A stretch of 64,000 bases of DNA. It comes from Bordetella parapertussis. Its GTDB lineage: Bacteria; Pseudomonadota; Gammaproteobacteria; Burkholderiales; SG8-41. Within the stretch, counting starts at the first letter, position 1. The number at the start of each line of letters is the position of its first letter. The notes under the pieces are model-generated. The model was not told where the DNA came from. It saw nothing but the letters and a program-made list of their open reading frames with translations, and did no database searches. A program made the position numbers and the translations under genes. Shown here piece by piece: positions 1 through 64,000 of the stretch. The stretch covers positions 17,618 to 81,617 of the forward strand of contig CAMDRT010000009.1 of the NCBI GenBank assembly GCA_945906815.1. The letters run 5' to 3'.

Positions 1-1
1 G

Positions 2-685
2 GTGCTCGGCGACATTTTTCTGGGCAAGATCACCCAATGGAATGACAAGGCGATTGCCGACCTGAATCCGGGCATCAAGCTGCCCGCTCAGGATATAGCC
101 GTAGTGCGCCGCGCAGATGGATCGGGTACGACTTTCATATTTACCAACTACCTTTCCAAAGTGAATGCCGAGTGGAAAGCCAAGATCGGCGAAGGGCAGG
201 CCGTGCAATGGCCGTCCGGCATGGGTGGCAAAGGCAACGAGGGTGTCGCTGCTTTCGTGCAGCGACTGCCCGGCGCGATTGGCTATGTGGAATACGCGTA
301 CGCCAAGCAGAACAAGCTCGCGCACACGCTGCTGAGGAACCGTGATGGCCAGTATGTCGCTCCGGATGACGATACTTTCAAAGCCGCTGCGGCGGGCGCC
401 GACTGGGGCAAGGCAGCATTCGGCGCGATTCTGACCGAGCAGCCCGGCAAGGCGAGCTGGCCGCTTACCGGCGCCACCTTCATTTTGCTGCACACGGCGC
501 AGGCCAAACCGCCACAAGCTGTAGAAGTCATGAAGTTCTTTGACTGGTCTTATGCCAACGGTTCCAAGCTCGCGGCGGAACTGGACTATGTGCCGCTGCC
601 TGACACCCTGACCAAACAAATAAAAGCGGCATGGACCGCACAGGTCAAAGACAGCGGCGGCAAAGCGCTGTGGGCGGCGAAGTAA
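2..685 (+). CDS. pstS: Phosphate ABC transporter phosphate-binding protein PstS, C-terminal part (5' end outside window)
   Basis: The ORF is open to the window edge. The translation has PstS-type motifs ([25 protein letters not shown]). It is followed by pstC-pstA-pstB-phoU. Confidence 0.9.
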
Positions 686-724
686 TTACAGCCGCGCAGC
701 ATCTCAGAAAGATCACCGTCATGC

Positions 725-749
725 GGGACCGGCAACAGCGGCCGGTCCC
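725..749 (+). terminator. Intercistronic hairpin between pstS and pstC (possible attenuator)
   Basis: A perfect 9-bp stem gggaccggc/gccggtccc with a 7-nt loop is followed by tgtgtgtattt. It lies 40 nt after the pstS stop and just before the pstC RBS (ggag). Confidence 0.3.
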
Positions 750-772
750 TGTGTGTATTTGGAGCTAAACCC

Positions 773-1786
773 ATGACAACCCGTGTAGCGGGCGCTACCA
801 TGGCGCTGCAACCGCCCCCAGCCTTGACCATGGAAACCCCTGTGCGCCAAAAACCGTCCCTGTTGGGCGAATGGATCTTTGCCAATCTGACGCGGGGCTT
901 TGCGATTCTGGCGCTCGCCTCGCTGGCCGGCATTATCGTGTCGCTGGTGTACGGTGCGTGGCCGTCCATCCAGAAGTTCGGCCTGCCGTTCATCTGGAGC
1001 TCCGACTGGAATCCCCCCGCCGCGAAGTTTGGTGCGCTGATTCCGATTTACGGCACGCTGGTCACCTCAGTGATTGCGCTGGCGATCGCGGTGCCCGTGT
1101 CCTTTGGTATCGCAATTTTCCTCACCGAACTTGCGCCGCCGTGGCTGCGCCGCCCGTTGGGCACCGCTATCGAGTTGCTAGCGGCAATTCCCAGCATTGT
1201 GTATGGCATGTGGGGCCTGCTGGTGTTCGCGCCCATTTTTGGTCAGTACATACAGCCTGCGCTCAAGGCTACGCTGGGGCAGCTACCGCTGGTGGGCAAA
1301 CTTTTCGCAGGCCCGACGCTAGGCGTCGGCCTGTTAGCGGCAGGCATCATTCTCGCGATCATGATTATTCCGTTTATCGCGGCGGTCATGCGCGACGTAT
1401 TCGAGATCACGCCGCGAATGCTTAAGGAGTCGGCCTACGGCGTGGGCGCCACCACCTGGGAAGTGGTATGGAACGTGGTGTTACCTTATACCAAGACGGG
1501 CGTTATCGGCGGCATTATTCTCGGCTTGGGCCGCGCCTTGGGCGAGACCATGGCGGTGACGTTCGTAATAGGCAATACCAATTTTCTGTCGAATATTTCG
1601 CTGTTCTCACCCGGCAACAGCATTACTTCCGCGCTGGCGAATGAGTTCGCCGAAGCGGAACAGGGCTTGCATACGGCAGCGCTGATTGAGTTGGGGCTGA
1701 TCCTGTTTGTGATCACTTTCATCGTGCTGGCTTTTTCCAAACTGCTCCTGATGCGGCTGGCGCGTCAGGAAGGCGGCAAGACCTAA
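773..1786 (+). CDS. pstC: Phosphate ABC transporter permease PstC
   Basis: This is a 337-aa polytopic membrane ORF with a GGAG RBS. It has the ABC permease EAA-type loop region ([12 protein letters not shown]) and the expected position in the pst operon. Confidence 0.9.
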
Positions 1787-1803
1787 CCCCCCGGCCCCCC
1801 CTC

Positions 1804-2646
1804 ATGCAACTGCACAAAAAGCGCAAAGCCATCAATACAACAGCGCTCTGCCTGTCACTGGCGGCAATGTCGTTCGGTCTGTTCTGGCTGGCGTGGATAC
1901 TGCTGACGATACTGCAACTCGGCCTCTCCGGGCTATCCCTGGCGGTGTTTACCCAGATGACGCCGCCACCGGGCAGCGCGGGCGGCCTGGCCAACGCGAT
2001 CTTCGGCAGCGTGGTCATGGTGGGGCTGGCCACGCTCATCGGCACGCCTATCGGCATTCTTGCGGGCATCTATCTCGCGGAGTACGGTCAACACACCTTG
2101 CTCGGCCACGTCACCCGCTTTATCAACGACATTCTGTTGTCGGCGCCGTCCATCGTTATCGGTTTGTTCATATACGCCGCCGTGGTGGTGCCGATGGGCA
2201 AATTTTCCGGCTTCGCGGGCGTGCTGGCGCTGGCGTTGATCGTGATGCCGGTGGTGATCCGCACCACCGAAAACATCCTGCGCCTGGTGCCGGATTCGTT
2301 ACGCGAGGCCGCCGCCGCATTGGGTGCGCCCAAATGGATCATGATCATGCAGGTTGCCGTGCGCGCCGCGCAGGCAGGCATCCTGACCGGCATCCTGCTG
2401 GCCGTAGCACGCATCGCAGGCGAGACCGCGCCGCTGATGTTTACCGCGCTATCCAATCAGTTCTGGAGTACGGATCTGCGCGAACCCATGGCCAATCTAC
2501 CGATGACCATATTCCGCTTTGCCATGAGCCCGTTCAAAGACTGGCAGGATCTGGCCTGGGCGGGCGTATTGCTGATTACCACAGGCGTGCTGGTGCTGAA
2601 CATCGCCGCGCGCGTCCTTTTCAAAAACAAGATTTCCACCACCTGA
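1804..2646 (+). CDS. pstA: Phosphate ABC transporter permease PstA
   Basis: This is a 280-aa membrane ORF with a permease loop ([12 protein letters not shown]), located between pstC and pstB. Confidence 0.9.
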
Positions 2647-2659
2647 TCGCGGAACATCC

Positions 2660-3457
2660 ATGGCCAACGTCACTTTGCAGGCAGCCGAAAAAAAACCGCT
2701 CCCCGAGACGCAGTTGGCTATCCGCAATTTCAATTTTTACTATGGCGCTTTCCAGGCGTTGAAAAACATCAATATGGATGTTTACAAGTCGCGCGTGACC
2801 GCGTTCATCGGCCCTTCCGGCTGCGGCAAATCCACGTTGTTGCGCACCTTGAACCGCATGTATTCGCTGTATCCGGAACAGCGCGCCGAGGGTGAACTGC
2901 TCCTGAACGGCAAGAATCTGCTGGACCGCGATCTCGACGTTAATGACTTGCGTGCGCGCGTCGGCATGGTGTTTCAAAAGCCCACGCCGTTTCCGATGTC
3001 CATCTACGACAACATCGCGTTCGGCGTGCGCCTGCATCAGCGCCTGTCGCGCGGGCAGATGGACGAGCGGGTCGAGTGGGCGCTGCAACGCGCGGCGTTG
3101 TGGGATGAAGTCAAAGACAAGTTGGGACAAAGTGGCATGAGCCTGTCGGGTGGCCAGCAACAGCGCTTATGTATTGCGCGCGGCATCGCGGTCCAACCCG
3201 AAATCCTGTTGCTGGACGAGCCCACATCGGCGTTGGATCCGATTTCCACCTTGCGCATCGAGGAATTGATCCACGACCTGAAACAGGACTTCACCATCGT
3301 GATCGTGACGCATAATATGCAGCAGGCAGCGCGCGTATCCGATTACACCGCTTACATGTATCTGGGCGAGTTGATCGAGTTTGATTTCACCGACAGCCTA
3401 TTCATCAAGCCGAAAAAGAAAGAGACCGAAGATTACATCACCGGCCGGTTTGGTTAA
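2660..3457 (+). CDS. pstB: Phosphate ABC transporter ATP-binding protein PstB
   Basis: It has Walker [13 protein letters not shown] signature LSGGQQQR and Walker [12 protein letters not shown]. Confidence 0.95.
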
Positions 3458-3487
3458 CGGCGCGGCGTTTACACTACGGAAATCCCT

Positions 3488-4198
3488 ATGCCCAATACCA
3501 CTCACACCTCCAAGCAATTCGATGTCGACCTCGAAGACATCCGCTCGCGCGTGCTGCAAATGGGCGGCCTGGTTGAGATGCAACTCACTGCCGCGATCGA
3601 GGGCCTGGCCACCGGCAATGAAGAGATCATCCATCGCGTCATCGATGCCGAACGCCGCGTCAACACCTATGAAAAAGAAATCGACGATGCCTGTGTGCAT
3701 GTCATAGCGCGGCGCCAGCCGACCGCCAGCGATTTACGGCTGATTATGGCGGTATCGAAAATAGTCACGGATCTGGAACGTATCGGTGATGAGGCCGAGA
3801 AAGTGGCGCGCATAGCGCGCGCCATTTATGGTCGTGGTGCATTGACCATTCCGCGTGCCATCGACGTGCGGCAGACCGGCAACAAGGCGGCCTTGATGTT
3901 GCGCCACGTGCTGGATGCCATGGCCCGGCTCGATACAGTCGAGGCGGGGAAAATCATTGCGGAAGGCCAACTCATCGATAACGATTTTCGCGCCATTCTG
4001 CGCCAGTTGATCACCTTCATGATGGAGGACCCGCGCACCATCACCACTGCCCTCGACATCGTGTGGATAGCGAAATCCATAGAGCGCGTCGGCGATCATG
4101 CCGAAAATATCGCCGAACAGGTGATCTACATCGTCGATGGCATAGACATACGGCACACCGGCAGCCCGCCGCTGCTGATGCCGGAGGAGAACGCCTGA
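3488..4198 (+). CDS. phoU: Phosphate signalling regulator PhoU
   Basis: This is a 236-aa two-repeat PhoU-like protein (the ERIGD motif appears twice: DLERIGDEA and IERVGDHA). It follows pstB directly. Confidence 0.9.
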   Translation: MPNTTHTSKQFDVDLEDIRSRVLQMGGLVEMQLTAAIEGLATGNEEIIHRVIDAERRVNTYEKEIDDACVHVIARRQPTASDLRLIMAVSKIVTDLERIGDEAEKVARIARAIYGRGALTIPRAIDVRQTGNKAALMLRHVLDAMARLDTVEAGKIIAEGQLIDNDFRAILRQLITFMMEDPRTITTALDIVWIAKSIERVGDHAENIAEQVIYIVDGIDIRHTGSPPLLMPEENA

Positions 4199-4926
4199 TG
4201 GCCGCGCGCATCCTGGTAGTCGAAGACGAACCCGCCGTGCAGGAGTTGATACGCTACACGCTGGAGCAGGCCGGCATGGAAGCGATTACCGCAGCCAGCG
4301 CCGAGGATGCGCTGGCGTTGTTGCGCGACGAGCTGCCTGACGCAGTGCTGATCGACTGGATGTTGCCGCATAAATCGGGATTGGCGCTGGCGCGCGAATT
4401 GCGTGAGACCGCGCGTACCGCCGAGCTGCCATTGATTATTGTCACCGCGCGCGGCGAGGAATCCGACCGTGTCAAAGGTCTGGATCAGGGTGCCGACGAT
4501 TACGTGGTAAAGCCGTTCAGCCCGCGTGAACTGATCGCGCGCATCCAGGCGGTGCTGCGGCGGCGTGCGCCGCATACCTCGGACGCCATCTTGTCGGTGG
4601 GTGGCCTGAAGCTCAATCCGGTGAGTCATGAAGTGACGCTGCACGATACCGCCCTGGCACTGGGTCCCACGGAATTCCGGCTACTGCACTTTTTTCTGGC
4701 GCACCCGGAGCGCGTGTATACGCGCACGCAACTACTCGATCAGGTATGGGGAGACCACGTGTTCATCGAAGAGCGCACGGTGGACGTACACATCCGCCGG
4801 CTGCGTATGGCGCTGGGCGACGGGGGCGAAGATCTGATCAGGACTGTGCGCGGCTCGGGTTACAAGCTGTCGGCGCTGAGACCGCGCGCTGCGGATGCCG
4901 CGCGGGCGTACGCCGGGCCGTACTGA
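4198..4926 (+). CDS. phoB: Phosphate regulon response regulator PhoB (OmpR family)
   Basis: The ATG overlaps the phoU stop (TGATG). The receiver domain begins MAARILVVEDEP and a winged-helix C-terminus is present (TVDVHIRRLR). The longer ORF starting at 4063 overlaps phoU and was rejected. Confidence 0.9.
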   Translation: MAARILVVEDEPAVQELIRYTLEQAGMEAITAASAEDALALLRDELPDAVLIDWMLPHKSGLALARELRETARTAELPLIIVTARGEESDRVKGLDQGADDYVVKPFSPRELIARIQAVLRRRAPHTSDAILSVGGLKLNPVSHEVTLHDTALALGPTEFRLLHFFLAHPERVYTRTQLLDQVWGDHVFIEERTVDVHIRRLRMALGDGGEDLIRTVRGSGYKLSALRPRAADAARAYAGPY

Positions 4927-4981
4927 GATTGCGCTGGGTCGCGCATACCCCTATGGCGGCTAAATCAAGGCGGCGCGCGCC

Positions 4982-6313
4982 ATGATGCCCGTCTGGTTTT
5001 CCCTGACGTTCAAGCTCACGCTCGTCGCTTTCGTGGCCGTGTGCATGGGACTAGCGTTGGGCGTGGCCACAGGTTGGGCCATAGCCTGCGCAGGATTGGC
5101 GCTGTTATATGCCCTGCACGTGTACCAACTCGCACGCCTGGAACGCTGGCTGCAAAATCCCCACGCGGATAATTTGCCCGATCCGTGGGGCGCCTGGGGC
5201 GTGGTGTTCGCCAGTGTTTACCGCGCGCTGCGGCTGGAAGCCCGCAAACGTGTAGCCGTGGATAAGGAACTCGAACTCTTCACACAGGCCGCGCAGGCGC
5301 TGCCCGGCGGTATCGCCATGCTCGACGTCGGCGATCAGTTACTGTGGTGCAATGACACCGCTGCGACGCACCTGGGCCTGCAAACCAGCCGTGACTATGG
5401 CCTGCGCGTGACGAATATCGTGCGGGTGCCGCAGCTCGCTGCGTTTTTGCAAAGCGCGCTGCCGGACGACACGCTGGATTACCGTCCCGCGCACAATCCG
5501 GGGCAGTTACTGTCGCTCAAGGCGATACCGTTCAGCGACGGACGCAAGCTGCTGGTAAGTTTTGACATTTCCAAAATCGAGCGCGCCGACACCACGCGCC
5601 GTGACTTCATCGCCAATGTGTCGCATGAACTGCGCACGCCGCTCACCGTGATCCACGGCTTTCTCGAACATATGTGTGATACGCCAATCCAGCCGCCCGC
5701 ACAGGCGCGCCGCCATATTACGTTGATGGCGCAACAGTCGGATCGCATGCTGAAGCTGGTGGATGATCTGCTGCTGTTGTCGCGCCTTGAAGAGAGTGAC
5801 GGCCCGCAACGCGAGGAGCGCGTGGATATTTACGCGCTGGCCTTGTCGCTGGCCGACGATGCACGCGCGCTGAGCGCGGGCAGACACCCCATAGAGCTGA
5901 CGGTAGCTGAAGGCGCCGCCATCACCGGCAGTGCCGACGAGCTGCGCAGCGCGTTCGGCAACCTGGTGAGTAACGCCGTGCGTTACACGCCACAAGGCGG
6001 ACGTATCACGCTGGCGTGGTGTATCGATGCCAAAGGCGGCGGCATCTTCGGCGTTACCGATACCGGCATCGGCGTCGCCGCCGAACATATCCCTCGGCTC
6101 ACCGAGCGTTTTTATCGCGTGGATCGCGGCCGCTCGCGTGAAACCGGCGGCACCGGCTTGGGCCTGGCTATCGTCAAACACGTGGCATTACGTCATCAAG
6201 CGGCATTGGAAATTCAATCCGAGGCGGGTGCCGGCAGCGAATTTCGCATCGTCTTTCCGCCCTGGCGCAGCATTGTCGGCGCGCCGCAGACGGCTGTGGC
6301 CGACGCTGCGTAG
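4982..6313 (+). CDS. phoR: Phosphate regulon sensor histidine kinase PhoR
   Basis: It has N-terminal TM segments, a PAS-like region, H-box SHELRTPLT and an HATPase region (GGTGLGLAIVKH). It is adjacent to phoB. Confidence 0.85.
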   Translation: MMPVWFSLTFKLTLVAFVAVCMGLALGVATGWAIACAGLALLYALHVYQLARLERWLQNPHADNLPDPWGAWGVVFASVYRALRLEARKRVAVDKELELFTQAAQALPGGIAMLDVGDQLLWCNDTAATHLGLQTSRDYGLRVTNIVRVPQLAAFLQSALPDDTLDYRPAHNPGQLLSLKAIPFSDGRKLLVSFDISKIERADTTRRDFIANVSHELRTPLTVIHGFLEHMCDTPIQPPAQARRHITLMAQQSDRMLKLVDDLLLLSRLEESDGPQREERVDIYALALSLADDARALSAGRHPIELTVAEGAAITGSADELRSAFGNLVSNAVRYTPQGGRITLAWCIDAKGGGIFGVTDTGIGVAAEHIPRLTERFYRVDRGRSRETGGTGLGLAIVKHVALRHQAALEIQSEAGAGSEFRIVFPPWRSIVGAPQTAVADAA

Positions 6314-6380
6314 TCAAGCGTAACACATTGTTTTTATTGATCAAAATAACCTCATGGGCGAAGGGTGCTGAGCCCAAACC

Positions 6381-6920
6381 ATGACCATGACCGATCCCCT
6401 GCAGGTACTCTTTCTGTGCACCGGCAATAGCGCGCGCTCGATACTCGGCGAAGCATTGGCGACCACCCTGTCCCAGGGCCGCCTGCGCGGTTACTCAGCA
6501 GGCTCGCATCCCGGCGGTAAGGTGCATCCGTACGCCGCCGAACTGTGCGCGCAAATGCATTACCCGGCAGCCAACCTGCGCTCGAAATCCTGGGATGAAT
6601 TCGGCGTCCCGGGTGCGCCCGCAATGGATTTGATCATCACGGTGTGCGACAGCGCGGCAGGTGAGGCGTGTCCACTATGGCTCGGCCATCCGGCTACCGC
6701 GCACTGGGGATTGCCCGACCCGGCGGCGGTTGCCGGCAGCGATGCCGACAAGCGCGCCGCGTTTGCCGCGATTCGTGATGCAATGGCACAGCGTATTGCG
6801 ATGCTGCTGGCGTTGCCGTTGGAAAGCATGAGCGATGCTGAACGGCGCAGCGCAATGCGGCGGATAGGCGCAACCGCTGTGCTTGATCCGACGATGGAAA
6901 AACTGTTTGCGGCCGGCTGA
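6381..6920 (+). CDS. arsC: Arsenate reductase, LMW-phosphatase (thioredoxin-coupled) type
   Basis: The P-loop LFLCTGNSARS is present. A downstream Cys pair spaced C-x7-C (VCDSAAGEAC) matches the Cys82/Cys89 arrangement of Trx-coupled ArsC. Confidence 0.75.
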   Translation: MTMTDPLQVLFLCTGNSARSILGEALATTLSQGRLRGYSAGSHPGGKVHPYAAELCAQMHYPAANLRSKSWDEFGVPGAPAMDLIITVCDSAAGEACPLWLGHPATAHWGLPDPAAVAGSDADKRAAFAAIRDAMAQRIAMLLALPLESMSDAERRSAMRRIGATAVLDPTMEKLFAAG

Positions 6921-7068
6921 ACATTAAACCTTAAAACGGCAATTCAGCCACAGAGAGCGCCGAGGAACACAGAGAAAACAAGTGCTTGCACTCACGCCTC
7001 ACACGCACCTGTTTGGCGAGAGGGACAATCGCTCCAACTTGTAGCTTTACCTCTGTAAACTCTGTGTT

Positions 7069-7164
7069 CTCACAAGAAACAAAACACCCCGCCTCACGTT
7101 TGATTGCGAACGCCTGACTTGCGCGCGGGATGGGGAGACGCTGCGGCCAAATGCTTTTTCCAGG
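7069..7164. repeat. Direct repeat copy 1 (about 95 bp) in the arsC-MIP intergenic region
   Basis: It aligns with 7286-7390. Both start with ctcacaagaa, share the core ttgcgaacgcctgac...gcgcgcggga and end with ggccaaatgctttttccagg. Roughly four in five positions match by eye. Confidence 0.8.
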
Positions 7165-7183
7165 ACTACTGATACCAACAACA

Positions 7184-7250
7184 CTCGTCACCCCGGCGTA
7201 CGCCGGGGTCCAGAAACGTACTGGATGCTGGCGTACGCCAGCATGACGAG
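7184..7250. repeat. REP-like compound palindromic element
   Basis: Outer arms ctcgtca/tgacgag enclose two perfect palindromes, ccccggcgtacgccgggg and tgctggcgtacgccagca. This resembles the nested-hairpin REP elements common in environmental proteobacteria. Confidence 0.75.
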
Positions 7251-7285
7251 GTGGTTTTAGTGAGAGCTGCGGTAAAGTATTCATG

Positions 7286-7390
7286 CTCACAAGAACGCTA
7301 TTATTCACCACCCCGCCCCATGTTTCTTTGCGAACGCCTGACCCGCGCGCGCGGGATTGGGAGACTCTGTGGCCCAATGCTTTTTCTAGG
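7286..7390. repeat. Direct repeat copy 2 (about 105 bp), ending 12 nt before the MIP start codon
   Basis: See copy 1 at 7069-7164. Confidence 0.8.
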
Positions 7391-7401
7391 TTAAAACGAA
7401 A

Positions 7402-8073
7402 ATGAACCTCCCCGCTACCCACCGCATCGCTGCTGAATTCGCAGGCACCGCACTGTTACTCGCCATTGTCGTCGGCTCCGGCATCATGGGCGAATCACTG
7501 GCCGGCGGCAACGCCGCGATTGCGCTGCTGGGCAATTCGATCGCCACCGGTGCGGGACTGTATGTATTGATCACAGTGCTGGGCCCCCTCTCGGGCGCGC
7601 ACTTTAATCCGCTGGTGTCGCTGACCTTTTGGCGCAGCGGTGAACTGACTTTGAGTTTGCTCGCAGCCTATGTGGCCGCGCAGGTGTGCGGCGGCATCAT
7701 CGGCGTGTGGCTCACGCATCTGATGTTCGACCTGCCGCTACTCCAGTTTTCCAGCAAGCTGCGCAGCGGCGTACCGCAGTGGATATCGGAGTTACTGGCC
7801 ACCGGCGTGCTGCTCGCCACCATTCATCTGGGGCTACGCCACGCCGCCGAGCGCGTGCCGCTGCTGGTGGCGCTGATCGTCACTGCCGGTTACTGGTTCA
7901 CCGCGAGCACTTTTTTTGCCAACCCGGCGGTAACGATAGCGCGTGCTTTTAGCAACACCTTTGCCGGCATACAGCCGGCCGATGTCGCTGGGTTTATCGC
8001 GGCGCAATGTATGGCCGCCGTGGCGGCCTGTGCTTTTGTCGGGCGCCGCTCCCCCCGAATGCCCTCCCAATAG
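7402..8073 (+). CDS. MIP-family channel (aquaporin/aquaglyceroporin; possible arsenite channel given arsC linkage)
   Basis: This is a 223-aa six-TM protein with the two MIP signature half-motifs GAHFNPLVS (NPL) and FANPAVTIAR (NPA). Confidence 0.85.
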   Translation: MNLPATHRIAAEFAGTALLLAIVVGSGIMGESLAGGNAAIALLGNSIATGAGLYVLITVLGPLSGAHFNPLVSLTFWRSGELTLSLLAAYVAAQVCGGIIGVWLTHLMFDLPLLQFSSKLRSGVPQWISELLATGVLLATIHLGLRHAAERVPLLVALIVTAGYWFTASTFFANPAVTIARAFSNTFAGIQPADVAGFIAAQCMAAVAACAFVGRRSPRMPSQ

Positions 8074-8075
8074 GC

Positions 8076-9392
8076 CTAGTTCACCCCACTCATCCTCGGC
8101 GCGTAGGCGTACATTTTTTCGCTGTGTGGATTCCTGCGCAACGCCTCGGCCCTCGCGTACTCGGCTTGCTTCTGCTGCCCAAGCCTGCGCAGAGCTTCTC
8201 CCAGCACCCAATAGATTTGGGCAGTATCCCAGCCGTTGGCGAGTTGGGCCTCCATTAGCGGCACGGCGCGGTCGGGCTTTCCCGCCAGCATCCACGCTTT
8301 CGCCAAGGCAATGGCGGATTCCCCGTACGGGCGCGTCTCAAAGTTTTTCTGCGCGAGCACGAGGGCAAACTTCGCGTCAGCGTGGTCCTGCAAAAAATGA
8401 TCCAGCGCATGGCCGGCTGCGGCCTCAGGAAAAGCGAGCAGCCTTTGCTCATAAATCGCGCGCGCCTTCAGGGTAAGCTTTTTCGCATGCTCCTCGCGCC
8501 CATCCTCACGCTCGATCGCGGCCAGAGCATCCATGAATTCCGGATTACCGGTGCGCTCGATAATGTTCTCGTAGAGTTGTCTGGCTTGCTGGGACTTGCC
8601 GCTCAGCAACAGCACCTCTGCGATATGCTCGTCGATCAGCCACCAGCCGTCGAGGGTATCGGAGGCGAGCCGGTACATGGCGAGCGCTTCGTCAAAACGT
8701 CCGCGATCAAGCGCCACCAGTCCGCGCTGCAATTTGAGCCAAGCGAGCATCGCCGGAGCACCAGCGTGATAGCGCTTCTCCGCAGCCTCAAGGAGGGCGG
8801 CCGCTTCACCAGGTGACCCTAGCCATTTCTTGAACAGGCCGAAACGGACATAAGTCGCGGAAGTCCCTGAATCGTTGAGCAGCGCGCGATAGTTGCTTTC
8901 AGCCGCGCGGTAGCGCCCCGAGTAGAGCGCGAGGTCGGCTCGGATTGAGGCCATTTCAGCCGGTTCAACGCTCGTGGGACATGAATCCAGCGCGACGCCC
9001 GCCTGCTTTAGGCGATGCAGGGTGTAATGCAGCCGCGCCTGCGCGAGGCAGAAAGCAGCCGACGGCTTCGACTCGGCCACGCTCGCCAACAGTGCCTCGG
9101 CCTTTACATAATCGTCGTAGTTTCCCGTCAGCCTGGCGCGTTCCTGATACAGCGCAACGACCTGCAAGGAAATCACTGTGCCGCCCGTTTGCTTAGCCGC
9201 GAGCGTGATACCGCGAGCGATGGCGGCGTCGATTTGTTTTACTTCGCTGCTATAGGATGGCTTAGCAGGCAGTACGGCGGCTTTGGGAGCTGCCGGAACA
9301 GGGCTTGCGGTCTTGGTGTTATCGCACGCCGCCAACAGGCAAAATAACAGCAGGCCCAGCCACTGGCTGAGCCCACGGTTAAAACAGATCAA
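8076..9392 (-). CDS. TPR-repeat lipoprotein
   Basis: Signal peptide with lipobox LLAAC. The rest is helical, Ala/Leu-rich and TPR-like. The TTG start overlaps the upstream gene stop by 4 nt (TTGA). Confidence 0.6.
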   Translation of the reverse strand: MICFNRGLSQWLGLLLFCLLAACDNTKTASPVPAAPKAAVLPAKPSYSSEVKQIDAAIARGITLAAKQTGGTVISLQVVALYQERARLTGNYDDYVKAEALLASVAESKPSAAFCLAQARLHYTLHRLKQAGVALDSCPTSVEPAEMASIRADLALYSGRYRAAESNYRALLNDSGTSATYVRFGLFKKWLGSPGEAAALLEAAEKRYHAGAPAMLAWLKLQRGLVALDRGRFDEALAMYRLASDTLDGWWLIDEHIAEVLLLSGKSQQARQLYENIIERTGNPEFMDALAAIEREDGREEHAKKLTLKARAIYEQRLLAFPEAAAGHALDHFLQDHADAKFALVLAQKNFETRPYGESAIALAKAWMLAGKPDRAVPLMEAQLANGWDTAQIYWVLGEALRRLGQQKQAEYARAEALRRNPHSEKMYAYAPRMSGVN

Positions 9393-10126
9393 GGCTGCGC
9401 TGGCCGCAGAAAGGGGAATACCGTGGGTAGTACAGTACCCGTTTCATCAGCCGTAGGGTTGATCACGCCCACCAGCGTATTGATCGTGTGCGGTGGCGCG
9501 ACGCCCGAGATCCGTAACAATGCGGCGGCGAGCAGGCGATCAACGACCGGGTCGTCATAACCGCGGCCATTCGGCCAGCCGGGCGCCACGTTAAGATCAT
9601 AGGTAATCACATCCGGAAGGACGACCGGCGCCACGACCGCAACGCAAGCAGAGATATCCACGTCTGCATTGCTCGCTGGCGGCACCACCGTTTCCGTCGA
9701 GCATAACGTGAGGCCCAGCCCGCGAAGTTGCGGTCCGACTTCGTAGTGGATGTTTCTGAGCGAATTCGCCTGCGGCCCCACCGTGAATAGACCCGCAAAG
9801 TCGCGGCCGTCATTGATCGGGTTGCCCCGGTTTAATGCGTCGCGCTGGTTATTGAACGGGTTCGCCGCATTGCCTGGATTCAGCAGTGCTCCGGTCGGGC
9901 CGAGAGGCGTGATCGCGGGGTCCCTGGACAGCAGCGCGGTCGCTATTGCCGGCTGACCGGTACGGTCAACGCGCACATAACGATCCTGCGTTGCGGTGGA
10001 AAAAGCAAATCTAAGAACGATGACTTCGCTTTCACCCAAACAGCCGCCCAGCACCATCGCGGCAGCAAGGCCAATGCTTGCAAGGGAAACCTGGCGTGTC
10101 GTTTGCACAGCGCGTTGGATTTTCAT
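9389..10126 (-). CDS. Secreted lipoprotein resembling the C-terminal half of DUF4331 proteins
   Basis: Lipobox LGGC is present. The motif VDRTGQPAIATALL and an Asn/Asp-rich segment (NQRDALNRGNPINDGRDF) resemble DUF4331. The family assignment is from memory, not from a search. Confidence 0.45.
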   Translation of the reverse strand: MKIQRAVQTTRQVSLASIGLAAAMVLGGCLGESEVIVLRFAFSTATQDRYVRVDRTGQPAIATALLSRDPAITPLGPTGALLNPGNAANPFNNQRDALNRGNPINDGRDFAGLFTVGPQANSLRNIHYEVGPQLRGLGLTLCSTETVVPPASNADVDISACVAVVAPVVLPDVITYDLNVAPGWPNGRGYDDPVVDRLLAAALLRISGVAPPHTINTLVGVINPTADETGTVLPTVFPFLRPAQP

Positions 10127-10130
10127 GTGA

Positions 10131-10847
10131 TCACCCCGCCAACCGGCCGGTAGTCGCCCACACCCTTATCTTGGGCCGCACGCCGCCTACCGCAGGCGCA
10201 AGAACATCGCTACTCATCTCGAAAACAATCGCGGAAACATTACGAAGCGCAAACGAATCCCGCCGCGGCAGGCCACCGCCGAGCCTGAAGGCGCCAATCA
10301 CATCGCCACTTTGTCCCGCTCCGGCAAAGGACGCGACCAACGCCGCGTAGCCTTCCGCATCAAAAAAGAACGGATCGTTGCGCAAGCCCGCAAAGGCCTT
10401 CATCCCGCCCGGGGAGATGAACACGCTCTCAATCTTGCCGGAAAACGTGCCGCCAGCGCCCGGGACATTTTCGAGCTGCAGCCCGCAAGCACCGAGCTGG
10501 TCTATGCCAAACCGCGCCAACACTTCGATGTCGGGGATGTTGTCGAAGGTACCGGCTGCGTCCGCGCGATCGATGTGCAGTGTGTACAGGATATTGGGGT
10601 CGCAGTAGAACGAGCCGTCAATCCGCGAGCGCGGCGCAGACCGGCCGCCGAACGTGATAGCCGCAACGGTCTTGGTCACCGATTCAGACGATGGGAAGAT
10701 GAAGATATCGGCGAGATCGCCTGCCGGATCGGCATCCGTACCCGGCGATTCGGCATGGTCTGCCGACATGACTGCAGCGCTCACGGCGAGCGCGCACGCC
10801 GCGATCAGCATCAGCGGTGTGCGCTGGAATTTAATTTTAGAAAACAA
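10131..10847 (-). CDS. Secreted protein resembling the N-terminal half of DUF4331 proteins
   Basis: Signal peptide, then SADHAESPGTDADPAGDLADIFIF and YTLHIDRAD, matching the remembered DUF4331 N-terminal pattern. The start is placed at a TTG 7 nt after a GAGGAG RBS rather than at the far upstream ATG at 10901. Confidence 0.5.
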   Translation of the reverse strand: MFSKIKFQRTPLMLIAACALAVSAAVMSADHAESPGTDADPAGDLADIFIFPSSESVTKTVAAITFGGRSAPRSRIDGSFYCDPNILYTLHIDRADAAGTFDNIPDIEVLARFGIDQLGACGLQLENVPGAGGTFSGKIESVFISPGGMKAFAGLRNDPFFFDAEGYAALVASFAGAGQSGDVIGAFRLGGGLPRRDSFALRNVSAIVFEMSSDVLAPAVGGVRPKIRVWATTGRLAG

Positions 10848-11239
10848 TTTCGTTCTCCTCAAATAAAATACACACTTAGCATAACCAGGTGGCATATGCA
10901 ATATATGAACTCAACAGAAACCTACACGTCCGCAAGAAGTGCTCGAAACAGGCCAATTAACCCACATTGTGCGACCGCCGCGAGCGGGCTATCCGCAAGC
11001 ACCCGCGCTCATAGGCCCACGCTCGGTCAGTTGAAATCGGGCAGTAATACCTGCTTCGCCTGCGGCACGCAGTAGCACTAATAGGCACGGTCGTGCCGTG
11101 AGCGCAGACGTTTGAGCTGCACTGACGCGGAATTGCCCTCCGCATTTCACAGGCCGGTAATACAAATACCGTAAGCTGGATCGAAATGGGCCGGGCGATG
11201 GCGCAAGGCCATCCACGTTACAGGCGCAGGAAAAGCGAT

Positions 11240-11662
11240 ATGAACGACATCGGCAAGGTGATTCAAATAGCGGTCGCCCCGGTATTTCTGTTGTCAGGCG
11301 TGGGGATGATGCTTTCCGTTTTTACCAGCCGCCTGTCGCGGATCGTGGATCGGGCGCGTGTGCTGGAAGACCGGCTGGGGTTCGTCGATGCACATCATGA
11401 GAGCGAAGTTCAGGGCGAGCTACATACCCTTTCCCATCGCTCGCGTGTGATTGACCTGGCCATCTCGCTGGGGATTTGCGCGGGGATACTGGTGTGCATG
11501 GTCATCGTCGCTTTATTCGTAGGGGATTTGTTTGCGGTTAATCTTTCCCTATGGGTCGCGGCGTTATTTGTCTTGGCCATGCTGGCTTTCATCGGTGCCT
11601 TTACGTGCTTTCTGCGGGAGGTGCTGATCGCGACCGCAAATTTGCGGGTGGGCCGGAAATGA
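11240..11662 (+). CDS. DUF2721-like small membrane protein
   Basis: The N-terminus IQIAVAPVFLLSGVGMMLSVFTSRLSRIVDRARVLE matches the remembered DUF2721 signature. Two further TM helices follow. Confidence 0.55.
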   Translation: MNDIGKVIQIAVAPVFLLSGVGMMLSVFTSRLSRIVDRARVLEDRLGFVDAHHESEVQGELHTLSHRSRVIDLAISLGICAGILVCMVIVALFVGDLFAVNLSLWVAALFVLAMLAFIGAFTCFLREVLIATANLRVGRK

Positions 11663-11736
11663 ACCCAAAGCGCAGCACGTACGGCGAACCTGCTACACGG
11701 CAAGCCGGAAAACCGCGTGTCCAGAGGAGACCGATC

Positions 11737-12072
11737 ATGCACATGATGGATGTTATGCGTAGGCTGAACTCCACCAGCGCTGTGCAGCTGCTGTTGTCCG
11801 TTTACGCCGAAACGCTGCAGCGGCACGACCCTGGGCACGGCCTGCCGGGCGGCGTGACGGCGCTGCCGATCGCAGGCGCTGAAGACGTTCGATGGCGACT
11901 CGAGACCTTGCTCGAGATCGAGTTCAACGGCTGCGCGGCGAAGACCGGCGGGCGCGCACATGCGATCGTGTGCGAGGCCGTGGAAGTATTTGGCGCTGCG
12001 TTAGCGCGCATGCAAACTTTACAGCCAGGCCCGTGTCCACCGCCTGCAAAGGTCCGCGCGCTGGTGTTTTAG
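11737..12072 (+). CDS. Hypothetical protein (111 aa)
   Basis: An ATG lies 6 nt after a GGAGA RBS and the codon third positions are GC-rich. No recognisable motifs. Confidence 0.3.
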   Translation: MHMMDVMRRLNSTSAVQLLLSVYAETLQRHDPGHGLPGGVTALPIAGAEDVRWRLETLLEIEFNGCAAKTGGRAHAIVCEAVEVFGAALARMQTLQPGPCPPPAKVRALVF

Positions 12073-12264
12073 TGCTGTGTGCAAAATAGGCACCCCTGTG
12101 TTGCTATATCATAGGGTTATCTTTTCGGGGACACGACGGCGGCAGTTTCCCGGGACGCCATGCGGGCATTACCTGTGCGTCTGGTTGTCATATTCCCGTA
12201 ACTAACTTTCGTTAGATTCGTGGTTTTTGCGGCATCGTCGCTTCGCGGCATTTGACCGATACCC

Positions 12265-14364
12265 ATGAACGAACACCTCGCACCCAAACTGTTTCTCAAT
12301 CGCGAGCTCGGTCAACTTGCCTTCAACCGCCGCGTACTGGCGCAGGCCGTGGATGCCCGCACGCCCTTGCTGGAGCGGCTGCGATTTTTGTGCATCGTGA
12401 GCAGCAATCTGGACGAGTTTTTCGAGATTCGGGTCGCCGGGCTGCATGCAGAAATAGAAACCGGAACGCCGTCGTCGGGGCCGGATCAGCAGACCGCAGC
12501 GCAGATTTACCGTCAGGTCGCCAGCCTGGCGCACGAACTGGTCGCAGATCAATACCAGTTGCTCAACCGTGAGGTTATGCCGGCACTCGCGCGCGAAGGC
12601 ATCCACTTTCTTCAGAGCGGCGAGTTCAGTGCGGCACAAGCGGCGTGGATAAAGTCCTACTTCCACAACGCGGTGATGCCGGTGCTCACGCCGATCGGAC
12701 TCGATCCTTCGCATCCCTTTCCGCGCGTGTTAAACAAGAGCCTTAACTTCGCGGTCGAGCTGGAGGGCAGGGATGCCTTCGGCCGCAGCTCCGGGACGGC
12801 AATCGTGCAAGCGCCGCGCGTGCTGCCGCGCGTGATTCGACTACCGCACGACCTATCCGATGCAGACCACGCGTTTGTGCTGCTGTCGTCGATCATGCAA
12901 GCACACATGAGCGAACTGTTTCCTGGCATGCGGGTCATCGATAGCTACCCATTTCGCCTGACCCGCAACAGCGATTTGTTCGTGGACGAGGAGGAAGTTC
13001 AGGATCTGCGCGCGGCGTTAAGCGGCGAGCTGCCTCACCGCCAGTTCGGCGACGAAGTGCGGTTGGAGGTTTCCACCAATTGTACGCCCGCCATCACGGA
13101 TTTTCTGATGCATCATTTTCAGTTGGAGCCGGACGATGTGTATCGCGTGGATGGGCCCGTCAATCTGGTGCGTTTGCTGAGCGTGCCGGACGAAGTGAAT
13201 CGGCCCGATCTCCGGTTCCCGAAGTTCACGCGGGGGAAGGTGGCGCGCGCAGCCGATGCGGCAAGCCTGTTCGATGTCATCCGCGCCGGCGACATTTTGC
13301 TACATCACCCGTATCAGTCGTTTCAACCCGTGATTTCGTTCCTGCGGGAGGCCGCCGCCGATCCGCAGGTCGTGGCCATCAAGCAGACCGTTTACCGCAC
13401 CGGGTCAGAATCGGTGTTGATGGAGGCCCTGATCGCGGCCGCGCGCAGCGGCAAGGAAGTCACGGTGGTGCTGGAGCTGCTCGCGCGCTTTGACGAGGAA
13501 GCTAACATCAACTGGGCGCAGCGCCTCGAAGCGGTTGGCGCACATGTGCTGTATGGTGTGGTGGGCGTCAAGACCCACACCAAGATGCTGATGGTGGTGC
13601 GCCGCGAGGGGCGCACGGACCCGCCCGACGGCCACGCGCAGGTGCCGGATCTGCTGCGCCGCTATGTGCATCTTTCCACCGGCAACTACCATGCGCGCAC
13701 AGCGCGGCTGTACACGGATTTCGGCTTGTTCACCTGCCATGAAGAGATCACCGCCGACGTGAACGATGTTTTCATGCAGTTGACCGGGCTGGGGCTGACC
13801 ACGAATTTGCGGCACCTGTGGCAGGCTCCGTTCACGCTGCACGCGCGGATCCTGGATGCCATTCGCGCCGAGACGGCACGGGCCAAGGCGGGCCGCAAGG
13901 CAGCCATTATCGCGAAGATGAATGCGCTGCTCGAGCCGGAGGTGATCGGCGCTCTCTACGAGGCGTCGCAAGCCGGTGTGCAGATCGACCTCGTCGTGCG
14001 CGGCGTATGCGCGCTGCGTCCGGGTATGCCCGGTGTTTCGGAGCATATTCGCGTGCGCTCGATCGTGGGCCGCTTTCTCGAACACTCGCGGGTGTTCTGC
14101 TTCCATAACGATGGCGCGCAGGATGTTTACCTGTCGAGCGCCGACTGGATGGGGCGCAATTTTTTTGGCCGGATTGAAGCCTGTTTTCCCGTGCTCGATC
14201 CCGTGCTAAAACAGCGCATTATCGACGAAGGTCTCCAGCCTTACCTGGAAGATCCGCACGCCTGGCTGATGCATGAGGATGGGACTTATCAGCGTGCGGC
14301 AGCAGACGGTGCGCCCGATGCGCAGCAGCGGCTGCTGCAAGCGTTCGCGTATCACAGCCGGTAG
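12265..14364 (+). CDS. ppk: Polyphosphate kinase 1
   Basis: This is a 699-aa protein with the PPK1 N-terminus (FLNRELGQLAFNRRVL, LRFLCIVSSNLDEFFEIRV) and two PLD-like HKD-type regions (KTHTKM, FLEHSR). Confidence 0.95.
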   Translation: MNEHLAPKLFLNRELGQLAFNRRVLAQAVDARTPLLERLRFLCIVSSNLDEFFEIRVAGLHAEIETGTPSSGPDQQTAAQIYRQVASLAHELVADQYQLLNREVMPALAREGIHFLQSGEFSAAQAAWIKSYFHNAVMPVLTPIGLDPSHPFPRVLNKSLNFAVELEGRDAFGRSSGTAIVQAPRVLPRVIRLPHDLSDADHAFVLLSSIMQAHMSELFPGMRVIDSYPFRLTRNSDLFVDEEEVQDLRAALSGELPHRQFGDEVRLEVSTNCTPAITDFLMHHFQLEPDDVYRVDGPVNLVRLLSVPDEVNRPDLRFPKFTRGKVARAADAASLFDVIRAGDILLHHPYQSFQPVISFLREAAADPQVVAIKQTVYRTGSESVLMEALIAAARSGKEVTVVLELLARFDEEANINWAQRLEAVGAHVLYGVVGVKTHTKMLMVVRREGRTDPPDGHAQVPDLLRRYVHLSTGNYHARTARLYTDFGLFTCHEEITADVNDVFMQLTGLGLTTNLRHLWQAPFTLHARILDAIRAETARAKAGRKAAIIAKMNALLEPEVIGALYEASQAGVQIDLVVRGVCALRPGMPGVSEHIRVRSIVGRFLEHSRVFCFHNDGAQDVYLSSADWMGRNFFGRIEACFPVLDPVLKQRIIDEGLQPYLEDPHAWLMHEDGTYQRAAADGAPDAQQRLLQAFAYHSR

Positions 14365-14366
14365 TC

Positions 14367-14393
14367 GCCGATAACCGGCCTGGCGTTATCGGC
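14367..14393. terminator. Hairpin between convergent ppk and the DUF3443-like gene
   Basis: A 9-bp perfect stem gccgataac/gttatcggc with a 9-nt loop begins 3 nt after the ppk stop. There is no clear U-tract. Confidence 0.35.
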
Positions 14394-14416
14394 CTCACTG
14401 CTGGTTTAACACCCGA

Positions 14417-15919
14417 TCAATAGGCCCAGTACGGCCCGGTGCCGCTGCGCGGATCGGCACCTTCGATTGCGACAAATACCGTGCGCCCGAAAAAGAACGG
14501 CGCGCCCCAGTCAAAGGTGTTTCTGCGGAAACGGCGTCCGGCGCCGCCGCCGAGGGAAGCTGCGCTGACGCTGTTGTCCAGTTGATCTACATTTTCAAGG
14601 GTAAAGCTGACCGTGCCGGATGCGCCGTTGACGGGCGAGGTATTGACGGCTGACAGCGCCAGCGTTGCGGCAGGGCAATAAAAACCGGGCGACAGGGCGC
14701 ACAGCGGTATCGTTGCGTCAGCAAAGAACAAAGCGTTTGAGCCGCTATCCAGAAAACTCGAGGTCAGGGTGCTGCCTTTGTAGAGGGTGGTGAAGTTGCC
14801 CACGCTGTTGGTCGCGTAGATCGTCGCCGGGCCGATTTGGTTGTTGCTCTGGGTGTTGATGCCAAATATAAGCGCTCCCGCGAGGGTGGCCGCGCCGCCG
14901 GGGGGCGCCACAGGCATTACCAGAACCACCCCGTTATTATTGGTGCCGAACGCGATCACGGGATTGGCGACCTGCCTGGCCAGCGGCATGGCGACACTGG
15001 TGCAAGTGGTTGCCGTGCATTCATAGTAGGTGCCCGCAATGGCCAGTGCGGCGCAAGCGGCACCGCAATCCTGTTTGAACAGGCCGACACCGAGTATGCC
15101 CTTGGCACCGAGAGCAGCCACGGTGCTGAGGTTCGCCCCGGCGCTGGCGCAACTGCCGGGGATGCTGGCCAAGCTCGTGTCCGCAACCTGTTGTATCGAA
15201 ATGGACGCCGCCGTTTCACCCGCGATTTTCACGTCGGCGGTGCGCACCGAACCCCATAACACGCCGCTGACGAATTGGGCACACTCACCCACCACCTTGC
15301 CAGAAGCGCCGCTGACCGGAGGCAGCGCCAGTGCGGCGAGTGCGGCGTCGAAAATGCGCAGGCCGGTGGAGCCAGTGTCCACCAGCACGTGATCGACGGT
15401 CGCGCACAGCGCTGTGCCGGGGCGGCACACGGTTACGTTCACAAAAGGCAAGTTGACTATTCTGCCTACGCCAGCCGGGCCGCCATCGACAACCACCTGC
15501 GCCACATTGCCGGGCGCGCCGACAGCGGTTACGCCTAACACCACCGCCCCGCTGCCGCTGCCGCTGCCGCCACTTCCCGTGCAGGTGAGATGGTAGGTAA
15601 AGGTGCCCGCTGCCGCCGGCGTGACGACCATGCTACCGCTGCTGCCTCGCGCACCCAGCCAAGCACCGGATGCAAAGCAAGTTGCGGCGTCGGTCGCCGA
15701 CCAGGTGATGGTGACCGGCTGACCGGCGGGCACGCTCGCCGGCGTGAGGGCGAGATTGACGACCGGTCGCGCCACCACCACTACGGGTGCAACGGCCGCG
15801 GGCGCACCGCTACTGCCACCACCGCCGCCGCAGGCAGCCAGTAGCAAACCCGCAGCAGCTACCACGCAGCGCAGGCTGCGGCGGTATAGGTAAAATGCGC
15901 TGGGTGAATTAACGTACAT
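14417..15919 (-). CDS. Secreted lipoprotein with Ig-like N-domain and two aspartic-protease-like D-[TS]-G-S motifs (DUF3443-like)
   Basis: The start is set at MYVNSP, which gives the lipobox LLAAC followed by a Gly/Ser linker. The motifs VLVDTGSTGLRIF and SFLDSGSNALFF lie about 215 aa apart. Confidence 0.6.
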   Translation of the reverse strand: MYVNSPSAFYLYRRSLRCVVAAAGLLLAACGGGGGSSGAPAAVAPVVVVARPVVNLALTPASVPAGQPVTITWSATDAATCFASGAWLGARGSSGSMVVTPAAAGTFTYHLTCTGSGGSGSGSGAVVLGVTAVGAPGNVAQVVVDGGPAGVGRIVNLPFVNVTVCRPGTALCATVDHVLVDTGSTGLRIFDAALAALALPPVSGASGKVVGECAQFVSGVLWGSVRTADVKIAGETAASISIQQVADTSLASIPGSCASAGANLSTVAALGAKGILGVGLFKQDCGAACAALAIAGTYYECTATTCTSVAMPLARQVANPVIAFGTNNNGVVLVMPVAPPGGAATLAGALIFGINTQSNNQIGPATIYATNSVGNFTTLYKGSTLTSSFLDSGSNALFFADATIPLCALSPGFYCPAATLALSAVNTSPVNGASGTVSFTLENVDQLDNSVSAASLGGGAGRRFRRNTFDWGAPFFFGRTVFVAIEGADPRSGTGPYWAY

Positions 15920-16352
15920 CGGCGGCGCTAAATCCCGCCGGCAATTGCGCCGGTATCCATGCGGCACCCTCGAAGGCGCGCATGCGGCCACCGGAATAAA
16001 TAAATACTTCCTGCTGTTCTATCGCCACCGATGAGCGCCCGGCCTTGGGCGCCTTGCTCGTTTCAGCCACCAAGGTTGCAAAATACTTGCCCAGCAATGA
16101 CTTCAGGTTGGGCAACACGGGACCCTCCCAGGCCACCGCGAACACCAGGCCCGTGGCCGAAATATATTCGCGCACCTGCGTGCCCGACGCCAGGGTGGTT
16201 TCACGCCTGACGTAGTTCGGCGCAGTGACGGACACGCCCGCCCCGGCCCTTGCATCGGCGCTATGGAAGGGCTCCGGCCATCCACCGAGGGCGGCATGGC
16301 CAGTGCCGGCACTAGCCAGTAGCAGAGCCGCTAAACAGGACGCAACGCGCAT
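15909..16352 (-). CDS. Small secreted protein (DUF2844-like)
   Basis: The start is set at MRVASCLAALLLASAGTGHA (signal peptide). Its stop overlaps the downstream lipoprotein start by 11 nt. The family call is from memory of DUF3443/DUF2844 pairing in Burkholderiales. Confidence 0.5.
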   Translation of the reverse strand: MRVASCLAALLLASAGTGHAALGGWPEPFHSADARAGAGVSVTAPNYVRRETTLASGTQVREYISATGLVFAVAWEGPVLPNLKSLLGKYFATLVAETSKAPKAGRSSVAIEQQEVFIYSGGRMRAFEGAAWIPAQLPAGFSAADVR

Positions 16353-16450
16353 CAGAAACTCCGCTGAATCCGGCCGCCATCGGGCCGGCCAAACGAGGTT
16401 CGAATTATACGGGCCGGAAGCGTGAGGACGTGAAGGGTGTAGGCGCACCT

Positions 16451-16489
16451 CCTTCACTCATTCACCCCTTCACCCTTCACCGCCGTCAC
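16451..16489. repeat. Short TCACCC(T/C)-type heptamer-like repeat tract in a divergent promoter region
   Basis: The tract reads ccttcactcattcaccccttcacccttcaccgccgtcac. Positions 16471-16480 (cacccttcac) are the exact reverse complement of 16429-16438 (gtgaagggtg). Confidence 0.7.
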
Positions 16490-16505
16490 AGGTTAAAATC
16501 CCCAC

Positions 16506-17786
16506 ATGGATGTGCAAACCTACATGCTGGGCGTGGGGCGGCAAGCGCGTAGCGCATCGCGGCTGATTGCCAGGGCCGACACTGCCACCAAGAACAAGGC
16601 GTTAACCGTGACAGCGCAGGCGATCGAGCGCGCCTCGCGGGCGCTGCTAGACGCCAATGCGCGCGATGTCGCCGCAGCGCGCCACAAAAAACTCGATGAT
16701 GCCGCTATCGACCGGCTGATACTGACGCCTGAAACCGTCGCCGCGATGGCGGACGGCCTGCTGCAAATTGCCAAGCTGCCCGATCCCGTCGGCGAAATCA
16801 GCGGGCTCAAGTATCGTCCGTCAGGCATACAAGTGGGGCAAATGCGGGTGCCGCTGGGCGTGGTCGGCATTATTTATGAATCGCGTCCGAACGTAACCGC
16901 GGACGCCGCTGCGCTGTGTCTGAAATCCGGCAACGCCGCGATCCTGCGCGGCGGCTCGGAGGCGATGCATTCCAATCAGGCGATTGCCGTGTGTGTGCAT
17001 GAAGGACTTGCCGCAGCGGGTTTGCCTGAAACCGTGGTGCAGGTCATAGCCACCACCGACCGCGCAGCAGTCGGTGAACTCATCACCCTGCAGGATTATG
17101 TGGATGTGATCGTGCCCCGCGGCGGCAAGGGCCTGATCGAGCGCTTGATGCGCGAAGCGCGCATCCCCATGATCAAGCATCTGCACGGCGTATGCCATGT
17201 CTACATCGATGACCAAGCGGATATCGATAAAGCGATCCGCATCGCCGATAACGCCAAGACGCAGCGGCTGGGCACCTGCAACACCCTGGAGACGCTGCTG
17301 GTGGCGCGCGGCATCGCGCCCAAAATTCTGCCGCCCCTGTGCAAAATTTACCTCGAAAAAGGCATCGAGTTGCGCGGCGATCCCGCGGCGTGCGAAATTT
17401 TACGCTCGGCCTTCCCCTCGGCGGCGCCGCAAATGAATCCAGCGCGCGAAGAAGACTGGCACACCGAATATCTGGCGGCGATCCTTGCCGTGCGCGTGGT
17501 CGATGATCTCGACCACGCGCTCGAACACATCGCCACCTACGGCTCGCAGCATACCGACGCCATCGTCACCGAAAACCTCAGCCGCGCGCGCCGCTTTATC
17601 ACCGAAGTCGATTCGAGTTCGGTGATGGTGAATGCATCGACGCGCTTCGCCGATGGCTACGAATACGGTCTGGGCGCAGAAATCGGCATCTCCACCGACA
17701 AACTGCATGCGCGCGGGCCGGTGGGCCTGGAAGGCCTGACCTCGCTCAAGTACGTGGTGTTCGGCGACGGGCACATCCGAAAATAA
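16506..17786 (+). CDS. proA: Gamma-glutamyl phosphate reductase
   Basis: This is a 426-aa aldehyde-dehydrogenase-fold protein with typical ProA blocks ([38 protein letters not shown]). Confidence 0.95.
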
Positions 17787-17865
17787 CCTAAACGTTATTG
17801 ACCCTGCGTGACACCAGCGGCCGCTGCTGGAAATGATTATCACGAGTTGTTTGATTGGAGCTTGA

Positions 17866-19626
17866 ATGACGCAGCTGATTGAAGTCCGAGTCCCCGCCAT
17901 CGGCGACTTCAAAAATATTCCGGTGATCGAAGTGCTGGTAAAGCCGGGCGACGTAGTGAAGCCCGAAGATGCACTGGTCACGCTGGAATCCGACAAGGCC
18001 ACGCTGGATGTGCCCGCGCCCGTTGCCGGCATCGTGAAGGAATTGAAGACAAAGATTGGCGATAAGGTATCGCAAGGTTCATTGATTCTGATGCTGGAGG
18101 TTGCAAAAGTGGGTGCGGATGCCACATCCGAAGCCGCGCCCGCTGCCGCACCAAGTCCTGAATCCTCAGTCCTCAGTCCTGCCGTTCACGCCGATCTGCA
18201 CGCCGAAGTGCTGGTGCTGGGCGCCGGTCCCGGCGGCTACACGGCAGCGTTTCGCGCTGCTGATCTGGGTAAACAGGTGGTGCTGGTCGAACGCTATCCG
18301 ACACTGGGTGGCGTGTGTTTGAACGTGGGTTGCATACCCTCCAAAGCGCTGCTGCACATCGCCAAAGTTATTACCGAAGCCGATGAAGCGGCTCACGCCG
18401 GCATCACTTTCGGCAAGCCCGCCATCGATATCAGCAAGCTGCGCGCGTGGAAATCCGGCGTCGTGGGCAAACTCACCAAAGGTTTAGCGGGGCTGGCGAA
18501 GCAACGCAAGGTGCAGGTGATGAGCGGGCGTGGCGCCTTTGCATCCGCCCACACGCTCACGGTGGAAACCGCCGAGGGCATCAAAACCATCGCCTTTGAC
18601 CACTGCATCATCGCCGCCGGTTCGTCGGTGGCGCGTATTCCCGGCTTTCCCTATGACGACCCGCGCATCATCGATTCCACCGGCGCGCTGGAACTCGCCG
18701 CAATTCCCCAACGCCTGCTGGTGATCGGCGGCGGCATCATCGGCCTGGAAATGGCGGCAGTCTACGACGCGCTGGGCAGCAAAATAACGGTGGTGGAGTT
18801 GATGGACGCGCTGATTCCCGGCGCGGATCAGGACATCGTGAAAGTGCTGCAAAGACGCATCAGCAAGCGCTATGAAAAAATTCTTTTAAAAACCAAAGTC
18901 GCCAAAATTGAAGCGCGCAAAGAAGGCTTATTGGTGACCTTCGAAGCCGCGGGAACGCAAAGCAGCGACACCTTCGATGCGATTTTGATGGCGGTGGGCC
19001 GCCGTCCCAACGGCCGCGATATCAACGCCGCTGCGGCAGGCGTCGCGGTCGATGAGCGCGGGTTCATTGCCGTCGATAAACAAATGCGCAGCAACGTGCC
19101 GCATATTTTCGCCATCGGCGACATCTGCGGCGAACCAATGCTCGCGCACAAGGCCACGCACGAAGCAAAAATTGCCGCCGAAGTGATCGCCGGTCACAAG
19201 GCTTTTTTCGATGCGCGCACGATACCGTCGGTGGCCTACACCGATCCTGAAATCGCGTGGATGGGCCTGACGGAAACCCAGGCACAGGCACAAGGCGTGC
19301 CCTTCGACAAAGCGGTATTTCCGTGGGCGGCGAGCGGCCGTGCGTTAGCGAGTGGACGCGACGAAGGCATGACCAAGGTCTTGTTCGACAAGACTACCCG
19401 CCGCGTGCTGGGTGCGGCCATCGTCGGCGTCAATGCCGGTGAGCTGATCGCCGAAGCCGTGCTGGCGCTGGAGATGGGCGCCGATGCGGCAGACCTGTGT
19501 CTCACCATCCATCCGCATCCGACCTTGTCGGAAACCCTGGCGTTCGCCGCCGAGATCGCCGAGGGGTCGATTACCGACCTGTACCTGCCGCGCGTGGCCC
19601 GCGCGCCACCCCAAGCGAAAAAATAA
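17866..19626 (+). CDS. lpdA: Dihydrolipoyl dehydrogenase (E3) with N-terminal lipoyl domain
   Basis: The N-terminal lipoyl-lysine motif LESDKATLDVPAP is followed by an Ala/Pro linker. Then come FAD-binding GAGPGGY, redox-active CLNVGCIPSK and the C-terminal HAHPTLSE-type motif (HPHPTLSE). Confidence 0.9.
   Translation: MTQLIEVRVPAIGDFKNIPVIEVLVKPGDVVKPEDALVTLESDKATLDVPAPVAGIVKELKTKIGDKVSQGSLILMLEVAKVGADATSEAAPAAAPSPESSVLSPAVHADLHAEVLVLGAGPGGYTAAFRAADLGKQVVLVERYPTLGGVCLNVGCIPSKALLHIAKVITEADEAAHAGITFGKPAIDISKLRAWKSGVVGKLTKGLAGLAKQRKVQVMSGRGAFASAHTLTVETAEGIKTIAFDHCIIAAGSSVARIPGFPYDDPRIIDSTGALELAAIPQRLLVIGGGIIGLEMAAVYDALGSKITVVELMDALIPGADQDIVKVLQRRISKRYEKILLKTKVAKIEARKEGLLVTFEAAGTQSSDTFDAILMAVGRRPNGRDINAAAAGVAVDERGFIAVDKQMRSNVPHIFAIGDICGEPMLAHKATHEAKIAAEVIAGHKAFFDARTIPSVAYTDPEIAWMGLTETQAQAQGVPFDKAVFPWAASGRALASGRDEGMTKVLFDKTTRRVLGAAIVGVNAGELIAEAVLALEMGADAADLCLTIHPHPTLSETLAFAAEIAEGSITDLYLPRVARAPPQAKK
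18154..18180. repeat. CTCAGTC-type heptamer tract inside the lpdA linker
   Basis: The tract agtcctgaatcctcagtcctcagtcct encodes PESSVLSP in the lipoyl-E3 linker. Confidence 0.8.
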
Positions 19627-21750
<2,124 letters not shown>

Positions 21751-21776
21751 ACTCGTCTGGCGACTTTGGATTACAT

Positions 21777-22982
21777 ATGAAACTGGCACTTGAAGGCATC
21801 CATATACTCGACCTTACCCATGCGCTCGCGGGGCCCTATTGCAGCACCATGCTCGCCGACCATGGCGCGCATGTCATCAAACTCGAAGCCTTTGGCGCGG
21901 GCGATATTGCACGCAGCTGGGGCACGCCTCTGCCCGGCGGTGAAACCGCCTACTTCGTGAGTCTGCACCGCAACAAAAAGGGCATCGAGATTGACCTGAA
22001 GCAGGCGCGCGGCAAGGAAATTTTTTGGGATCTGGTCGAGCGCTGCGATGTGGTGATCGAGAATTTTCGCGTCGGCACGCTGGAGAAACTCGGGCTGGAT
22101 TACGCGCGCGCCCGCGCACGCAATCCCGGCATCATCTACTGCTCGATTTCCGGCTTTGGCCAGAGCGGCCCCTATCGCGAGCGCGCGGCGCTCGATCTGA
22201 TATTGCAGGCGGAAAGCGGCATGATCAGTGTCACCGGTGAACCCGGTGGACGCGGCGTGCGCGCGGGCGTATCCATCGCCGACCTCACCGCCGGCCTGAA
22301 TGCGGCATTCGGCGTGATGGCGGCGCTGCGGGTCAAGGAAAAGACCGGGCGCGGACAGCAGGTCGATGTGTCGATGATGGAAGGCCAGATGTCGTTGCTG
22401 CATTCGATCATCGGCAGTTACCTGGTCGACGGCAAGATTCCGGGCCCGATGGGCACCGCCTATACGGCGTTGACGCCGTACCAGACATTTCGCACCCAAA
22501 CCCACGATTTTGCGCTGGCGGTGGGCAGCGAAAAGCTGTGGAAAACCTTCTGCCCCGCGATTGGTCACCCCGAACTGACCGCCGACCCGCGTTACGCCAA
22601 CAACCGCGCACGCGTGAAAAATCGCGACACGCTGATCGCCACGCTGCAGGAAATATTCATGACGCGCACGTTCGCGCAATGGGAAAAGGTTTTGCTCGGC
22701 AGCGGCATCCCGTTCGGCGCCTTGAACAATATCGCGCAACTAATCGACCACCCCCAAGTGAAGGCGCGCGGCTCGCTGCTCGAGTTCGATCACCCGAAAG
22801 TCGGCCGCGCCCGAGTGGTGGGGCCGGTGGCAAAGTTGTCCGAAACGCCGGCGTCGATACGCACACCCTCACCGTCGCTCGGCGAGCATACCGAGGAAAT
22901 CCTGCGCGATTTTCTGAAAATGCCGCCCGCCGCCATCGCCGAACTACAGGCGGCAGGCGTGATCCGTAAACATCAGGACTGA
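21777..22982 (+). CDS. Family III CoA-transferase (CaiB/BaiF type)
   Basis: The 401-aa protein has an N-terminus LEGIHILDLTHALAGPYCSTMLADHGAHVIKLE and the motif DVVIENFRVGT, both typical of the family. Confidence 0.85.
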   Translation: MKLALEGIHILDLTHALAGPYCSTMLADHGAHVIKLEAFGAGDIARSWGTPLPGGETAYFVSLHRNKKGIEIDLKQARGKEIFWDLVERCDVVIENFRVGTLEKLGLDYARARARNPGIIYCSISGFGQSGPYRERAALDLILQAESGMISVTGEPGGRGVRAGVSIADLTAGLNAAFGVMAALRVKEKTGRGQQVDVSMMEGQMSLLHSIIGSYLVDGKIPGPMGTAYTALTPYQTFRTQTHDFALAVGSEKLWKTFCPAIGHPELTADPRYANNRARVKNRDTLIATLQEIFMTRTFAQWEKVLLGSGIPFGALNNIAQLIDHPQVKARGSLLEFDHPKVGRARVVGPVAKLSETPASIRTPSPSLGEHTEEILRDFLKMPPAAIAELQAAGVIRKHQD

Positions 22983-22998
22983 GGGCAGCGTGAGCGCA

Positions 22999-23013
22999 CT
23001 CAGTCCTCAGTCC
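22999..23013. repeat. CTCAGTC heptamer pair (intergenic)
   Basis: The sequence ctcagtcctcagtcc lies immediately after the CoA-transferase stop. Confidence 0.7.
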
Positions 23014-23110
23014 CCGGCGCTGAATTTAACGCCCGCTGGATCAGCGCCACCACCCGCGACCGCTTACCGTCTTTTTCCTAGGGACTGAACCGTTACGATA
23101 AGGGCTTGCA

Positions 23111-25363
23111 TCAGCTTCCAACCAATCCGCCATCATTCTTGGTAATCACCACCGCGCTGGAACGCGGACGAGTGTTACCGCCATCGGGCCAGTGGCTGGT
23201 GAAACTGCTTGTCAGGTTGTTACCTACATTGGCGCTTGTGGTGTTTTCACCGGGGTGCTGGATGTTGATAAAGATGGCTTTGCCGTCGGGCGTTTCCGTG
23301 ATGCCGGTAATTTCACAATCCTTGGGGCCGACCAGGAAACGCTTCAGTGTGGCCGCAGTCGCCTTCTTGCCGACAGGACTGATCACTGTCTGGTTGGCAC
23401 CACTATTGGATGGCACTGCATTGCTGGTCACGCTGGTTGAACTGCCATCGCCGCGGCTGCCGGGTAGGGCAGCCAGCATCATGCAGTTGGTCACATCGGT
23501 GTAGGCACCGTCGTCGGTCTGAATCCACATCAGACCGGGAACCGCTTGGCTGAACCAGAGACCGTCCGGGCTGGAAAAATCGTTGTCGGAGGTCAGTCCA
23601 GAGATATTGATATGAGTGGCGTCTGCATCCGACTGCGCACCGAACAAATAGACATCCCAACGGAAGCTGGTGGCGGCGGGATCGGCATTGTTTTCGGACA
23701 TGCGGATGATGTGGCCGTTGACGTTGCCGAGTTGAGTCGCGCTCCCCTTGAGGTCACTGTAGTAACGTGGGTTGGCAGCATCCAGGCCACGGCTCTTACC
23801 GCCCGTCGAGTTGCCTGTCTTGCCGCGATCACTGTTGTTGGTGAGGGTCACATAGATGTCGCCGGTCACGGGGTGTACACCGGTCCATTCTGGACGATCC
23901 ATGGGGGTAGCCCCAACCCAGTCGGCCGCCAGTCTAGAGTTGATCAGCACGTCGGCCTGGTTGGCGAAGGTGTAATTCGTCGAACCTGAGGCGCTAGTGG
24001 TGCTCAAGTGGAGCCAAGTGCCCGTGCCGTCTGCAGCGAATTGGGCCACGTAGAGTTTGCCATCGTCCAGGTACTTGCTGCCGGCAGTCAGGCCTGTGTT
24101 GGCGTCAGCGGCGCTCCAGTTTTGTGTGGAAACGTACTTGTAGATGTATTCGTGTCTGGAATCGTCGCCCATGTAGTAGACGATGGGCTTGCCAGCGACG
24201 ACCTTGGCGGGCATGGCACCCTCATGGGCCCTGCGACCCATAGCCGTGCGTTTGCAGGGAATGGAGGTGGGCGAATACGGATCGATCTCGACCACCCAGC
24301 CCATGGTGTTGGCGGCATGGGCAAAGTCTAGCGCAGGGTCGGTATTGGTTTTGGCAATGTTCCAGCGGTTATAGAGGTCGCTGCCACTGGTGTCGCCAGC
24401 TACAGGGTTGGCCCAGCCCAAACTGCCCTGGGTCGAGGTCACACCATAGCGCGTAATCGGTACGCCTTCGTTACTGGAGCGGGCCTGCGTATCCGTCCCC
24501 CGCTTGAAGTATCCGGCCCAATTTTCTTCACACGTTAGGTAGGTGCCCCAAGGGGTATAGCCATTGCCACAATTGTTCACGGTGCCGCGGGTTTTGGTGC
24601 CATCAGTCGAAAACTTGGTTTTCAACAGAGCGTCGCCTGCGGCAGGGCCTTTCAGGTCCATGAGGGTGGCAGCCGTGATGCGCCGATTAAAGCCCGACAG
24701 CTTGTTGACGGGGAAGCCATCAGATGCCTTAATAACTTCAATGACCGACACACCATGGACATTGACCTCCTTGTCGATCTGGGCCGCAACACGTGACACT
24801 GAAGAGAAGCCCGCCAGGTTCTCTGCAGCGCTATGCAAGAAGGGCTGCGTGATGTTTTCGTGGTTCATCACCAGCAGGCCGCGGCTGGAGCTCGTCACAT
24901 CCTTGGCGGTGCCGGCGGCGTTTAGCCCGAAATAGTGCATGCCGTCGTGGTGATCGCCGGCGCGAAAATTAAAGCTGTCTGCCGTGTCCGATCCATCATT
25001 GGCATAAGTGCTGGTGGCTAAGTTGATCGGGTCACCCAATCTGTAGAGTGTGGTGGCCGTGTAGCCCGTCGGCACTGTCAGCACATCACTGAGGCTCTTG
25101 GCCACAGCCGTGAAATTGAGATTGAAAGCGCTGCCCTCACTAGGGACGGCGACATTCACACTATCAGCACCGGCACCGCAGGCGCTCAAGCCTACACCCA
25201 TGAAGCCGGTAACCGCCAGTCCAGCGCCCCCCTTGAACAGACTGCGTCGTGTCAGACGTGCGTTCAGGACTGCCTCGAAACCAGGGTTTCCAGAATTGTT
25301 GGTGGAAATATCGGCGTGCCCGTTGGGCAACTGCGGATGATGCTTGGTCAGTTGTTGTGACAT
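23111..25363 (-). CDS. phoX: PhoX-family alkaline phosphatase (DUF839 beta-propeller), Tat-exported
   Basis: This is a 750-aa protein with the twin-arginine signal LTRRSLFKGGAGLA. PhoX-like blocks are present (GTVNNCGNGYTPWGTYLTCEEN, DRPEW, FINIQHPGE). Confidence 0.85.
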   Translation of the reverse strand: MSQQLTKHHPQLPNGHADISTNNSGNPGFEAVLNARLTRRSLFKGGAGLAVTGFMGVGLSACGAGADSVNVAVPSEGSAFNLNFTAVAKSLSDVLTVPTGYTATTLYRLGDPINLATSTYANDGSDTADSFNFRAGDHHDGMHYFGLNAAGTAKDVTSSSRGLLVMNHENITQPFLHSAAENLAGFSSVSRVAAQIDKEVNVHGVSVIEVIKASDGFPVNKLSGFNRRITAATLMDLKGPAAGDALLKTKFSTDGTKTRGTVNNCGNGYTPWGTYLTCEENWAGYFKRGTDTQARSSNEGVPITRYGVTSTQGSLGWANPVAGDTSGSDLYNRWNIAKTNTDPALDFAHAANTMGWVVEIDPYSPTSIPCKRTAMGRRAHEGAMPAKVVAGKPIVYYMGDDSRHEYIYKYVSTQNWSAADANTGLTAGSKYLDDGKLYVAQFAADGTGTWLHLSTTSASGSTNYTFANQADVLINSRLAADWVGATPMDRPEWTGVHPVTGDIYVTLTNNSDRGKTGNSTGGKSRGLDAANPRYYSDLKGSATQLGNVNGHIIRMSENNADPAATSFRWDVYLFGAQSDADATHINISGLTSDNDFSSPDGLWFSQAVPGLMWIQTDDGAYTDVTNCMMLAALPGSRGDGSSTSVTSNAVPSNSGANQTVISPVGKKATAATLKRFLVGPKDCEITGITETPDGKAIFINIQHPGENTTSANVGNNLTSSFTSHWPDGGNTRPRSSAVVITKNDGGLVGS

Positions 25364-25399
25364 GAAAGCTTTCTAAAAAATTGTTTTAGGAAGCTTCCT

Positions 25400-25432
25400 A
25401 TTCTAGGAACACCGTGTGACTTTTTTGTGAAA
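25400..25432 (-). promoter_or_regulatory. Candidate Pho-box promoter of phoX
   Basis: On the minus strand the sequence reads TTTCACA-AAAA-AGTCACA, two 7-bp direct repeats at 11-bp spacing. After 9 nt comes TAGAAT (-10-like), about 40 nt upstream of the phoX ATG. Confidence 0.35.
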
Positions 25433-25475
25433 TTCTCCACTGCCGCACACGATAAATGTGGGCAGCCTGATCTTC

Positions 25476-25574
25476 ATCTACAGCGGTTCCCTGCGATCAG
25501 GCCTGATGTTGGTGTTGCTTCGTCCAGAGGCAAAACAAGCGCTGGGGCTTGGCTTTGCGTTCGCATTTCCTTAA
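25476..25574 (+). pseudogene. Decayed partial copy of the antitoxin/toxin junction of the adjacent TA locus
   Basis: The segment tctacagcggttccctgcgatcagg..cctgatgttggtgttgcttcgtccagaggcaaaacaag..gcgctggggcttggctttgcgttcgc matches 25772-25925 apart from two internal deletions. It retains the ATGA junction and a 22-codon mini-ORF, MLVLLRPEAKQALGLGFAFAFP. Confidence 0.6.
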
Positions 25575-25601
25575 GCATTAACCTTGATTTATACTCGGCT
25601 C

Positions 25602-25829
25602 ATGCCTACTCCCGCGACCGCTGAATACATGAAGCTGTCCGTCTCCGAGCGCATCCAGCTTGTCGAAGACATATGGGATAGCATTGCCGCAGAGGCACCC
25701 CATACTGTGGGGTTGTCGCAAGCCCAAAAAACTGAGCTGCATCGTCGCGTTGCAGCACACCGTGCTGATCCTTCTACAGCGGTTCCTTGGGATCAGGCTC
25801 GAGCAAAGCTGTTTCCGGATCAGACCTGA
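25602..25829 (+). CDS. Type II antitoxin, putative addiction-module component (Unstab_antitox-like)
   Basis: The sequence LSVSERIQLVEDIWDSI...LSQAQKTELHRRVAAHRADP...PWDQ matches the remembered family pattern. The stop overlaps the toxin ATG. The start is uncertain (25584, 25602 or 25629). Confidence 0.7.
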   Translation: MPTPATAEYMKLSVSERIQLVEDIWDSIAAEAPHTVGLSQAQKTELHRRVAAHRADPSTAVPWDQARAKLFPDQT

Positions 25830-26125
25830 TGTTGGTGTTGCTTCGTCCAGAGGCAGAACAAGAGCTTCTGGAAGGGCAAGTTTGGTATGAAGCAAAAGCG
25901 CTGGGGCTTGGCTTTGAGTTCGCCCGTGCCGCTGATGCGGCAGTTGCGTCTGCACTTCGTAATCCGTTCGGGCATTTACGCATCGAAGAAGAGTTCCGTC
26001 GGGTGCTATTTCGCAGATTTCCTTATATGCTCATTTATCTGGCAAGTCCGGATGAGTTGCTGGTAGTTTCGTTCTTTCATCAGCATCGTGAGCCAGGTGT
26101 TTGGTTGGAGCGGTTTAGTAGTTAG
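25829..26125 (+). CDS. Type II toxin, ParE/RelE superfamily
   Basis: There is an ATGA overlap with the antitoxin. The 98-aa protein has the C-terminal block RRFPYMLIYLASPDELLVVSFFHQHREP, typical of ParE/RelE toxins. Confidence 0.75.
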   Translation: MLVLLRPEAEQELLEGQVWYEAKALGLGFEFARAADAAVASALRNPFGHLRIEEEFRRVLFRRFPYMLIYLASPDELLVVSFFHQHREPGVWLERFSS

Positions 26126-26206
26126 GACGCAACGTGTCTTGCATCCGGCCTACAGAACCACCGCGATTTTGACACGCTTGCAATGGCATCTAATTCTCCC
26201 CTCCCG

Positions 26207-27235
26207 CTACGGCACAGGCGTGGCCGCAACAGTGCGTGAAAAACGCAGCGCAAGTTGCAGCAGTTCATCCCACACGTCCCCCTTGGCGAGGCCTTTGGCC
26301 ATGCGATCGATGGCCGCCGCGTGGCGCAGCCCCTGGCGGATTTGCAGCGGGTTGAAGCGGCGCAGATTTTGTTGCATCAACGCCTGATGCGCGGCGCCCC
26401 ACACCCGCGCCTCGCGCCACAACTGAGCGGACGGACGGCCGGAGGCGGAGGCGTCGAGCACGCGGCCGATGGCACGAATCTCCTCGGCCACCGCCCACAG
26501 CGCCATCGGCGGCGCGGCACCTTCGCCCTTTAATCCGTCGAGCGTGCGTGAGATGCGCAGCGGATCGCCTTCGAGCATCACCTCGCCGAGGTTGAACACC
26601 TCATACCGCGCGACATCCAACACGGCATCACGCACCTGTTCAAACGCAATGCGCCCGGGCGGAAACAGCAACGCCAGTTTTTGCACTTCCTGAAACGCCG
26701 CCAGCAGATTGCCTTCTACGCGTTCCGTGATAAAGGCCAGTGCTTCGGCGTCGGCATCCTGTCCCTGCGCGCGCAGGCGCGCGGCCAGCCACTGCGGCAG
26801 CGCTTTGCGCGTCACCACTTTGGATTCGACCATCACCCCGGCGCGCTCCAACGCTTCGAACCAGCCGGTTTTTTGCACGCGCCAGTCGAGTTCCGGCAAA
26901 TAAATCAGCGTAACGGTGTCCGCAGGCAACGCTACACACAAAGCCTGCAACGCTGCGCCGCCCTCGGTTCCGGGCTTGCCGTTGGGTATGCGCAACTCCA
27001 GCAATTTTTGCGTCGCGAACAGCGATTGCGACCTGGCGGCCATCAAAAGTTGCGGCCACTTGAAGCCGGATTCCACCGTCAGCACCTCACGTTCGACGTA
27101 GCCTTCGGCGCGCGCCTTGGCGCGTATGCCGTCAGTGGCTTCCAGCGACAGCAAGGGTTCGCCGCCGAACACGGTGTACAGCGGCCTCAGCTCACGCGTA
27201 AGCTGTGGCGCCAGTTGCTCGGTGGTAATGCGCAT
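26207..27235 (-). CDS. holA: DNA polymerase III delta subunit
   Basis: This 342-aa protein starts MRITTEQLAPQL..LRPLYTVFGGEPLL. It sits in the conserved leuS-lptE-holA arrangement. Confidence 0.85.
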   Translation of the reverse strand: MRITTEQLAPQLTRELRPLYTVFGGEPLLSLEATDGIRAKARAEGYVEREVLTVESGFKWPQLLMAARSQSLFATQKLLELRIPNGKPGTEGGAALQALCVALPADTVTLIYLPELDWRVQKTGWFEALERAGVMVESKVVTRKALPQWLAARLRAQGQDADAEALAFITERVEGNLLAAFQEVQKLALLFPPGRIAFEQVRDAVLDVARYEVFNLGEVMLEGDPLRISRTLDGLKGEGAAPPMALWAVAEEIRAIGRVLDASASGRPSAQLWREARVWGAAHQALMQQNLRRFNPLQIRQGLRHAAAIDRMAKGLAKGDVWDELLQLALRFSRTVAATPVP

Positions 27236-27243
27236 GCGCGCCG

Positions 27244-27738
27244 CTACCGCGCGACAGGCGCCACGGCCTGCAGTTGCCGCAGCAACTGGCTCACCGCGTC
27301 GGATTGCATCTCACGGTAGAGCAGGGCTTCTTCGGATTCTTTGGACAGCGTATCCGTATCGTTGGTCGACAGATCACGATGCAGCGCAATCTGCGTCAGC
27401 GGACGCAGTTCTCGGTTGCTGCTATCGGTCAAGCGGTAAATCACGCGGTAGCTCAACTGAACCTCGCGCACGCGCCCGCCGCCCGACAGCGACAGTATGG
27501 ATTTTTCACGGAATTCATTGACCACATGCAGCGTCGCCTGCGCCTCGCGCACGGAATCCACCACGCGCGTCTGGGTGCCGCTGGTGATGGTACGGCGGAA
27601 CGCCGTGGCGAAGTGGGATGTTCCAGGCGCCGCCACATGCAGCGTTTGGTATGGCAGGAGGGCGCTGCCGCGCAATTGAAAGCCGCAGGCCGTAAGCAAC
27701 AGCGCTGTCGCTAGGAGCAAGAGGGGATTGCGCAACAT
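27244..27738 (-). CDS. lptE: LPS-assembly lipoprotein LptE
   Basis: The start is set at MLRNPLLLLATALLLTACG (lipobox). It lies between leuS and holA, as in most proteobacteria. Confidence 0.75.
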   Translation of the reverse strand: MLRNPLLLLATALLLTACGFQLRGSALLPYQTLHVAAPGTSHFATAFRRTITSGTQTRVVDSVREAQATLHVVNEFREKSILSLSGGGRVREVQLSYRVIYRLTDSSNRELRPLTQIALHRDLSTNDTDTLSKESEEALLYREMQSDAVSQLLRQLQAVAPVAR

Positions 27739-27826
27739 GGCGGTTATGTTATTCCAGTAAGGCAGGGATACTGACTGCAGCCTGACGGCCTTTATTACAA
27801 TGCAACTATTTGTTTTTATTGAGTAT

Positions 27827-30490
<2,664 letters not shown>

Positions 30491-30564
30491 TTATACCTGT
30501 CAGTGACGTCATGCTCGCGCGCAGCGATCACGTATAATCCAGCGCAACTTTTGCTTGGCGCTTG

Positions 30565-32787
30565 ATGACTCCCGCATTCCTTTCCGGCCTCAACCCCCCT
30601 CAGCTTGAAGCGGTCACGCTACCGCGCCAATCGGCGCTGATCCTCGCCGGCGCGGGCAGCGGCAAAACCCGCGTGCTGACCACGCGCATCGCGTGGCTGA
30701 TTCAGACCGGACAAGTGAATCCGCACGAGCTGCTCGGCGTTACCTTTACCAACAAAGCCGCGAAACAAATGCTCACACGCATTTCCGCGATGCTGCCGGT
30801 CAATACGCGCGGCATGTGGGTGGGCACTTTTCACGGGCTGTGCAACCGCATGCTGCGCACGCATTATCGCGAGGCGGGGCTGACGCAACTGTTTCAGATA
30901 CTCGACAGCCAGGATCAACTGGCGCTGATCAAACGCCTGATGAAGCAGATGAACATCGACGATGCGCGCTATCCGCCGCGTCAGGTGCAGTGGTTCATCA
31001 ATGCCGCCAAAGACGAGGGCAAGCGCGCGAAAGCGCTGGAAGCGCATGACGAATTCTCGCGCCGCAGCACCGAGATCTACGGGGCTTACGATGCGCTGTG
31101 CCAGCGCGAGGGGGTGGTCGATTTTGCCGAACTATTGTTGCGCTCATCGGAAATGCTCGCCAACAACGATCCGCTGCGCGAGCATTATCGCAATCGCTTC
31201 AAGCACGTGCTGGTGGACGAGTTTCAGGATACCAACCGCTTACAGTATCGATGGCTGCGGCAGTTATGTGGCGCGGAAAGCTGCATGTTCGCGGTGGGCG
31301 ATGACGATCAAAGTATTTACGGCTTTCGCGGCGCCACCACCGAAAACATGCGTCACTTCGAGCGCGATTTCCATGTGGACAAGATCATCAAGCTCGAACA
31401 GAACTACCGCTCGCACGGCAACATACTGGACGCCGCCAACGCGTTGATCAGCCATAACCAGCGCCGGCTGGGTAAAAATCTGTGGACCGCCGAAAGCGTA
31501 GGCGAACCGTTGCGCGTGTATGAAGCTGCCTCCGATCTGGAGGAAGCCGCGTTTATCGTGGAGGAAGTCAAAGCCCTGCGCAATGCGGGCGTGGCGCTGG
31601 GCGAGATCGCGGTGCTGTACCGTTCCAACGCGCAGTCGCGGGTGCTGGAGCATGCACTGTTCAACGCCCTGGTGCCCTATCGGGTGTATGGCGGATTGCG
31701 CTTTTTCGAGCGGCAGGAAATCAAACACGCGCTGGCGTATCTGCGGCTGATGGCGCAGCAGGATGACGATGGCGCGCTGCTGCGTGTGATTAACTTCCCC
31801 GCGCGCGGTATCGGCGCACGCAGCCTGGAACAGCTGCAAGCCGTGGCGCAGACCCGCGGCATCAGCCTGTGGGCGGCAGCCTGCGCCAATACGCTGTCGG
31901 GCAAAGCAGCAGCGAACACGGCGGCGTTTGTGCGGCTTATCGAACACCTGCGCGAGGCCACGCGCAGCCTGCCGCTGGCGCAAATCATTGAGCACATGAT
32001 CGAACACAGCGGCTTGGCGGGCCATTATCAAAGCGAAAAGGAAGGTGCGGACCGGCTGGAAAACCTGGGCGAGCTGGTCAACGCAGCGGCGGCGTTTGTG
32101 GCTGAAAACGAGGGGCGGATGCCTGTCACGGAAGACAGGGCAGCGCTGACCACGTCTACGCCGCAAGACAGCGCTGCGGTGAACGATGTGCTGGCGTCGT
32201 TTCTGGCGCATGCCGCGCTGGAAGCGGGCGAGCATCAGGCGTTGCCGGGTGCCGAAGCCCTGCAAATGATGACGGTGCATGCGGCCAAGGGCCTGGAATT
32301 TCACGCGGTGTTTGTCAGCGGTATGGAAGAGGGCCTGTTTCCGCACGACAACAGCCTCAGCGGCGATGGCGACAGCGGCGTGGAGGAAGAGCGCCGCCTG
32401 ATGTACGTGGCACTGACGCGCGCGCGGCGGCGCCTCTACTTGTCGCTGGCGCAAAGCCGCATGCTGCACGGCCAAACGCGCTACAACGTCGCGTCACGCT
32501 TTTTTCGCGAAATACCCGAAGCGCTGTTGCAGCGTATCAATGCCCGGCCCCGCTATCAGGACAGCAGCACGCATGGCGCGCCGGGACTCGTTACCCAGTC
32601 CTCGGCACTCAGTCCTCAGTCCTCGCAACCCTGGCGTATCGGACAAAGTGTCGCGCATGCTAAATTTGGCAGCGGCGTGATCGTCAGTGCCGAAGGGCGC
32701 GGCGCCGAAGCGCGCGTGCAGGTGAATTTTCGCAACGCCGGCCTGAAATGGCTGATGCTCGAGTACGCGAACCTCGCCCCGCTGTAA
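30565..32787 (+). CDS. uvrD: DNA helicase II (UvrD family)
   Basis: It has Walker A AGAGSGKTRV, VDEFQDTN, QNYRS, and the C-terminal Tudor-like tail WRIGQSVAHAKFGSGVIV. Confidence 0.9.
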   Translation: MTPAFLSGLNPPQLEAVTLPRQSALILAGAGSGKTRVLTTRIAWLIQTGQVNPHELLGVTFTNKAAKQMLTRISAMLPVNTRGMWVGTFHGLCNRMLRTHYREAGLTQLFQILDSQDQLALIKRLMKQMNIDDARYPPRQVQWFINAAKDEGKRAKALEAHDEFSRRSTEIYGAYDALCQREGVVDFAELLLRSSEMLANNDPLREHYRNRFKHVLVDEFQDTNRLQYRWLRQLCGAESCMFAVGDDDQSIYGFRGATTENMRHFERDFHVDKIIKLEQNYRSHGNILDAANALISHNQRRLGKNLWTAESVGEPLRVYEAASDLEEAAFIVEEVKALRNAGVALGEIAVLYRSNAQSRVLEHALFNALVPYRVYGGLRFFERQEIKHALAYLRLMAQQDDDGALLRVINFPARGIGARSLEQLQAVAQTRGISLWAAACANTLSGKAAANTAAFVRLIEHLREATRSLPLAQIIEHMIEHSGLAGHYQSEKEGADRLENLGELVNAAAAFVAENEGRMPVTEDRAALTTSTPQDSAAVNDVLASFLAHAALEAGEHQALPGAEALQMMTVHAAKGLEFHAVFVSGMEEGLFPHDNSLSGDGDSGVEEERRLMYVALTRARRRLYLSLAQSRMLHGQTRYNVASRFFREIPEALLQRINARPRYQDSSTHGAPGLVTQSSALSPQSSQPWRIGQSVAHAKFGSGVIVSAEGRGAEARVQVNFRNAGLKWLMLEYANLAPL
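32596..32624. repeat. CTCAGTC-type heptamer tract inside the uvrD C-terminal linker
   Basis: The tract cagtcctcggcactcagtcctcagtcctcg encodes QSSALSPQSS, just before the conserved C-terminal domain. Confidence 0.8.
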
Positions 32788-32803
32788 GCGTTAACCCGCG
32801 CGG

Positions 32804-33577
32804 CTATCCCTTTGCATCCCCCGGCGGCGGGGTCTCAGTGGCCGGAAAAATGTCCTTATAGCTGGCGTAGATCGACGGGATGACGAGAGGCGCGAGCAGC
32901 CACATGCCGAGGTCCAGTATGCGTGTGGCCATACTCAGCGGCGTCACCAGGATCAACGCCACAAAAAATACCCCGCCGTAGATCAGAAAGGGCATCATAT
33001 TTCGCCAGCAGGCACTGAGGCTGGCGTGCATCGCCTGCAACGGCTTCATGTCGTGCAAGTAGACCAGCAGCGGGCTGAACCAGCAGGCCATCGTCAAGGG
33101 CAGCGACAACGTCCAACCCACCAGCACGGCCAAGGTGGCCTTTGAAATCGCGTCGCGGATGTGATGGATATTTTCCGCCGTGACTTTCTGCTCTGCGTAA
33201 AACTTCAGCACCTGCGTCAGCGCTTCGCCGCCGAGCGTGGCAATCAGCAATACGATCAACAAGTTTCCGGCGAGATACATGCCGCCGAGCACCACCAGCG
33301 CCGCGGTGTTGCGCACGAATCCGCTGAGCAGATAAGCGGGCTTCAGTTCACCACCGAGGTCCAGCGCACGACAGCCTTCCATCAGCCCGACCAGAATGAT
33401 GGGCATCGCGAGTATTGCGGCCACGCCGATAAACGGGATCAACAGGATCAGTTTGAACACGCATAAAAGGCCCAGCGTGATAAACGCCCACATCAGCGGG
33501 CTCTTGCGAAACAGCGCGTAGCCGTCGGCGATCCATCGCCATCCCCGGGCTGTTGCGACCGAACGAATTAGTAACAT
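32804..33577 (-). CDS. Polytopic inner-membrane protein, family unresolved
   Basis: This 257-aa protein has about 6 hydrophobic helices and the N-terminus ARGWRWIADGYALFRKSPLMW. No catalytic motifs were recognised. Confidence 0.55.
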   Translation of the reverse strand: MLLIRSVATARGWRWIADGYALFRKSPLMWAFITLGLLCVFKLILLIPFIGVAAILAMPIILVGLMEGCRALDLGGELKPAYLLSGFVRNTAALVVLGGMYLAGNLLIVLLIATLGGEALTQVLKFYAEQKVTAENIHHIRDAISKATLAVLVGWTLSLPLTMACWFSPLLVYLHDMKPLQAMHASLSACWRNMMPFLIYGGVFFVALILVTPLSMATRILDLGMWLLAPLVIPSIYASYKDIFPATETPPPGDAKG

Positions 33578-33651
33578 GCTATTCCCCGCAGGCGAATGCG
33601 CGTGAGCGCAGCGTGCCCATTATAGTCAAATGGAGATTTGCGTGAATGGGT

Positions 33652-34599
33652 TTAAGGCAGCCCGGGCAGTTCGTGCTGGTGCTCGAGGTGTGCGCGCAAC
33701 AAGCGCTGAAAATGCCGCGGATCCTTGGCGTGGGTCAGCTCGCCCGCACGCGGCAGATAAAAATCATACAGTCGCGAAACCCAGAACCGCAGCGCCCCCG
33801 CGCGCAGCAGTGTAGGCCATGCAGCGCGCTCGGCCGCGGTGAAAGGGCGCAGCGCGTGATAGCCGGCCAGCAGCGCCGTGGTGCGCGCAGGGTCCAGCCG
33901 GCTGTCGGACTGATGACACCAGTCGTTGACGGCGATCGCGACCTCGTATGCCAGCGCGTCACTACAGGCGAAATAAAAATCGATAACGCCGGCGACCTCG
34001 TGCTGGTCGAACAAAACATTGTCACGAAACAAGTCCGCGTGGATCACGCCGCGCGGCAGTGCCGCAGCGTGATGCGTGTCCTGCCACGCGACTTCTTCGC
34101 GCAGCAGCGCGGCGTCTTCGGCGCCGAGAAACGGCAGCAGCCGGGGCGTCACCGCGCGCCACCACGCCGGGCCGCGCGGATTGTCCATGGGCGCGGTGTA
34201 ATTTTGCCCGGCGATGTGGATACGCGCGAGCACTGCGCCCACTTTCGCACAGTCAGCCGCTGTGGGATCCAGCAGGTCTTTACCGTTGAGGCGGGTTACC
34301 AGGCTCGCCGGTTTGCCGTTCAGTTCGCCGAGGGTGCTGCCGCCGCGATGGGTGATGGGCGCCGGGCACGGCACGCCGTGCTGCGCAAGATGCGCCATCA
34401 GGTCAAGGTAATACGGCAATTCGCGCGCACTGAGCTTCTCGAACAAGGTCAGCACGTAACGGCCACCCGTGGTGGTGACAAAGTAATTGGTGTTTTCGAT
34501 ACCGGCGGCTATGCCCTTTAACTCGACCAGTGTGCCCAAGTCGTAGTTTTTTAACCAGACGCCGAGCTGTTCAGGGGTAACCGTGGTAAAGACAGACAT
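33652..34599 (-). CDS. thrB: Homoserine kinase, APH-fold (Pseudomonas ThrB type)
   Basis: The N-terminus is MSVFTTVTPEQL...GIAAGIENTNYFVTT and the kinase catalytic block is GVIHADLFRDNVLF. Confidence 0.85.
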   Translation of the reverse strand: MSVFTTVTPEQLGVWLKNYDLGTLVELKGIAAGIENTNYFVTTTGGRYVLTLFEKLSARELPYYLDLMAHLAQHGVPCPAPITHRGGSTLGELNGKPASLVTRLNGKDLLDPTAADCAKVGAVLARIHIAGQNYTAPMDNPRGPAWWRAVTPRLLPFLGAEDAALLREEVAWQDTHHAAALPRGVIHADLFRDNVLFDQHEVAGVIDFYFACSDALAYEVAIAVNDWCHQSDSRLDPARTTALLAGYHALRPFTAAERAAWPTLLRAGALRFWVSRLYDFYLPRAGELTHAKDPRHFQRLLRAHLEHQHELPGLP

Positions 34600-34693
34600 T
34601 GCAATAGCGTACCGTGTTTGGCATCCGCCGTACAGGTGCCCATAAAATGCGCGGCCGCGCCGCGCACTTCATGCAGCACACCCCAGCGCAATG

Positions 34694-35095
34694 CTAAAAG
34701 CTGTGGATCACCCACATCGGCGGGCGCAGCCCGGTGTCGTGGCTGTTTTGGCGCGCAAACGACCCGTCACCGCGATGGTCGATCAGATAATACGGTGTGC
34801 CGCCGCTGGCGGGCGTCACCTTCATCATGTACAGTCGGCCGCCCAGACGGTATTCCTCAACCGTTTCCGTGCCGCGCTTGACAGTGGTGATTTGCGGTTC
34901 CAGCGCGCTGTCGAGTTCAAAGCCTTTGGGCGGCGGCGGTGGCTCCGGCACCGGTTGCAGATTGGGCGGACGCGCGGGGGTCTGCGCCGCCACCGGCAAA
35001 CCCACGAACGCAAGCGCGAACACAACGCACGGAACCAATCTCGCGAATGCGACGAATCTAGCGAATGCTACGAATCTGGCGATAGGGCCACGCAT
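34694..35095 (-). CDS. DUF2782-like periplasmic protein
   Basis: Signal peptide, then EPQITTVKRGTETVEEYRLGGRLYMMKVTP. It occupies the conserved position between thrB and polA. Confidence 0.6.
   Translation of the reverse strand: MRGPIARFVAFARFVAFARLVPCVVFALAFVGLPVAAQTPARPPNLQPVPEPPPPPKGFELDSALEPQITTVKRGTETVEEYRLGGRLYMMKVTPASGGTPYYLIDHRGDGSFARQNSHDTGLRPPMWVIHSF
35043..35082. repeat. 18-bp tandem repeat (about 2.2 copies) in the signal-peptide region of the DUF2782-like gene
   Basis: The units are gcgaatgcgacgaatcta, gcgaatgctacgaatctg and gcga. They encode ARFVAFARFVAFA. Confidence 0.8.
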
Positions 35096-35217
35096 GGGGT
35101 ATCCTCATTTCAACTTCAATTATCAGCCTTTCGCGGGCCATTGGAAAGCGGCGCTGACATCACTAAACTAAAATGCGGGCGGCCTCCCGTGACCTCAAGC
35201 GCTACTGCGGATTAAAC

Positions 35218-37938
35218 ATGAAAACCCTGCTGCTGGTAGACGGCTCCTCGTATTTGTATCGTGCGTTTCACGCCATGCCCGATTTGCGCAACCAGCGCAG
35301 CGAGCCGACGGGCGCGATTTACGGCGTGCTTAACATGCTGCGGCGGCTGCACAAGGATTATCCCTCGGCGCTCAGCGCCTGCGTGTTCGACGCCAAAGGC
35401 AAGACCTTTCGCGACGACGTTTACGCCGAGTACAAAGCGAACCGTCCGCCGATGCCGGATGATTTGGCGCGCCAGATTGCGCCGCTGCATGACGCCATCA
35501 GCGCCATGGGCTGGCCCTTGTTGATTGTCGAAGGCGTCGAAGCCGATGATGTGATCGGCACGCTGGCGCGCGATGCCGAACGCGCCGGCATGCGGGTGCT
35601 GATCTCCACCGGCGACAAGGACATCACACAACTGGTGTCGCCGCAAATCACACTGGTCAACACCATGACCAACGAAAATCTGGATGTAGCCGGCGTCGAG
35701 CGGAAATTCGGCGTCAAGCCCGAACGTATCATTGATTACCTGACGTTGATCGGCGACACCGTGGATAACGTGCCGGGTGTTTCCAAAGTCGGCCCCAAGA
35801 CCGCGGTGAAATGGCTCACGCAGTACGGCACGCTGGACAATGTGGTGGCGCACGCAAGCGAGATCGGCGGTGTGGTAGGCGAAAACCTGCGACTAGCGCT
35901 GGACTGGCTGCCCACCGCGCGTGGTTTGCTCACCATCAAATGCGATGTGCCGTTGCCGGTAACACTGCATGATTTGGGTCTGCAGCCGCAACAAACGCAA
36001 ACACTCGACCAATTGTTCGAGGGCTTTGATTTCAAGTCGTGGCGCAAGGAGCTGCAGGACTCCGGCCCGAGGTCTGAGGATCGAGTCGACGCGCCGGTGT
36101 CGCAGGCCGCTGTGATCGCGCCGCCGCCAGTGGAAAAACACTACGAGACCGTAAGCACCGAAGTGCAACTGGCTGCATGGCTCGAAAAAATCCGACGTGC
36201 AACACTTACGGCGGTGGACACCGAAACCACCAGCCTCGATCCCTTCAAAGCGCGCCTGGTCGGCATATCGCTGTGCGTTGAAGCGGGCAACGCCGCCTAT
36301 ATTCCCGTCGGCCATCGCTATCCGGGCGCGGGTGATCAACTGGCGCTCAATGACGTGCTGGCAAAACTCAAGCCGTGGCTCGAAGACGCGCACGCCCTCA
36401 AACTCGGACAGCATCTCAAATACGACATCCATGTATTTGCCAACCACGGTATTCAGGTGCGCGGCGCGGCGCACGACACGCTGCTGCAGTCGTATGTGCT
36501 GGAGAGTCACAAGCCGCATGACATGGATAATTTGGCCGAAAGACATTTATCCCTTAAAACAATCAGTTACGATGACGTGACGGGCAAGGGTGCGGCGCGT
36601 ATCGGGTTTGAACAGGTATCTATCGAGCGCGCTACCGCATACGCCGCCGAGGATGCCGATATCACCTTGCGGCTGCACCAGGCGCTGTATCCGCAAGTGG
36701 CGGCGGATGAAAAACTGCTGCACATATATCGTGACATCGAACTGCCCGCCATGCCCGTGCTGCAGGCGATGGAACGCAATGGCGTGCTGCTGGATGTGAA
36801 GCTGCTGGCCGAATTGTCGAGTGAGTTCGGCGCCAAAATGCTCACCATCGAAGCGCACGCACATGCGCAGGCCGGGCAGCCGTTTAATCTGAACTCGCCC
36901 AAGCAAATACAGGAAATCCTGTTCCACAAGCAGGGTCTGAAACCGATCAAGAAAACGCCTACCGGCCAGCCTTCCACCGATGAAGATTCGCTCGAACAAT
37001 TGGCGCTCGATCACCCGCTGCCCAAGCTGATCCTCGAGTACCGCAGCCTCGCGAAATTGAAATCCACCTACAGCGACAAGTTGCCGGGCATGATCAACCC
37101 TGACAGCGGACGCGTGCATACCAATTACGGGCAGGCGATAGCGGTCACCGGACGGCTGTCAAGCAATGATCCGAATCTGCAGAACATCCCCATCCGCACC
37201 GCCGAAGGCCGCCGCATCCGCGAGGCATTTATCGCTCCGCCAGGCTGCGTGATCCTCTCCGCCGACTATTCGCAGATTGAACTGCGCATCATGGCGCACA
37301 TCTCGCAGGATGAAAGCCTGTTAAAGGCATTCGCCGCCGGCGAAGACATCCACCGCGCTACCGCCGCCGAAATCTTTGGCGGTACGCCCGCTGCAGTCAG
37401 CAGCGAACAACGGCGCTATGCCAAGGTGATTAACTTCGGGCTGATCTATGGCATGTCGGCGTTTGGCCTCGCGCGCCAGCTCGGTCTTGAACGCAGCGCC
37501 GCACAGCAATACATGGAGCGTTACTTCGCGCGCTATCCCGGCGTGGACGCGTATATGAAGCGCACACGCGAAACCGCACGCACTCAGGGCTACGTTGAAA
37601 CCGTCTTCGGACGGCGCTTGTGGCTAGCTGAAATCAAAAGCCCGAATCCCGCACGGCGGCAGGGTGCCGAACGCGCCGCCATCAACGCGCCGATGCAGGG
37701 CACCGCAGCGGATCTGATCAAGCTGGCGATGATCGCTGTGGATCAATGGCTGGTGGACGAAGGTCTCGCCACGCGGCTCATCATGCAGGTACATGACGAG
37801 TTGGTGTTGGAGGTGCCGCTGGCCGAGCGCGATCGGGTTAAACAGCAACTGCCGGGCCTGATGAATGGCGTGGCAAAACTTGCTGTGCCGCTGCTGGTAG
37901 AACTGGGGGAAGGGCCTAACTGGGACCAGGCGCACTGA
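35218..37938 (+). CDS. polA: DNA polymerase I
   Basis: The start is at MKTLLLVDGSSYLYRAF (5'-nuclease domain). A 3'-5' exonuclease block (VDTETTSLD) and the polymerase motifs (DYSQIELR, QVHDELV) are present. Confidence 0.97.
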   Translation: MKTLLLVDGSSYLYRAFHAMPDLRNQRSEPTGAIYGVLNMLRRLHKDYPSALSACVFDAKGKTFRDDVYAEYKANRPPMPDDLARQIAPLHDAISAMGWPLLIVEGVEADDVIGTLARDAERAGMRVLISTGDKDITQLVSPQITLVNTMTNENLDVAGVERKFGVKPERIIDYLTLIGDTVDNVPGVSKVGPKTAVKWLTQYGTLDNVVAHASEIGGVVGENLRLALDWLPTARGLLTIKCDVPLPVTLHDLGLQPQQTQTLDQLFEGFDFKSWRKELQDSGPRSEDRVDAPVSQAAVIAPPPVEKHYETVSTEVQLAAWLEKIRRATLTAVDTETTSLDPFKARLVGISLCVEAGNAAYIPVGHRYPGAGDQLALNDVLAKLKPWLEDAHALKLGQHLKYDIHVFANHGIQVRGAAHDTLLQSYVLESHKPHDMDNLAERHLSLKTISYDDVTGKGAARIGFEQVSIERATAYAAEDADITLRLHQALYPQVAADEKLLHIYRDIELPAMPVLQAMERNGVLLDVKLLAELSSEFGAKMLTIEAHAHAQAGQPFNLNSPKQIQEILFHKQGLKPIKKTPTGQPSTDEDSLEQLALDHPLPKLILEYRSLAKLKSTYSDKLPGMINPDSGRVHTNYGQAIAVTGRLSSNDPNLQNIPIRTAEGRRIREAFIAPPGCVILSADYSQIELRIMAHISQDESLLKAFAAGEDIHRATAAEIFGGTPAAVSSEQRRYAKVINFGLIYGMSAFGLARQLGLERSAAQQYMERYFARYPGVDAYMKRTRETARTQGYVETVFGRRLWLAEIKSPNPARRQGAERAAINAPMQGTAADLIKLAMIAVDQWLVDEGLATRLIMQVHDELVLEVPLAERDRVKQQLPGLMNGVAKLAVPLLVELGEGPNWDQAH

Positions 37939-38006
37939 TTAAAAATGCTATTAAAACAATTGGTTATATTATTTAACCTGAACCGCTTTCAGCGCCACTG
38001 CGTTTG

Positions 38007-38030
38007 ATATAACATACAAACATGTTATAT
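38007..38030. promoter_or_regulatory. Candidate operator/promoter palindrome upstream of the vapB-like gene
   Basis: A perfect 9-bp inverted repeat atataacat-N6-atgttatat sits in an AT-rich patch, 18 nt upstream of the antitoxin ATG. Confidence 0.35.
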
Positions 38031-38047
38031 AAAAATTTGGGGCTGCC

Positions 38048-38281
38048 ATGAACTTCAATATCTATCTTGATGACGTGACAGGGCAGCGGCTAATCATCGC
38101 AGCCGAGCACAACGCAGAGACCAAGAATGCCCTTATCCGCAGGGCTGTAAGCGAGTGGCTGGCGCGCCACGGCAATCAGTGGCCTGAAGAGGTGCTGTCG
38201 TTCAACGGCATCGCGGACATGCCGCCGTTTGAAAGTAAGCGCGACCATCTGAAGGCGCCCGCCGCCGACCCGCTGGCGTGA
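38048..38281 (+). CDS. Ribbon-helix-helix antitoxin (VapB-like)
   Basis: The 77-aa protein has N-terminal MNFNIYLDD...KNALIRRAVSEWL (RHH pattern). It lies immediately upstream of the PIN toxin. Confidence 0.65.
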   Translation: MNFNIYLDDVTGQRLIIAAEHNAETKNALIRRAVSEWLARHGNQWPEEVLSFNGIADMPPFESKRDHLKAPAADPLA

Positions 38282-38288
38282 CCCTAGA

Positions 38289-38687
38289 TTGAAATACCTG
38301 CTCGATACTTGCACTGTAAGCGACTTCGTAAAGGGTCAGCCGGCGGTACTGTCGCGGATCAAGGCGACAGCACCGAATCTCATCGCCATTTCCAGCATTA
38401 CCTGCATGGAAATCGAATTCGGTTTGATGCTAAACCCGCAGCGTGCGAGCAAGCTGGCACCGGTTATCCATGCGTTCCTGAGTGCCATCACCACGCTGCC
38501 GTTCGATGCCGCAGATGCGCAAGCAGCCGGCGCTGTGCGCGCTGCGCTACAAACGCGTGGCCAGCCTATCGGTGCCTACGACGCGCTGATTGCGGGCTGC
38601 GGATTAGCACGTGGTCTGATCGTCGTGACATCGAACGTGGGCGAATTTCAGCGAGTGAGTGGGTTGGTAGTGGAGGATTGGCGCTGA
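38289..38687 (+). CDS. vapC: PIN-domain toxin VapC
   Basis: TTG start. The sequence begins KYLLDTCTVSD (first acidic residue), followed by ME (conserved Glu) and TSNVGEF. It is 132 aa long. Confidence 0.85.
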   Translation: MKYLLDTCTVSDFVKGQPAVLSRIKATAPNLIAISSITCMEIEFGLMLNPQRASKLAPVIHAFLSAITTLPFDAADAQAAGAVRAALQTRGQPIGAYDALIAGCGLARGLIVVTSNVGEFQRVSGLVVEDWR

Positions 38688-38717
38688 GACGAAGGGCTGC
38701 GATTGTTCTACTGCGCG

Positions 38718-40004
38718 CTACTTCACTTCGTAAGCGATCTGCCCGCCCACCAGCGTGTGGGTAACCCGGCCCTTGAGTTCGATCCCGCTGAACGGCGTGT
38801 TCTTGCCTAGACTCAGTAGCGACGCGGGTTCGACTTTCCAGTAGCGTTCCGCGTCGAATACGCAGATGTCGGCATCCGCCCCCACCGACAAATGCCCGGC
38901 ATCGATACCCAGTATGGCCGCGGCGTCGGTGGTGATGCGCGCGAGCGCGGCCGGCAATGCCACCCGATCTTCTTGCGCCCACTTCAGCGTCAGTGGCAGC
39001 AGCAATTCAAGGCCAGTGGCACCGGGTTCGGATTCGGAAAACGGCAACTGCTTGGCGTCGTCGTTCACCGGGCAATGATCGGAACACACGGCATCCACCG
39101 TGTGATCGGCCAAGCCCTTGCGCAGCGCATCGCGGTCACGCTGGCTGCGCAGCGGTGGAATCAAGTGGCAGTTGGGATCGAAGTAGCCGATATCCATTTC
39201 GGAAAGATGCAGGTGATGCACCGCCACATCGCAAGTGACCGCCGCGCCGTCATGCCGTGCACGCCGCACCATGTTGATGCCCTCCGCGCTCGACAAACGA
39301 CACAGGTGCACGCGGGCGCCGGTTTCGCGCGCCAGCAGCAGAATAACCGCCAGCGCCGCGGTTTCCGCGCACACCGGGATCGACGGCAGGCCCAACCGCG
39401 TGGCAACCTGGCCGTCATGCGCCACACCGGCGCGCGCCAGTGCGGCATCCTGCGGCCGCAACCACACCGAAAGGTTAAAGGTGGCGGCATACTGCATGGC
39501 GAAGAACAACACCTGATGGTCGGTGAGCGGCACATCGGCATGCGAAAACGCAACACAACCCGCGTCACGCAGTTCCGCCATGTCAGTGAGCTGCACGCCC
39601 TTTAGCCCGCCGGTCAGGGCGCCGATCGGGTAGACGCGCGTCTTGTTCAGATTGCGCGCGCGATACTTCAACATTTCCACCAGCCCCGGTTCATCGAGCG
39701 GCGGATCGGTGTCGGGTGGGCACGCCAGACTGGTGACGCCGCCGGCGCAGGCGGCAGCCATTTCGGATTCGAGCGTGGCAATATATTCAAAGCCGGGTTC
39801 ACGCAAGCGCGCTGACAAATCCACCAGCCCGGGACAAACGATTTTGCCGCTGGCGTCGATGGTGCGGTTGGCACCAAATCCCGCAGGCGCCGCACCCACA
39901 GCAACAATCTTGCCGGCGGCGATGTACAGGTCACGCACGGCATCGATGTTATTGCGCGGGTCGATGAGGCGGCCGCCTTGGATGTGGATTTTCATGCGCG
40001 CCAT
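38718..40004 (-). CDS. Dihydroorotase-like non-catalytic subunit (PyrC')
   Basis: It has the DHOase fold, but the metal-binding D-x-H-x-H is replaced by DLSAR ([13 protein letters not shown]). It overlaps the pyrB stop, as in the Pseudomonas pyrB-pyrC' arrangement. Confidence 0.85.
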
Positions 40005-40960
40005 TTCCCCGCGACGATACTCATCACCGCCATGCGGATGGCAATGCCGAAGCTCACCTGCGGCAGGATCACTGACTGCTGGCCGTCGGCGACGGCGGAA
40101 TCGATTTCCACGCCGCGATTCATGGGTCCAGGGTGCAGCACGATGGCGTCCGGCTTGGCCAGCGCCAGCTTGTCGGCGGTGATGCCATAGTGCTTGTAGA
40201 ATTCCTGGCCGGATGCGAGCAGCGCGCCTTTCATGCGTTCGTTTTGCAAACGCAGCGTACTCACCACATCGACGTCCTTCAAACCCTCACGCAAGTCGTG
40301 ATACACATGCACGCCGAGGCTCTCGATGTCGGCGGGAATCAGCGTACGCGGACTGATCACGCGGATCTCGGGACAACCCAGTGTGGTCAGCGCGTGTATC
40401 TGCGAGCGCGCCACGCGCGAGTGCAGTATGTCGCCGATGATCGCCACCCGCAGACGGGTGAAGTCTTTTTTATAGTGGCGGATGGTGAACATATCGAGCA
40501 GGCCCTGCGTCGGGTGCTGATGACGTCCGTCGCCGGCGTTGATGACATGGATGTCTGGCCCCACATGCTTGGCGATGAGGTGCGGCGCGCCGCTCGCTGC
40601 ATGACGCACCACGAACATGTCGGCCTGCATGGCCGCGAGATTGGCCACGGTGTCGAGCACGCTCTCGCCCTTGCTGGCGGACGACTGTGCGATGGCAAGG
40701 TTAATGACGTCCGCCGACAAACGCTTGGCGGCGATCTCGAAGGTGGTGCGGGTGCGCGTGGAATTCTCGAAAAAGATGTTGAACACCGACTTGCCGCGCA
40801 ACAGCGGCACCTTCTTCACCTCGCGTTGCGTCACGCCAACGAACGATGCAGCCGCATCGAGGATCTGCCGCAAAATGTCGGCGGGCAAGCCCTCCAGCGA
40901 CAGCAGATGATGCAGTTCGCCGTTTTTGTTGAGCTGCGGGTTTCTGGGATCAAGCCACAT
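39992..40960 (-). CDS. pyrB: Aspartate carbamoyltransferase catalytic chain
   Basis: It has the STRTR motif ([11 protein letters not shown]), the HPTQ motif ([10 protein letters not shown]) and the HPGP motif (LHPGPMNRG). Confidence 0.95.
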
Positions 40961-40968
40961 GCGCGCGC

Positions 40969-41514
40969 CTAGTTTTCATGCAGCTTGAAAGTCAGTTTTC
41001 CCGCGCCGTCGCGCCCATCCTGACTATCGCGGATCAATTCTATGCTTTGCGAAATGGCGAGCGTCACATCGCCACCCAGAAAATCCGCTCTCACCGGCAG
41101 TTCTCGCCCGCCGCGATCCACCAATGCCGCAAGCTGGATGCTGGCGGGGCGGCCGTAATCAAACAGCACGTTCATCGCGGCGCGTATGGTGCGCCCGGTG
41201 TAGAGCACGTCGTCCACCACGAGCAGGCGGCGTCCGTCAACATCAAAGGGTAAATCAGACGTTTTTACCTCGCGATGCAGGCCGATTTTCTCGAAATCAT
41301 CGCGGTAAAACGAGACATCCAGCGTGCCCAGCGGGATTTTGATGCCGAGCGCTGCGTGCAGGCGCTGCGCCACCCACACGCCGCCGGTATGAATGCCGAT
41401 GATGCCCGTCTCCAACCCGACGACGGGTTTCATTTGATCCAGCAGTCGCGCCAGCAATTGCTCGGCGTCCGGCAGCGGATTCGCTATCGAGTTACCCAGT
41501 TTATTCATTGGCAT
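40969..41514 (-). CDS. pyrR: PyrR (pyrimidine regulatory protein / uracil phosphoribosyltransferase)
   Basis: The PRPP-binding loop [17 protein letters not shown] is present, and the gene is upstream of pyrB. Confidence 0.9.
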
Positions 41515-41539
41515 TTATTGGGGCGCAAGCGTAACACAA

Positions 41540-41564
41540 GGCACCGCCTCTCATAAGAGGCGCC
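41540..41564 (-). promoter_or_regulatory. Hairpin in the ruvX-pyrR intergenic leader (terminator or attenuator candidate)
   Basis: The minus-strand RNA GGCGCCUCUUAUGAGAGGCGGUGCC forms a stem cgcctct/agaggcg, followed by UUGUGUU. The loop-proximal AGAGGC is reminiscent of the PyrR-binding consensus, but the match is weak. Confidence 0.25.
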
Positions 41565-41636
41565 AGCCGTTTTCAGCAACTTTTTTCGCGGCCAGCGTTG
41601 CGGCGGGCACCAGTGCAGGCGTGCGCGCGCGGCGTC

Positions 41637-42113
41637 TCACGCACGCGCTTGGTGCTGCTGATCGAGCCAGGTGGCCATGATTTCACAAGCCGCCGCTGAG
41701 TCGAGCACGGCTTTGAGATCGCTGCCATGCACCCCTGCCTCTGCCAACCGCGACGCTGCTGCCTGCGAACTTAGCGTTTCATCCGCCAGCGCCACCGGCA
41801 AGCCAAAGCGCCCTTCGAGGCGTTGCGCAAAGCGCCGTGCGAGGCGCGCGATTTCATGCGCGCCACCGTCCGCGTGATGCGGTTCGCCAACGATGAGTTG
41901 CACGGGTTTCCATTCCGCAATCAGCGCGGCAATGGCGGCAAAGCGGATTTTATTGTCCTCGGCATGAATCGCCTGCAACGGGTGTGCGATACGCAACGCA
42001 AGATCGGCGACGGCGACACCGATGCGTTTTTCACCGAAATCGAAAGCGAGCACACTGCCGTGTGCGTGAGGCGTGAGGGGTGAGGGGTGAGGGGTATCCG
42101 TTGCGCGCGCCAT
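41637..42113 (-). CDS. ruvX: YqgF/RuvX putative pre-16S rRNA nuclease
   Basis: The conserved LAFDFGEKRIGVAV block is present. The ATG at 42113 has a GGGGAG RBS. The N-terminal extension of about 20 aa is encoded by heptamer repeats. Confidence 0.85.
   Translation of the reverse strand: MARATDTPHPSPLTPHAHGSVLAFDFGEKRIGVAVADLALRIAHPLQAIHAEDNKIRFAAIAALIAEWKPVQLIVGEPHHADGGAHEIARLARRFAQRLEGRFGLPVALADETLSSQAAASRLAEAGVHGSDLKAVLDSAAACEIMATWLDQQHQARA
42065..42096. repeat. Tandem heptamer array (GCGTGAG x2, GGGTGAG x2 plus a partial copy) inside the ruvX 5' end
   Basis: The array gcgtgag gcgtgag gggtgag gggtgag gggt encodes TPHPSPLTPH on the minus strand. Confidence 0.9.
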
Positions 42114-42125
42114 TAAGCTCCCCGC

Positions 42126-42160
42126 GCCTCACGCTTCACGCCTGACGCGAACCTCACGCA
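42126..42160. repeat. Inverted-orientation heptamer tract (CCTCACG/CTTCACG/CCTGACG) upstream of ruvX
   Basis: The tract cgcctcacgcttcacgcctgacgcgaacctcacgc is the approximate reverse complement of the 42065-42096 array. The two flank the ruvX RBS and start codon. Confidence 0.8.
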
Positions 42161-42714
42161 TGTCCCGCGTCACCCGACAACATCGCCAGATCAATGCCCA
42201 GCAATTTCAAACTGGCGTCGTAGCGCTGTTCAGCAGGCGTCTCAAACAGGATGCGCATGTCGGCCGCGACCGACAGCCAGGCGTTTTGCGCCAGCTCGTG
42301 TTCGAGCTGGCCGGGCGCCCAGCCGGCATACCCCAGCGTTACCAGTAGCTGCTGCGGGCCGTCGCCGCGCGCCACCGCGTGCAGTATGTCTTTGGAAGTG
42401 GTCAGTCCAATGTGGTCGCTGACCACCAGCGTGGATTGCCACGCCCCCGCAGGCTGGTGCAACACAAAACCGCGGTCTGTCTGCACCGGTCCACCATAGT
42501 GTATGGGCGTGCGTTTGCAGGCTGCGGTATGCGGCGTGATTTCAATTTGTTCGAGCAGCGTGTGCAACGTCATGGCGATGGGGCGGTTGACCACCACGCC
42601 GAGCGCACCTTGAGCGTTGTGCTCGCAGATGAAGGTCAGTGTTTTCGAGAAATTCGGATCGCTCATCGCCGGCATGGCGATCAGAAAATGCTGGGTGAGA
42701 TTCACGGCCTGCAT
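42154..42714 (-). CDS. YqgE/AlgH family protein
   Basis: The 186-aa protein begins LTQHFLIAMPAMSDPNFSKTLTFICEHNAQGALGVVVNRP, typical of UPF0301/AlgH. It is upstream of ruvX as in Pseudomonas. Confidence 0.85.
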   Translation of the reverse strand: MQAVNLTQHFLIAMPAMSDPNFSKTLTFICEHNAQGALGVVVNRPIAMTLHTLLEQIEITPHTAACKRTPIHYGGPVQTDRGFVLHQPAGAWQSTLVVSDHIGLTTSKDILHAVARGDGPQQLLVTLGYAGWAPGQLEHELAQNAWLSVAADMRILFETPAEQRYDASLKLLGIDLAMLSGDAGHA

Positions 42715-42715
42715 G

Positions 42716-44173
42716 TTATCTACGCCAGAATGCGGGGGTGAAAATAATCAGCAGCGTAAACAGTTCCAGCCGGCCGAGCAGCATGGCAAAGGTACACACC
42801 CAGGTTTGAAAATCGCTGAGCACGGCAAAAGTCGTTGCCGGGCCTACCTGATTCAATCCCGGCCCGGTGTTGTTGACACACGCGACCACCGCGCTGAACG
42901 CGGTCACGAAATCAAGCCCGCTGGCCACCAGCACCAGGGTCATGAAAACGATACAACACACGTACACAAACATGAATGCGAGCACCGCAAAAACCACTTT
43001 ATTTTCTATAACCTGTCCACCAATCTTGGCGGGTGACACGGCATGCGGATGCAGCAGTTTGATGGTTTCGCGGTACACCTGCACGTAAAGCAATTGCGCG
43101 CGTATCATCTTGATGCCGCCGCCGGTGGAGCCGGAGCACGTAGCAAAGCAACACAGAAACAACATCCACAACGGCGCGAACATCGGCCACAGGTTGTAAT
43201 CAACACTGGCGAAGCCGGTGGTGGTGGCTATCGACACCACGTTAAACGATGCGTGGCGCAGCGCCTCCCCGAAACTGGGATAGGTTTTCATCAGGTAGAG
43301 ATAGCCGGCGATACCCACACAACTGGCGAGGGTGACCAGCAAAAACATGCCGGCTTCCGTGTCGCGGAAGTACGGCGCCATCGTATGCCCGCGAAAAGCC
43401 ACAAAATGCGTGCCAAAGTTGATACCGGCCACCAGCATGAATGCGATACTGACGGCCTCTATCGTTGGCGAATTCCAAAAGCCAAAGCTCGCGTCGTGAC
43501 TGGAAAACCCACCCAGGCCCATGGTTGAAAACATGTGCATCACCGCATCCAGCCAATTCATTCCGGCGAGCCGGTAGGCGATCAAACACAGCAGCGAAAT
43601 CAGCGCATACACCACCCACAGGCCTTTGGCAGTCTCGGTAATGCGCGGGGTGAGTTGCGAATCTTTCATCGGCCCCGGTGTTTCGGCCTTGAATATCTGC
43701 CGCCCGCCGACGCCCAGCAGCGGCAATATCGCCACCGCCAGCACGATCAACCCCATACCGCCTAGCCATACCAGCAGCCCGCGCCAGATATTGAGCGAGG
43801 GCGCCAGTTTATCCAGATCGCTCAGCACCGTGGCACCGGTGGTGGTGAGGCCTGAAATGGTTTCGAAGTAAGCATCGGTAATCGACAGGCCGGGAATCAT
43901 CAGCAGCAGTGGCAGCGTCGCGAACGCCGCCCCACCCGTCCATGCCAGCACCACCAGCAGCATGCCGTCGCGCGGCTTGAGTTCGCGCTGAATGTTGCGC
44001 GTGACCATGAACGCGATCAAGGCCACCGCAAAATTAAACGCCAGCGACACGCAAAACGCGCGCAGCGCGCCGTCGTCGTAGATCAGCGAAACTGCGATCG
44101 GCACCAAATGTGACAGGCTCATCACCATGCCGATCACGGCGAGCGGACGCATGACCGCGAGCAGGGGTTTCAT
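42716..44173 (-). CDS. trkH: Trk-type potassium uptake membrane subunit TrkH
   Basis: This is a 485-aa polytopic protein with repeated selectivity-filter-like motifs (TTGAT, MGLGGF, TTTGF, GSTGGG). Confidence 0.9.
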   Translation of the reverse strand: MKPLLAVMRPLAVIGMVMSLSHLVPIAVSLIYDDGALRAFCVSLAFNFAVALIAFMVTRNIQRELKPRDGMLLVVLAWTGGAAFATLPLLLMIPGLSITDAYFETISGLTTTGATVLSDLDKLAPSLNIWRGLLVWLGGMGLIVLAVAILPLLGVGGRQIFKAETPGPMKDSQLTPRITETAKGLWVVYALISLLCLIAYRLAGMNWLDAVMHMFSTMGLGGFSSHDASFGFWNSPTIEAVSIAFMLVAGINFGTHFVAFRGHTMAPYFRDTEAGMFLLVTLASCVGIAGYLYLMKTYPSFGEALRHASFNVVSIATTTGFASVDYNLWPMFAPLWMLFLCCFATCSGSTGGGIKMIRAQLLYVQVYRETIKLLHPHAVSPAKIGGQVIENKVVFAVLAFMFVYVCCIVFMTLVLVASGLDFVTAFSAVVACVNNTGPGLNQVGPATTFAVLSDFQTWVCTFAMLLGRLELFTLLIIFTPAFWRR

Positions 44174-44187
44174 GGCGTGAGCTGCGC

Positions 44188-45618
44188 TTAAAAAAACCCG
44201 ACCGCGACCTGGAACAATTTTTCAACTCGCGGCACCATGCGTTTATTCACCACGAATACCATCACATGGTCGTCCGCTTCTATCACCGTATCGTGATGAG
44301 CGATGATGACTTGATCGTCCGCTGCCCCCTGAGTGTGCTCGCCCTGCACACTGCCCGCGCCGGCGATGGCGCGCCGCCGCACAATCGCGCCGATGGTGGC
44401 ACCCTTGGGCAAATCAATTTCCTCAATGCGCCGCCCTACCACTTGCGACGATTGGGCATCGCCATGGGCCACCAGTTCCAGCGCTTCCGCCGCGCCACGC
44501 CGCAGCGAATGCACCGCCGCCACATCGCCGCGGCGCACATGCGCGAGCAAGGTACCGATGGTGGCCTGTGCCGGTGAAATGGCGATGTCGATGCGTCCTT
44601 CCTGCAACAGGTTGACGTACGAGGTGCGGTTAATCAGCGCGATCACCTTGCGCACACCCATGCGCTTGGCGAGCAGCGCCGACATGATGTTGTCCTCATC
44701 GTCGTTGGTGAGCGCGCAATAGACGTCCATCTCGCCGATGTTTTCGGATTCCAGCAATTCCTCGTCGGTGACATCGCCCTGCAGCACCAGCGCTTTGCTC
44801 AGCTCGGCGGCAAGGCGCTCGGCACCGGCCTTGCTGTATTCGATAATCTTGACCTCGCACTTGTGCTCGATGGCCTTGGCCAGCAGCCGCCCGATATTGC
44901 CGCCGCCGCCCAGCATCACCCGTTTCACCGGCTTGTCCATGCGCCGCAATTCACGCAGCACGCCACGCAGGTTTTCGGTAGCGGCAATCAGAAACACTTC
45001 ATCGCCGGCTTCAACTATGGTGTTGCCTTCGGGGGGGATCGGCGCGTCTTGCCGAAAAATAGCCGCTACGCGCGCGTCAATCTGCGGCATATGCGTGCGC
45101 ATATAGGATATTTCACGGCCCACCAGCGGACCGCCATGATAGGCGCGCACCGCCGCCAGACTGACTTTGCCCTGCGCGAATTCCAGCACTTGCAGCGCCT
45201 CCGGGAATTCCAGCAACTTCACGATATAGTCCGTCAGCAATTGCTCCGGACAAATCGGCACGTCCACCGCGAAATTGTCGCGTGAAAAAATCTCTGGATG
45301 CGACAGATAATCCGCCGAGCGGATGCGCGCAATCTTGGTCGGCGTGTTGAACAAGGTAGACGCGAGTTTGCACGCCACCATATTGGTTTCGTCGCTTTGG
45401 GTCACCGCAAACAACAAATCGGCATCGTTCAAACCCGCTTGTTCCAGCACCGCGGGATGCGCGGCGTTGCCGCAAACGGTGCGCACGTCGAGGCGGTCCT
45501 GCAGCGCACGTAAGCTTTCGCTGTTGGTATCGACGATGGTAATGTCGTTAGCCTCCGACGCCAGATTTTCGGCCACAGACGAACCCACTTGTCCTGCGCC
45601 CAGGATGACAATTTTCAC
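44188..45618 (-). CDS. trkA: Trk system NAD-binding subunit TrkA
   Basis: The start is set at a GTG 8 nt after a GGAG RBS, giving VKIVILGAGQVGSS (Rossmann fold). A second RCK/Rossmann repeat is present (VMLGGGGNIG). Confidence 0.9.
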   Translation of the reverse strand: MKIVILGAGQVGSSVAENLASEANDITIVDTNSESLRALQDRLDVRTVCGNAAHPAVLEQAGLNDADLLFAVTQSDETNMVACKLASTLFNTPTKIARIRSADYLSHPEIFSRDNFAVDVPICPEQLLTDYIVKLLEFPEALQVLEFAQGKVSLAAVRAYHGGPLVGREISYMRTHMPQIDARVAAIFRQDAPIPPEGNTIVEAGDEVFLIAATENLRGVLRELRRMDKPVKRVMLGGGGNIGRLLAKAIEHKCEVKIIEYSKAGAERLAAELSKALVLQGDVTDEELLESENIGEMDVYCALTNDDEDNIMSALLAKRMGVRKVIALINRTSYVNLLQEGRIDIAISPAQATIGTLLAHVRRGDVAAVHSLRRGAAEALELVAHGDAQSSQVVGRRIEEIDLPKGATIGAIVRRRAIAGAGSVQGEHTQGAADDQVIIAHHDTVIEADDHVMVFVVNKRMVPRVEKLFQVAVGFF

Positions 45619-45739
45619 AACGCAATCTCCACGGTAGTGGGCGATTCTAGCCTTTGCGCCCTGGCTGCGCCATGCGCGCAGGCGCCCGGCGCGCCACCAT
45701 CCTATGGCATAATCATCGTGCAAATTCGAAGGCAACCCA

Positions 45740-46462
45740 TTGACTCGATTATATTTTCCCGGCGAAATCGCCGATCACGGCGAGTGTCGCGTGGTGGCCG
45801 GGCAAGCGCACCATGTGATGCATGTCCTGCGCCTGCAGGTCGGCGCAGCGCTCACTTTATTTGATGGACGCGGGATGGAGTACGCCGCGCTGATCAAACG
45901 CATCGATAAGTCCGGCTTGACGCTGAGTGTGAGCAAGCGCCAGGCGGTAAGTCGCGAATCGCCGCTGACCGTGGTGCTGGCGCAGGGCATCTCCAGCGGC
46001 GAACGCATGGATTACACCGTACAAAAATGCGTCGAACTTGGCGTCACCGCGATCCAGCCGCTGATCACGCAACGCAGCGTGGTGCGCCTGTCGCCGGATC
46101 GTGCCGCTAAACGCGTGGCGCACTGGCAAAGCGTGGCCGCCGCCGCGTGCGAGCAATGCGGCCGCAACCAGGTGCCGCAAATCCTGCCGGTGCAGTCCCT
46201 GATGAATTGGCTGGGCGCACCCGCTGACGGCGCGCGTTATCTGTTGTCGCCGCGCGCCACTACCCGTTTGCGCGAACTGCAACGGCCGCAAGGCGCGCTA
46301 ACCTTGTTGGCGGGTCCAGAAGGCGGCTGGAACCCGGAGGAAACGGATGCCACGCGCGTGGCGGGCTACCTGCCGCTCACACTGGGGCCACGTGTGTTAC
46401 GCACGGAAACGGCGGCGGTGGCGGCACTGGCCGCCCTGCAAACGCTGTGGGGGGATTTTTGA
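45740..46462 (+). CDS. rsmE: 16S rRNA (uracil1498-N3)-methyltransferase RsmE
   Basis: The 240-aa protein has the N-terminal PUA-like region (HHVMHVLRLQVG) and the C-terminal SPOUT block LLAGPEGGWNPEE...LGPRVLRTETAA. Confidence 0.85.
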   Translation: MTRLYFPGEIADHGECRVVAGQAHHVMHVLRLQVGAALTLFDGRGMEYAALIKRIDKSGLTLSVSKRQAVSRESPLTVVLAQGISSGERMDYTVQKCVELGVTAIQPLITQRSVVRLSPDRAAKRVAHWQSVAAAACEQCGRNQVPQILPVQSLMNWLGAPADGARYLLSPRATTRLRELQRPQGALTLLAGPEGGWNPEETDATRVAGYLPLTLGPRVLRTETAAVAALAALQTLWGDF

Positions 46463-46557
46463 CGCTGCCTGTAGTGACCGCGCAAGCGCGCCGGGCGCAG
46501 CAGCTGACTTGCTACCTGATCCCGCGTAAACTTCTGTTTTAACAAAGGTACACGCTG

Positions 46558-47880
46558 ATGGCGGTTGCAGCACCCGATAAGTTTGTCCAATGGTTCCGGG
46601 CGGCGGCGCCGTACATCCACGCATTTCGCGGGCGCACGTTTGTCATCGCCTTTGGCGGCGAGGTGATGTCGGAGGCGCGATTTGTCGGCCTCAATCACGA
46701 TTTGAATCTGCTGGCGGCGCTGGGCGTACGGCTGGTGGTGGTGCATGGCGCGCGCGCGCAGATCGACGCCAAGTTGAAGGAAGTCGGCCACACCACCCGT
46801 TATGTGCGCGGCCTGCGCGTCACCGACGATATCACGCTCGCCATTACCAAGGAAGCGAGCGGACGGCTGCGCGTGGAGATCGAGGCGCTGCTGTCGATGG
46901 GGCTGCCCAATTCGCCCATGGCGGGTGCTGACATTCGCGTTTCCAGCGGCAATTTCGTCACCGCTAAGCCCATCGGCATCCTCGACGGTGTTGATCTTCA
47001 ACACACCGGCGAAGTACGCAAAATCGACGTCGCGGCGATACGCGACCGGCTGAACTTCGGCGAACTGGTGCTGCTGTCGCCACTGGGGTACTCGGCCACC
47101 GGCGAAATTTTCAATGTGGCGCTGGAAAGCATTGCGCAGGCCGTAGCGGTGGCACTGGGCGCCGAGAAGCTGATATTCATGATGGATAAGCCCGGTGTCA
47201 CCAACCCGCGCGGACATTTACTGCGTGAATTGACACCGCTGCAAGCGCGCAAATTTCTCGCCCGCAAAGGCAGTGCGCTGGACGGGGATGCACGCTTTTA
47301 CTTGCCGTGCGCGGTACGCGCGTGTGAACTAGGTGTGGCGCGCGCGCATTTGATTTCGCGTCACGCCGACGGCGCGTTGTTGCAGGAGTTGTTCACGCAC
47401 CAGGGGGTGGGCACCATGATTGCGCCTGACCCGGTGGAAAATTTGCGTGACGCCAAAATAACCGACATCGGCGGCATTTTGCAACTGATCGAGCCGCTGG
47501 AAGCCGACGGCACCCTGGTCAAGCGCAGCCGCGATTTGCTGGAGATGGAAATCGGGCGCTTCAGTGTGCTCGATCGTGATGGCATGATTATCGGCTGTGC
47601 CGCACTGTATCCGTTCGCCGAGGAGCGCGCCGTGGAGCTGGCCTGTGTGGTGGTGCATCCCGACTTTCGCGGTCGCGATGCGGGTGAGCGCTTGCTGGCC
47701 GCGATGGAGCAACGCGCGCGCCGCCAGCGTTTCAAGAAACTGTTCGTGCTCACCACGCGCGCCGAACATTGGTTCATCGAACACGGCTACGCCGAAGTGG
47801 ATGTCGATGAATTGCCCGCGCAAAAGCGCGAGATGTACAACTACCAGCGGCGCTCTGTGGTACTCACCAAGAAGCTGTAA
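46558..47880 (+). CDS. argA: Amino-acid N-acetyltransferase (N-acetylglutamate synthase)
   Basis: The N-terminal amino-acid-kinase domain (FRGRTFVIAFGGE) is followed by a C-terminal GNAT domain (HPDFRGRDAGERLL). Confidence 0.9.
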   Translation: MAVAAPDKFVQWFRAAAPYIHAFRGRTFVIAFGGEVMSEARFVGLNHDLNLLAALGVRLVVVHGARAQIDAKLKEVGHTTRYVRGLRVTDDITLAITKEASGRLRVEIEALLSMGLPNSPMAGADIRVSSGNFVTAKPIGILDGVDLQHTGEVRKIDVAAIRDRLNFGELVLLSPLGYSATGEIFNVALESIAQAVAVALGAEKLIFMMDKPGVTNPRGHLLRELTPLQARKFLARKGSALDGDARFYLPCAVRACELGVARAHLISRHADGALLQELFTHQGVGTMIAPDPVENLRDAKITDIGGILQLIEPLEADGTLVKRSRDLLEMEIGRFSVLDRDGMIIGCAALYPFAEERAVELACVVVHPDFRGRDAGERLLAAMEQRARRQRFKKLFVLTTRAEHWFIEHGYAEVDVDELPAQKREMYNYQRRSVVLTKKL

Positions 47881-47889
47881 TGGCCGGCG

Positions 47890-49809
47890 ATGAGTACCAA
47901 CCAGAAGCATTTTCTACAACAACAGGGACCCTTTGCCGGCCTGCTGTTGCTGTGTCTGGCGCTGGGCGTGGCGACCGCCGCCAGCTTCGATGCGTGGAGC
48001 GACGGCGGCGACGGTGAATCCAGCGCTGCCGGGGTTTACGCGGCAGGCGCCGCCGCGCTGACGTTGGTGATAGCGGCGGCGCTGACCTGGCTTAACCGGA
48101 TGACGCAAGCGCAAGCGGCTGCACACGACGCTGGCGCGCGCGAACGGGAGGACCACGCGCACTTGTGGGCGCTGCTGAGCAGCATGGAGCTGGGCATGCT
48201 TTTCATGTCGGAGCGCGGGCATGTGGTGTATTGCAACCCCGCATTTTTACGCATCTGGAAAGTGCCGCCGGAGCCGGGCGTGATCGGTGCGACGCTGGAC
48301 GAGTTGCTCACGCTAACCGGCTGCACCCTGGCGCGTCCCGCCGAACAGTCGCGGTTTGTGATGCGCGCGCCACCCGGCGACAGCGCCGGGGTCAAACTCG
48401 ATTTGGCGATGGCCGACGGGCGCTTCATCACCCAGCAAAGCCATCCGGTAAACGACGCGCTGGGCCGCCTGTGGGTGTTCGAAGATGTGACGGTGGAGCG
48501 ACGTAACGCCACACAGTTGGTGCAGTTGACCGAGCGCGATGCGTTGACCGGGCTCTACAACCGTCACCGCTTCAACGAAGAAAGCGTGCGCATGAGCGCT
48601 GACGCACAACGCAACGGCACGCGGCTGGCGCTGCTGTTTTTTAATCTTGACGGCTTTAAACACATCAACGATACCTTTGGCCACCGCGCGGGCGATGCCA
48701 TGCTGATTAAGGTGGCGAGCGAGATTGGCGGCCAGGTGCGCCGCAATGAAATATTCGCACGGCTGCGCGGTGATGAATTCGCGATTCTGGTGCCGGACGC
48801 GGTAGACGAATTGCTCAGAGTGCTGGCGGAAAGAGTCACCCGCTCGATCAGTCAGATGCGCATCGCGTTCGAGGGGCAGACGATGCGCGTCTCCTGCAGT
48901 TGTGGCATCGCGGTGTGTCCCGACAACGCCACCACGCCCGGCACCCTGATGGCATGCGCCGACGCCGCCATGAATCAGGTCAAAGAGGCGGGCAAGAATG
49001 ACTGGCGCTTTTACCGTTCGCCCACTGCTGCCAGGCAGGCCTCGATGCTGTCGCCGCTGTCGCCCGAGGGGCGCATACGGCATGCGCTGGAAAATAATCT
49101 GCTGGTGCCACATCTACAAGGCATTTACGCCACCGGCAGCCACGCGCTGCGGCACTATGAAGTGCTGATGCGTGTGCGCGACCCGGAAAATCCGCACGCC
49201 ATGCTGCTGCCCAACGCATTTATTGCGATGGCAGAAAAATCCGCCAGCATCGTGGATGTCGACCGCTGGATGCTGGCGCAGGCGATACAAAAATTGGGCG
49301 CGGCGCCGGGCATACCGGCGCTCGCAGTGAACGTCTCCGGCCGCTCGCTGGATGACGCAACGCTGCCCGCGTTTATCGCCGGCGAGCTCCAGCGCCACGG
49401 TGTAGCCGCGCAACGCCTGTGGGTGGAGTTGACCGAGACCGCGGCGGTGTCAGACCTGCATGACGCGCGGCGCTTTATCGAAGCGTTGCAAGCCACCGGC
49501 TGCAGCGTGAGTCTGGATGATTTTGGCAACGGGTTTGCGTCGTTCGCGTACCTCAAGCACCTGAACGTGGATGCCATCAAGATCGATGGGCTGTTCATTC
49601 GCGACCTGCCGCAAGATCGCGAGAACCAATTGTTCGTGCAGGCCATCGTCACGGTCGCGCGCGGGCTGCACAAAACCACCATCGCTGAATGCGTCGAAGA
49701 CGAGGCCACGCTCAAAATACTCGCCACCCTGGGCGTGGATTATGTGCAGGGCTTTCATTTTGAAATGCCGCATGTGATGTCGGAAAACGGAAAAATAACA
49801 CCAGCCTAA
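47890..49809 (+). CDS. Membrane PAS-GGDEF-EAL signalling protein (degenerate GGDEF, EVL-type EAL)
   Basis: The GGDEF position reads RLRGDEF. The EAL position reads YEVLMR, with downstream DDFGNGFAS and KIDG motifs. Confidence 0.85.
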   Translation: MSTNQKHFLQQQGPFAGLLLLCLALGVATAASFDAWSDGGDGESSAAGVYAAGAAALTLVIAAALTWLNRMTQAQAAAHDAGAREREDHAHLWALLSSMELGMLFMSERGHVVYCNPAFLRIWKVPPEPGVIGATLDELLTLTGCTLARPAEQSRFVMRAPPGDSAGVKLDLAMADGRFITQQSHPVNDALGRLWVFEDVTVERRNATQLVQLTERDALTGLYNRHRFNEESVRMSADAQRNGTRLALLFFNLDGFKHINDTFGHRAGDAMLIKVASEIGGQVRRNEIFARLRGDEFAILVPDAVDELLRVLAERVTRSISQMRIAFEGQTMRVSCSCGIAVCPDNATTPGTLMACADAAMNQVKEAGKNDWRFYRSPTAARQASMLSPLSPEGRIRHALENNLLVPHLQGIYATGSHALRHYEVLMRVRDPENPHAMLLPNAFIAMAEKSASIVDVDRWMLAQAIQKLGAAPGIPALAVNVSGRSLDDATLPAFIAGELQRHGVAAQRLWVELTETAAVSDLHDARRFIEALQATGCSVSLDDFGNGFASFAYLKHLNVDAIKIDGLFIRDLPQDRENQLFVQAIVTVARGLHKTTIAECVEDEATLKILATLGVDYVQGFHFEMPHVMSENGKITPA

Positions 49810-49836
49810 AATAGCGTCGCTCGCCACACCAGGAAA

Positions 49837-51462
49837 TTGCCCATGCACTGGATCTCCCCTGCAGAGAAGGACATCGGCACCGCCACGCTGGAAAAACGCC
49901 TGTGGGATGCCGCCGACCAGTTCCGCGCCAACTCCGGCCTCAAGGCCCAGGAATATTCCGCGCCGGTGCTTGGTCTCATCTTCCTGCGCTTCGCCGAAGT
50001 GCGCTTCGCCGTGCAGCGCGCCAAGCTGGAGAAAGGTGATGCCTCGTCGCGGCGAGGCTCGCGCGTGGAACAACCTGCTGCCTACTACGCCGCAGGCAGC
50101 CTCTACCTGCCCGCCGAGGCGCGCTTCGATTACCTGCTCAACCGCCCGGAGGGCGACGACATCGGTGCCAGGGTCAATGCCGCCATGCGCGACATCGAAA
50201 AGCACAACCCGCAGCTCGCCGGCGTCCTGCCCAAAACCTACAACCTCTTCACCAGTACCCTGCTCAAGGAACTACTCAAGAATATCTCCGAGATACCCGC
50301 CTCGATGGATTACGACGCCTTCGGGCGCATCTACGAATACTTCCACGGCGAGTTCGCCCGCAGCGAGGGCCAGAAAGGCGGCGAGTTCTACACCCCCAGC
50401 ACCATGGTTCGCCTCCTCACCGAAGTCATCGAGCCGTATCACGGGCGCATCCTCGACCTCGCGTGCGGCACGGGCGGCATGTTCGTGCAATCTGCCCGTT
50501 TCGTGGCCGAACACAAAAACAACCCCGCTGCGGAACTCTCCATCCATGGCGTCGAGAAAACCGACGAAACCGGACGCCTGTGCCGCCTCAATCTCGCCGT
50601 CCACGGTCTCGAAGGCGATATCCGCCACGGCGGCAACGTCAACAGCTACTACGACGACCCGCACAATGCCACCGGCCGCTTCGACTTCGTGCTCGCCAAT
50701 CCGCCGTTCAACGTCAACGCCGTCGACAAGGAGCGTCTGAAAGACGCCGTCGGCCCGGGCCGTCGCTTTGCCTTCGGCCTGCCGCGCACCGACAACGCCA
50801 ACTACCTGTGGATACAACTCTTCCACTCCGCGTTCAATGAAAAGGGCCGTGGCGGATTCGTCATGGCCAACTCCGCCTCCGACGCGCGCAGCTCTGAGCA
50901 GGACATCCGCAGCCAACTCATCGCCAGCCGCGTGGTGGACGTGATGGTCGCTGTCGGCCCGAACATGTTCTACACCGTCACCCTACCCTGCACCTTGTGG
51001 TTCCTGGACAAGGGCAAGACGCAATCAACGCGCGGCGACACCGTGCTGTTCCTCGATGCTCGTCACATCTACCGGCAGGTGGACCGCGCGCACCGTGATT
51101 GGGCGCCCGCGCAGCTTGGCTTTCTCGCAAACCTTGTACGGCTCTATCGCGGCGATGAACTCGACTTTACCCTCGGCGGCGACGAAGCCCGCGCGAAGAT
51201 CGAAGAACTCTTCGGCAAGAAACCGAAATACGCCGACGTACCTGGCCTGTGCAAGGCTGCGACATTGAAAGAGATTGAAGCGCAAGGATGGAGTCTCAAT
51301 CCCGGGCGCTACGTGGGCGTGGCCGCAGGCGACGCCGTGAGCGACGAGGACTTCAAGGAACAACTCGAAACCATGAACGAGGAACTCGAAGTCCTCAACG
51401 CCCAAGCGCGCGACCTCGAACGAACCATCGCCGGCAACGTGGCGGAGATTCTGGAAACATGA
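49837..51462 (+). CDS. hsdM: Type I restriction-modification system methyltransferase subunit HsdM
   Basis: It has an HsdM N-terminal domain ([11 protein letters not shown]), SAM motif [10 protein letters not shown] and catalytic motif IV LANPPFN. Confidence 0.92.
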
Positions 51463-52505
51463 GCGCTTCAAAAGAAATCCATCCTCCAGCCAATGGCCAA
51501 TTCCTAGTCTATACGGCCGAGGACGGGCGGACGAAAATCGAAGTCCGGCTGGAGAACGAAACCGTCTGGCTGACTCAGCAGCATATGGCCGATCTCTTTC
51601 AGACTACCAAGCAGAACGTGAGTCTGCACCTACAAAACGTCTTTTCGGAGCGGGAGTTGGAGCGCGAAGGAACTGTCAAGGAATCCTTGACAGTTCAACA
51701 GGAGGGCGGGCGTTCAGTCCAGCGGCGGATGGAGTTTTACAACCTCGACGCCATCATCTCCGTCGGCTACCGCGTCAAAAGCGCCGTCGCCACCCGCTTT
51801 CGCATCTGGGCCACGCAGAACCTGCGTGAATTCATCGTCAAGGGCTTCGTCCTCGACGACGAGCGCCTGAAAAATCCCGACCAGCCTTTCGATTATTTCG
51901 ACGAGTTGCTGCGGCGGATTCAGGACATCCGCACCTCCGAGCGGCGCTTTTACCAGAAGATCACCGACATCTACGCCACCAGCATCGACTACGATCCCAC
52001 CCAGCCGCTCAGCATCGAGTTCTTCCAGACCGTGCAGAACAAAATGCACTGGGCCATCACCGGCCACACGGCAGCGGAGATCATCCATACCCGTGCCGAT
52101 GCCGCGAAGCCCCACATGGGGCTGACCAACTGGCGCGGTGCGAAAGTCCGCAAGCACGATGTCACCATCGCCAAGAATTATCTCGACGAGCAGGAACTTG
52201 CCGTGCTGAACAACCTGGTTGAGCAATACCTCGTGTTCGCAGAAGGCCAGGCCATGCGCCGCGCTCCCATGCACATGCGCGACTGGATCAGCAAACTCCA
52301 TGGCTTTCTGACCTTGAACGAACGCGCCATTCTGAACCATGCAGGAGAAATATCGCACGAGATGGCGAAGGAACTCGCGGAGGCGGAATACGAGAAATTC
52401 CAACGCGAACAGATTAAGCAAGCCGACCAGGCTGGCGGCGATTTCGACAAGGCCATCAAACAAGTGCCGTCCCAGCCACAACGGAAGAAGGCGAGCAAGA
52501 AATGA
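51459..52505 (+). CDS. rhuM: RhuM-family protein (COG3943-like) embedded in the type I R-M operon
   Basis: The ATG overlaps the hsdM stop (ATGA). The N-terminus [48 protein letters not shown] and the block [15 protein letters not shown] match the remembered RhuM pattern. Confidence 0.8.
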
Positions 52506-52587
52506 GCGGCTCGACAAATGCAAATGGAAGCGCGCAACTTCGAACAACCGTCGCCGGGAACGAAGTGGCGATTCTGGAGGAGTAACG

Positions 52588-52737
52588 ATGGCAAAGGATT
52601 GGCGAACAGCGAAGCTTGGTGAGTTGGTTGCCTTCAAGGCAGGCAAGCTTGACTCAAATGCCGCAGTTCCTGATGGCGACTACACGCCATCGGCTGCCAC
52701 AACAGTGATGTGGCCATGCAGGTGCAGAATTTGCTGA
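52588..52737 (+). pseudogene. hsdS: Truncated hsdS (specificity subunit) stub, about 49 codons
   Basis: A GGAGG RBS precedes MAKDWRTAKLGELVAFKAGKLDSNAAVPDGDY, which looks like the start of an HsdS target-recognition domain. The similarity then ends and a stop follows. No second TRD or central/C-terminal conserved helices occur anywhere in the locus. Confidence 0.5.
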
Positions 52738-52793
52738 AGTCTCAACACCATCGTCCGGCAGTGACTGTCGAATCGGAGTGGTATTATTAAATC

Positions 52794-53858
52794 ATGATGA
52801 AACTGACTCAGGGCAATTTGCTGGCCGCGCCTACCGAGGCACTGGTGAACACCGTGAACACGGTAGGCATCATGGGGCGCGGCATCGCACTGCAATTCAA
52901 ACAGGCGTATCCGGCGATGTTCCGCGAATACGAGCGCGCGTGCAAGGCAGGCGAGGTAAAGCTCGGCCAGGTGCAGGTGGTCGACCTCGGCGGGCTGGCA
53001 GGCGGGCCGCGCTGGATTCTCAATTTCCCTACCAAGGGGCACTGGCGAGCGGATAGCCGCATGGGGGATATCGAGTCGGGGTTGAAGGATTTGGTGGCAA
53101 CGATTCAGAAGCTGAATATCCGTTCGATTGCGATTCCTCCGTTGGGGTGCGGGAATGGCGGCTTGGATTGGAATGATGTCCGTCCCCGCATTGAAGCAGC
53201 ACTCGCGGCAGTGCCAGATGTGGAGGCGCTGGTTTACGCGCCGGGTGCAGCGCCCGAGGCAGCCGCGATGCCGGTTCGGACGGAGCGTCCCAAGATGACC
53301 ATGGGACAGGCGGCAATGATCATATTGATGGATCGCTATCTGAAAGGGTTGCTCGACCCGTTCATCAGCCTGCTGGAGATTCACAAATTATTGTATTTCT
53401 TGCAGGAAGCAGGACAGCCTTTGCGTCTGAATTTTGAAGCGAAACGTTTTGGTCCGTATGCCACGAACTTGCGACAGGTGCTCATCCGCATGGAGAAGCA
53501 CTACACGCAAGGTTACGGGGACGGGAAAGACAGTCCTACCCAACCGATTGAAGTGTTACCCGGGGCGATGGAGGAGGCAGGTAAGTATCTGGCCGGAGAT
53601 GAAACCATTCGCGCACGAATGAGCCGGGTGGCGACGCTCATAGAAGGTTTCGAAGACGCCTACGGCCTGGAGCTCCTGAGTTCGGTGCATTGGGTGATGC
53701 AAAAGAATCCCGAAGCACGCGCGAATTCCGAAACGGCGGTGGCGGCGGTTCACAAATGGAACGCGCGCAAGCGGCGCACCTTGAAGAAGGAGCATATCCT
53801 CGCCGCGTGGGAGCGGCTCAGAGTGCAGGATTGGAGCGAGTCATTCGCGACCGTGTAA
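52794..53858 (+). CDS. Macrodomain protein resembling antitoxin DarG (DNA ADP-ribosyl glycohydrolase) with C-terminal partner-binding-type domain
   Basis: The N-terminal macrodomain blocks are EALVNTVNTVGIMGRGIALQFK, ILNFPTKGHWR and IPPLGCGNGGLDW. The length (354 aa) is similar to known DarG proteins. The C-terminal half contains EIHKLLYFLQEAGQPLRLNFEAKRFGPY, which resembles the Panacea/DUF4065 antitoxin signature. Confidence 0.7.
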   Translation: MMKLTQGNLLAAPTEALVNTVNTVGIMGRGIALQFKQAYPAMFREYERACKAGEVKLGQVQVVDLGGLAGGPRWILNFPTKGHWRADSRMGDIESGLKDLVATIQKLNIRSIAIPPLGCGNGGLDWNDVRPRIEAALAAVPDVEALVYAPGAAPEAAAMPVRTERPKMTMGQAAMIILMDRYLKGLLDPFISLLEIHKLLYFLQEAGQPLRLNFEAKRFGPYATNLRQVLIRMEKHYTQGYGDGKDSPTQPIEVLPGAMEEAGKYLAGDETIRARMSRVATLIEGFEDAYGLELLSSVHWVMQKNPEARANSETAVAAVHKWNARKRRTLKKEHILAAWERLRVQDWSESFATV

Positions 53859-53880
53859 GCTAAGCGGTAGCACTTCTTCG

Positions 53881-54318
53881 ATGAGCGCCCACGCCTACAC
53901 CGAAGACCAACTCGTCGAGCAGCCCGCCATCGCATTGTTCGCGGAGCTAGGCTGGATCACGGTGTCAGCGTTGGAGGAAACCTTCGGCGCGACCAGCACC
54001 TTGCTGCGCGAGACCAAAGGCGAGGTGGTGTTGGTGGCCCGGTTGCGGGCAGCGTTGGACCGCTTGAATCCCGCGCTGCCGCCGGAGGCCATCACCGCCG
54101 CCGTGGATGAATTGACCCGCGACCGTTCGGCCACGAGTCTGGAAGCGGCGAATCGCGAAGTGTATCTGCTGCTCAAGGAGGGTATCAAGATTTTCGTGCC
54201 CGATCACGAACACGGCGGGCAGAAGACGGAGCGCTTGCGGGTAGTGGATTGGGAGCATCCGGCGAACAATGATTTTCTGCTGCTCAGCCAGTGCTACGTC
54301 ATTGGAGTAATTCACTGA
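53881..54318 (+). pseudogene. Duplicated 5' fragment of hsdR (N-terminal 137 codons, ends before the nuclease motif)
   Basis: Positions 53881-54292 align with 55709-56135 at roughly nine in ten positions by eye, with a net 15-bp length difference from two small indels. The fragment stops before the PD...ELK nuclease motif and lacks all helicase motifs. Confidence 0.75.
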
Positions 54319-55706
54319 TGGAAATTTCGCGGCTACTCACGCTTCCGGAGGGCAAGACGCTCGAATTCAAGCGGAACCTGTCGTCGCCGAAGCCAGTGTT
54401 GCGAACGCTGGTGGCGTTTGCCAATACGGCTGGCGGGATGTTGATCATTGGCAGAGCTGATGATGGTGCGGTTGTCGGGGTGGATGATGTATTGGCTGAA
54501 GAGGAACGGCTGGCCAGCCTGATCGCAGACAGCATTGCGCCTGCCATGATGCCCGAAATCGAGGCCGTCACTGTAGACGGCAAAACGTTGTTGCTGGTGC
54601 GCGTAGCTCACTGGCCGGGGCCGTTTTACCTGAAGGAGAAAGGGCCCGCGGATGGCGTGTATGTGCGGCTGGGTTCCACCAACCGTAAGGCGGACGCGAC
54701 CCTGCTCGTAGAACTGGACCGGGTGCACAGCCATAGCGCTTTTGATCAACTGCCCTGTACTGGCACCTCGCCGGGTGATCTGGACAGGGAGGCGGTGCTA
54801 CGCTGGTTTTCCGACAAGAATCGCAACATGGATGCAGCAGCACTGGAATCGCTGGGTATTCTGGCACGCCATGGCAGCGGACGCATGGTCTCCAATGGCG
54901 GCTTAATCCTGTTCGGCAAGGCCGACGTCCGTCAGCGCTGCTTTCCGGATGCCCGCCTTTCCTGCGCGCGCTTTCGCGGCAGCGACAAGAGTGCGTTTAT
55001 AGACCGGCAGGAAATGGAAAGTCTGCTGGATGCAATGACCGAAGTGCCAAAGTTCATTGCCCGTAACACGCGGTTGGCATCGCGCATCGCAGGCATGCAA
55101 CGGCAGGACATCCCTGAATACCCAGCTATTGCTATTCGCGAGGTGCTGGTCAATGCCTTGGCCCATGCCGATTATGCGTGTACCGGTATGCGCATTTTCG
55201 TTTCGATTTTTTCTGATCGGCTAGAAATTCAAAGCCCTGGGATGTTTCCTTTCGGCATGACCCTGGATGATTTCAGGGCGGGTGTAAGCCGAATCAGAAA
55301 TCGCGTGATCTGCCGCGTATTGCATGAGGCGGGACTGATGGAGCAGTGGGGCAGCGGATACCAACGGGTCGTGAACACCTGTATCAGTCAAAACTACCCT
55401 GAACCGGAATGGCAGGAGTTAGGGGCGTGTGTGCGGGTGATATTCCGTCCGCATCCTGATGTCCCTGTAAATGAGCCTGTAAATGAGCCTGTAAATGAGC
55501 CTGTAAATGAGCGGCAACGCTGGTTTATGGCGCAGCTCCAACGCGGTGGGCAGGTCAAAGCTGAAGCTATCGTGAGTCAGTGGAAGGTCAGTCTGGCGAC
55601 AGCCAAACGAGACATTGCATTGCTGCGGAAAAAAGAGTTGGTCGAGTTCGCTGGGGCTGCCAAAACGGGCAGCTATCGATTGAAAACGCCAGGAAATATT
55701 CGCTAG
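54318..55706 (+). CDS. AlbA_2/Schlafen-type divergent AAA domain protein with HATPase_c_4-like region and C-terminal wHTH
   Basis: The ATG overlaps the stop of the hsdR stub. The N-terminus EGKTLEFKRNLSSPKPVLRTLVAFANTAGGMLIIG is the AlbA_2 signature. The mid-region has IREVLVNALAHADY and GSGYQRV, and a C-terminal HTH-like tail follows. Confidence 0.8.
   Translation: MEISRLLTLPEGKTLEFKRNLSSPKPVLRTLVAFANTAGGMLIIGRADDGAVVGVDDVLAEEERLASLIADSIAPAMMPEIEAVTVDGKTLLLVRVAHWPGPFYLKEKGPADGVYVRLGSTNRKADATLLVELDRVHSHSAFDQLPCTGTSPGDLDREAVLRWFSDKNRNMDAAALESLGILARHGSGRMVSNGGLILFGKADVRQRCFPDARLSCARFRGSDKSAFIDRQEMESLLDAMTEVPKFIARNTRLASRIAGMQRQDIPEYPAIAIREVLVNALAHADYACTGMRIFVSIFSDRLEIQSPGMFPFGMTLDDFRAGVSRIRNRVICRVLHEAGLMEQWGSGYQRVVNTCISQNYPEPEWQELGACVRVIFRPHPDVPVNEPVNEPVNEPVNERQRWFMAQLQRGGQVKAEAIVSQWKVSLATAKRDIALLRKKELVEFAGAAKTGSYRLKTPGNIR
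55464..55511 (+). repeat. Perfect 12-bp tandem repeat x4 (cctgtaaatgag) encoding (VNEP)4
   Basis: Read directly from the sequence. It lies in the linker between the ATPase-like region and the wHTH tail. Confidence 0.95.
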
Positions 55707-55708
55707 CC

Positions 55709-58700
55709 ATGCCCCACGCCTACACCGAAGACCAACTCGTAGAGCAGCCCGCCATCGCGCTGTTCGCGGAGCTGGGCTGGACCACGGTGTCGGCATTGGA
55801 GGAAACCTTCGGCGCGACCGGCACCCTGCTGCGCGAGACCAAGGGCGAGGTGGTGCTGGTGGGCCGGTTGCGCGCGGCGTTGGAGCGCATGAATCCCGCG
55901 CTGCCGCCGGAGGCCATCACCACCGCCGTGGATGAATTGACCCGAGACCGTTCGGCCATGAGCCTGGAAGCGGCGAATCGCGAGGTGTATCTGCTGCTCA
56001 AGGAGGGCATCAAGGTATCGGTGCCTGAAAACGAACCCGATGGGTTGCGCGGGCGCGGCGGGCAGAAGACAGAGCGCTTGCGGGTGATGGATTGGGCGCA
56101 TCCGGCGAACAATGATTTTCTGCTGGTCAGCCAGTTCAGCGTCACCGGCGCGCTCTACACCTGCCGGCCGGATTTGGTGTGCTTCGTCAACGGCCTGCCG
56201 CTGGTGGTCATCGAGTTGAAAAAGCCCGGCGTACCCGCGCGCGCGGCGTTCGACGAAAACCTGACGCACTACAAGCAGCAAGTGCCGGCGCTGTTCTGGT
56301 ACAACGCGCTGCTCATCGCCTCGAATGGCACCGATAGCCGCGTCGGCTCGCTGACGGCGGATTGGGAACGGTTCTTCGAGTGGAAGCGCATCGAGCGCGA
56401 GGACGAGCCGCGCCGCGTGTCGCTGGAGGTGATGTTACGCGGCACCTGCGACCGCACACGGCTGCTCGACCTGCTGGAAAACTTCACCCTGTTCTCGGAG
56501 CACAAGTCCGGGCTGGTGAAGATCATCGGGCAGAATCACCAGTTCCTCGGCGTGAACAACGCCATCGCCTCGATGCTCGCCGCGCGCACGCTGGGCCACG
56601 GTCGCGGCGGCGTGTACTGGCAGACGCAGGGCAGCGGCAAGAGTTTCTCGATGGTGTTCTTCGCGCAGAAGGTGCTGCGTAAGGTGGCAGGCAACTGGAC
56701 GTTCGTGGTGGTGACCGACCGCGTGGAACTGGACGAGCAGATTGCGAAGACGTTCAAGGCCGCCGGCGCGGTAAGCGAAACCGAAGGCGAGCAGTGCCAC
56801 GCCGCCAGCGGCGCGCACCTGCGCGAACTGTTGCGCGGCAATCATCGCTACGTGTTCACGCTCATACATAAGTTCCAGACGCCGGAGATGCTGTGCGACC
56901 GGCCCGATGTGATGGTGCTCACGGACGAAGCGCATCGCAGCCAATACGACACGCTGGCGCTGAACATGCGAGCGGCGCTGCCAAAGGCGCTGTTCCTCGC
57001 TTTCACCGGCACGCCACTCATCGCCGGCGAGGAACGCACGAAAGCGCTTTTCGGCGATTACGTTTCCATCTACGATTTCCAGCAATCGGTCGAGGATGGC
57101 GCGACCGTGCGGCTGTTCTACGAGAATCGCACGCCGGAGTTGCAGCTCGTCAACCCGGACCTGAACGAGGACATCTACAACCTGATTGAGGCGGCGGAAC
57201 TCGACCCCGAACAGGAAACAAAGCTCGAACGGGAGTTGAGCCGGCAATACCACATCCTCACCCGCGATGACCGGCTGGAAACCGTGGCGCAGGACATCGT
57301 GCGGCATTTCCTCGGGCGTGGTTTCATGGGCAAGGCGATGGTGGTATCCATCGACAAGGCCACCGCGCTCAAGATGCACAACAAGGTGCGCAGGCACTGG
57401 GCTGCAGAACGGGCGCGGGTAGAGAGGGAACTGGGGCGCGACGACCTCGCGGCGGAGCAGCAAGTTGAGCTATTCAAACATCTGGCCGTAATCCAGACAA
57501 CCGACATGGCGCTGATCGTCTCGCCCGGCCAGAACGAGATTCAGCACATGCAGGCGCGCGACCTCGACATCGTGCCGCACCGCAAGCGCATGAACGAATC
57601 GAACCCGTCGCTGGACGAAAAGTTCAAAGACCCTGACGACCCGCTGCGGCTGGTGTTTCTGTGCGCCATGTGGCTGACCGGTTTCGATGCGCCCAGCTGT
57701 TCCACGGTGTATCTCGACAAACCGATGCGCAATCACACGCTGATGCAGACCATTGCGCGAGCGAACCGCGTGTTCCCCGGCAAGCACAGCGGCGTGATTG
57801 TGGATTATGCGAACGTGTTCGTGTCACTGGAGAAAGCCCTTGCCATCTATGGCGCCGGCAAAGACGGCAAGACGCCAGTGCGCGACAAAAAGCAGCTCGT
57901 TGAAGACCTGCGGCGCTCTGTGGCAGAGGCCACTGCGTTCTGTACTAAGCACGGCGTGGAATTGCCCGCCATTGAGCAACTGGCTGCCGGGGGTATGGAG
58001 AAGCTGGCCCGGATAGACGACGCGGTCAATGCGCTGATCTCGCCCGACCCGCTGCGCAGGGAATTCCTCGCGCATGAGCGTATTGTGAAAACGCTTTATG
58101 ACGCGGTGAAGCCGGACCCTGCCGCGCTGGAGTTCGCACCCCGCATCGGTTGCCTTGCTGCCATCGCCGGCGCCATCCGCGCCAAAATCAATCCCGGCAG
58201 CCCGGACATCTCCGGGGTCATGGGCCAGATCAATTCACTACTCGACGCCTCGATTGAAGGCGTCACGATGTCTGACAAGGCAGTGCCGGCGCTGGATCTT
58301 TCAAAGATCGATTTCGAAAAGCTTGCCGCTCATTTTAAGGCGACCCGGCACAAGAATATTGAACTGGAATCGCTCAAAGCGGCGGTGCGCGCGATGCTTG
58401 AGCGCCTGATCCATTTGAACAAAACGCGCGCCGATTTTCAGGAAAGGTTCGAGGAACTGATCGACGCCTACAACGCCGGCAGCAAGAATATCGATGATCT
58501 GTTCGCTGAATTGTTGGTACTTAGCCGTGCCTTGACTGAAGAGCAGACACGCCACGTACGCGAGAACCTGACCGAGGAGGAATTGACCATTTTGGACATC
58601 CTTACCCGGCCTGCACCGGCGTTGAACAGTGGGGAGCGCGATGAAGTGAAGAAAGTCGCGCGTGAACTGCTTGCGCGCCTTAAAGAACTGCTGGTGCTGA

Positions 58701-58882
58701 ACTGGCGTGGAAAGGCGTCGGCACGCTCGCAAGTCAAGCTCGCGATCGAAGACATCCTCGACAGCGGATTGCCGCGTGTCTACACCCCCGACCTCTATCA
58801 GCAGAAATGCTCGGCGCTATTCGAGCATGTCTATGAGAGCTATGCCGAGCGCAATCAGGGTGTATACGCGGCAACGGCGTGA
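55709..58882 (+). CDS. hsdR: Type I restriction enzyme R subunit HsdR
   Basis: It has the nuclease motif RPDLVCFVNGLPLVVIELKK, helicase motif I TQGSGKS, DEAH box LTDEAHRSQ and motif VI QTIARANR. The C-terminal domain matches type IC/ID-like HsdR length (1057 aa). Confidence 0.95.
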   Translation: MPHAYTEDQLVEQPAIALFAELGWTTVSALEETFGATGTLLRETKGEVVLVGRLRAALERMNPALPPEAITTAVDELTRDRSAMSLEAANREVYLLLKEGIKVSVPENEPDGLRGRGGQKTERLRVMDWAHPANNDFLLVSQFSVTGALYTCRPDLVCFVNGLPLVVIELKKPGVPARAAFDENLTHYKQQVPALFWYNALLIASNGTDSRVGSLTADWERFFEWKRIEREDEPRRVSLEVMLRGTCDRTRLLDLLENFTLFSEHKSGLVKIIGQNHQFLGVNNAIASMLAARTLGHGRGGVYWQTQGSGKSFSMVFFAQKVLRKVAGNWTFVVVTDRVELDEQIAKTFKAAGAVSETEGEQCHAASGAHLRELLRGNHRYVFTLIHKFQTPEMLCDRPDVMVLTDEAHRSQYDTLALNMRAALPKALFLAFTGTPLIAGEERTKALFGDYVSIYDFQQSVEDGATVRLFYENRTPELQLVNPDLNEDIYNLIEAAELDPEQETKLERELSRQYHILTRDDRLETVAQDIVRHFLGRGFMGKAMVVSIDKATALKMHNKVRRHWAAERARVERELGRDDLAAEQQVELFKHLAVIQTTDMALIVSPGQNEIQHMQARDLDIVPHRKRMNESNPSLDEKFKDPDDPLRLVFLCAMWLTGFDAPSCSTVYLDKPMRNHTLMQTIARANRVFPGKHSGVIVDYANVFVSLEKALAIYGAGKDGKTPVRDKKQLVEDLRRSVAEATAFCTKHGVELPAIEQLAAGGMEKLARIDDAVNALISPDPLRREFLAHERIVKTLYDAVKPDPAALEFAPRIGCLAAIAGAIRAKINPGSPDISGVMGQINSLLDASIEGVTMSDKAVPALDLSKIDFEKLAAHFKATRHKNIELESLKAAVRAMLERLIHLNKTRADFQERFEELIDAYNAGSKNIDDLFAELLVLSRALTEEQTRHVRENLTEEELTILDILTRPAPALNSGERDEVKKVARELLARLKELLVLNWRGKASARSQVKLAIEDILDSGLPRVYTPDLYQQKCSALFEHVYESYAERNQGVYAATA

Positions 58883-59110
58883 TAGGGATAGTTCGCCTTC
58901 TCAGCGCTCCGGTACAATCGGCTACGGCGCTGTGGCACACTCCGACGCGGACTTGCACCGTGCTGATTTGGTGCCATCACGGGCGCACGATTCTGGCTGC
59001 CGCCAGGGCGCCCTTCGGGCATCCATTGACCTGCTCTGCGGCGCCATTGCCGTGGATTTTAAATTCCGAAATAATTCCGTAATATCAAATACTTACAATG
59101 AGGCTTCGCC

Positions 59111-59392
59111 ATGGCAAGAACTGTGAAATGTATCAAGTTGGGACGCGAGGCCGAGGGCCTGGATTTTCTCCCGTATCCGGGCGAGCTGGGCAAACGGATT
59201 TTCGACAACGTGTCGAAAGAGGCGTGGAAGCAGTGGCTCGAACAACAAAAGATGCTGGTTAACGAAAACCGCCTTAGTCTCGCCGATAAAAAAGCGCGCG
59301 ATTATCTGGCGCAGCAAATGGATAAGCATTTCTTTGGCGGCGGTGCGGATGCCGCGGCCGGATACGTGGCACCGGACAAAAAATCCAGTTAA
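59111..59392 (+). CDS. yggX: Fe(2+)-trafficking / oxidative-damage protection protein YggX
   Basis: The sequence [42 protein letters not shown] is a near-canonical YggX N-terminus. Confidence 0.85.
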
Positions 59393-59408
59393 AAGCCATA
59401 TCAAAAGC

Positions 59409-59858
59409 ATGGACTTACTGTTATGGCGTCATGCCGACGCAGGCGCGGGATTTCCGGATCACGAACGCGCGCTGACTGACACCGGCAGGCTGCAGGCCCA
59501 ACGCATGGCGGCGTGGCTGAACGCGCGTCTGCCGCTGGATACGCTGGTGCTGGTGAGTCCGGCGCTGCGCGCGCAACAAACCGCCAGCGCGCTGCAACGC
59601 GAGTTCACCACTTGCGCTGCGCTTGATACCTCCACCGATTGCGCGAGCCTGCTCCAAGCACTCGGCCCGCGCCAGCAGCTAGGCACTACCCTCATCGTCG
59701 GTCATCAACCCACGCTAGGCCGTGTGGCGTCGCTGCTGTTAAGCGGCGCCGAAGCTGAACTCAGCGTAAAAAACGCCGCGGTGTGGTGGCTCACGCTGGG
59801 CCGCGAGAGCAATACGCAGGCGGTGCTGCGCGCGGTGATGACGCCGGAGCTGCTCTGA
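59409..59858 (+). CDS. sixA: Phosphohistidine phosphatase SixA
   Basis: It has the histidine-phosphatase RH motif LLLWRHADAG and a downstream GHQP block. It is about 150 aa long. Confidence 0.8.
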   Translation: MDLLLWRHADAGAGFPDHERALTDTGRLQAQRMAAWLNARLPLDTLVLVSPALRAQQTASALQREFTTCAALDTSTDCASLLQALGPRQQLGTTLIVGHQPTLGRVASLLLSGAEAELSVKNAAVWWLTLGRESNTQAVLRAVMTPELL

Positions 59859-59895
59859 GGTTTCAGGTTTGTTGCGTGGCATAGCCGCAGCACGC

Positions 59896-59977
59896 GTAGG
59901 TTGGGCTGGTAAGCCCAACAGCTGCCGTGTGACGCGTGCGAAAACGTTGGGCTTCGCTACGCTCAGCGCCAACCTAC
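59896..59977. repeat. REP-like palindromic element
   Basis: Outer arms gtaggttgggc...gcgccaacctac enclose an inner hairpin ttgggctggtaagcccaa. This is the typical gttgggcttcgctacgctcagc-type REP sequence. Confidence 0.6.
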
Positions 59978-59984
59978 TGTAGGG

Positions 59985-60881
59985 TCACGTTTTTTCTACC
60001 ATCGCGTCCCACGCCGGCAGCGCCCGTGCTTCAAACGGCAAATCCCACGCCGCGCAATTATTACGATCGACTATCTCTACCGGCAGCATAATTTCGCGCG
60101 GCACGGTTTCGCCCTTGAGATAACGCACCGCTGCTTCGGTGGCGAGGCATGCCATTTTCATCGCGTCGAAACTCGCCGTCGCCAGCAGCTTGCCGGATTT
60201 GATGGCGGTAATGGCGTCGGGCACGGCATTGACCCCCACCACCGGCACCAACGGTTTGCCGGCAGCGGCAAACGCAGCGATGGCGCCCAGCGCCATGGCG
60301 TCATTGGCGGCCAGGATGGCATCAAACGCGACGCCGCTGGCCAGCACGTGCGCCATTTCGCGGTGTGCGGCACTTTGCAAGAACTCGCCCGGCACATCGG
60401 CCACGCGCGTGATACGCGGGTGTGCGGCAAAGGCTGCGGCGAACCCGGTCATGCGGTCGCGCCCGGATAGCGAGCCGTGCGTGCCTGCCAGCACCAGCAC
60501 GCGGCCTTGCTGTTTTATATTTAAAAACAAATAGCTGGCAATATTCTTCGCCAGCGCGACATCGTCCGACCCGGTGTGGCTTACCCACTGCCCGCCCAGC
60601 AGACGGTTCACAAACGAAAACACCGGGATGCCCGCGGCGTTGAGCTTGGCTATCGACGGCATCATCGCTTCCGCATCGGTGGCGACGAACAGCACAGCGT
60701 CAGGCCGCGCCGAGATGGCCTCATCCACCAGCGCCTGCTGTTCACCCGCGTGATCGGGCACCACCGGCACATACTGCGTGACACGCGCGCCCAGACGCGC
60801 GGCCACGCGTTCCGCGCCCAGGCGTGCGGCGGTATACGCCGGGTTTTCGCGGTTCTTGGTAAACATAGCCAACGTTTTCAT
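59985..60881 (-). CDS. Type I periplasmic-binding-protein-fold (ribose/LacI-ligand-domain-like) protein without signal peptide or HTH
   Basis: The start is set at MKTLAMFTKNRENPAY, overlapping the upstream gene stop (ATGA). PBP1 blocks are PDAVLFVATD, GIPVFSFV and FDAILAANDAMALGA. There is no hydrophobic N-terminus. Confidence 0.7.
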   Translation of the reverse strand: MKTLAMFTKNRENPAYTAARLGAERVAARLGARVTQYVPVVPDHAGEQQALVDEAISARPDAVLFVATDAEAMMPSIAKLNAAGIPVFSFVNRLLGGQWVSHTGSDDVALAKNIASYLFLNIKQQGRVLVLAGTHGSLSGRDRMTGFAAAFAAHPRITRVADVPGEFLQSAAHREMAHVLASGVAFDAILAANDAMALGAIAAFAAAGKPLVPVVGVNAVPDAITAIKSGKLLATASFDAMKMACLATEAAVRYLKGETVPREIMLPVEIVDRNNCAAWDLPFEARALPAWDAMVEKT

Positions 60882-61735
60882 GTGACGAAAAACCTTTCCT
60901 TGAGTTCGGTGAGTCCCAATTGCTGCAGCAGTTCGTGCAAACGTCCCGCCGCACGCGCGCGCGGCAAGTCCTTGAAGCTGGCGATGATGAGTTCGTTCTT
61001 CAACGAGTGTTCCCAGCCCACCAGTTCGGTGACATTGACCTGATAGCCGTGCGCTTCGAGTTGCAGGCAGCGCAGCACGTTGGTGATGTGGCTGCCGAAT
61101 TCGCGTGTGTGCAGCGGGTGCCGCCATGCCTCCGTCAGCGGATGGGCGAGCGCTGCGCCCTTGTGTTTGCGCAAGGTCGCCGCCACTTCGGCCTGACAGC
61201 AGGGCGCCAGCACAATGAAGCGCGCTTGTTTTTGCAGCGCAAAGCGTACCGCGTCATCGGTGGCAGTATCGCAGGCGTGCAGTGCGGTTACCAGATCAAA
61301 TTGTTGTGGCAGTGGCGCCAGGGCCATGGCATCCAGCGCCGGCATGTGCAGAAACGTCATGCGCGTGAATTGCAGCTTTTGCGCCAGCACAGTGGATTTT
61401 TCGATCAATTCACTGCGCACTTCGATGCCGTAAAGGTGGGAAGCGTCGGCGCGGGCCTTGAAAAATAAATCATAGAGTATGAAACCCAGATACGACTTCC
61501 CGGCGCCGATATCGGCAACCTGCACGCTGTCGCGTGCCTGGATCACCTGCGCTAGCAGCGGCTCAATGAACTGATAGAGGTGATACACCTGCTTCAGTTT
61601 GCGCCGACTGTCCTGATTCAGTTTGCCGTCACGCGTGAGGATGTGCAACGCCTGCAGCAGTTCGACCGACTGTCCGGGACGGATTTCCGCGAGTGCGGGC
61701 GGGGGTGTGATGTTCCGGGTTGCAGCGCGGGGCAT
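60878..61735 (-). CDS. Class I SAM-dependent methyltransferase
   Basis: Motif I VADIGAGKSYLG is present and is followed by LHACDTATD. The start is set at MPRAATR. Confidence 0.75.
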   Translation of the reverse strand: MPRAATRNITPPPALAEIRPGQSVELLQALHILTRDGKLNQDSRRKLKQVYHLYQFIEPLLAQVIQARDSVQVADIGAGKSYLGFILYDLFFKARADASHLYGIEVRSELIEKSTVLAQKLQFTRMTFLHMPALDAMALAPLPQQFDLVTALHACDTATDDAVRFALQKQARFIVLAPCCQAEVAATLRKHKGAALAHPLTEAWRHPLHTREFGSHITNVLRCLQLEAHGYQVNVTELVGWEHSLKNELIIASFKDLPRARAAGRLHELLQQLGLTELKERFFVT

Positions 61736-61884
61736 GGGGATTAAGCGGGTTGCGAGATGACGCTGAGTGTAGCCGAATGGTTGGCAGATGGCAGGATGGC
61801 CGCGCGCGCAACGCTTAGACTGCCATGGCTCGCAGGACACCTTTGGTGTTAAATTAACCGCGCTTACGCCTGATGGCGTGTTAA

Positions 61885-62841
61885 ATGGGGCCCATGGTGA
61901 AAGTAAAATATGACGACCTTGACTCCGCCTTTGAATTCGTGAGTGCGGGCGCGCCGATGGAGCACAACGCGTTCATCTCGCGTGCTAGCGGGCAAATTTA
62001 CTGGGTCTCCGACGTGCTGGACAACGAGGAGGAACTGCCGGAGGACATCGATAGCGCCGAGCTCTACCACCGTGTTCCGCACAAGAAAGACCTCGATCTT
62101 GGCCGTTATCTGGTGACGCGCTTTGTGCGGCAGGCGCTGCCAGAAAGTGAAGCGCAGGTCGAAGCCCTTTTTCGCCGCCGCGGGGCGTACGGGCGCTACA
62201 AGGATTTGCTGAATGCCCAAGGACAGCTTGAAAACTGGTACCGCTTCGAAAGCGCAGCGCAGCAGGTAGCATTACGCAAATGGTGTGCGGACAACGACAT
62301 CGAGCTGGTCGACGCACCGCACAGTCCAGTCACACCGGAGAGAGGCGTAAAGCCCAGCATCCGTCCGGTTACGGTTAGCGATGCCGCTGCCCTCTGCGCG
62401 ATCTACAACCCGTACGTGCTTGAAACCGTCATCAGCTTTGAGCAGTCGCCGTTATCAGCGGCGCAGATGGCCAAGCGCATTGGTGAGTACGCGGCGGTGT
62501 ATCCGTGGCTGGTTGCCGAAGCCGATGCCAAGGTCGTAGCCTACGCCTACGCTACACGCTGGCGCACGCGCGCGGCATATGATCAAACGCTGGAAAGCAC
62601 GATCTACGTTGACAAAAATCATACCGGGCGCGGCATTGCAAAGCCCCTGTATCTTGAATTATTGCGTGAACTTAAAACGCGTGCTGTGCATGCGGTGGTA
62701 GGCTGCATCGCATTACCCAACGATGCCAGCGTTGCGCTTCACGAAAAATGCGGCTTCGTGAAGGTCGCGCATTTTCCACAGGTGGGGCGGAAATTTGAGC
62801 GCTGGGTGGATGTGGGGTTTTGGCAAGCCACGCTGGTGTAG
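61885..62841 (+). CDS. Two-domain protein: N-terminal UPF0158-like region fused to a GNAT acetyltransferase (phosphinothricin-acetyltransferase-like)
   Basis: The C-terminal 170 aa contain the GNAT motif A region VDKNHTGRGIAKPLY and HEKCGF. The N-terminal 150 aa are acidic with no catalytic motifs. The family guess for the N-domain is weak. Confidence 0.6.
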   Translation: MGPMVKVKYDDLDSAFEFVSAGAPMEHNAFISRASGQIYWVSDVLDNEEELPEDIDSAELYHRVPHKKDLDLGRYLVTRFVRQALPESEAQVEALFRRRGAYGRYKDLLNAQGQLENWYRFESAAQQVALRKWCADNDIELVDAPHSPVTPERGVKPSIRPVTVSDAAALCAIYNPYVLETVISFEQSPLSAAQMAKRIGEYAAVYPWLVAEADAKVVAYAYATRWRTRAAYDQTLESTIYVDKNHTGRGIAKPLYLELLRELKTRAVHAVVGCIALPNDASVALHEKCGFVKVAHFPQVGRKFERWVDVGFWQATLV

Positions 62842-62915
62842 GCATAAACGCCGCAAAGAACGTAACTTTTTGTTATTAATAGCTATTATTTATCCCCGCT
62901 AGATTAAGGAGCGTC

Positions 62916-63326
62916 ATGTCCCTCGCACCCCTTGCTGGAAGCTGCCTGTGTGGCGGCGTTAAATTTGAAGTCACCCCGCCGTTTTCGGCGTTTCGCTATT
63001 GTCATTGTTCACGTTGCCAAAAAGCCTCGGGCAGCGCGCATGCGGCCAACGCGTTTGTGCCCGCGGCACAATTGAAGTGGTGCGCGGGTGAGGCACTGAT
63101 CAAACGTTATGACCATCCCGCGGCACAACGCTTTTCGGTATGGTTCTGCACGCACTGCGGTTCGCGCGTGCCGCAGCAATTGCGCGGACGCGACGATTAT
63201 CTGATCCCCGCCGGATTGTTGGATGCAACACCCGCGCAACGTCCGGAAAACGGCATCTTCTGGGCGTCGCGTGCGCAATGGTATGTGCCGCCGGGCGAGA
63301 TGCCGTGCTTCAATGAATATACGTAG
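62916..63326 (+). CDS. GFA-family (CENP-V/glutathione-dependent formaldehyde-activating-like) zinc protein
   Basis: The Cys pattern is CLCGGV...CHCSRCQK...CTHCG. Confidence 0.8.
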   Translation: MSLAPLAGSCLCGGVKFEVTPPFSAFRYCHCSRCQKASGSAHAANAFVPAAQLKWCAGEALIKRYDHPAAQRFSVWFCTHCGSRVPQQLRGRDDYLIPAGLLDATPAQRPENGIFWASRAQWYVPPGEMPCFNEYT

Positions 63327-63334
63327 CGCCCGCG

Positions 63335-63679
63335 ATGATCGCCGTCATTTTTGAAGTACAACCCGCCCCCGGCAGAGCCAGCGACTATTTTGCAATTGCG
63401 GCATCGCTCAAAGCAGATATCGAAAAATTCGACGGCTTCATCTCCATCGAGCGCTTTGAAAGTGTGACGCTACCCGGCAGATTCGTGTCGCTATCGTTCT
63501 GGCGCGACGAAGCCGCCGTAGCCGCATGGCGCAATGTGGAAACACACCGCTTCGCGCAAGCCCAAGGCCGCGGCGGCATATTTGCGGATTACCGTATCCG
63601 CGTCGCCAGCGTGATGCGTGACTACAGCATGAACGCGCGCGACCAAGCGCCTACCGACAGTCGTAATCAACACGGTTGA
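63335..63679 (+). CDS. Antibiotic-biosynthesis-monooxygenase (ABM) domain protein
   Basis: The 114-aa protein has an IAVIFEV start and the block FWRDEAAVAAWRN..H, typical of the ABM ferredoxin-like fold. Confidence 0.7.
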   Translation: MIAVIFEVQPAPGRASDYFAIAASLKADIEKFDGFISIERFESVTLPGRFVSLSFWRDEAAVAAWRNVETHRFAQAQGRGGIFADYRIRVASVMRDYSMNARDQAPTDSRNQHG

Positions 63680-63687
63680 TGATCCCC

Positions 63688-64000
63688 ATGCCATCCTTAC
63701 AAGTAACGCCCGATTTGCATATGCACTACGAAGTGACCGATTTCGCCGAGCCATGGCGCGAACATGAAACCCTGTTGTTGTTGCACGGCAACGCCGAAAG
63801 CGGCGCCGCGTGGTATGGCTGGATGCCGGAAGTGGCGCGCGATTATCGCGTGGTGCGGCCCGATATGCGCGGCTTTGGCCGCTCGACGCCGATGGCCCGC
63901 GATTACGCCTGGTCGCTGGATCGCATTGTTGATGATTTCATCGCGGTGATGGATGAACTGAAAGTAGACACCTTTTATCTGGCCGGCGCGAAAGTGGGCG
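63688..64000 (+). CDS. Alpha/beta hydrolase, N-terminal part (3' end outside window)
   Basis: The frame is open to the window end. It contains LLLLHGNAESGAAW and VVRPDMRGFGRS, typical of the alpha/beta-hydrolase N-terminus. Confidence 0.7.
   Translation, partial: MPSLQVTPDLHMHYEVTDFAEPWREHETLLLLHGNAESGAAWYGWMPEVARDYRVVRPDMRGFGRSTPMARDYAWSLDRIVDDFIAVMDELKVDTFYLAGAKVG

Follow-up and report, generated by a model that had tools for sequence, protein, structure and literature searches.

Type I restriction-modification (R-M) operons often carry embedded genes, and 'guilt-by-embedding' has been described for type I R-M, BREX and DISARM loci (bioRxiv 10.1101/2024.01.29.577857). In the RRDM island of enteropathogenic E. 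coli (RptR-RMS-DarTG-M48), DarTG2 lies between hsdS and hsdR, a position that has been termed a potential recombination hotspot (PMC12255303). Stand-alone Schlafen-GHKL ('Schlatpase') modules have also been reported from type I R-M operons (bioRxiv 10.64898/2026.05.29.728809). The PrrC anticodon nuclease is embedded between hsdM and hsdS of the type IC EcoprrI locus, and its latency depends on the R-M complex (PMC12707154).

The locus described here lies in a window of 64 kb, by which we mean the whole stretch of DNA analysed, and is very probably a degraded copy of such a composite island, namely a type I R-M operon with DarTG embedded between hsdS and hsdR. It shares with RRDM the one-strand core order hsdM-(hsdS)-(darT)-darG-hsdR, and in most relatives DarG is encoded directly upstream of hsdR. 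In contrast to RRDM, only 32 codons of hsdS and the last 36 of darT are left, so that neither module can operate in the described way; an RptR gene before hsdM and an M48 peptidase gene behind hsdR are both missing, and two extra passengers are present, rhuM and a Schlafen-GHKL gene (hereafter AlbA_2). The 33 nt between the stop of the GGDEF-EAL gene (49809) and the hsdM start (49843) and the 228 nt between the hsdR stop and yggX hold no credible ORF. An earlier note on this DNA had regarded the combination as undescribed. This does not apply to its kind, as DarTG2 in type I loci, embedded genes and Schlafen-GHKL modules are all published (the first three works cited above). Read directly from the window, the seven elements that the note had listed are all present, co-directional and tightly packed, and their junctions are as it had given them: hsdM and rhuM overlap in ATGA, the hsdR stub and AlbA_2 in TGATG, and 2 nt separate AlbA_2 from hsdR. 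Two remnants had been overlooked, the 3' ends of darT and of hsdM (Table 1).

Table 1 Features of the locus, in window coordinates.
Feature	Position	Strand	Basis or remark
Inserted island, ~9.3 kb	49795..59069	.	Flanks: GGDEF-EAL gene (47890-49809) and yggX (59111-59392)
hsdM, type I methyltransferase subunit, full length	49843..51462	+	Pfam, PADLOC, relatives
rhuM (PADLOC candidate defence family PDC-S05), intact passenger	51459..52505	+	ATG overlaps hsdM stop
hsdM 3' remnant, ~19 codons, frameshifted, diverged duplicate	52527..52585	+	Local alignment
hsdS 5' remnant, ~32 codons	52588..52683	+	PADLOC Specificity_I 3.5e-4, residues 2-41
darT 3' remnant, last 36 codons and stop	52680..52790	+	tblastn, DarT residues 171-206 of 206
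darG, DNA ADP-ribosyl glycohydrolase antitoxin, full length, orphan	52794..53858	+	PADLOC, PDB matches
hsdR 5' stub, 145 codons, pseudogene fragment	53881..54318	+	Pfam HSDR_N 1e-19, profile 2-120 of 198 only
AlbA_2 gene: Schlafen/AlbA_2, GHKL-type HATPase_c_4 and C-terminal HTH, intact passenger	54318..55706	+	Pfam
hsdR, type I restriction/translocase subunit, full length	55709..58882	+	Pfam, PADLOC, relatives

Comparison of the site between the GGDEF-EAL gene and yggX in related genomes, as the earlier note had proposed, showed it to be empty in L178 and L179, where yggX lies 86 nt past the GGDEF-EAL stop. Their blastn homology to the window ends at 49773 and restarts at 59070, and their GGDEF-EAL protein is 74% identical in amino acids to that of the window. 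These two genomes represent a more distant relative than the sister lineage L175-L177, in which only the last 41 codons of hsdM are left, directly behind the GGDEF-EAL gene. In the sister lineage, erosion has gone one stage further, with the same island still being lost.

HsdM and HsdR are intact, as they had looked in the earlier note: both align end to end with their relatives at 77-80% identity without frameshifts, and the motifs NPPF, GSGKS, DEAH, QTIARANR and PD..ELK are all found in the translations. The hsdM start was placed at ATG 49843 by comparison with homologues, whereas the mechanical ORF opens at TTG 49837. HsdM matches Pfam N6_Mtase (2e-71) and HsdM_N (1e-21) and PADLOC MTase_I (1e-230), and its residues 1-539 are 76-80% identical to HsdM of L015, L016, L020 and L033. 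For HsdR, Pfam matches comprise HSDR_N (8e-42), SWI2_SNF2 (2e-66), T1R_D3-like and T1RH-like_C; PADLOC REase_I covers residues 6-1030 (1e-167), and residues 1-1054 are 77% identical to L016 and L020. Of the components of a functional type I R-M system, HsdM and HsdR are thus present, and an HsdS with two target-recognition domains and conserved regions is lacking. A tblastn search with four HsdS proteins of the same family detected no further hsdS of that family in the 64-kb window. From what is established for type I systems, HsdM and HsdR would be unable to recognise DNA without HsdS, so that methylation and restriction are not expected. They could be complemented in trans by a same-family hsdS located in the genome beyond the 64 kb of visible sequence.

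The hsdS gene had been described as reduced to about 49 codons. An ORF of 49 codons does exist (52588-52737), yet genuine hsdS homology covers only some 32 of them: frame analysis shows that it stops at ...VPDGDY, and the ORF extends to 52737 through a darT remnant read out of frame. This remnant immediately precedes darG, is in a different frame from the hsdS remnant and matches the DarT proteins of L016, L005 and L006 in tblastn at 61-64% identity (E 5e-12 to 3e-11). It starts beyond the catalytic region and lacks a start codon, so that the toxin gene is dead. The 64-kb window yielded no further DarT match.

The protein encoded next, called a DarG-like macrodomain protein in the earlier note, is a genuine DarG, and the gene for its toxin partner would have been lost together with hsdS, leaving the remnant behind. 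PADLOC DarG aligns with residues 1-344 (8e-132, profile 1-327 of 329). Its macrodomain matches PDB 5m3i and 5m31 at 2e-55 with the FPTK.HW motif conserved, and residues 168-342 match 7yk3_B (6e-27), the DarT-binding domain. Thus, of a DarTG pair, the antitoxin has both its macrodomain and its C-terminal DarT-binding domain, and of the toxin directly upstream only residues 171-206 are left. Because no DarT toxin remains, DarG is an orphan antitoxin. Among 80 DarG relatives, nearly all of those with enough upstream sequence have darT in full or nearly so, its end lying 3-40 nt ahead of darG, and the ORF in this position in L016 is Pfam DarT (1.6e-50). None of these 80 clearly represents another orphan-DarG lineage.

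The order hsdM-hsdS-darT-darG-hsdR is found in L015, L016, L020, L021, L033, L049 and others, with HsdM, DarG and HsdR 71-80% identical to those of the window. From this order and the two remnants we infer that one deletion, with its junction at about 52680-52686, removed hsdS and darT and orphaned DarG. A single deletion of ~1.7 kb would have fused hsdS codon 32 to darT codon 171 and taken most of hsdS together with the catalytic part of darT, its size and single step being estimated from relatives of 70-80% identity. The allele expected before the deletion, with rhuM followed by full hsdS-darT, was not found among the relatives. That HsdM, HsdR and DarG are still full length suggests that the deletion is evolutionarily recent; the three intact proteins, and a DarG identical in four assemblies, fit a recent deletion and fit continued selection equally well.

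Since the window comes from a metagenome assembly, hsdS and darT might be intact in the organism and the stubs might stem from misassembly or a frameshift error. A matching contig (k141_1120376) breaks inside hsdR, and the repeat of the hsdR 5' end could mislead short-read assemblers. However, the rhuM-stub-darG junction is identical in L001-L004, that is in four assemblies from four samples (two ENA and two Logan), none of which shows the full-length hsdS that the earlier note had suggested looking for, and SNPs outside the junction set L001 and L002 apart from the window. The missing stretch amounts to ~1.7 kb and not to one base. The two hsdR 5' copies (53886-54301 and 55711-56144) are 91-93% identical, hence 7-9% apart, and differ by an 18-nt indel, which argues against either a collapsed or a duplicated repeat. 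We therefore give an artefact practically no credence.

The first passenger, RhuM, is a full-length member of its family, matching Pfam Virulence_RhuM PF13310 (6e-115, profile 2-248 of 252) and PDC-S05 (2e-146, profile 8-337 of 342). It has at least 7,997 homologues at E<=1e-50, which occur within type I loci (L167) as well as elsewhere (L168). In the literature searched there was no experimental evidence for anti-phage activity of RhuM; the PDC families are candidates by genomic context. Behind rhuM, a short stretch resembles the end of hsdM (51403-51455) at ~80% identity with a 1-nt indel, and its translation, SAQLRTTVAGNEVAILEE up to the stop, was compared with HsdM's own corresponding residues. 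An hsdM 3' remnant likewise follows rhuM in L167. Judged from the alignment, the remnant appears to mark the original hsdM/hsdS junction and to be a scar of rhuM acquisition. The position of a PDC-S05 rhuM between hsdM and hsdS and the variable cargo before hsdR in relatives resemble the published guilt-by-embedding loci, but here the host R-M system itself is broken.

The second passenger carries SLFN_AlbA_2 (PF04326, 5e-22, residues 11-125) followed by HATPase_c_4 (PF13749, 2e-24, residues 290-376), the same domain order as in Schlatpase and SLFN-pAgo proteins, and it matches the N-terminal part of the PADLOC pAgo model (5e-17). Unlike SLFN-pAgo, it has no Argonaute core, and its C-terminal HTH (a weak HTH_DeoR match, 0.009) lies behind a variable (PVNE)n linker, encoded by a 12-nt tandem repeat at 55459-55518 of which strain L001 is one unit short. 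Residues 1-460 are 82% identical to L085. The closest solved structures, 3lmm and 2kyy, are both of uncharacterised proteins. By likeness to other Schlafen domains, the protein may be an RNase effector. It would then resemble PrrC in being a presumed abortive-infection effector that cleaves RNA and is encoded within a type I operon; PrrC offers a model for how a Schlafen-type RNase might back up restriction. It differs from PrrC in having no sequence relationship to it and no implied dependence on R-M; in the window, the R-M complex cannot form because there is no HsdS. Any activity of the two passengers, RhuM and the Schlafen-GHKL protein, would probably be that of autonomous defence genes.

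The hsdR 5' stub that precedes AlbA_2 ends short of the PD..ELK nuclease motif, and from its likeness to the start of hsdR it appears to be the scar of a recombination event. The darT and hsdS remnants, and the fact that rhuM and AlbA_2 each lie beside a diverged duplicate of a core gene, bear out the first of two options in the earlier note, a decaying R-M locus with collected passengers. Its history probably began with the insertion of an hsdM-hsdS-darT-darG-hsdR island between the GGDEF-EAL gene and yggX. In a second step, rhuM would have entered the hsdM/hsdS junction and AlbA_2 the darG/hsdR junction, both probably via recombination with other type I loci, with a crossover inside the conserved core gene at one end and an illegitimate joint at the other. 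Such recombination would have left the hsdM 3' duplicate after rhuM and the 145-codon hsdR stub before AlbA_2. The hsdS-darT deletion would be the third step, although it may have preceded the second, and the two cargo genes may have been gained in either order and direction.

According to the second option, the locus is a new composite system in which the DarG macrodomain and/or the HTH-bearing Schlafen-GHKL protein replaces or redirects target recognition by HsdM and HsdR. The intact HsdM and HsdR, the co-directional and tightly coupled genes and the C-terminal HTH would suit this idea, and the reported fusion of a Schlafen-GHKL module with a type I specificity subunit in Poribacteria (10.64898/2026.05.29.728809) hints at some functional contact with type I systems. 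Nevertheless, AlbA_2 relatives of 65-82% identity adjoin full-length hsdS genes in L064, L085 and L088, and the AlbA_2 protein is therefore not an HsdS replacement; DarG's partner was DarT, encoded directly upstream of DarG relatives nearly always. The joint loss of hsdS and darT in one deletion, with remnants out of frame, would be a scar and not a designed architecture. Nor do darG and AlbA_2 form a conserved pair: they lie <=10 kb apart in 3 of 160 related loci, namely two of the 80 DarG loci, with L064 the sole case of direct adjacency, and one of the 80 AlbA_2 loci. No second S-less locus of this architecture was found among the relatives, and the sister lineage shows the continuing erosion of the same island. 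Taken together, these observations make a composite system highly improbable.

A different view of the same deletion is that it was selected, removing a costly toxin and autoimmunity-prone restriction. The orphan DarG would then be kept as a guard against DarT brought in by other strains or on mobile elements, with RhuM and the Schlafen-GHKL protein acting as stand-alone defences and HsdM and HsdR perhaps served by a distant hsdS. Phages carry orphan DarG-like enzymes that neutralise DarT (PMC11825919, PMC13309987), and the window likewise has a DarG-type glycohydrolase without its cognate DarT; unlike the phage counter-defence proteins, it is chromosomal and lost its partner when the adjoining darT, still recognisable as a remnant, was deleted. 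DarG retains its entire length, with a conserved macrodomain motif and the C-terminal DarT-binding domain, and darG shows zero differences across the four assemblies. In rhuM, which is autonomous outside type I loci, strain differences are synonymous in five of seven cases (two non-synonymous), whereas all 4 distinct SNPs in hsdM are non-synonymous, counts too few for a formal relaxed-selection test. Intact genes are equally expected soon after a neutral deletion, nearly all of hsdM is gone in the sister lineage, and orphan DarG was not clearly seen elsewhere among the 80 relatives. We thus consider selection for the deletion unlikely, though clearly less so than a composite system, and favour the degraded island.

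As a system, this locus carries little weight, being a broken copy of an already described and experimentally characterised kind of type I R-M/DarTG island, and both passengers belong to families previously listed as defence candidates. What makes it useful is a readable record of island build-up and loss, as three scars within 2 kb would correspond to two cargo gains and one deletion. It also calls for caution in annotation: HMM tools would call DarG, HsdM and HsdR even though neither the R-M nor the toxin-antitoxin system can function.

Core-gene stubs beside cargo recur in unrelated genomes, which might account for the movement of 'guilt-by-embedding' cargo between operons. We tentatively suggest, while leaning slightly against its being general, that core-gene fragments beside passengers mark a shuffling route of embedded defence genes between type I R-M operons; on the same tentative footing, the recombination would have one end anchored in a conserved core gene and an illegitimate joint at the other. 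If general, this route would allow cargo exchange to be retraced from the stubs, which could also guide a systematic search for new embedded defence genes. In relatives, the darG-hsdR slot holds Fic (L007, L008, L019), DUF488 (L013), HipA with HIRAN (L038), AbiEi-like (L044) or AlbA_2 (L064) genes. Stubs of the hsdR 5' end also occur in L008, L013, L038, L044, L028 and L075; in relatives they span 24-145 codons and lie ahead of Fic, HipA, AbiE and DUF488 cargo. Schlafen-GHKL genes are repeatedly found right behind the 5' stub of another gene (hsdR, AbiEi-like or Fic), and the start of several of them overlaps the stop of the preceding stub.

[quoted passage not shown] Alignments of HsdM and HsdR with their relatives span the whole proteins, at 77-80% identity. 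A composition check revealed no GC profile distinct from that of the flanks. Coordinates for the island and for related loci and contigs (handles L001-L179) are listed in the table.

Positions of island elements in the window and of corresponding features in related loci.
Locus	Feature	Position	Strand	Match or remark
Window	hsdM	49843-51462 (mechanical ORF from TTG 49837)	+	N6_Mtase 2e-71
Window	rhuM	51459-52505	+	RhuM 6e-115; PADLOC PDC-S05 2e-146
Window	hsdM 3' remnant	52527-52585		~80% identity to hsdM 3' end (51403-51455), 1-nt indel
Window	hsdS stub ORF	52588-52737	+	49 codons; PADLOC Specificity_I 3.5e-4
Window	macrodomain gene (darG)	52794-53858	+	PADLOC DarG 8e-132, full length
Window	hsdR 5' stub	53881-54318	+	145 codons; HSDR_N, profile positions 2-120 of 198
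Window	AlbA_2 gene	54318-55706	+	SLFN_AlbA_2 5e-22; HATPase_c_4 2e-24; weak HTH
Window	hsdR	55709-58882	+	REase_I 1e-167, full length
L008	hsdR 5' fragment after darG	9717-10004		
L013	hsdR 5' fragment after darG	1548-1634		
L038	hsdR 5' fragment after darG	11064-11276		
L044	hsdR 5' fragment after darG	9075-9200		
L044	hsdR 5' fragment after darG	11069-11149		
L028	hsdR 5' fragment after darG	11217-11342		
L075	hsdR 5' fragment after darG	11058-11129		
L015	hsdM/hsdS-junction insert	3725-4566		
L021	hsdM/hsdS-junction insert	7497-8050		
L028	hsdM/hsdS-junction insert	6616-7455		
L043	hsdM/hsdS-junction insert	3255-4115		
L044	hsdM/hsdS-junction insert	5865-6701		
L064	5' stub before AlbA_2	11193-11363		
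L085	5' stub before AlbA_2	3857-4168		
L086	5' stub before AlbA_2	24-194		
L088	5' stub before AlbA_2	8846-9016		
L087	5' stub before AlbA_2	9564-9785		
L090	5' stub before AlbA_2	3778-4053		
L088	AbiEi-like gene, full copy	7077-7760		
L175	hsdM remnant	11988-12114		83% identical to window 51336-51462

An ORF of the size reported for the hsdS stub is present, but reading 52560-52800 in all three frames showed it to be a chimera, in which only the first ~32 codons, ending ...VPDGDY, represent the HsdS N-terminus and the rest is a darT remnant read out of frame. From ~52680 another frame encodes LHAIGCHNSDVAMQVQNLLKSQHHRPAVTVESEWYY up to a stop codon. In tblastn with DarT of three relatives, this segment corresponds to DarT residues 171-206 of 206 (61-64% identity, E 5e-12 to 3e-11); it is devoid of a start codon. 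The catalytic glutamate of DarT is presumably that of the relatives' AEFL motif and would thus have been encoded upstream of what is left.

A genome scan for DarG yielded 80 loci, with best identities of 80-89% in genome contigs. Wherever enough flank is available, the window's nearest type I family shows the order hsdM-hsdS-darT-darG-hsdR (e.g., L015, L016, L020, L021, L033 and L049). The ORF upstream of darG in L016 matches Pfam DarT at 1.6e-50, and a complete or almost complete darT, separated from darG by a few nucleotides, is present in nearly every relative with sufficient upstream sequence, while darT is only partly matched in a few, such as L057 and L058. Because the relatives have this arrangement, the window has undergone a deletion from hsdS codon 32 to darT codon 171, of ~1.7 kb as estimated from gene sizes in the relatives. 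When four HsdS and four DarT sequences of relatives served as tblastn queries against the 64-kb window, the darT remnant was the sole hit, and no second hsdS or darT came up.

A full-length hsdS hidden by an assembly error was considered as an alternative. The exact DarG protein was found on contigs from four samples (L001-L004), all collinear with the window over rhuM, stub and darG; all four share the same junction, with the stub in place of a full-length hsdS. Relative to the window, L001 has 3 SNPs and a difference of one unit in a 12-nt repeat, L002 has 9 SNPs, and none of these changes falls at the junction. The hsdS-darT junction is thus not an artefact. Looking up the exact protein sequences of DarG, RhuM and the hsdR stub recovered solely the same architecture and no pre-deletion allele; nor was one present among the contexts of the closest RhuM homologues (86-91% identity), where the single hsdM-rhuM contig (L167) breaks off too soon and several other contexts are not type I loci. 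Within the window's lineage, strains show 4 distinct differences in hsdM, every one non-synonymous, and 7 in rhuM, of which 5 are synonymous and 2 non-synonymous; darG has none. The hsdM differences are suggestive of relaxed constraint, their counts being too small for a test.

The deletion is one of three scars in the island; the other two adjoin the passenger genes. An hsdM 3' fragment that the earlier note had missed sits in the gap from the rhuM stop to the start of hsdS and translates to a sequence that ends in TVAGNEVAILEE before a stop codon. L167, whose RhuM is 91% identical, shows the same succession of hsdM, rhuM and hsdM 3' remnant; further close RhuM homologues occur away from type I loci. 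The literature search turned up no helpful account of RhuM in such loci. The third scar, the hsdR stub, can be ruled out as a fresh tandem duplication, since it is only 91-93% identical to the 5' end of the full hsdR over ~415 nt and differs by an 18-nt indel.

In relatives, the slot between darG and hsdR is either empty or holds unrelated cargo: Fic (L007, L008, L019), DUF488 with an unknown gene (L013), HipA with a HIRAN-domain protein (L038), an AbiEi-like gene with an uncharacterised downstream ORF (L044) or an AlbA_2 gene (L064). Fragments of the hsdR 5' end, 24-96 codons long and some with internal stops, directly follow darG in six relatives (L008, L013, L038, L044, L028 and L075); in L008, L013, L038 and L044, variable cargo comes next and a full hsdR after it. 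The pattern resembles a scar that recombination has left repeatedly. Recombination may have passed cargo between type I operons, with one crossover inside a conserved core gene and an illegitimate joint on the opposite side. No description of core-gene stubs beside cargo was found in the literature consulted, and we regard their recurrence as a modest observation that is testable at scale. The genomes carrying hsdR 5' fragments after darG are many and unrelated. Small genes are also inserted at the hsdM/hsdS junction, the window's rhuM slot, in five relatives, either as pairs of ~98-aa ORFs resembling toxin-antitoxin modules or as a ~280-aa gene.

The chromosomal site is empty in L178 and L179 (GGDEF-EAL 74% identity), where yggX follows the GGDEF-EAL gene after 86 nt. 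Their homology with the window ends at 49773 and restarts at 59070, which marks the ~9.3-kb block as an insertion. Homologues of the flanking genes bear names that hint at, but do not prove, a Burkholderiales or Betaproteobacteria origin. In a closer lineage (L175-L177, GCA_945864585.1), with flanks 88-92% identical to the window, all that remains is the final 41 codons of hsdM, immediately behind the GGDEF-EAL gene, so the island has eroded independently at the same site. All three independent contigs stop ~180 nt past this remnant, which suggests repeat or strain-variable sequence there. In L178 (12007-14918), a polyphosphate kinase gene lies between yggX and a SixA-like phosphatase gene; in the window, where the corresponding stretch is 59111-59858, the ppk homologue is elsewhere (~12289-14277), so the region is rearranged.

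The closest AlbA_2 relatives with usable flanks are inside type I loci, directly upstream of hsdR in L064 (70% identity), L085 (82%), L088 (65%) and L090 (60%), and ~1.7 kb upstream in L087 (67%). The pairing of macrodomain and AlbA_2 genes, singled out by the earlier note, is not a conserved module, occurring in 3 of 160 loci: AlbA_2 adjoins darG in L064 alone among the 80 DarG loci and lies 8 kb off in L067, and it adjoins darT-darG in 1 of 80 AlbA_2 loci (L107). Such a frequency fits two common defence-locus passengers that meet occasionally. In L107, a short metagenome contig, the AlbA_2 homologue (40% identity) is directly upstream of darT-darG (456-3239).

Two further ideas on AlbA_2 were rejected. 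A mobile element carrying the gene is ruled out, the island having no integrase or transposase and same-slot cargo in relatives being unrelated. A conserved partner gene is likewise discounted, as the sequence upstream in L064, L085, L086 and L088 is instead a 56-codon AbiEi-like stub. AlbA_2 homologues are repeatedly preceded by the 5' stub of another gene, be it AbiEi-like, Fic or hsdR of another type I family. The stop of the AbiEi-like stub overlaps the AlbA_2 ATG as TGATG, and L090 has, independently, the window's order of stub, AlbA_2 and hsdR.

From what is known of type I enzymes, neither the M2S1 methylase nor the R2M2S1 endonuclease would form on DNA when HsdS is missing, and R-M function would be lost here, an outcome that an hsdS elsewhere in the genome could change. 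Loss of DarT would likewise leave no toxin and make DarG an orphan. The locus lacks HsdS for a functional type I system and DarT for DarTG, and is best regarded as a degraded representative of a known class, that of type I R-M loci harbouring embedded defence genes; there is no support for a new system. Of the two readings offered previously, a decaying R-M locus with passengers is supported by the hsdS/darT deletion scar, the eroded sister lineage and the empty site. Replacement or redirection of target recognition by the embedded proteins is not supported, as AlbA_2 homologues coexist with a full hsdS in L064, L085 and L088. Escherichia coli E2348/69 has a phage-defence island in which DarTG2 sits between hsdS and hsdR of a type I R-M system; its authors call the hsdS-hsdR site a potential recombination hotspot (PMC12255303). 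That island has the same hsdM-hsdS-darT-darG-hsdR architecture as the window's relatives, whereas the window locus is without the RptR and M48 genes.

DarG keeps its conserved FPTK.HW macrodomain motif and C-terminal domain. Speculatively, the orphan could shield the cell from DarT toxins that arrive from outside, as is known of DarG-like enzymes in phages. With SLFN-pAgo and CRISPR-associated Schlafen proteins as analogues, and PrrC in EcoprrI as a parallel in position, the Schlafen-GHKL-HTH protein encoded by the AlbA_2 gene could, equally speculatively, be an RNA-cleaving abortive-infection effector. Between its GHKL domain and C-terminal HTH, this protein contains a (PVNE)n stretch encoded by a 12-nt tandem repeat (window 55459-55518), with one unit fewer in strain L001; homologues have other short repeats at this position, e.g., VNEG, PVNV and ANVG. 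At least two diverged AlbA_2 paralogues (25-30% identity) lie side by side on the metagenome contigs L094, L097, L100, L101, L102, L105 and L164.

Follow-up and report, generated by a model that had tools for sequence, protein, structure and literature searches.

Results

Organization of the type I locus

The window is a 64,000-nucleotide stretch of Bordetella parapertussis (GCA_945906815.1, CAMDRT010000009.1:17618-81617). It contains a type I restriction-modification (R-M) locus with the following features, numbered from the first nucleotide of the window.

49843-51462, plus strand: hsdM, the type I methyltransferase gene and first gene of the locus (Pfam HsdM_N and N6_Mtase; exact protein in the public collection)
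51459-52505, plus strand: rhuM-family gene embedded 3' of hsdM (Pfam Virulence_RhuM, 383 bits; PADLOC PDC-S05)
52589-52690, plus strand: hsdS 5' stub of ~33 codons, reading MAKDWRTAKLGELVAFKAGK... before hsdS similarity is lost; the remainder of hsdS is gone
52680-52790, plus strand: darT 3' remnant, the last ~36 codons (tblastn with residues 174-209 of the L009 DarT, 47%, E 1.5e-7)
52794-53858, plus strand: darG, a macro-domain antitoxin gene without its toxin (NCBIfam antitoxin_DarG, 456.6 bits, cut-off 250; PADLOC DarG; Pfam Macro)
53881-54318, plus strand: hsdR' stub ORF, 145 codons (Pfam HSDR_N, profile positions 2-120 of 198 only)
53888-54306, plus strand: direct repeat copy 1, ~419 bp (repeat search, blastn, codon alignment)
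54318-55706, plus strand: AlbA_2 (Schlafen-like) gene with HATPase_c_4 and a C-terminal HTH (Pfam SLFN_AlbA_2, HATPase_c_4, weak HTH_DeoR match)
55464-55512, plus strand: 12-bp tandem repeat encoding PVNE x4 in the AlbA_2 linker (TRF, 4.1 copies, 100% match)
55709-58882, plus strand: intact hsdR, 1057 aa (Pfam full HSDR_N, SWI2_SNF2/ResIII, T1R_D3-like, T1RH-like_C; NCBIfam TIGR00348, 468 bits)
55713-56149, plus strand: direct repeat copy 2, the 5' end of the intact hsdR, ~437 bp (repeat search, blastn, codon alignment)

The gene order at the repeat is darG-hsdR'-AlbA_2-hsdR. The window does not hold a complete type I R-M set: hsdM and hsdR are intact, hsdS is reduced to its stub, and a trans-acting hsdS elsewhere in the genome is possible. 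A tblastn search of the window with the full L182 and L009 HsdS proteins gave no further hsdS match at E < 0.01. In locus L182, whose hsdM shares at least 90% identity, the corresponding position is occupied by an intact hsdS of 395 aa. The DarTG pair is also incomplete, with an equivalog match for DarG and only the 3' end of darT. NCBIfam NF048013 (224 bits) identifies the L009 protein used to detect this remnant (orf209) as DarT. One deletion took out hsdS and darT and fused the darT tail behind the hsdS stub, and the type I locus is decayed.

The AlbA_2 N terminus, MEISRLLTLPEGKTLEFK, agrees with the start of its homologues, and the nearest of these (82-87%) all lie directly 5' of the same hsdR family. 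A PADLOC search with the AlbA_2 protein matched no system model and gave only partial similarity to the pAgo and Aga models; NCBIfam matched no family. The copy number of the PVNE repeat is polymorphic: the protein has 458 residues in L001 and L181 versus 462 in the window, and the L001 gene differs from the window gene by one 12-bp gap. Two nucleotides separate the AlbA_2 stop from the start of the intact hsdR. Promoter and terminator scans over 52400-56300 remained at background level.

A duplicated hsdR 5' end brackets the AlbA_2 gene

The first ~142-147 codons of hsdR are present as direct copies at 53888-54306 and 55713-56149. The original prediction described the same N-terminal coding sequence on both sides of AlbA_2, with about nine in ten positions identical and two small indels amounting to a net 15 bp, and alignment bears this out with refined coordinates. 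The repeat search paired 53888-54187 with 55713-56012 (93%) and 54213-54301 with 56056-56144 (91%). Identity was 87.7% by blastn across 423 aligned columns (E 1e-135) and 90.4% by codon alignment over 417 ungapped positions. Both indels are in frame, with copy 1 gaining 3 bp at codon 2 and lacking 18 bp at codons 110-115.

Homology starts at hsdR codon 2-3, and the sequences upstream of the two copies are unrelated. It ends at ~54301-54306, which is 12-17 nt 5' of the AlbA_2 ATG (54318). The first copy had been thought to diverge where AlbA_2 begins; the divergence is indeed close to the ATG, but homology continues past the predicted limit of 54292. The stub TGA (54316-54318) and the AlbA_2 ATG have one base in common (CACTGATGG), the overlap that had been foreseen. 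The junction between stub and AlbA_2 (54301-54306 | AlbA_2 -12) is non-homologous. Copy 2 has no boundary of its own, and its repeat end is set by the truncation point of the stub. The end of the window stub and that of the L088 relic share an 8-nt match, CCAGTGCT; this candidate microhomology junction was dropped because hsdR homology runs past it.

The AlbA_2 gene (1.39 kb) is all that lies between the two hsdR copies. The hallmarks of a transposon or site-specific element (transposase or integrase, terminal inverted repeats, short fixed duplication or att core) are absent. No transposase, integrase, or mobile-element gene was found in or beside the insert, whose neighbors are darG and hsdR, and a repeat search of the window showed no inverted repeats bracketing it.

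The stub ends before the nuclease active site

The stub ORF consists of ~142 hsdR codons followed by V-I-H and the overlapping stop, and the exact protein is present on 2 contigs. Alignment to EcoR124I HsdR places its end 6-8 residues ahead of the first catalytic Asp (RPD...IELK), and the Asp just past this end aligns with EcoR124I D151. The stub was rightly said to stop just short of the PD-(D/E)xK motif and lacks the catalytic D ... E-x-K residues of this nuclease domain. It carries the rare residues G39S, M85T, V104I, and S105F at positions where the family is 94-98% conserved. The stub itself is most likely no enzyme, and at most a translated leader coupled to AlbA_2 and a homology arm.

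Short HSDR_N proteins were considered as a sign of a general stub phenomenon and gave a mixed picture. Only P0066 is another stub-AlbA_2-hsdR locus; the others are a frameshifted hsdR (P0111), an hsdR cut short beside RadC and ICE genes (P0005), and an hsdR with an internal deletion (P0006). An exhaustive representative search with the stub yielded little besides fragmentary short proteins and no usable estimate of stub frequency.

The two hsdR 5' ends have different nearest relatives

The two hsdR 5' ends were compared with database hsdR genes, and the different origins suggested by the original prediction were borne out. The nearest relatives of the stub are P0002 and P0006 (91%), that of the full copy is P0003 (92%), and the two copies are 87.5% identical to each other. 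Stub and full copy were mutual nearest neighbors in only ~2% of 1000 bootstrap resamples. Their differences are biased to synonymous sites, with a dN/dS of 0.30 for the window pair and a pooled pN/pS of 0.30 for five stub/full pairs. Nonsynonymous differences numbered 60, versus ~100-115 expected under neutral decay of the stub since duplication (Poisson p <= 1e-5). With different nearest relatives and mainly synonymous differences, the copies have by sequence comparison the look of two hsdR alleles that recombination brought together, not of a fresh in situ duplication. A similar appearance of separate alleles could result if foreign hsdR alleles had later taken part in gene conversion.

Among close hsdM relatives, L181 has the same structure, L182 has other cargo (hsdS-CTD6-MC2), and another is an inverted, decayed locus. 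Relatives L091-97 have AlbA_2-hsdR without a long stub. Neither an empty site (darG followed directly by a single hsdR) nor a donor locus was recovered among the relatives inspected, and no excised (loop-out) variant of the cassette was found.

Stub-AlbA_2 junctions recur in other loci

P0004 shares 84% identity with the stub and has the same junction, ending ...VSQFGVIGEIN versus ...LSQCYVIGVIH in the window. Loci L185 and L186 have the order fic, 145-aa hsdR' stub, 633-aa AlbA_2 protein, hsdR. Their stub has a different junction with a TGATG overlap, their AlbA_2 protein is only 28% identical to that of the window, and their repeat is at least 309 bp long at 94.5% identity. The arrangement hsdR' (~87 codons)-AlbA_2-hsdR occurs with an independent junction in another hsdR subfamily (L102). 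Three loci (L009, L100, and L088) have a degenerate ~22-codon hsdR relic before AlbA_2 with one junction common to all, and the genes upstream of it differ (DarG, DUF3800, and an unrelated ORF). As predicted, the arrangement with hsdR on both sides is plausible as a substrate for exchange; identical stub/AlbA_2 junctions occur behind different upstream genes.

Target and stub length vary among loci, the latter from ~22 to ~142 codons. The targets include fic (L099, fic'-AlbA_2-fic) and pglZ (L037, pglZ'-AlbA_2-pglZ), and flanking repeats also derive from glmS 5' ends, 3' ends of unrelated genes, and a tRNA (L144, a 44-bp copy of tRNA-Pro). AlbA_2 has flanking direct repeats in 20 of 116 loci (17%) versus 9 of 342 control intervals (2.6%; Fisher p 4e-7); the controls are mostly core genes and not other accessory genes, and part of the enrichment may reflect recent acquisition generally. 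None of 55 plasmid hsdR genes of the same family has a second 5' copy. The plasmid AlbA_2 matches inspected had no annotated stub in the PLSDB gene table, which leaves out pseudogenes; AlbA_2 lies directly 5' of hsdR in Arcobacter (CP146529) and between brxC and pglX in Azotobacter (NZ_CP045303). An Rfam search of the conserved hairpin region of related cassettes found nothing.

Discussion

The repeat is best read as a recombination scar: two alleles of one hsdR family were probably joined so that AlbA_2 came to lie directly 5' of an intact hsdR, with a catalytically dead stub left in front. An assembly artefact, either a chimeric join or an expanded repeat, would fit a window taken from a metagenome-type assembly and the short contigs of other samples that break at the repeat (L178 at 54174, L179 and L180 at 53910). 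Such an artefact is extremely improbable. The structure recurs at 99.9% identity in two further independent metagenome assemblies, ERZ27280328 (74-kb carrier contig) and ERZ27280264 (106-kb carrier contig covering the entire locus), and these three assemblies answer the call for a check against misassembly. Because the copies differ at one position in ten, besides two indels, a collapsed or expanded repeat is not plausible. Unrelated loci show the same architecture, including the glmS flanks in the isolate genome of Thauera phenylacetica B4P. A genuine duplication could also have arisen in situ if AlbA_2 alone had entered hsdR and repair or replication had copied ~420 bp on both sides, followed by divergence. 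This is the literal model of a published class (PMC2853133) and accommodates AlbA_2 as the sole content between the repeats, but it is unlikely for copies that are not mutual nearest relatives and whose dN/dS of 0.30, not ~0.55, speaks against neutral decay of one copy. The lower GC3 of AlbA_2 (0.62 versus 0.78 and 0.83 in the hsdR copies) would also agree with an in situ event; however, AlbA_2 lies below the hsd genes in every related locus, which says nothing on recency and leaves GC3 uninformative as a marker of a foreign segment.

Selection on the stub would explain the duplication in another way: a stand-alone HsdR N-terminal fragment would cooperate with or regulate the AlbA_2 protein or the type I complex, or be sensed by one of them. 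An ATG of its own and the coupling to AlbA_2 speak for this view, as does the independent association of hsdR' stubs with two AlbA_2 proteins that share only 28% identity. The P0004 lineage, whose protein is 16% diverged, keeps an intact 145-codon ORF with the same junction, and the P0066/67/91 stub family is likewise intact; dN/dS is low in four pairs (0.08-0.31). The intact P0004 ORF weighs against the scar reading, and the low dN/dS of several stubs could equally reflect selection on the stub instead of recent juxtaposition. A functional stub is nevertheless improbable: it ends inside the PD-(D/E)xK domain with all catalytic residues missing, it carries rare residues at conserved positions, and the span of stub lengths together with fic, pglZ, and glmS 5' ends, unrelated 3' ends, and a tRNA fits a scar. 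A tandem duplication of [AlbA_2-hsdR 1-142] in which the first AlbA_2 was later lost is unparsimonious and was rejected, because the stub starts exactly at a native darG-hsdR start junction.

The original prediction attributed the structure to homologous recombination between related type I loci. Recombination remains the best reading, but homologous recombination alone is insufficient because the stub|AlbA_2 junction is non-homologous; at least one step requires an illegitimate join or a circular intermediate. The proposal that the foreign piece comprised AlbA_2 and an hsdR 5' end only is supported by no observation; incoming darG plus stub fits equally, and an incoming AlbA_2-hsdR side and an incoming darG-hsdR' side are equally compatible with the locus. 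The direction and number of events are inferred, as the relatives inspected yielded no empty site and no donor locus.

In the recombination scar model, a single illegitimate join would have made the stub|AlbA_2 junction. Candidate routes are Campbell-type integration of a circle carrying AlbA_2 and an hsdR 5' segment, and homology-facilitated illegitimate recombination with its anchor in hsdR. At 90% identity pairing could run through, and a join at codon ~142 is awkward for a simple one-anchor model. Once formed, the module would have hsdR sequence on both sides and could enter before any related hsdR by RecA-dependent double crossover, whatever lies upstream, without inactivating the target. 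Recombination between the repeats could also delete it.

A broader reading, offered tentatively and more doubtful than the scar itself, is that AlbA_2/COG2865-type genes are recombination-mobilized single-gene cassettes. Each would carry a copy of its neighbor's 5' end (or, at its 3' side, of the 3' end), linked to its own start through a stop/start overlap; the copy would act as a movable arm of homology and as a leader for translational coupling. Host RecA would then drop the gene before conserved genes such as hsdR, fic, pglZ, or glmS without inactivation and loop it out again. A bolder extension would have the AlbA_2 protein itself promote the breakage or joining behind these long duplications.

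Defense genes are often nested in type I R-M and BREX operons, and their entry without breaking the operon is rarely documented. This locus provides a concrete footprint, in which the duplicated 5' end keeps the restriction gene whole, the new gene is translationally chained in, and the flanking homology is usable for moving or removal. The flanking-repeat signature, which recurs at AlbA_2 genes of many unrelated bacteria and at other targets, offers a simple search handle for recently moved embedded defense genes.

Comparison with known systems

tRNA-att islands are inserted by a site-specific integrase at a fixed att core and leave a direct repeat of part of an intact target. The insert described here is likewise flanked by a direct repeat of an intact target, and L144 has the tRNA form; unlike the islands, the window insert has no integrase, and repeat length and target vary among loci.

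The T6SS effector-immunity/Rhs displacement arrays arise by homology-facilitated illegitimate recombination (PMC5361080; de Vries and Wackernagel 2002; Prudhomme et al. 2002). There too incoming DNA is anchored by a conserved gene segment and joined illegitimately at its other end, leaving the resident gene as a shortened remnant beside the new module. The geometry differs: the arrays anchor in the 5' part and collect orphaned 3' ends downstream, whereas here the intact gene is downstream and the orphaned 5' end upstream. TgvAB of Vibrio cholerae VPI-2 (PMC11411939) and genes embedded in type I R-M or BREX loci resemble the rhuM, darTG, and AlbA_2 genes here, as unrelated defense genes nested and co-oriented with hsd. 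Descriptions of embedded genes (PMC11411939, PMC12707154) cover the genes themselves; an insertion footprint in the form of a duplicated host-gene 5' end is not part of them.

The structure matches insertion with long target duplication, which is a class already described for R-M genes (Nobusato et al. 2000, Gene 259:99; Furuta et al. 2010, NAR, PMC2853133); the mechanism, which the original prediction considered worth documenting, is not new. In this class one or a few defense genes, unaccompanied by a transposase or integrase, lie between long direct repeats of the target that vary in length (>30 bp). A start or stop codon often falls within the repeat, so that the target stays intact, and the repeats are proposed to allow amplification and release (PMC2853133). 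Here the insert is below the 20-kb limit of the class, the repeats of ~419 and ~437 bp exceed 30 bp, no mobility gene is present, and the downstream hsdR is complete. Some features set this locus apart: the window copies look like different alleles, no empty site was recovered, a restriction gene's 5' end within its own operon is the target, and the cargo is of the AlbA_2/COG2865 type, not an R-M gene as in the original definition. A mode of mobility so far described mainly for R-M genes is thereby extended to another defense-associated family.

Results

A direct repeat of the hsdR 5′ end brackets the AlbA_2 gene

All genes from hsdM to hsdR are co-oriented in the window locus, and they are arranged as follows.

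49843-51462, hsdM
51459-52505, rhuM
52589-52790, ~200-bp wreck of hsdS and darT remnants
52794-53858, darG
53881-54318, hsdR N-terminal ORF of 145 codons (the stub)
54318-55706, AlbA_2 + HATPase_c_4 + HTH gene (AlbA_2)
55709-58882, complete hsdR (the full copy)

A direct duplication of the hsdR 5′ end around AlbA_2, the core of the original prediction, was recovered by repeat search, MAFFT, blastn and codon alignment. The repeat search paired 53888-54187 with 55713-56012 (93%) and 54213-54301 with 56056-56144 (91%), and blastn aligned the copies at 87.7% over 423 columns (E = 1e-135) with a concordant MAFFT result. The codon alignment differs at 40 of 417 ungapped positions and contains two in-frame indels in the stub relative to the full copy (+3 bp at codon 2, -18 bp at codons 110-115), in agreement with the predicted nine in ten identical positions and net 15-bp difference. 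Homology starts at hsdR codon 2-3, where one copy adjoins darG and the other AlbA_2, and stops at ~54301-54306. The stub consists of ~142 hsdR codons followed by V-I-H-stop. Its TGA shares one base with the AlbA_2 ATG (CACTGATGG), which is the anticipated overlap, and the junction creates a GGAG 8 nt upstream of that ATG. The hsdR ATG is 2 nt from the AlbA_2 stop. Alignment to EcoR124I HsdR places the stub end 6-8 residues ahead of the first catalytic Asp; the whole D...ExK triad is missing, and the stub does end just before the PD-(D/E)xK motif as proposed. The factual statements of the original prediction are all confirmed. Within AlbA_2, a perfect 12-bp tandem repeat (55464-55512) encodes four PVNE units in the linker ahead of the C-terminal HTH. 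In two other assemblies the array is one unit shorter, giving a protein of 458 rather than 462 amino acids, and at a similar place the AlbA_2 of comparison locus L037 contains an analogous ASNR repeat.

Assemblers based on k-mers break contigs inside repeats, and the duplication was considered as a possible assembly artifact. The exact stub protein is present on a second contig (ENA ERZ27280328; 99.88% identity over 12.9 kb), and a third assembly (ERZ27280264; 106 kb) covers the entire locus with stub, AlbA_2 and hsdR at 99.9% identity. Shorter contigs end inside the repeat. The 10% divergence between the copies makes repeat collapse or expansion not credible. Together with the two further assemblies, it essentially excludes an assembly error.

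The two copies resemble different hsdR alleles

An alignment of 120 N-termini from the hsdR family was used to compare the origins of the two 5′ ends. Nearest to the stub are homologs P0002 and P0006 (91%), and nearest to the full copy is P0003 (92%), compared with 87.5% identity of the two copies to one another; their nearest relatives differ, and they were each other's nearest neighbor in only 1.7% and 2.4% of 1000 column resamples. The pair has a dN/dS of 0.30 (21.5 synonymous and 21.5 nonsynonymous differences), and intact orthologue pairs bracket this value (0.13-0.31). The stub has 8 rare residues at highly conserved positions (including G39S, M85T, V104I and S105F) versus 5 in the full copy, which fits mild relaxation once it became a stub. 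Five stub/full pairs gave a pooled pN/pS of 0.30; neutral evolution of the stubs after a true duplication would predict ~100-115 nonsynonymous differences, compared with the 60 observed. Taken together, nearest neighbors, dN/dS and rare residues fit two hsdR alleles that had diverged before they were brought together better than in situ duplication and neutral decay. True in situ duplication is weakened by the nearest-neighbor and dN/dS results, although later gene conversion could mimic both.

The hsdR′-AlbA_2-hsdR arrangement recurs

The closest AlbA_2 homologs (82-87%) all lie directly upstream of the window's hsdR family. The 145-residue homolog P0004 is 84% identical to the stub and ends in ...VSQFGVIGEIN compared with ...LSQCYVIGVIH; by its sequence it is evidently the same stub junction in a diverged lineage. 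In loci L088-90, Gallionella L009 and L100, a degenerate hsdR 5′ relic of ~22 codons (MNTHTYIEDLLVEQPATQCF, VNSFAYIEGLFVEYPVIKRF, MSFNTYSEGQSAIQCF) precedes the AlbA_2 module, and one junction, ...GCTTCCCT|, is common to all three lineages. The relic was detected by nhmmer in L088 (E = 1e-5) and L009 (E = 0.006), and by eye and in the alignment in L100. The gene upstream of the relic is DarG in L009, DUF3800 in L100 and an unrelated ORF in L088. Upstream of AlbA_2 in L009 (9782-9809), L093, L097 and L100 is a perfect 10-bp inverted repeat, GATGGGAAAA-N8-TTTTCCCATC, with an RNA fold z of -3.8 and no match in Rfam. Behind it comes a conserved ORF of 56-57 codons, and its TGA overlaps the ATG of AlbA_2. 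Neither element is present in the window, where the stub adjoins AlbA_2 directly.

Loci L185/L186, reached via the stub and not via AlbA_2, have the order fic, 145-residue hsdR′ stub, AlbA_2, hsdR. Their junction differs from that of the window (after NDFLL), the TGATG overlap occurs again, the repeat extends over at least 309 bp (94.5%), and the 633-residue AlbA_2 is only 28% identical to the window's. A different hsdR subfamily is represented by L102, where an hsdR′ of ~87 codons is followed by AlbA_2 and hsdR. Among 55 plasmid hsdR genes of the window's family, not one carries a second 5′ copy.

About 10 different non-homologous tails start within hsdR codons ~134-149, just ahead of the RPD...ELK nuclease motif (P0004, P0006, P0008, P0021, P0035, P0036, P0037, P0066/67/91, P0069, P0081 and P0083). 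This position could reflect a breakpoint hotspot, selection against nuclease-containing fragments or detection bias. In P0006 the cause is a deletion within hsdR rather than an insertion.

Direct repeats are enriched around AlbA_2 genes

The survey covered 147 AlbA_2 loci (L008-L087, L097-L176, L088, L093 and L185; detailed for L016, L020, L037, L051, L056, L099, L107 and L144). A uniform test compared the 700 bp upstream with the 700 bp downstream, using same-size intervals from the same loci as controls. Direct repeats flank AlbA_2 in 20 of 116 loci compared with 9 of 342 control intervals (odds ratio 7.7, p = 4e-7). The repeats are 27-330 bp long, 70-100% identical and made of neighbor sequence. 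They derive from 5′ ends of hsdR, fic (fic′ of 54 codons-AlbA_2-fic, L099), pglZ (pglZ′-AlbA_2-pglZ, L037) and glmS (glmS′ of 27 codons-AlbA_2-glmS, Thauera phenylacetica B4P), from 3′ ends of a RidA gene, a Polysacc_synt_2 gene and an ORF without a Pfam hit, and, at one locus, from half of a tRNA-Pro. L056 (241-5108) has two AlbA_2 paralogs in the order AlbA_2-gene X-AlbA_2-X′ (3′ end, 330 bp at 91.5%), which looks like an AlbA_2-plus-neighbor unit amplified via its flanking repeats.

The type I system is decayed

The first ~33 hsdS codons are joined to the last ~36 darT codons at 52589-52790 (…AIGCHNSDVAMQVQNLLKSQHHRPAVTVESEWYY*). A single deletion therefore took out both HsdS, the specificity subunit, and the toxin DarT, leaving DarG an orphan; as encoded here, the type I system lacks HsdS. 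In L182, hsdM is at least 90% identical to the window's and hsdS is intact, followed by other cargo. At this locus (L182 13991-16256), where hsdM-rhuM has 84-91% nucleotide identity to that of the window, CTD6 and MC2 domain genes replace darTG and AlbA_2 after hsdS; close relatives have therefore swapped the cargo that lies between hsdS and hsdR. A related genome (ERZ1305449 contigs) has the same chromosomal site (TrkH-TrkA...GGDEF/EAL-hsdM) with a rearranged locus in which hsdM is truncated and inverted rhuM and hsdR C-terminal fragments are interleaved with ppk and yggX.

Discussion

The original prediction had a cassette of AlbA_2 and a foreign hsdR 5′ end enter by homologous recombination between two type I loci. 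That interpretation is supported in part: judging from the sequences, two type I alleles probably recombined, by a mechanism unlikely to have been purely homologous. The process probably started with a rare illegitimate join, in which codon ~142 of one hsdR allele became linked to sequence immediately upstream of an AlbA_2 gene that already preceded a different hsdR, or with single-crossover integration of a circle carrying AlbA_2 and an hsdR 5′ segment. Either route would give hsdR′-AlbA_2-hsdR with one intact hsdR. Because hsdR sequence would then flank the module on both sides, an ordinary double crossover could insert it into any related hsdR, whatever the upstream gene, and upstream cargo natively abutting an hsdR start could be swapped in. 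The same junctions do occur behind different upstream neighbors, which bears on this step. A crossover between the two repeats would remove AlbA_2, with a single hybrid hsdR as the remaining product; this product was not observed. Translation of the stub would begin at the former hsdR start, and the overlap of its stop with the AlbA_2 start would chain AlbA_2 into the operon; we infer translational coupling of the two. A left-anchored event placing darG and hsdR′ before a resident AlbA_2-hsdR would yield the identical product. The repeat end in the full copy marks no cassette boundary, because it is set by the truncation of the stub.

Intact ORFs in diverged lineages and low dN/dS suggest that the stub may itself be a functional gene. 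Against this, it ends inside the nuclease fold, stub lengths range from 22 to 142 codons, and stubs are also formed from unrelated genes and 3′ ends.

The shuffling mechanism that the original prediction thought worth documenting is of a kind already described (PMC2853133). The present analysis adds evidence that the footprint recurs and is over-represented around AlbA_2-family genes, at type I R-M, BREX and other loci. In its features the window structure corresponds to "insertion with long target duplication", which Nobusato et al. (2000) described for R-M genes and Furuta et al. (2010, PMC2853133) surveyed. The two share a single defense-associated gene as insert, the absence of mobility genes, and long direct repeats that are made of target sequence, vary in length and extend across a start or stop codon, leaving the target intact. 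The mechanism was left open by those authors, who suggested that the repeats make amplification and release possible (PMC2853133). A related idea, homology-facilitated illegitimate recombination with a conserved anchor, accounts for the orphan remnants of T6SS and Rhs arrays (PMC5361080).
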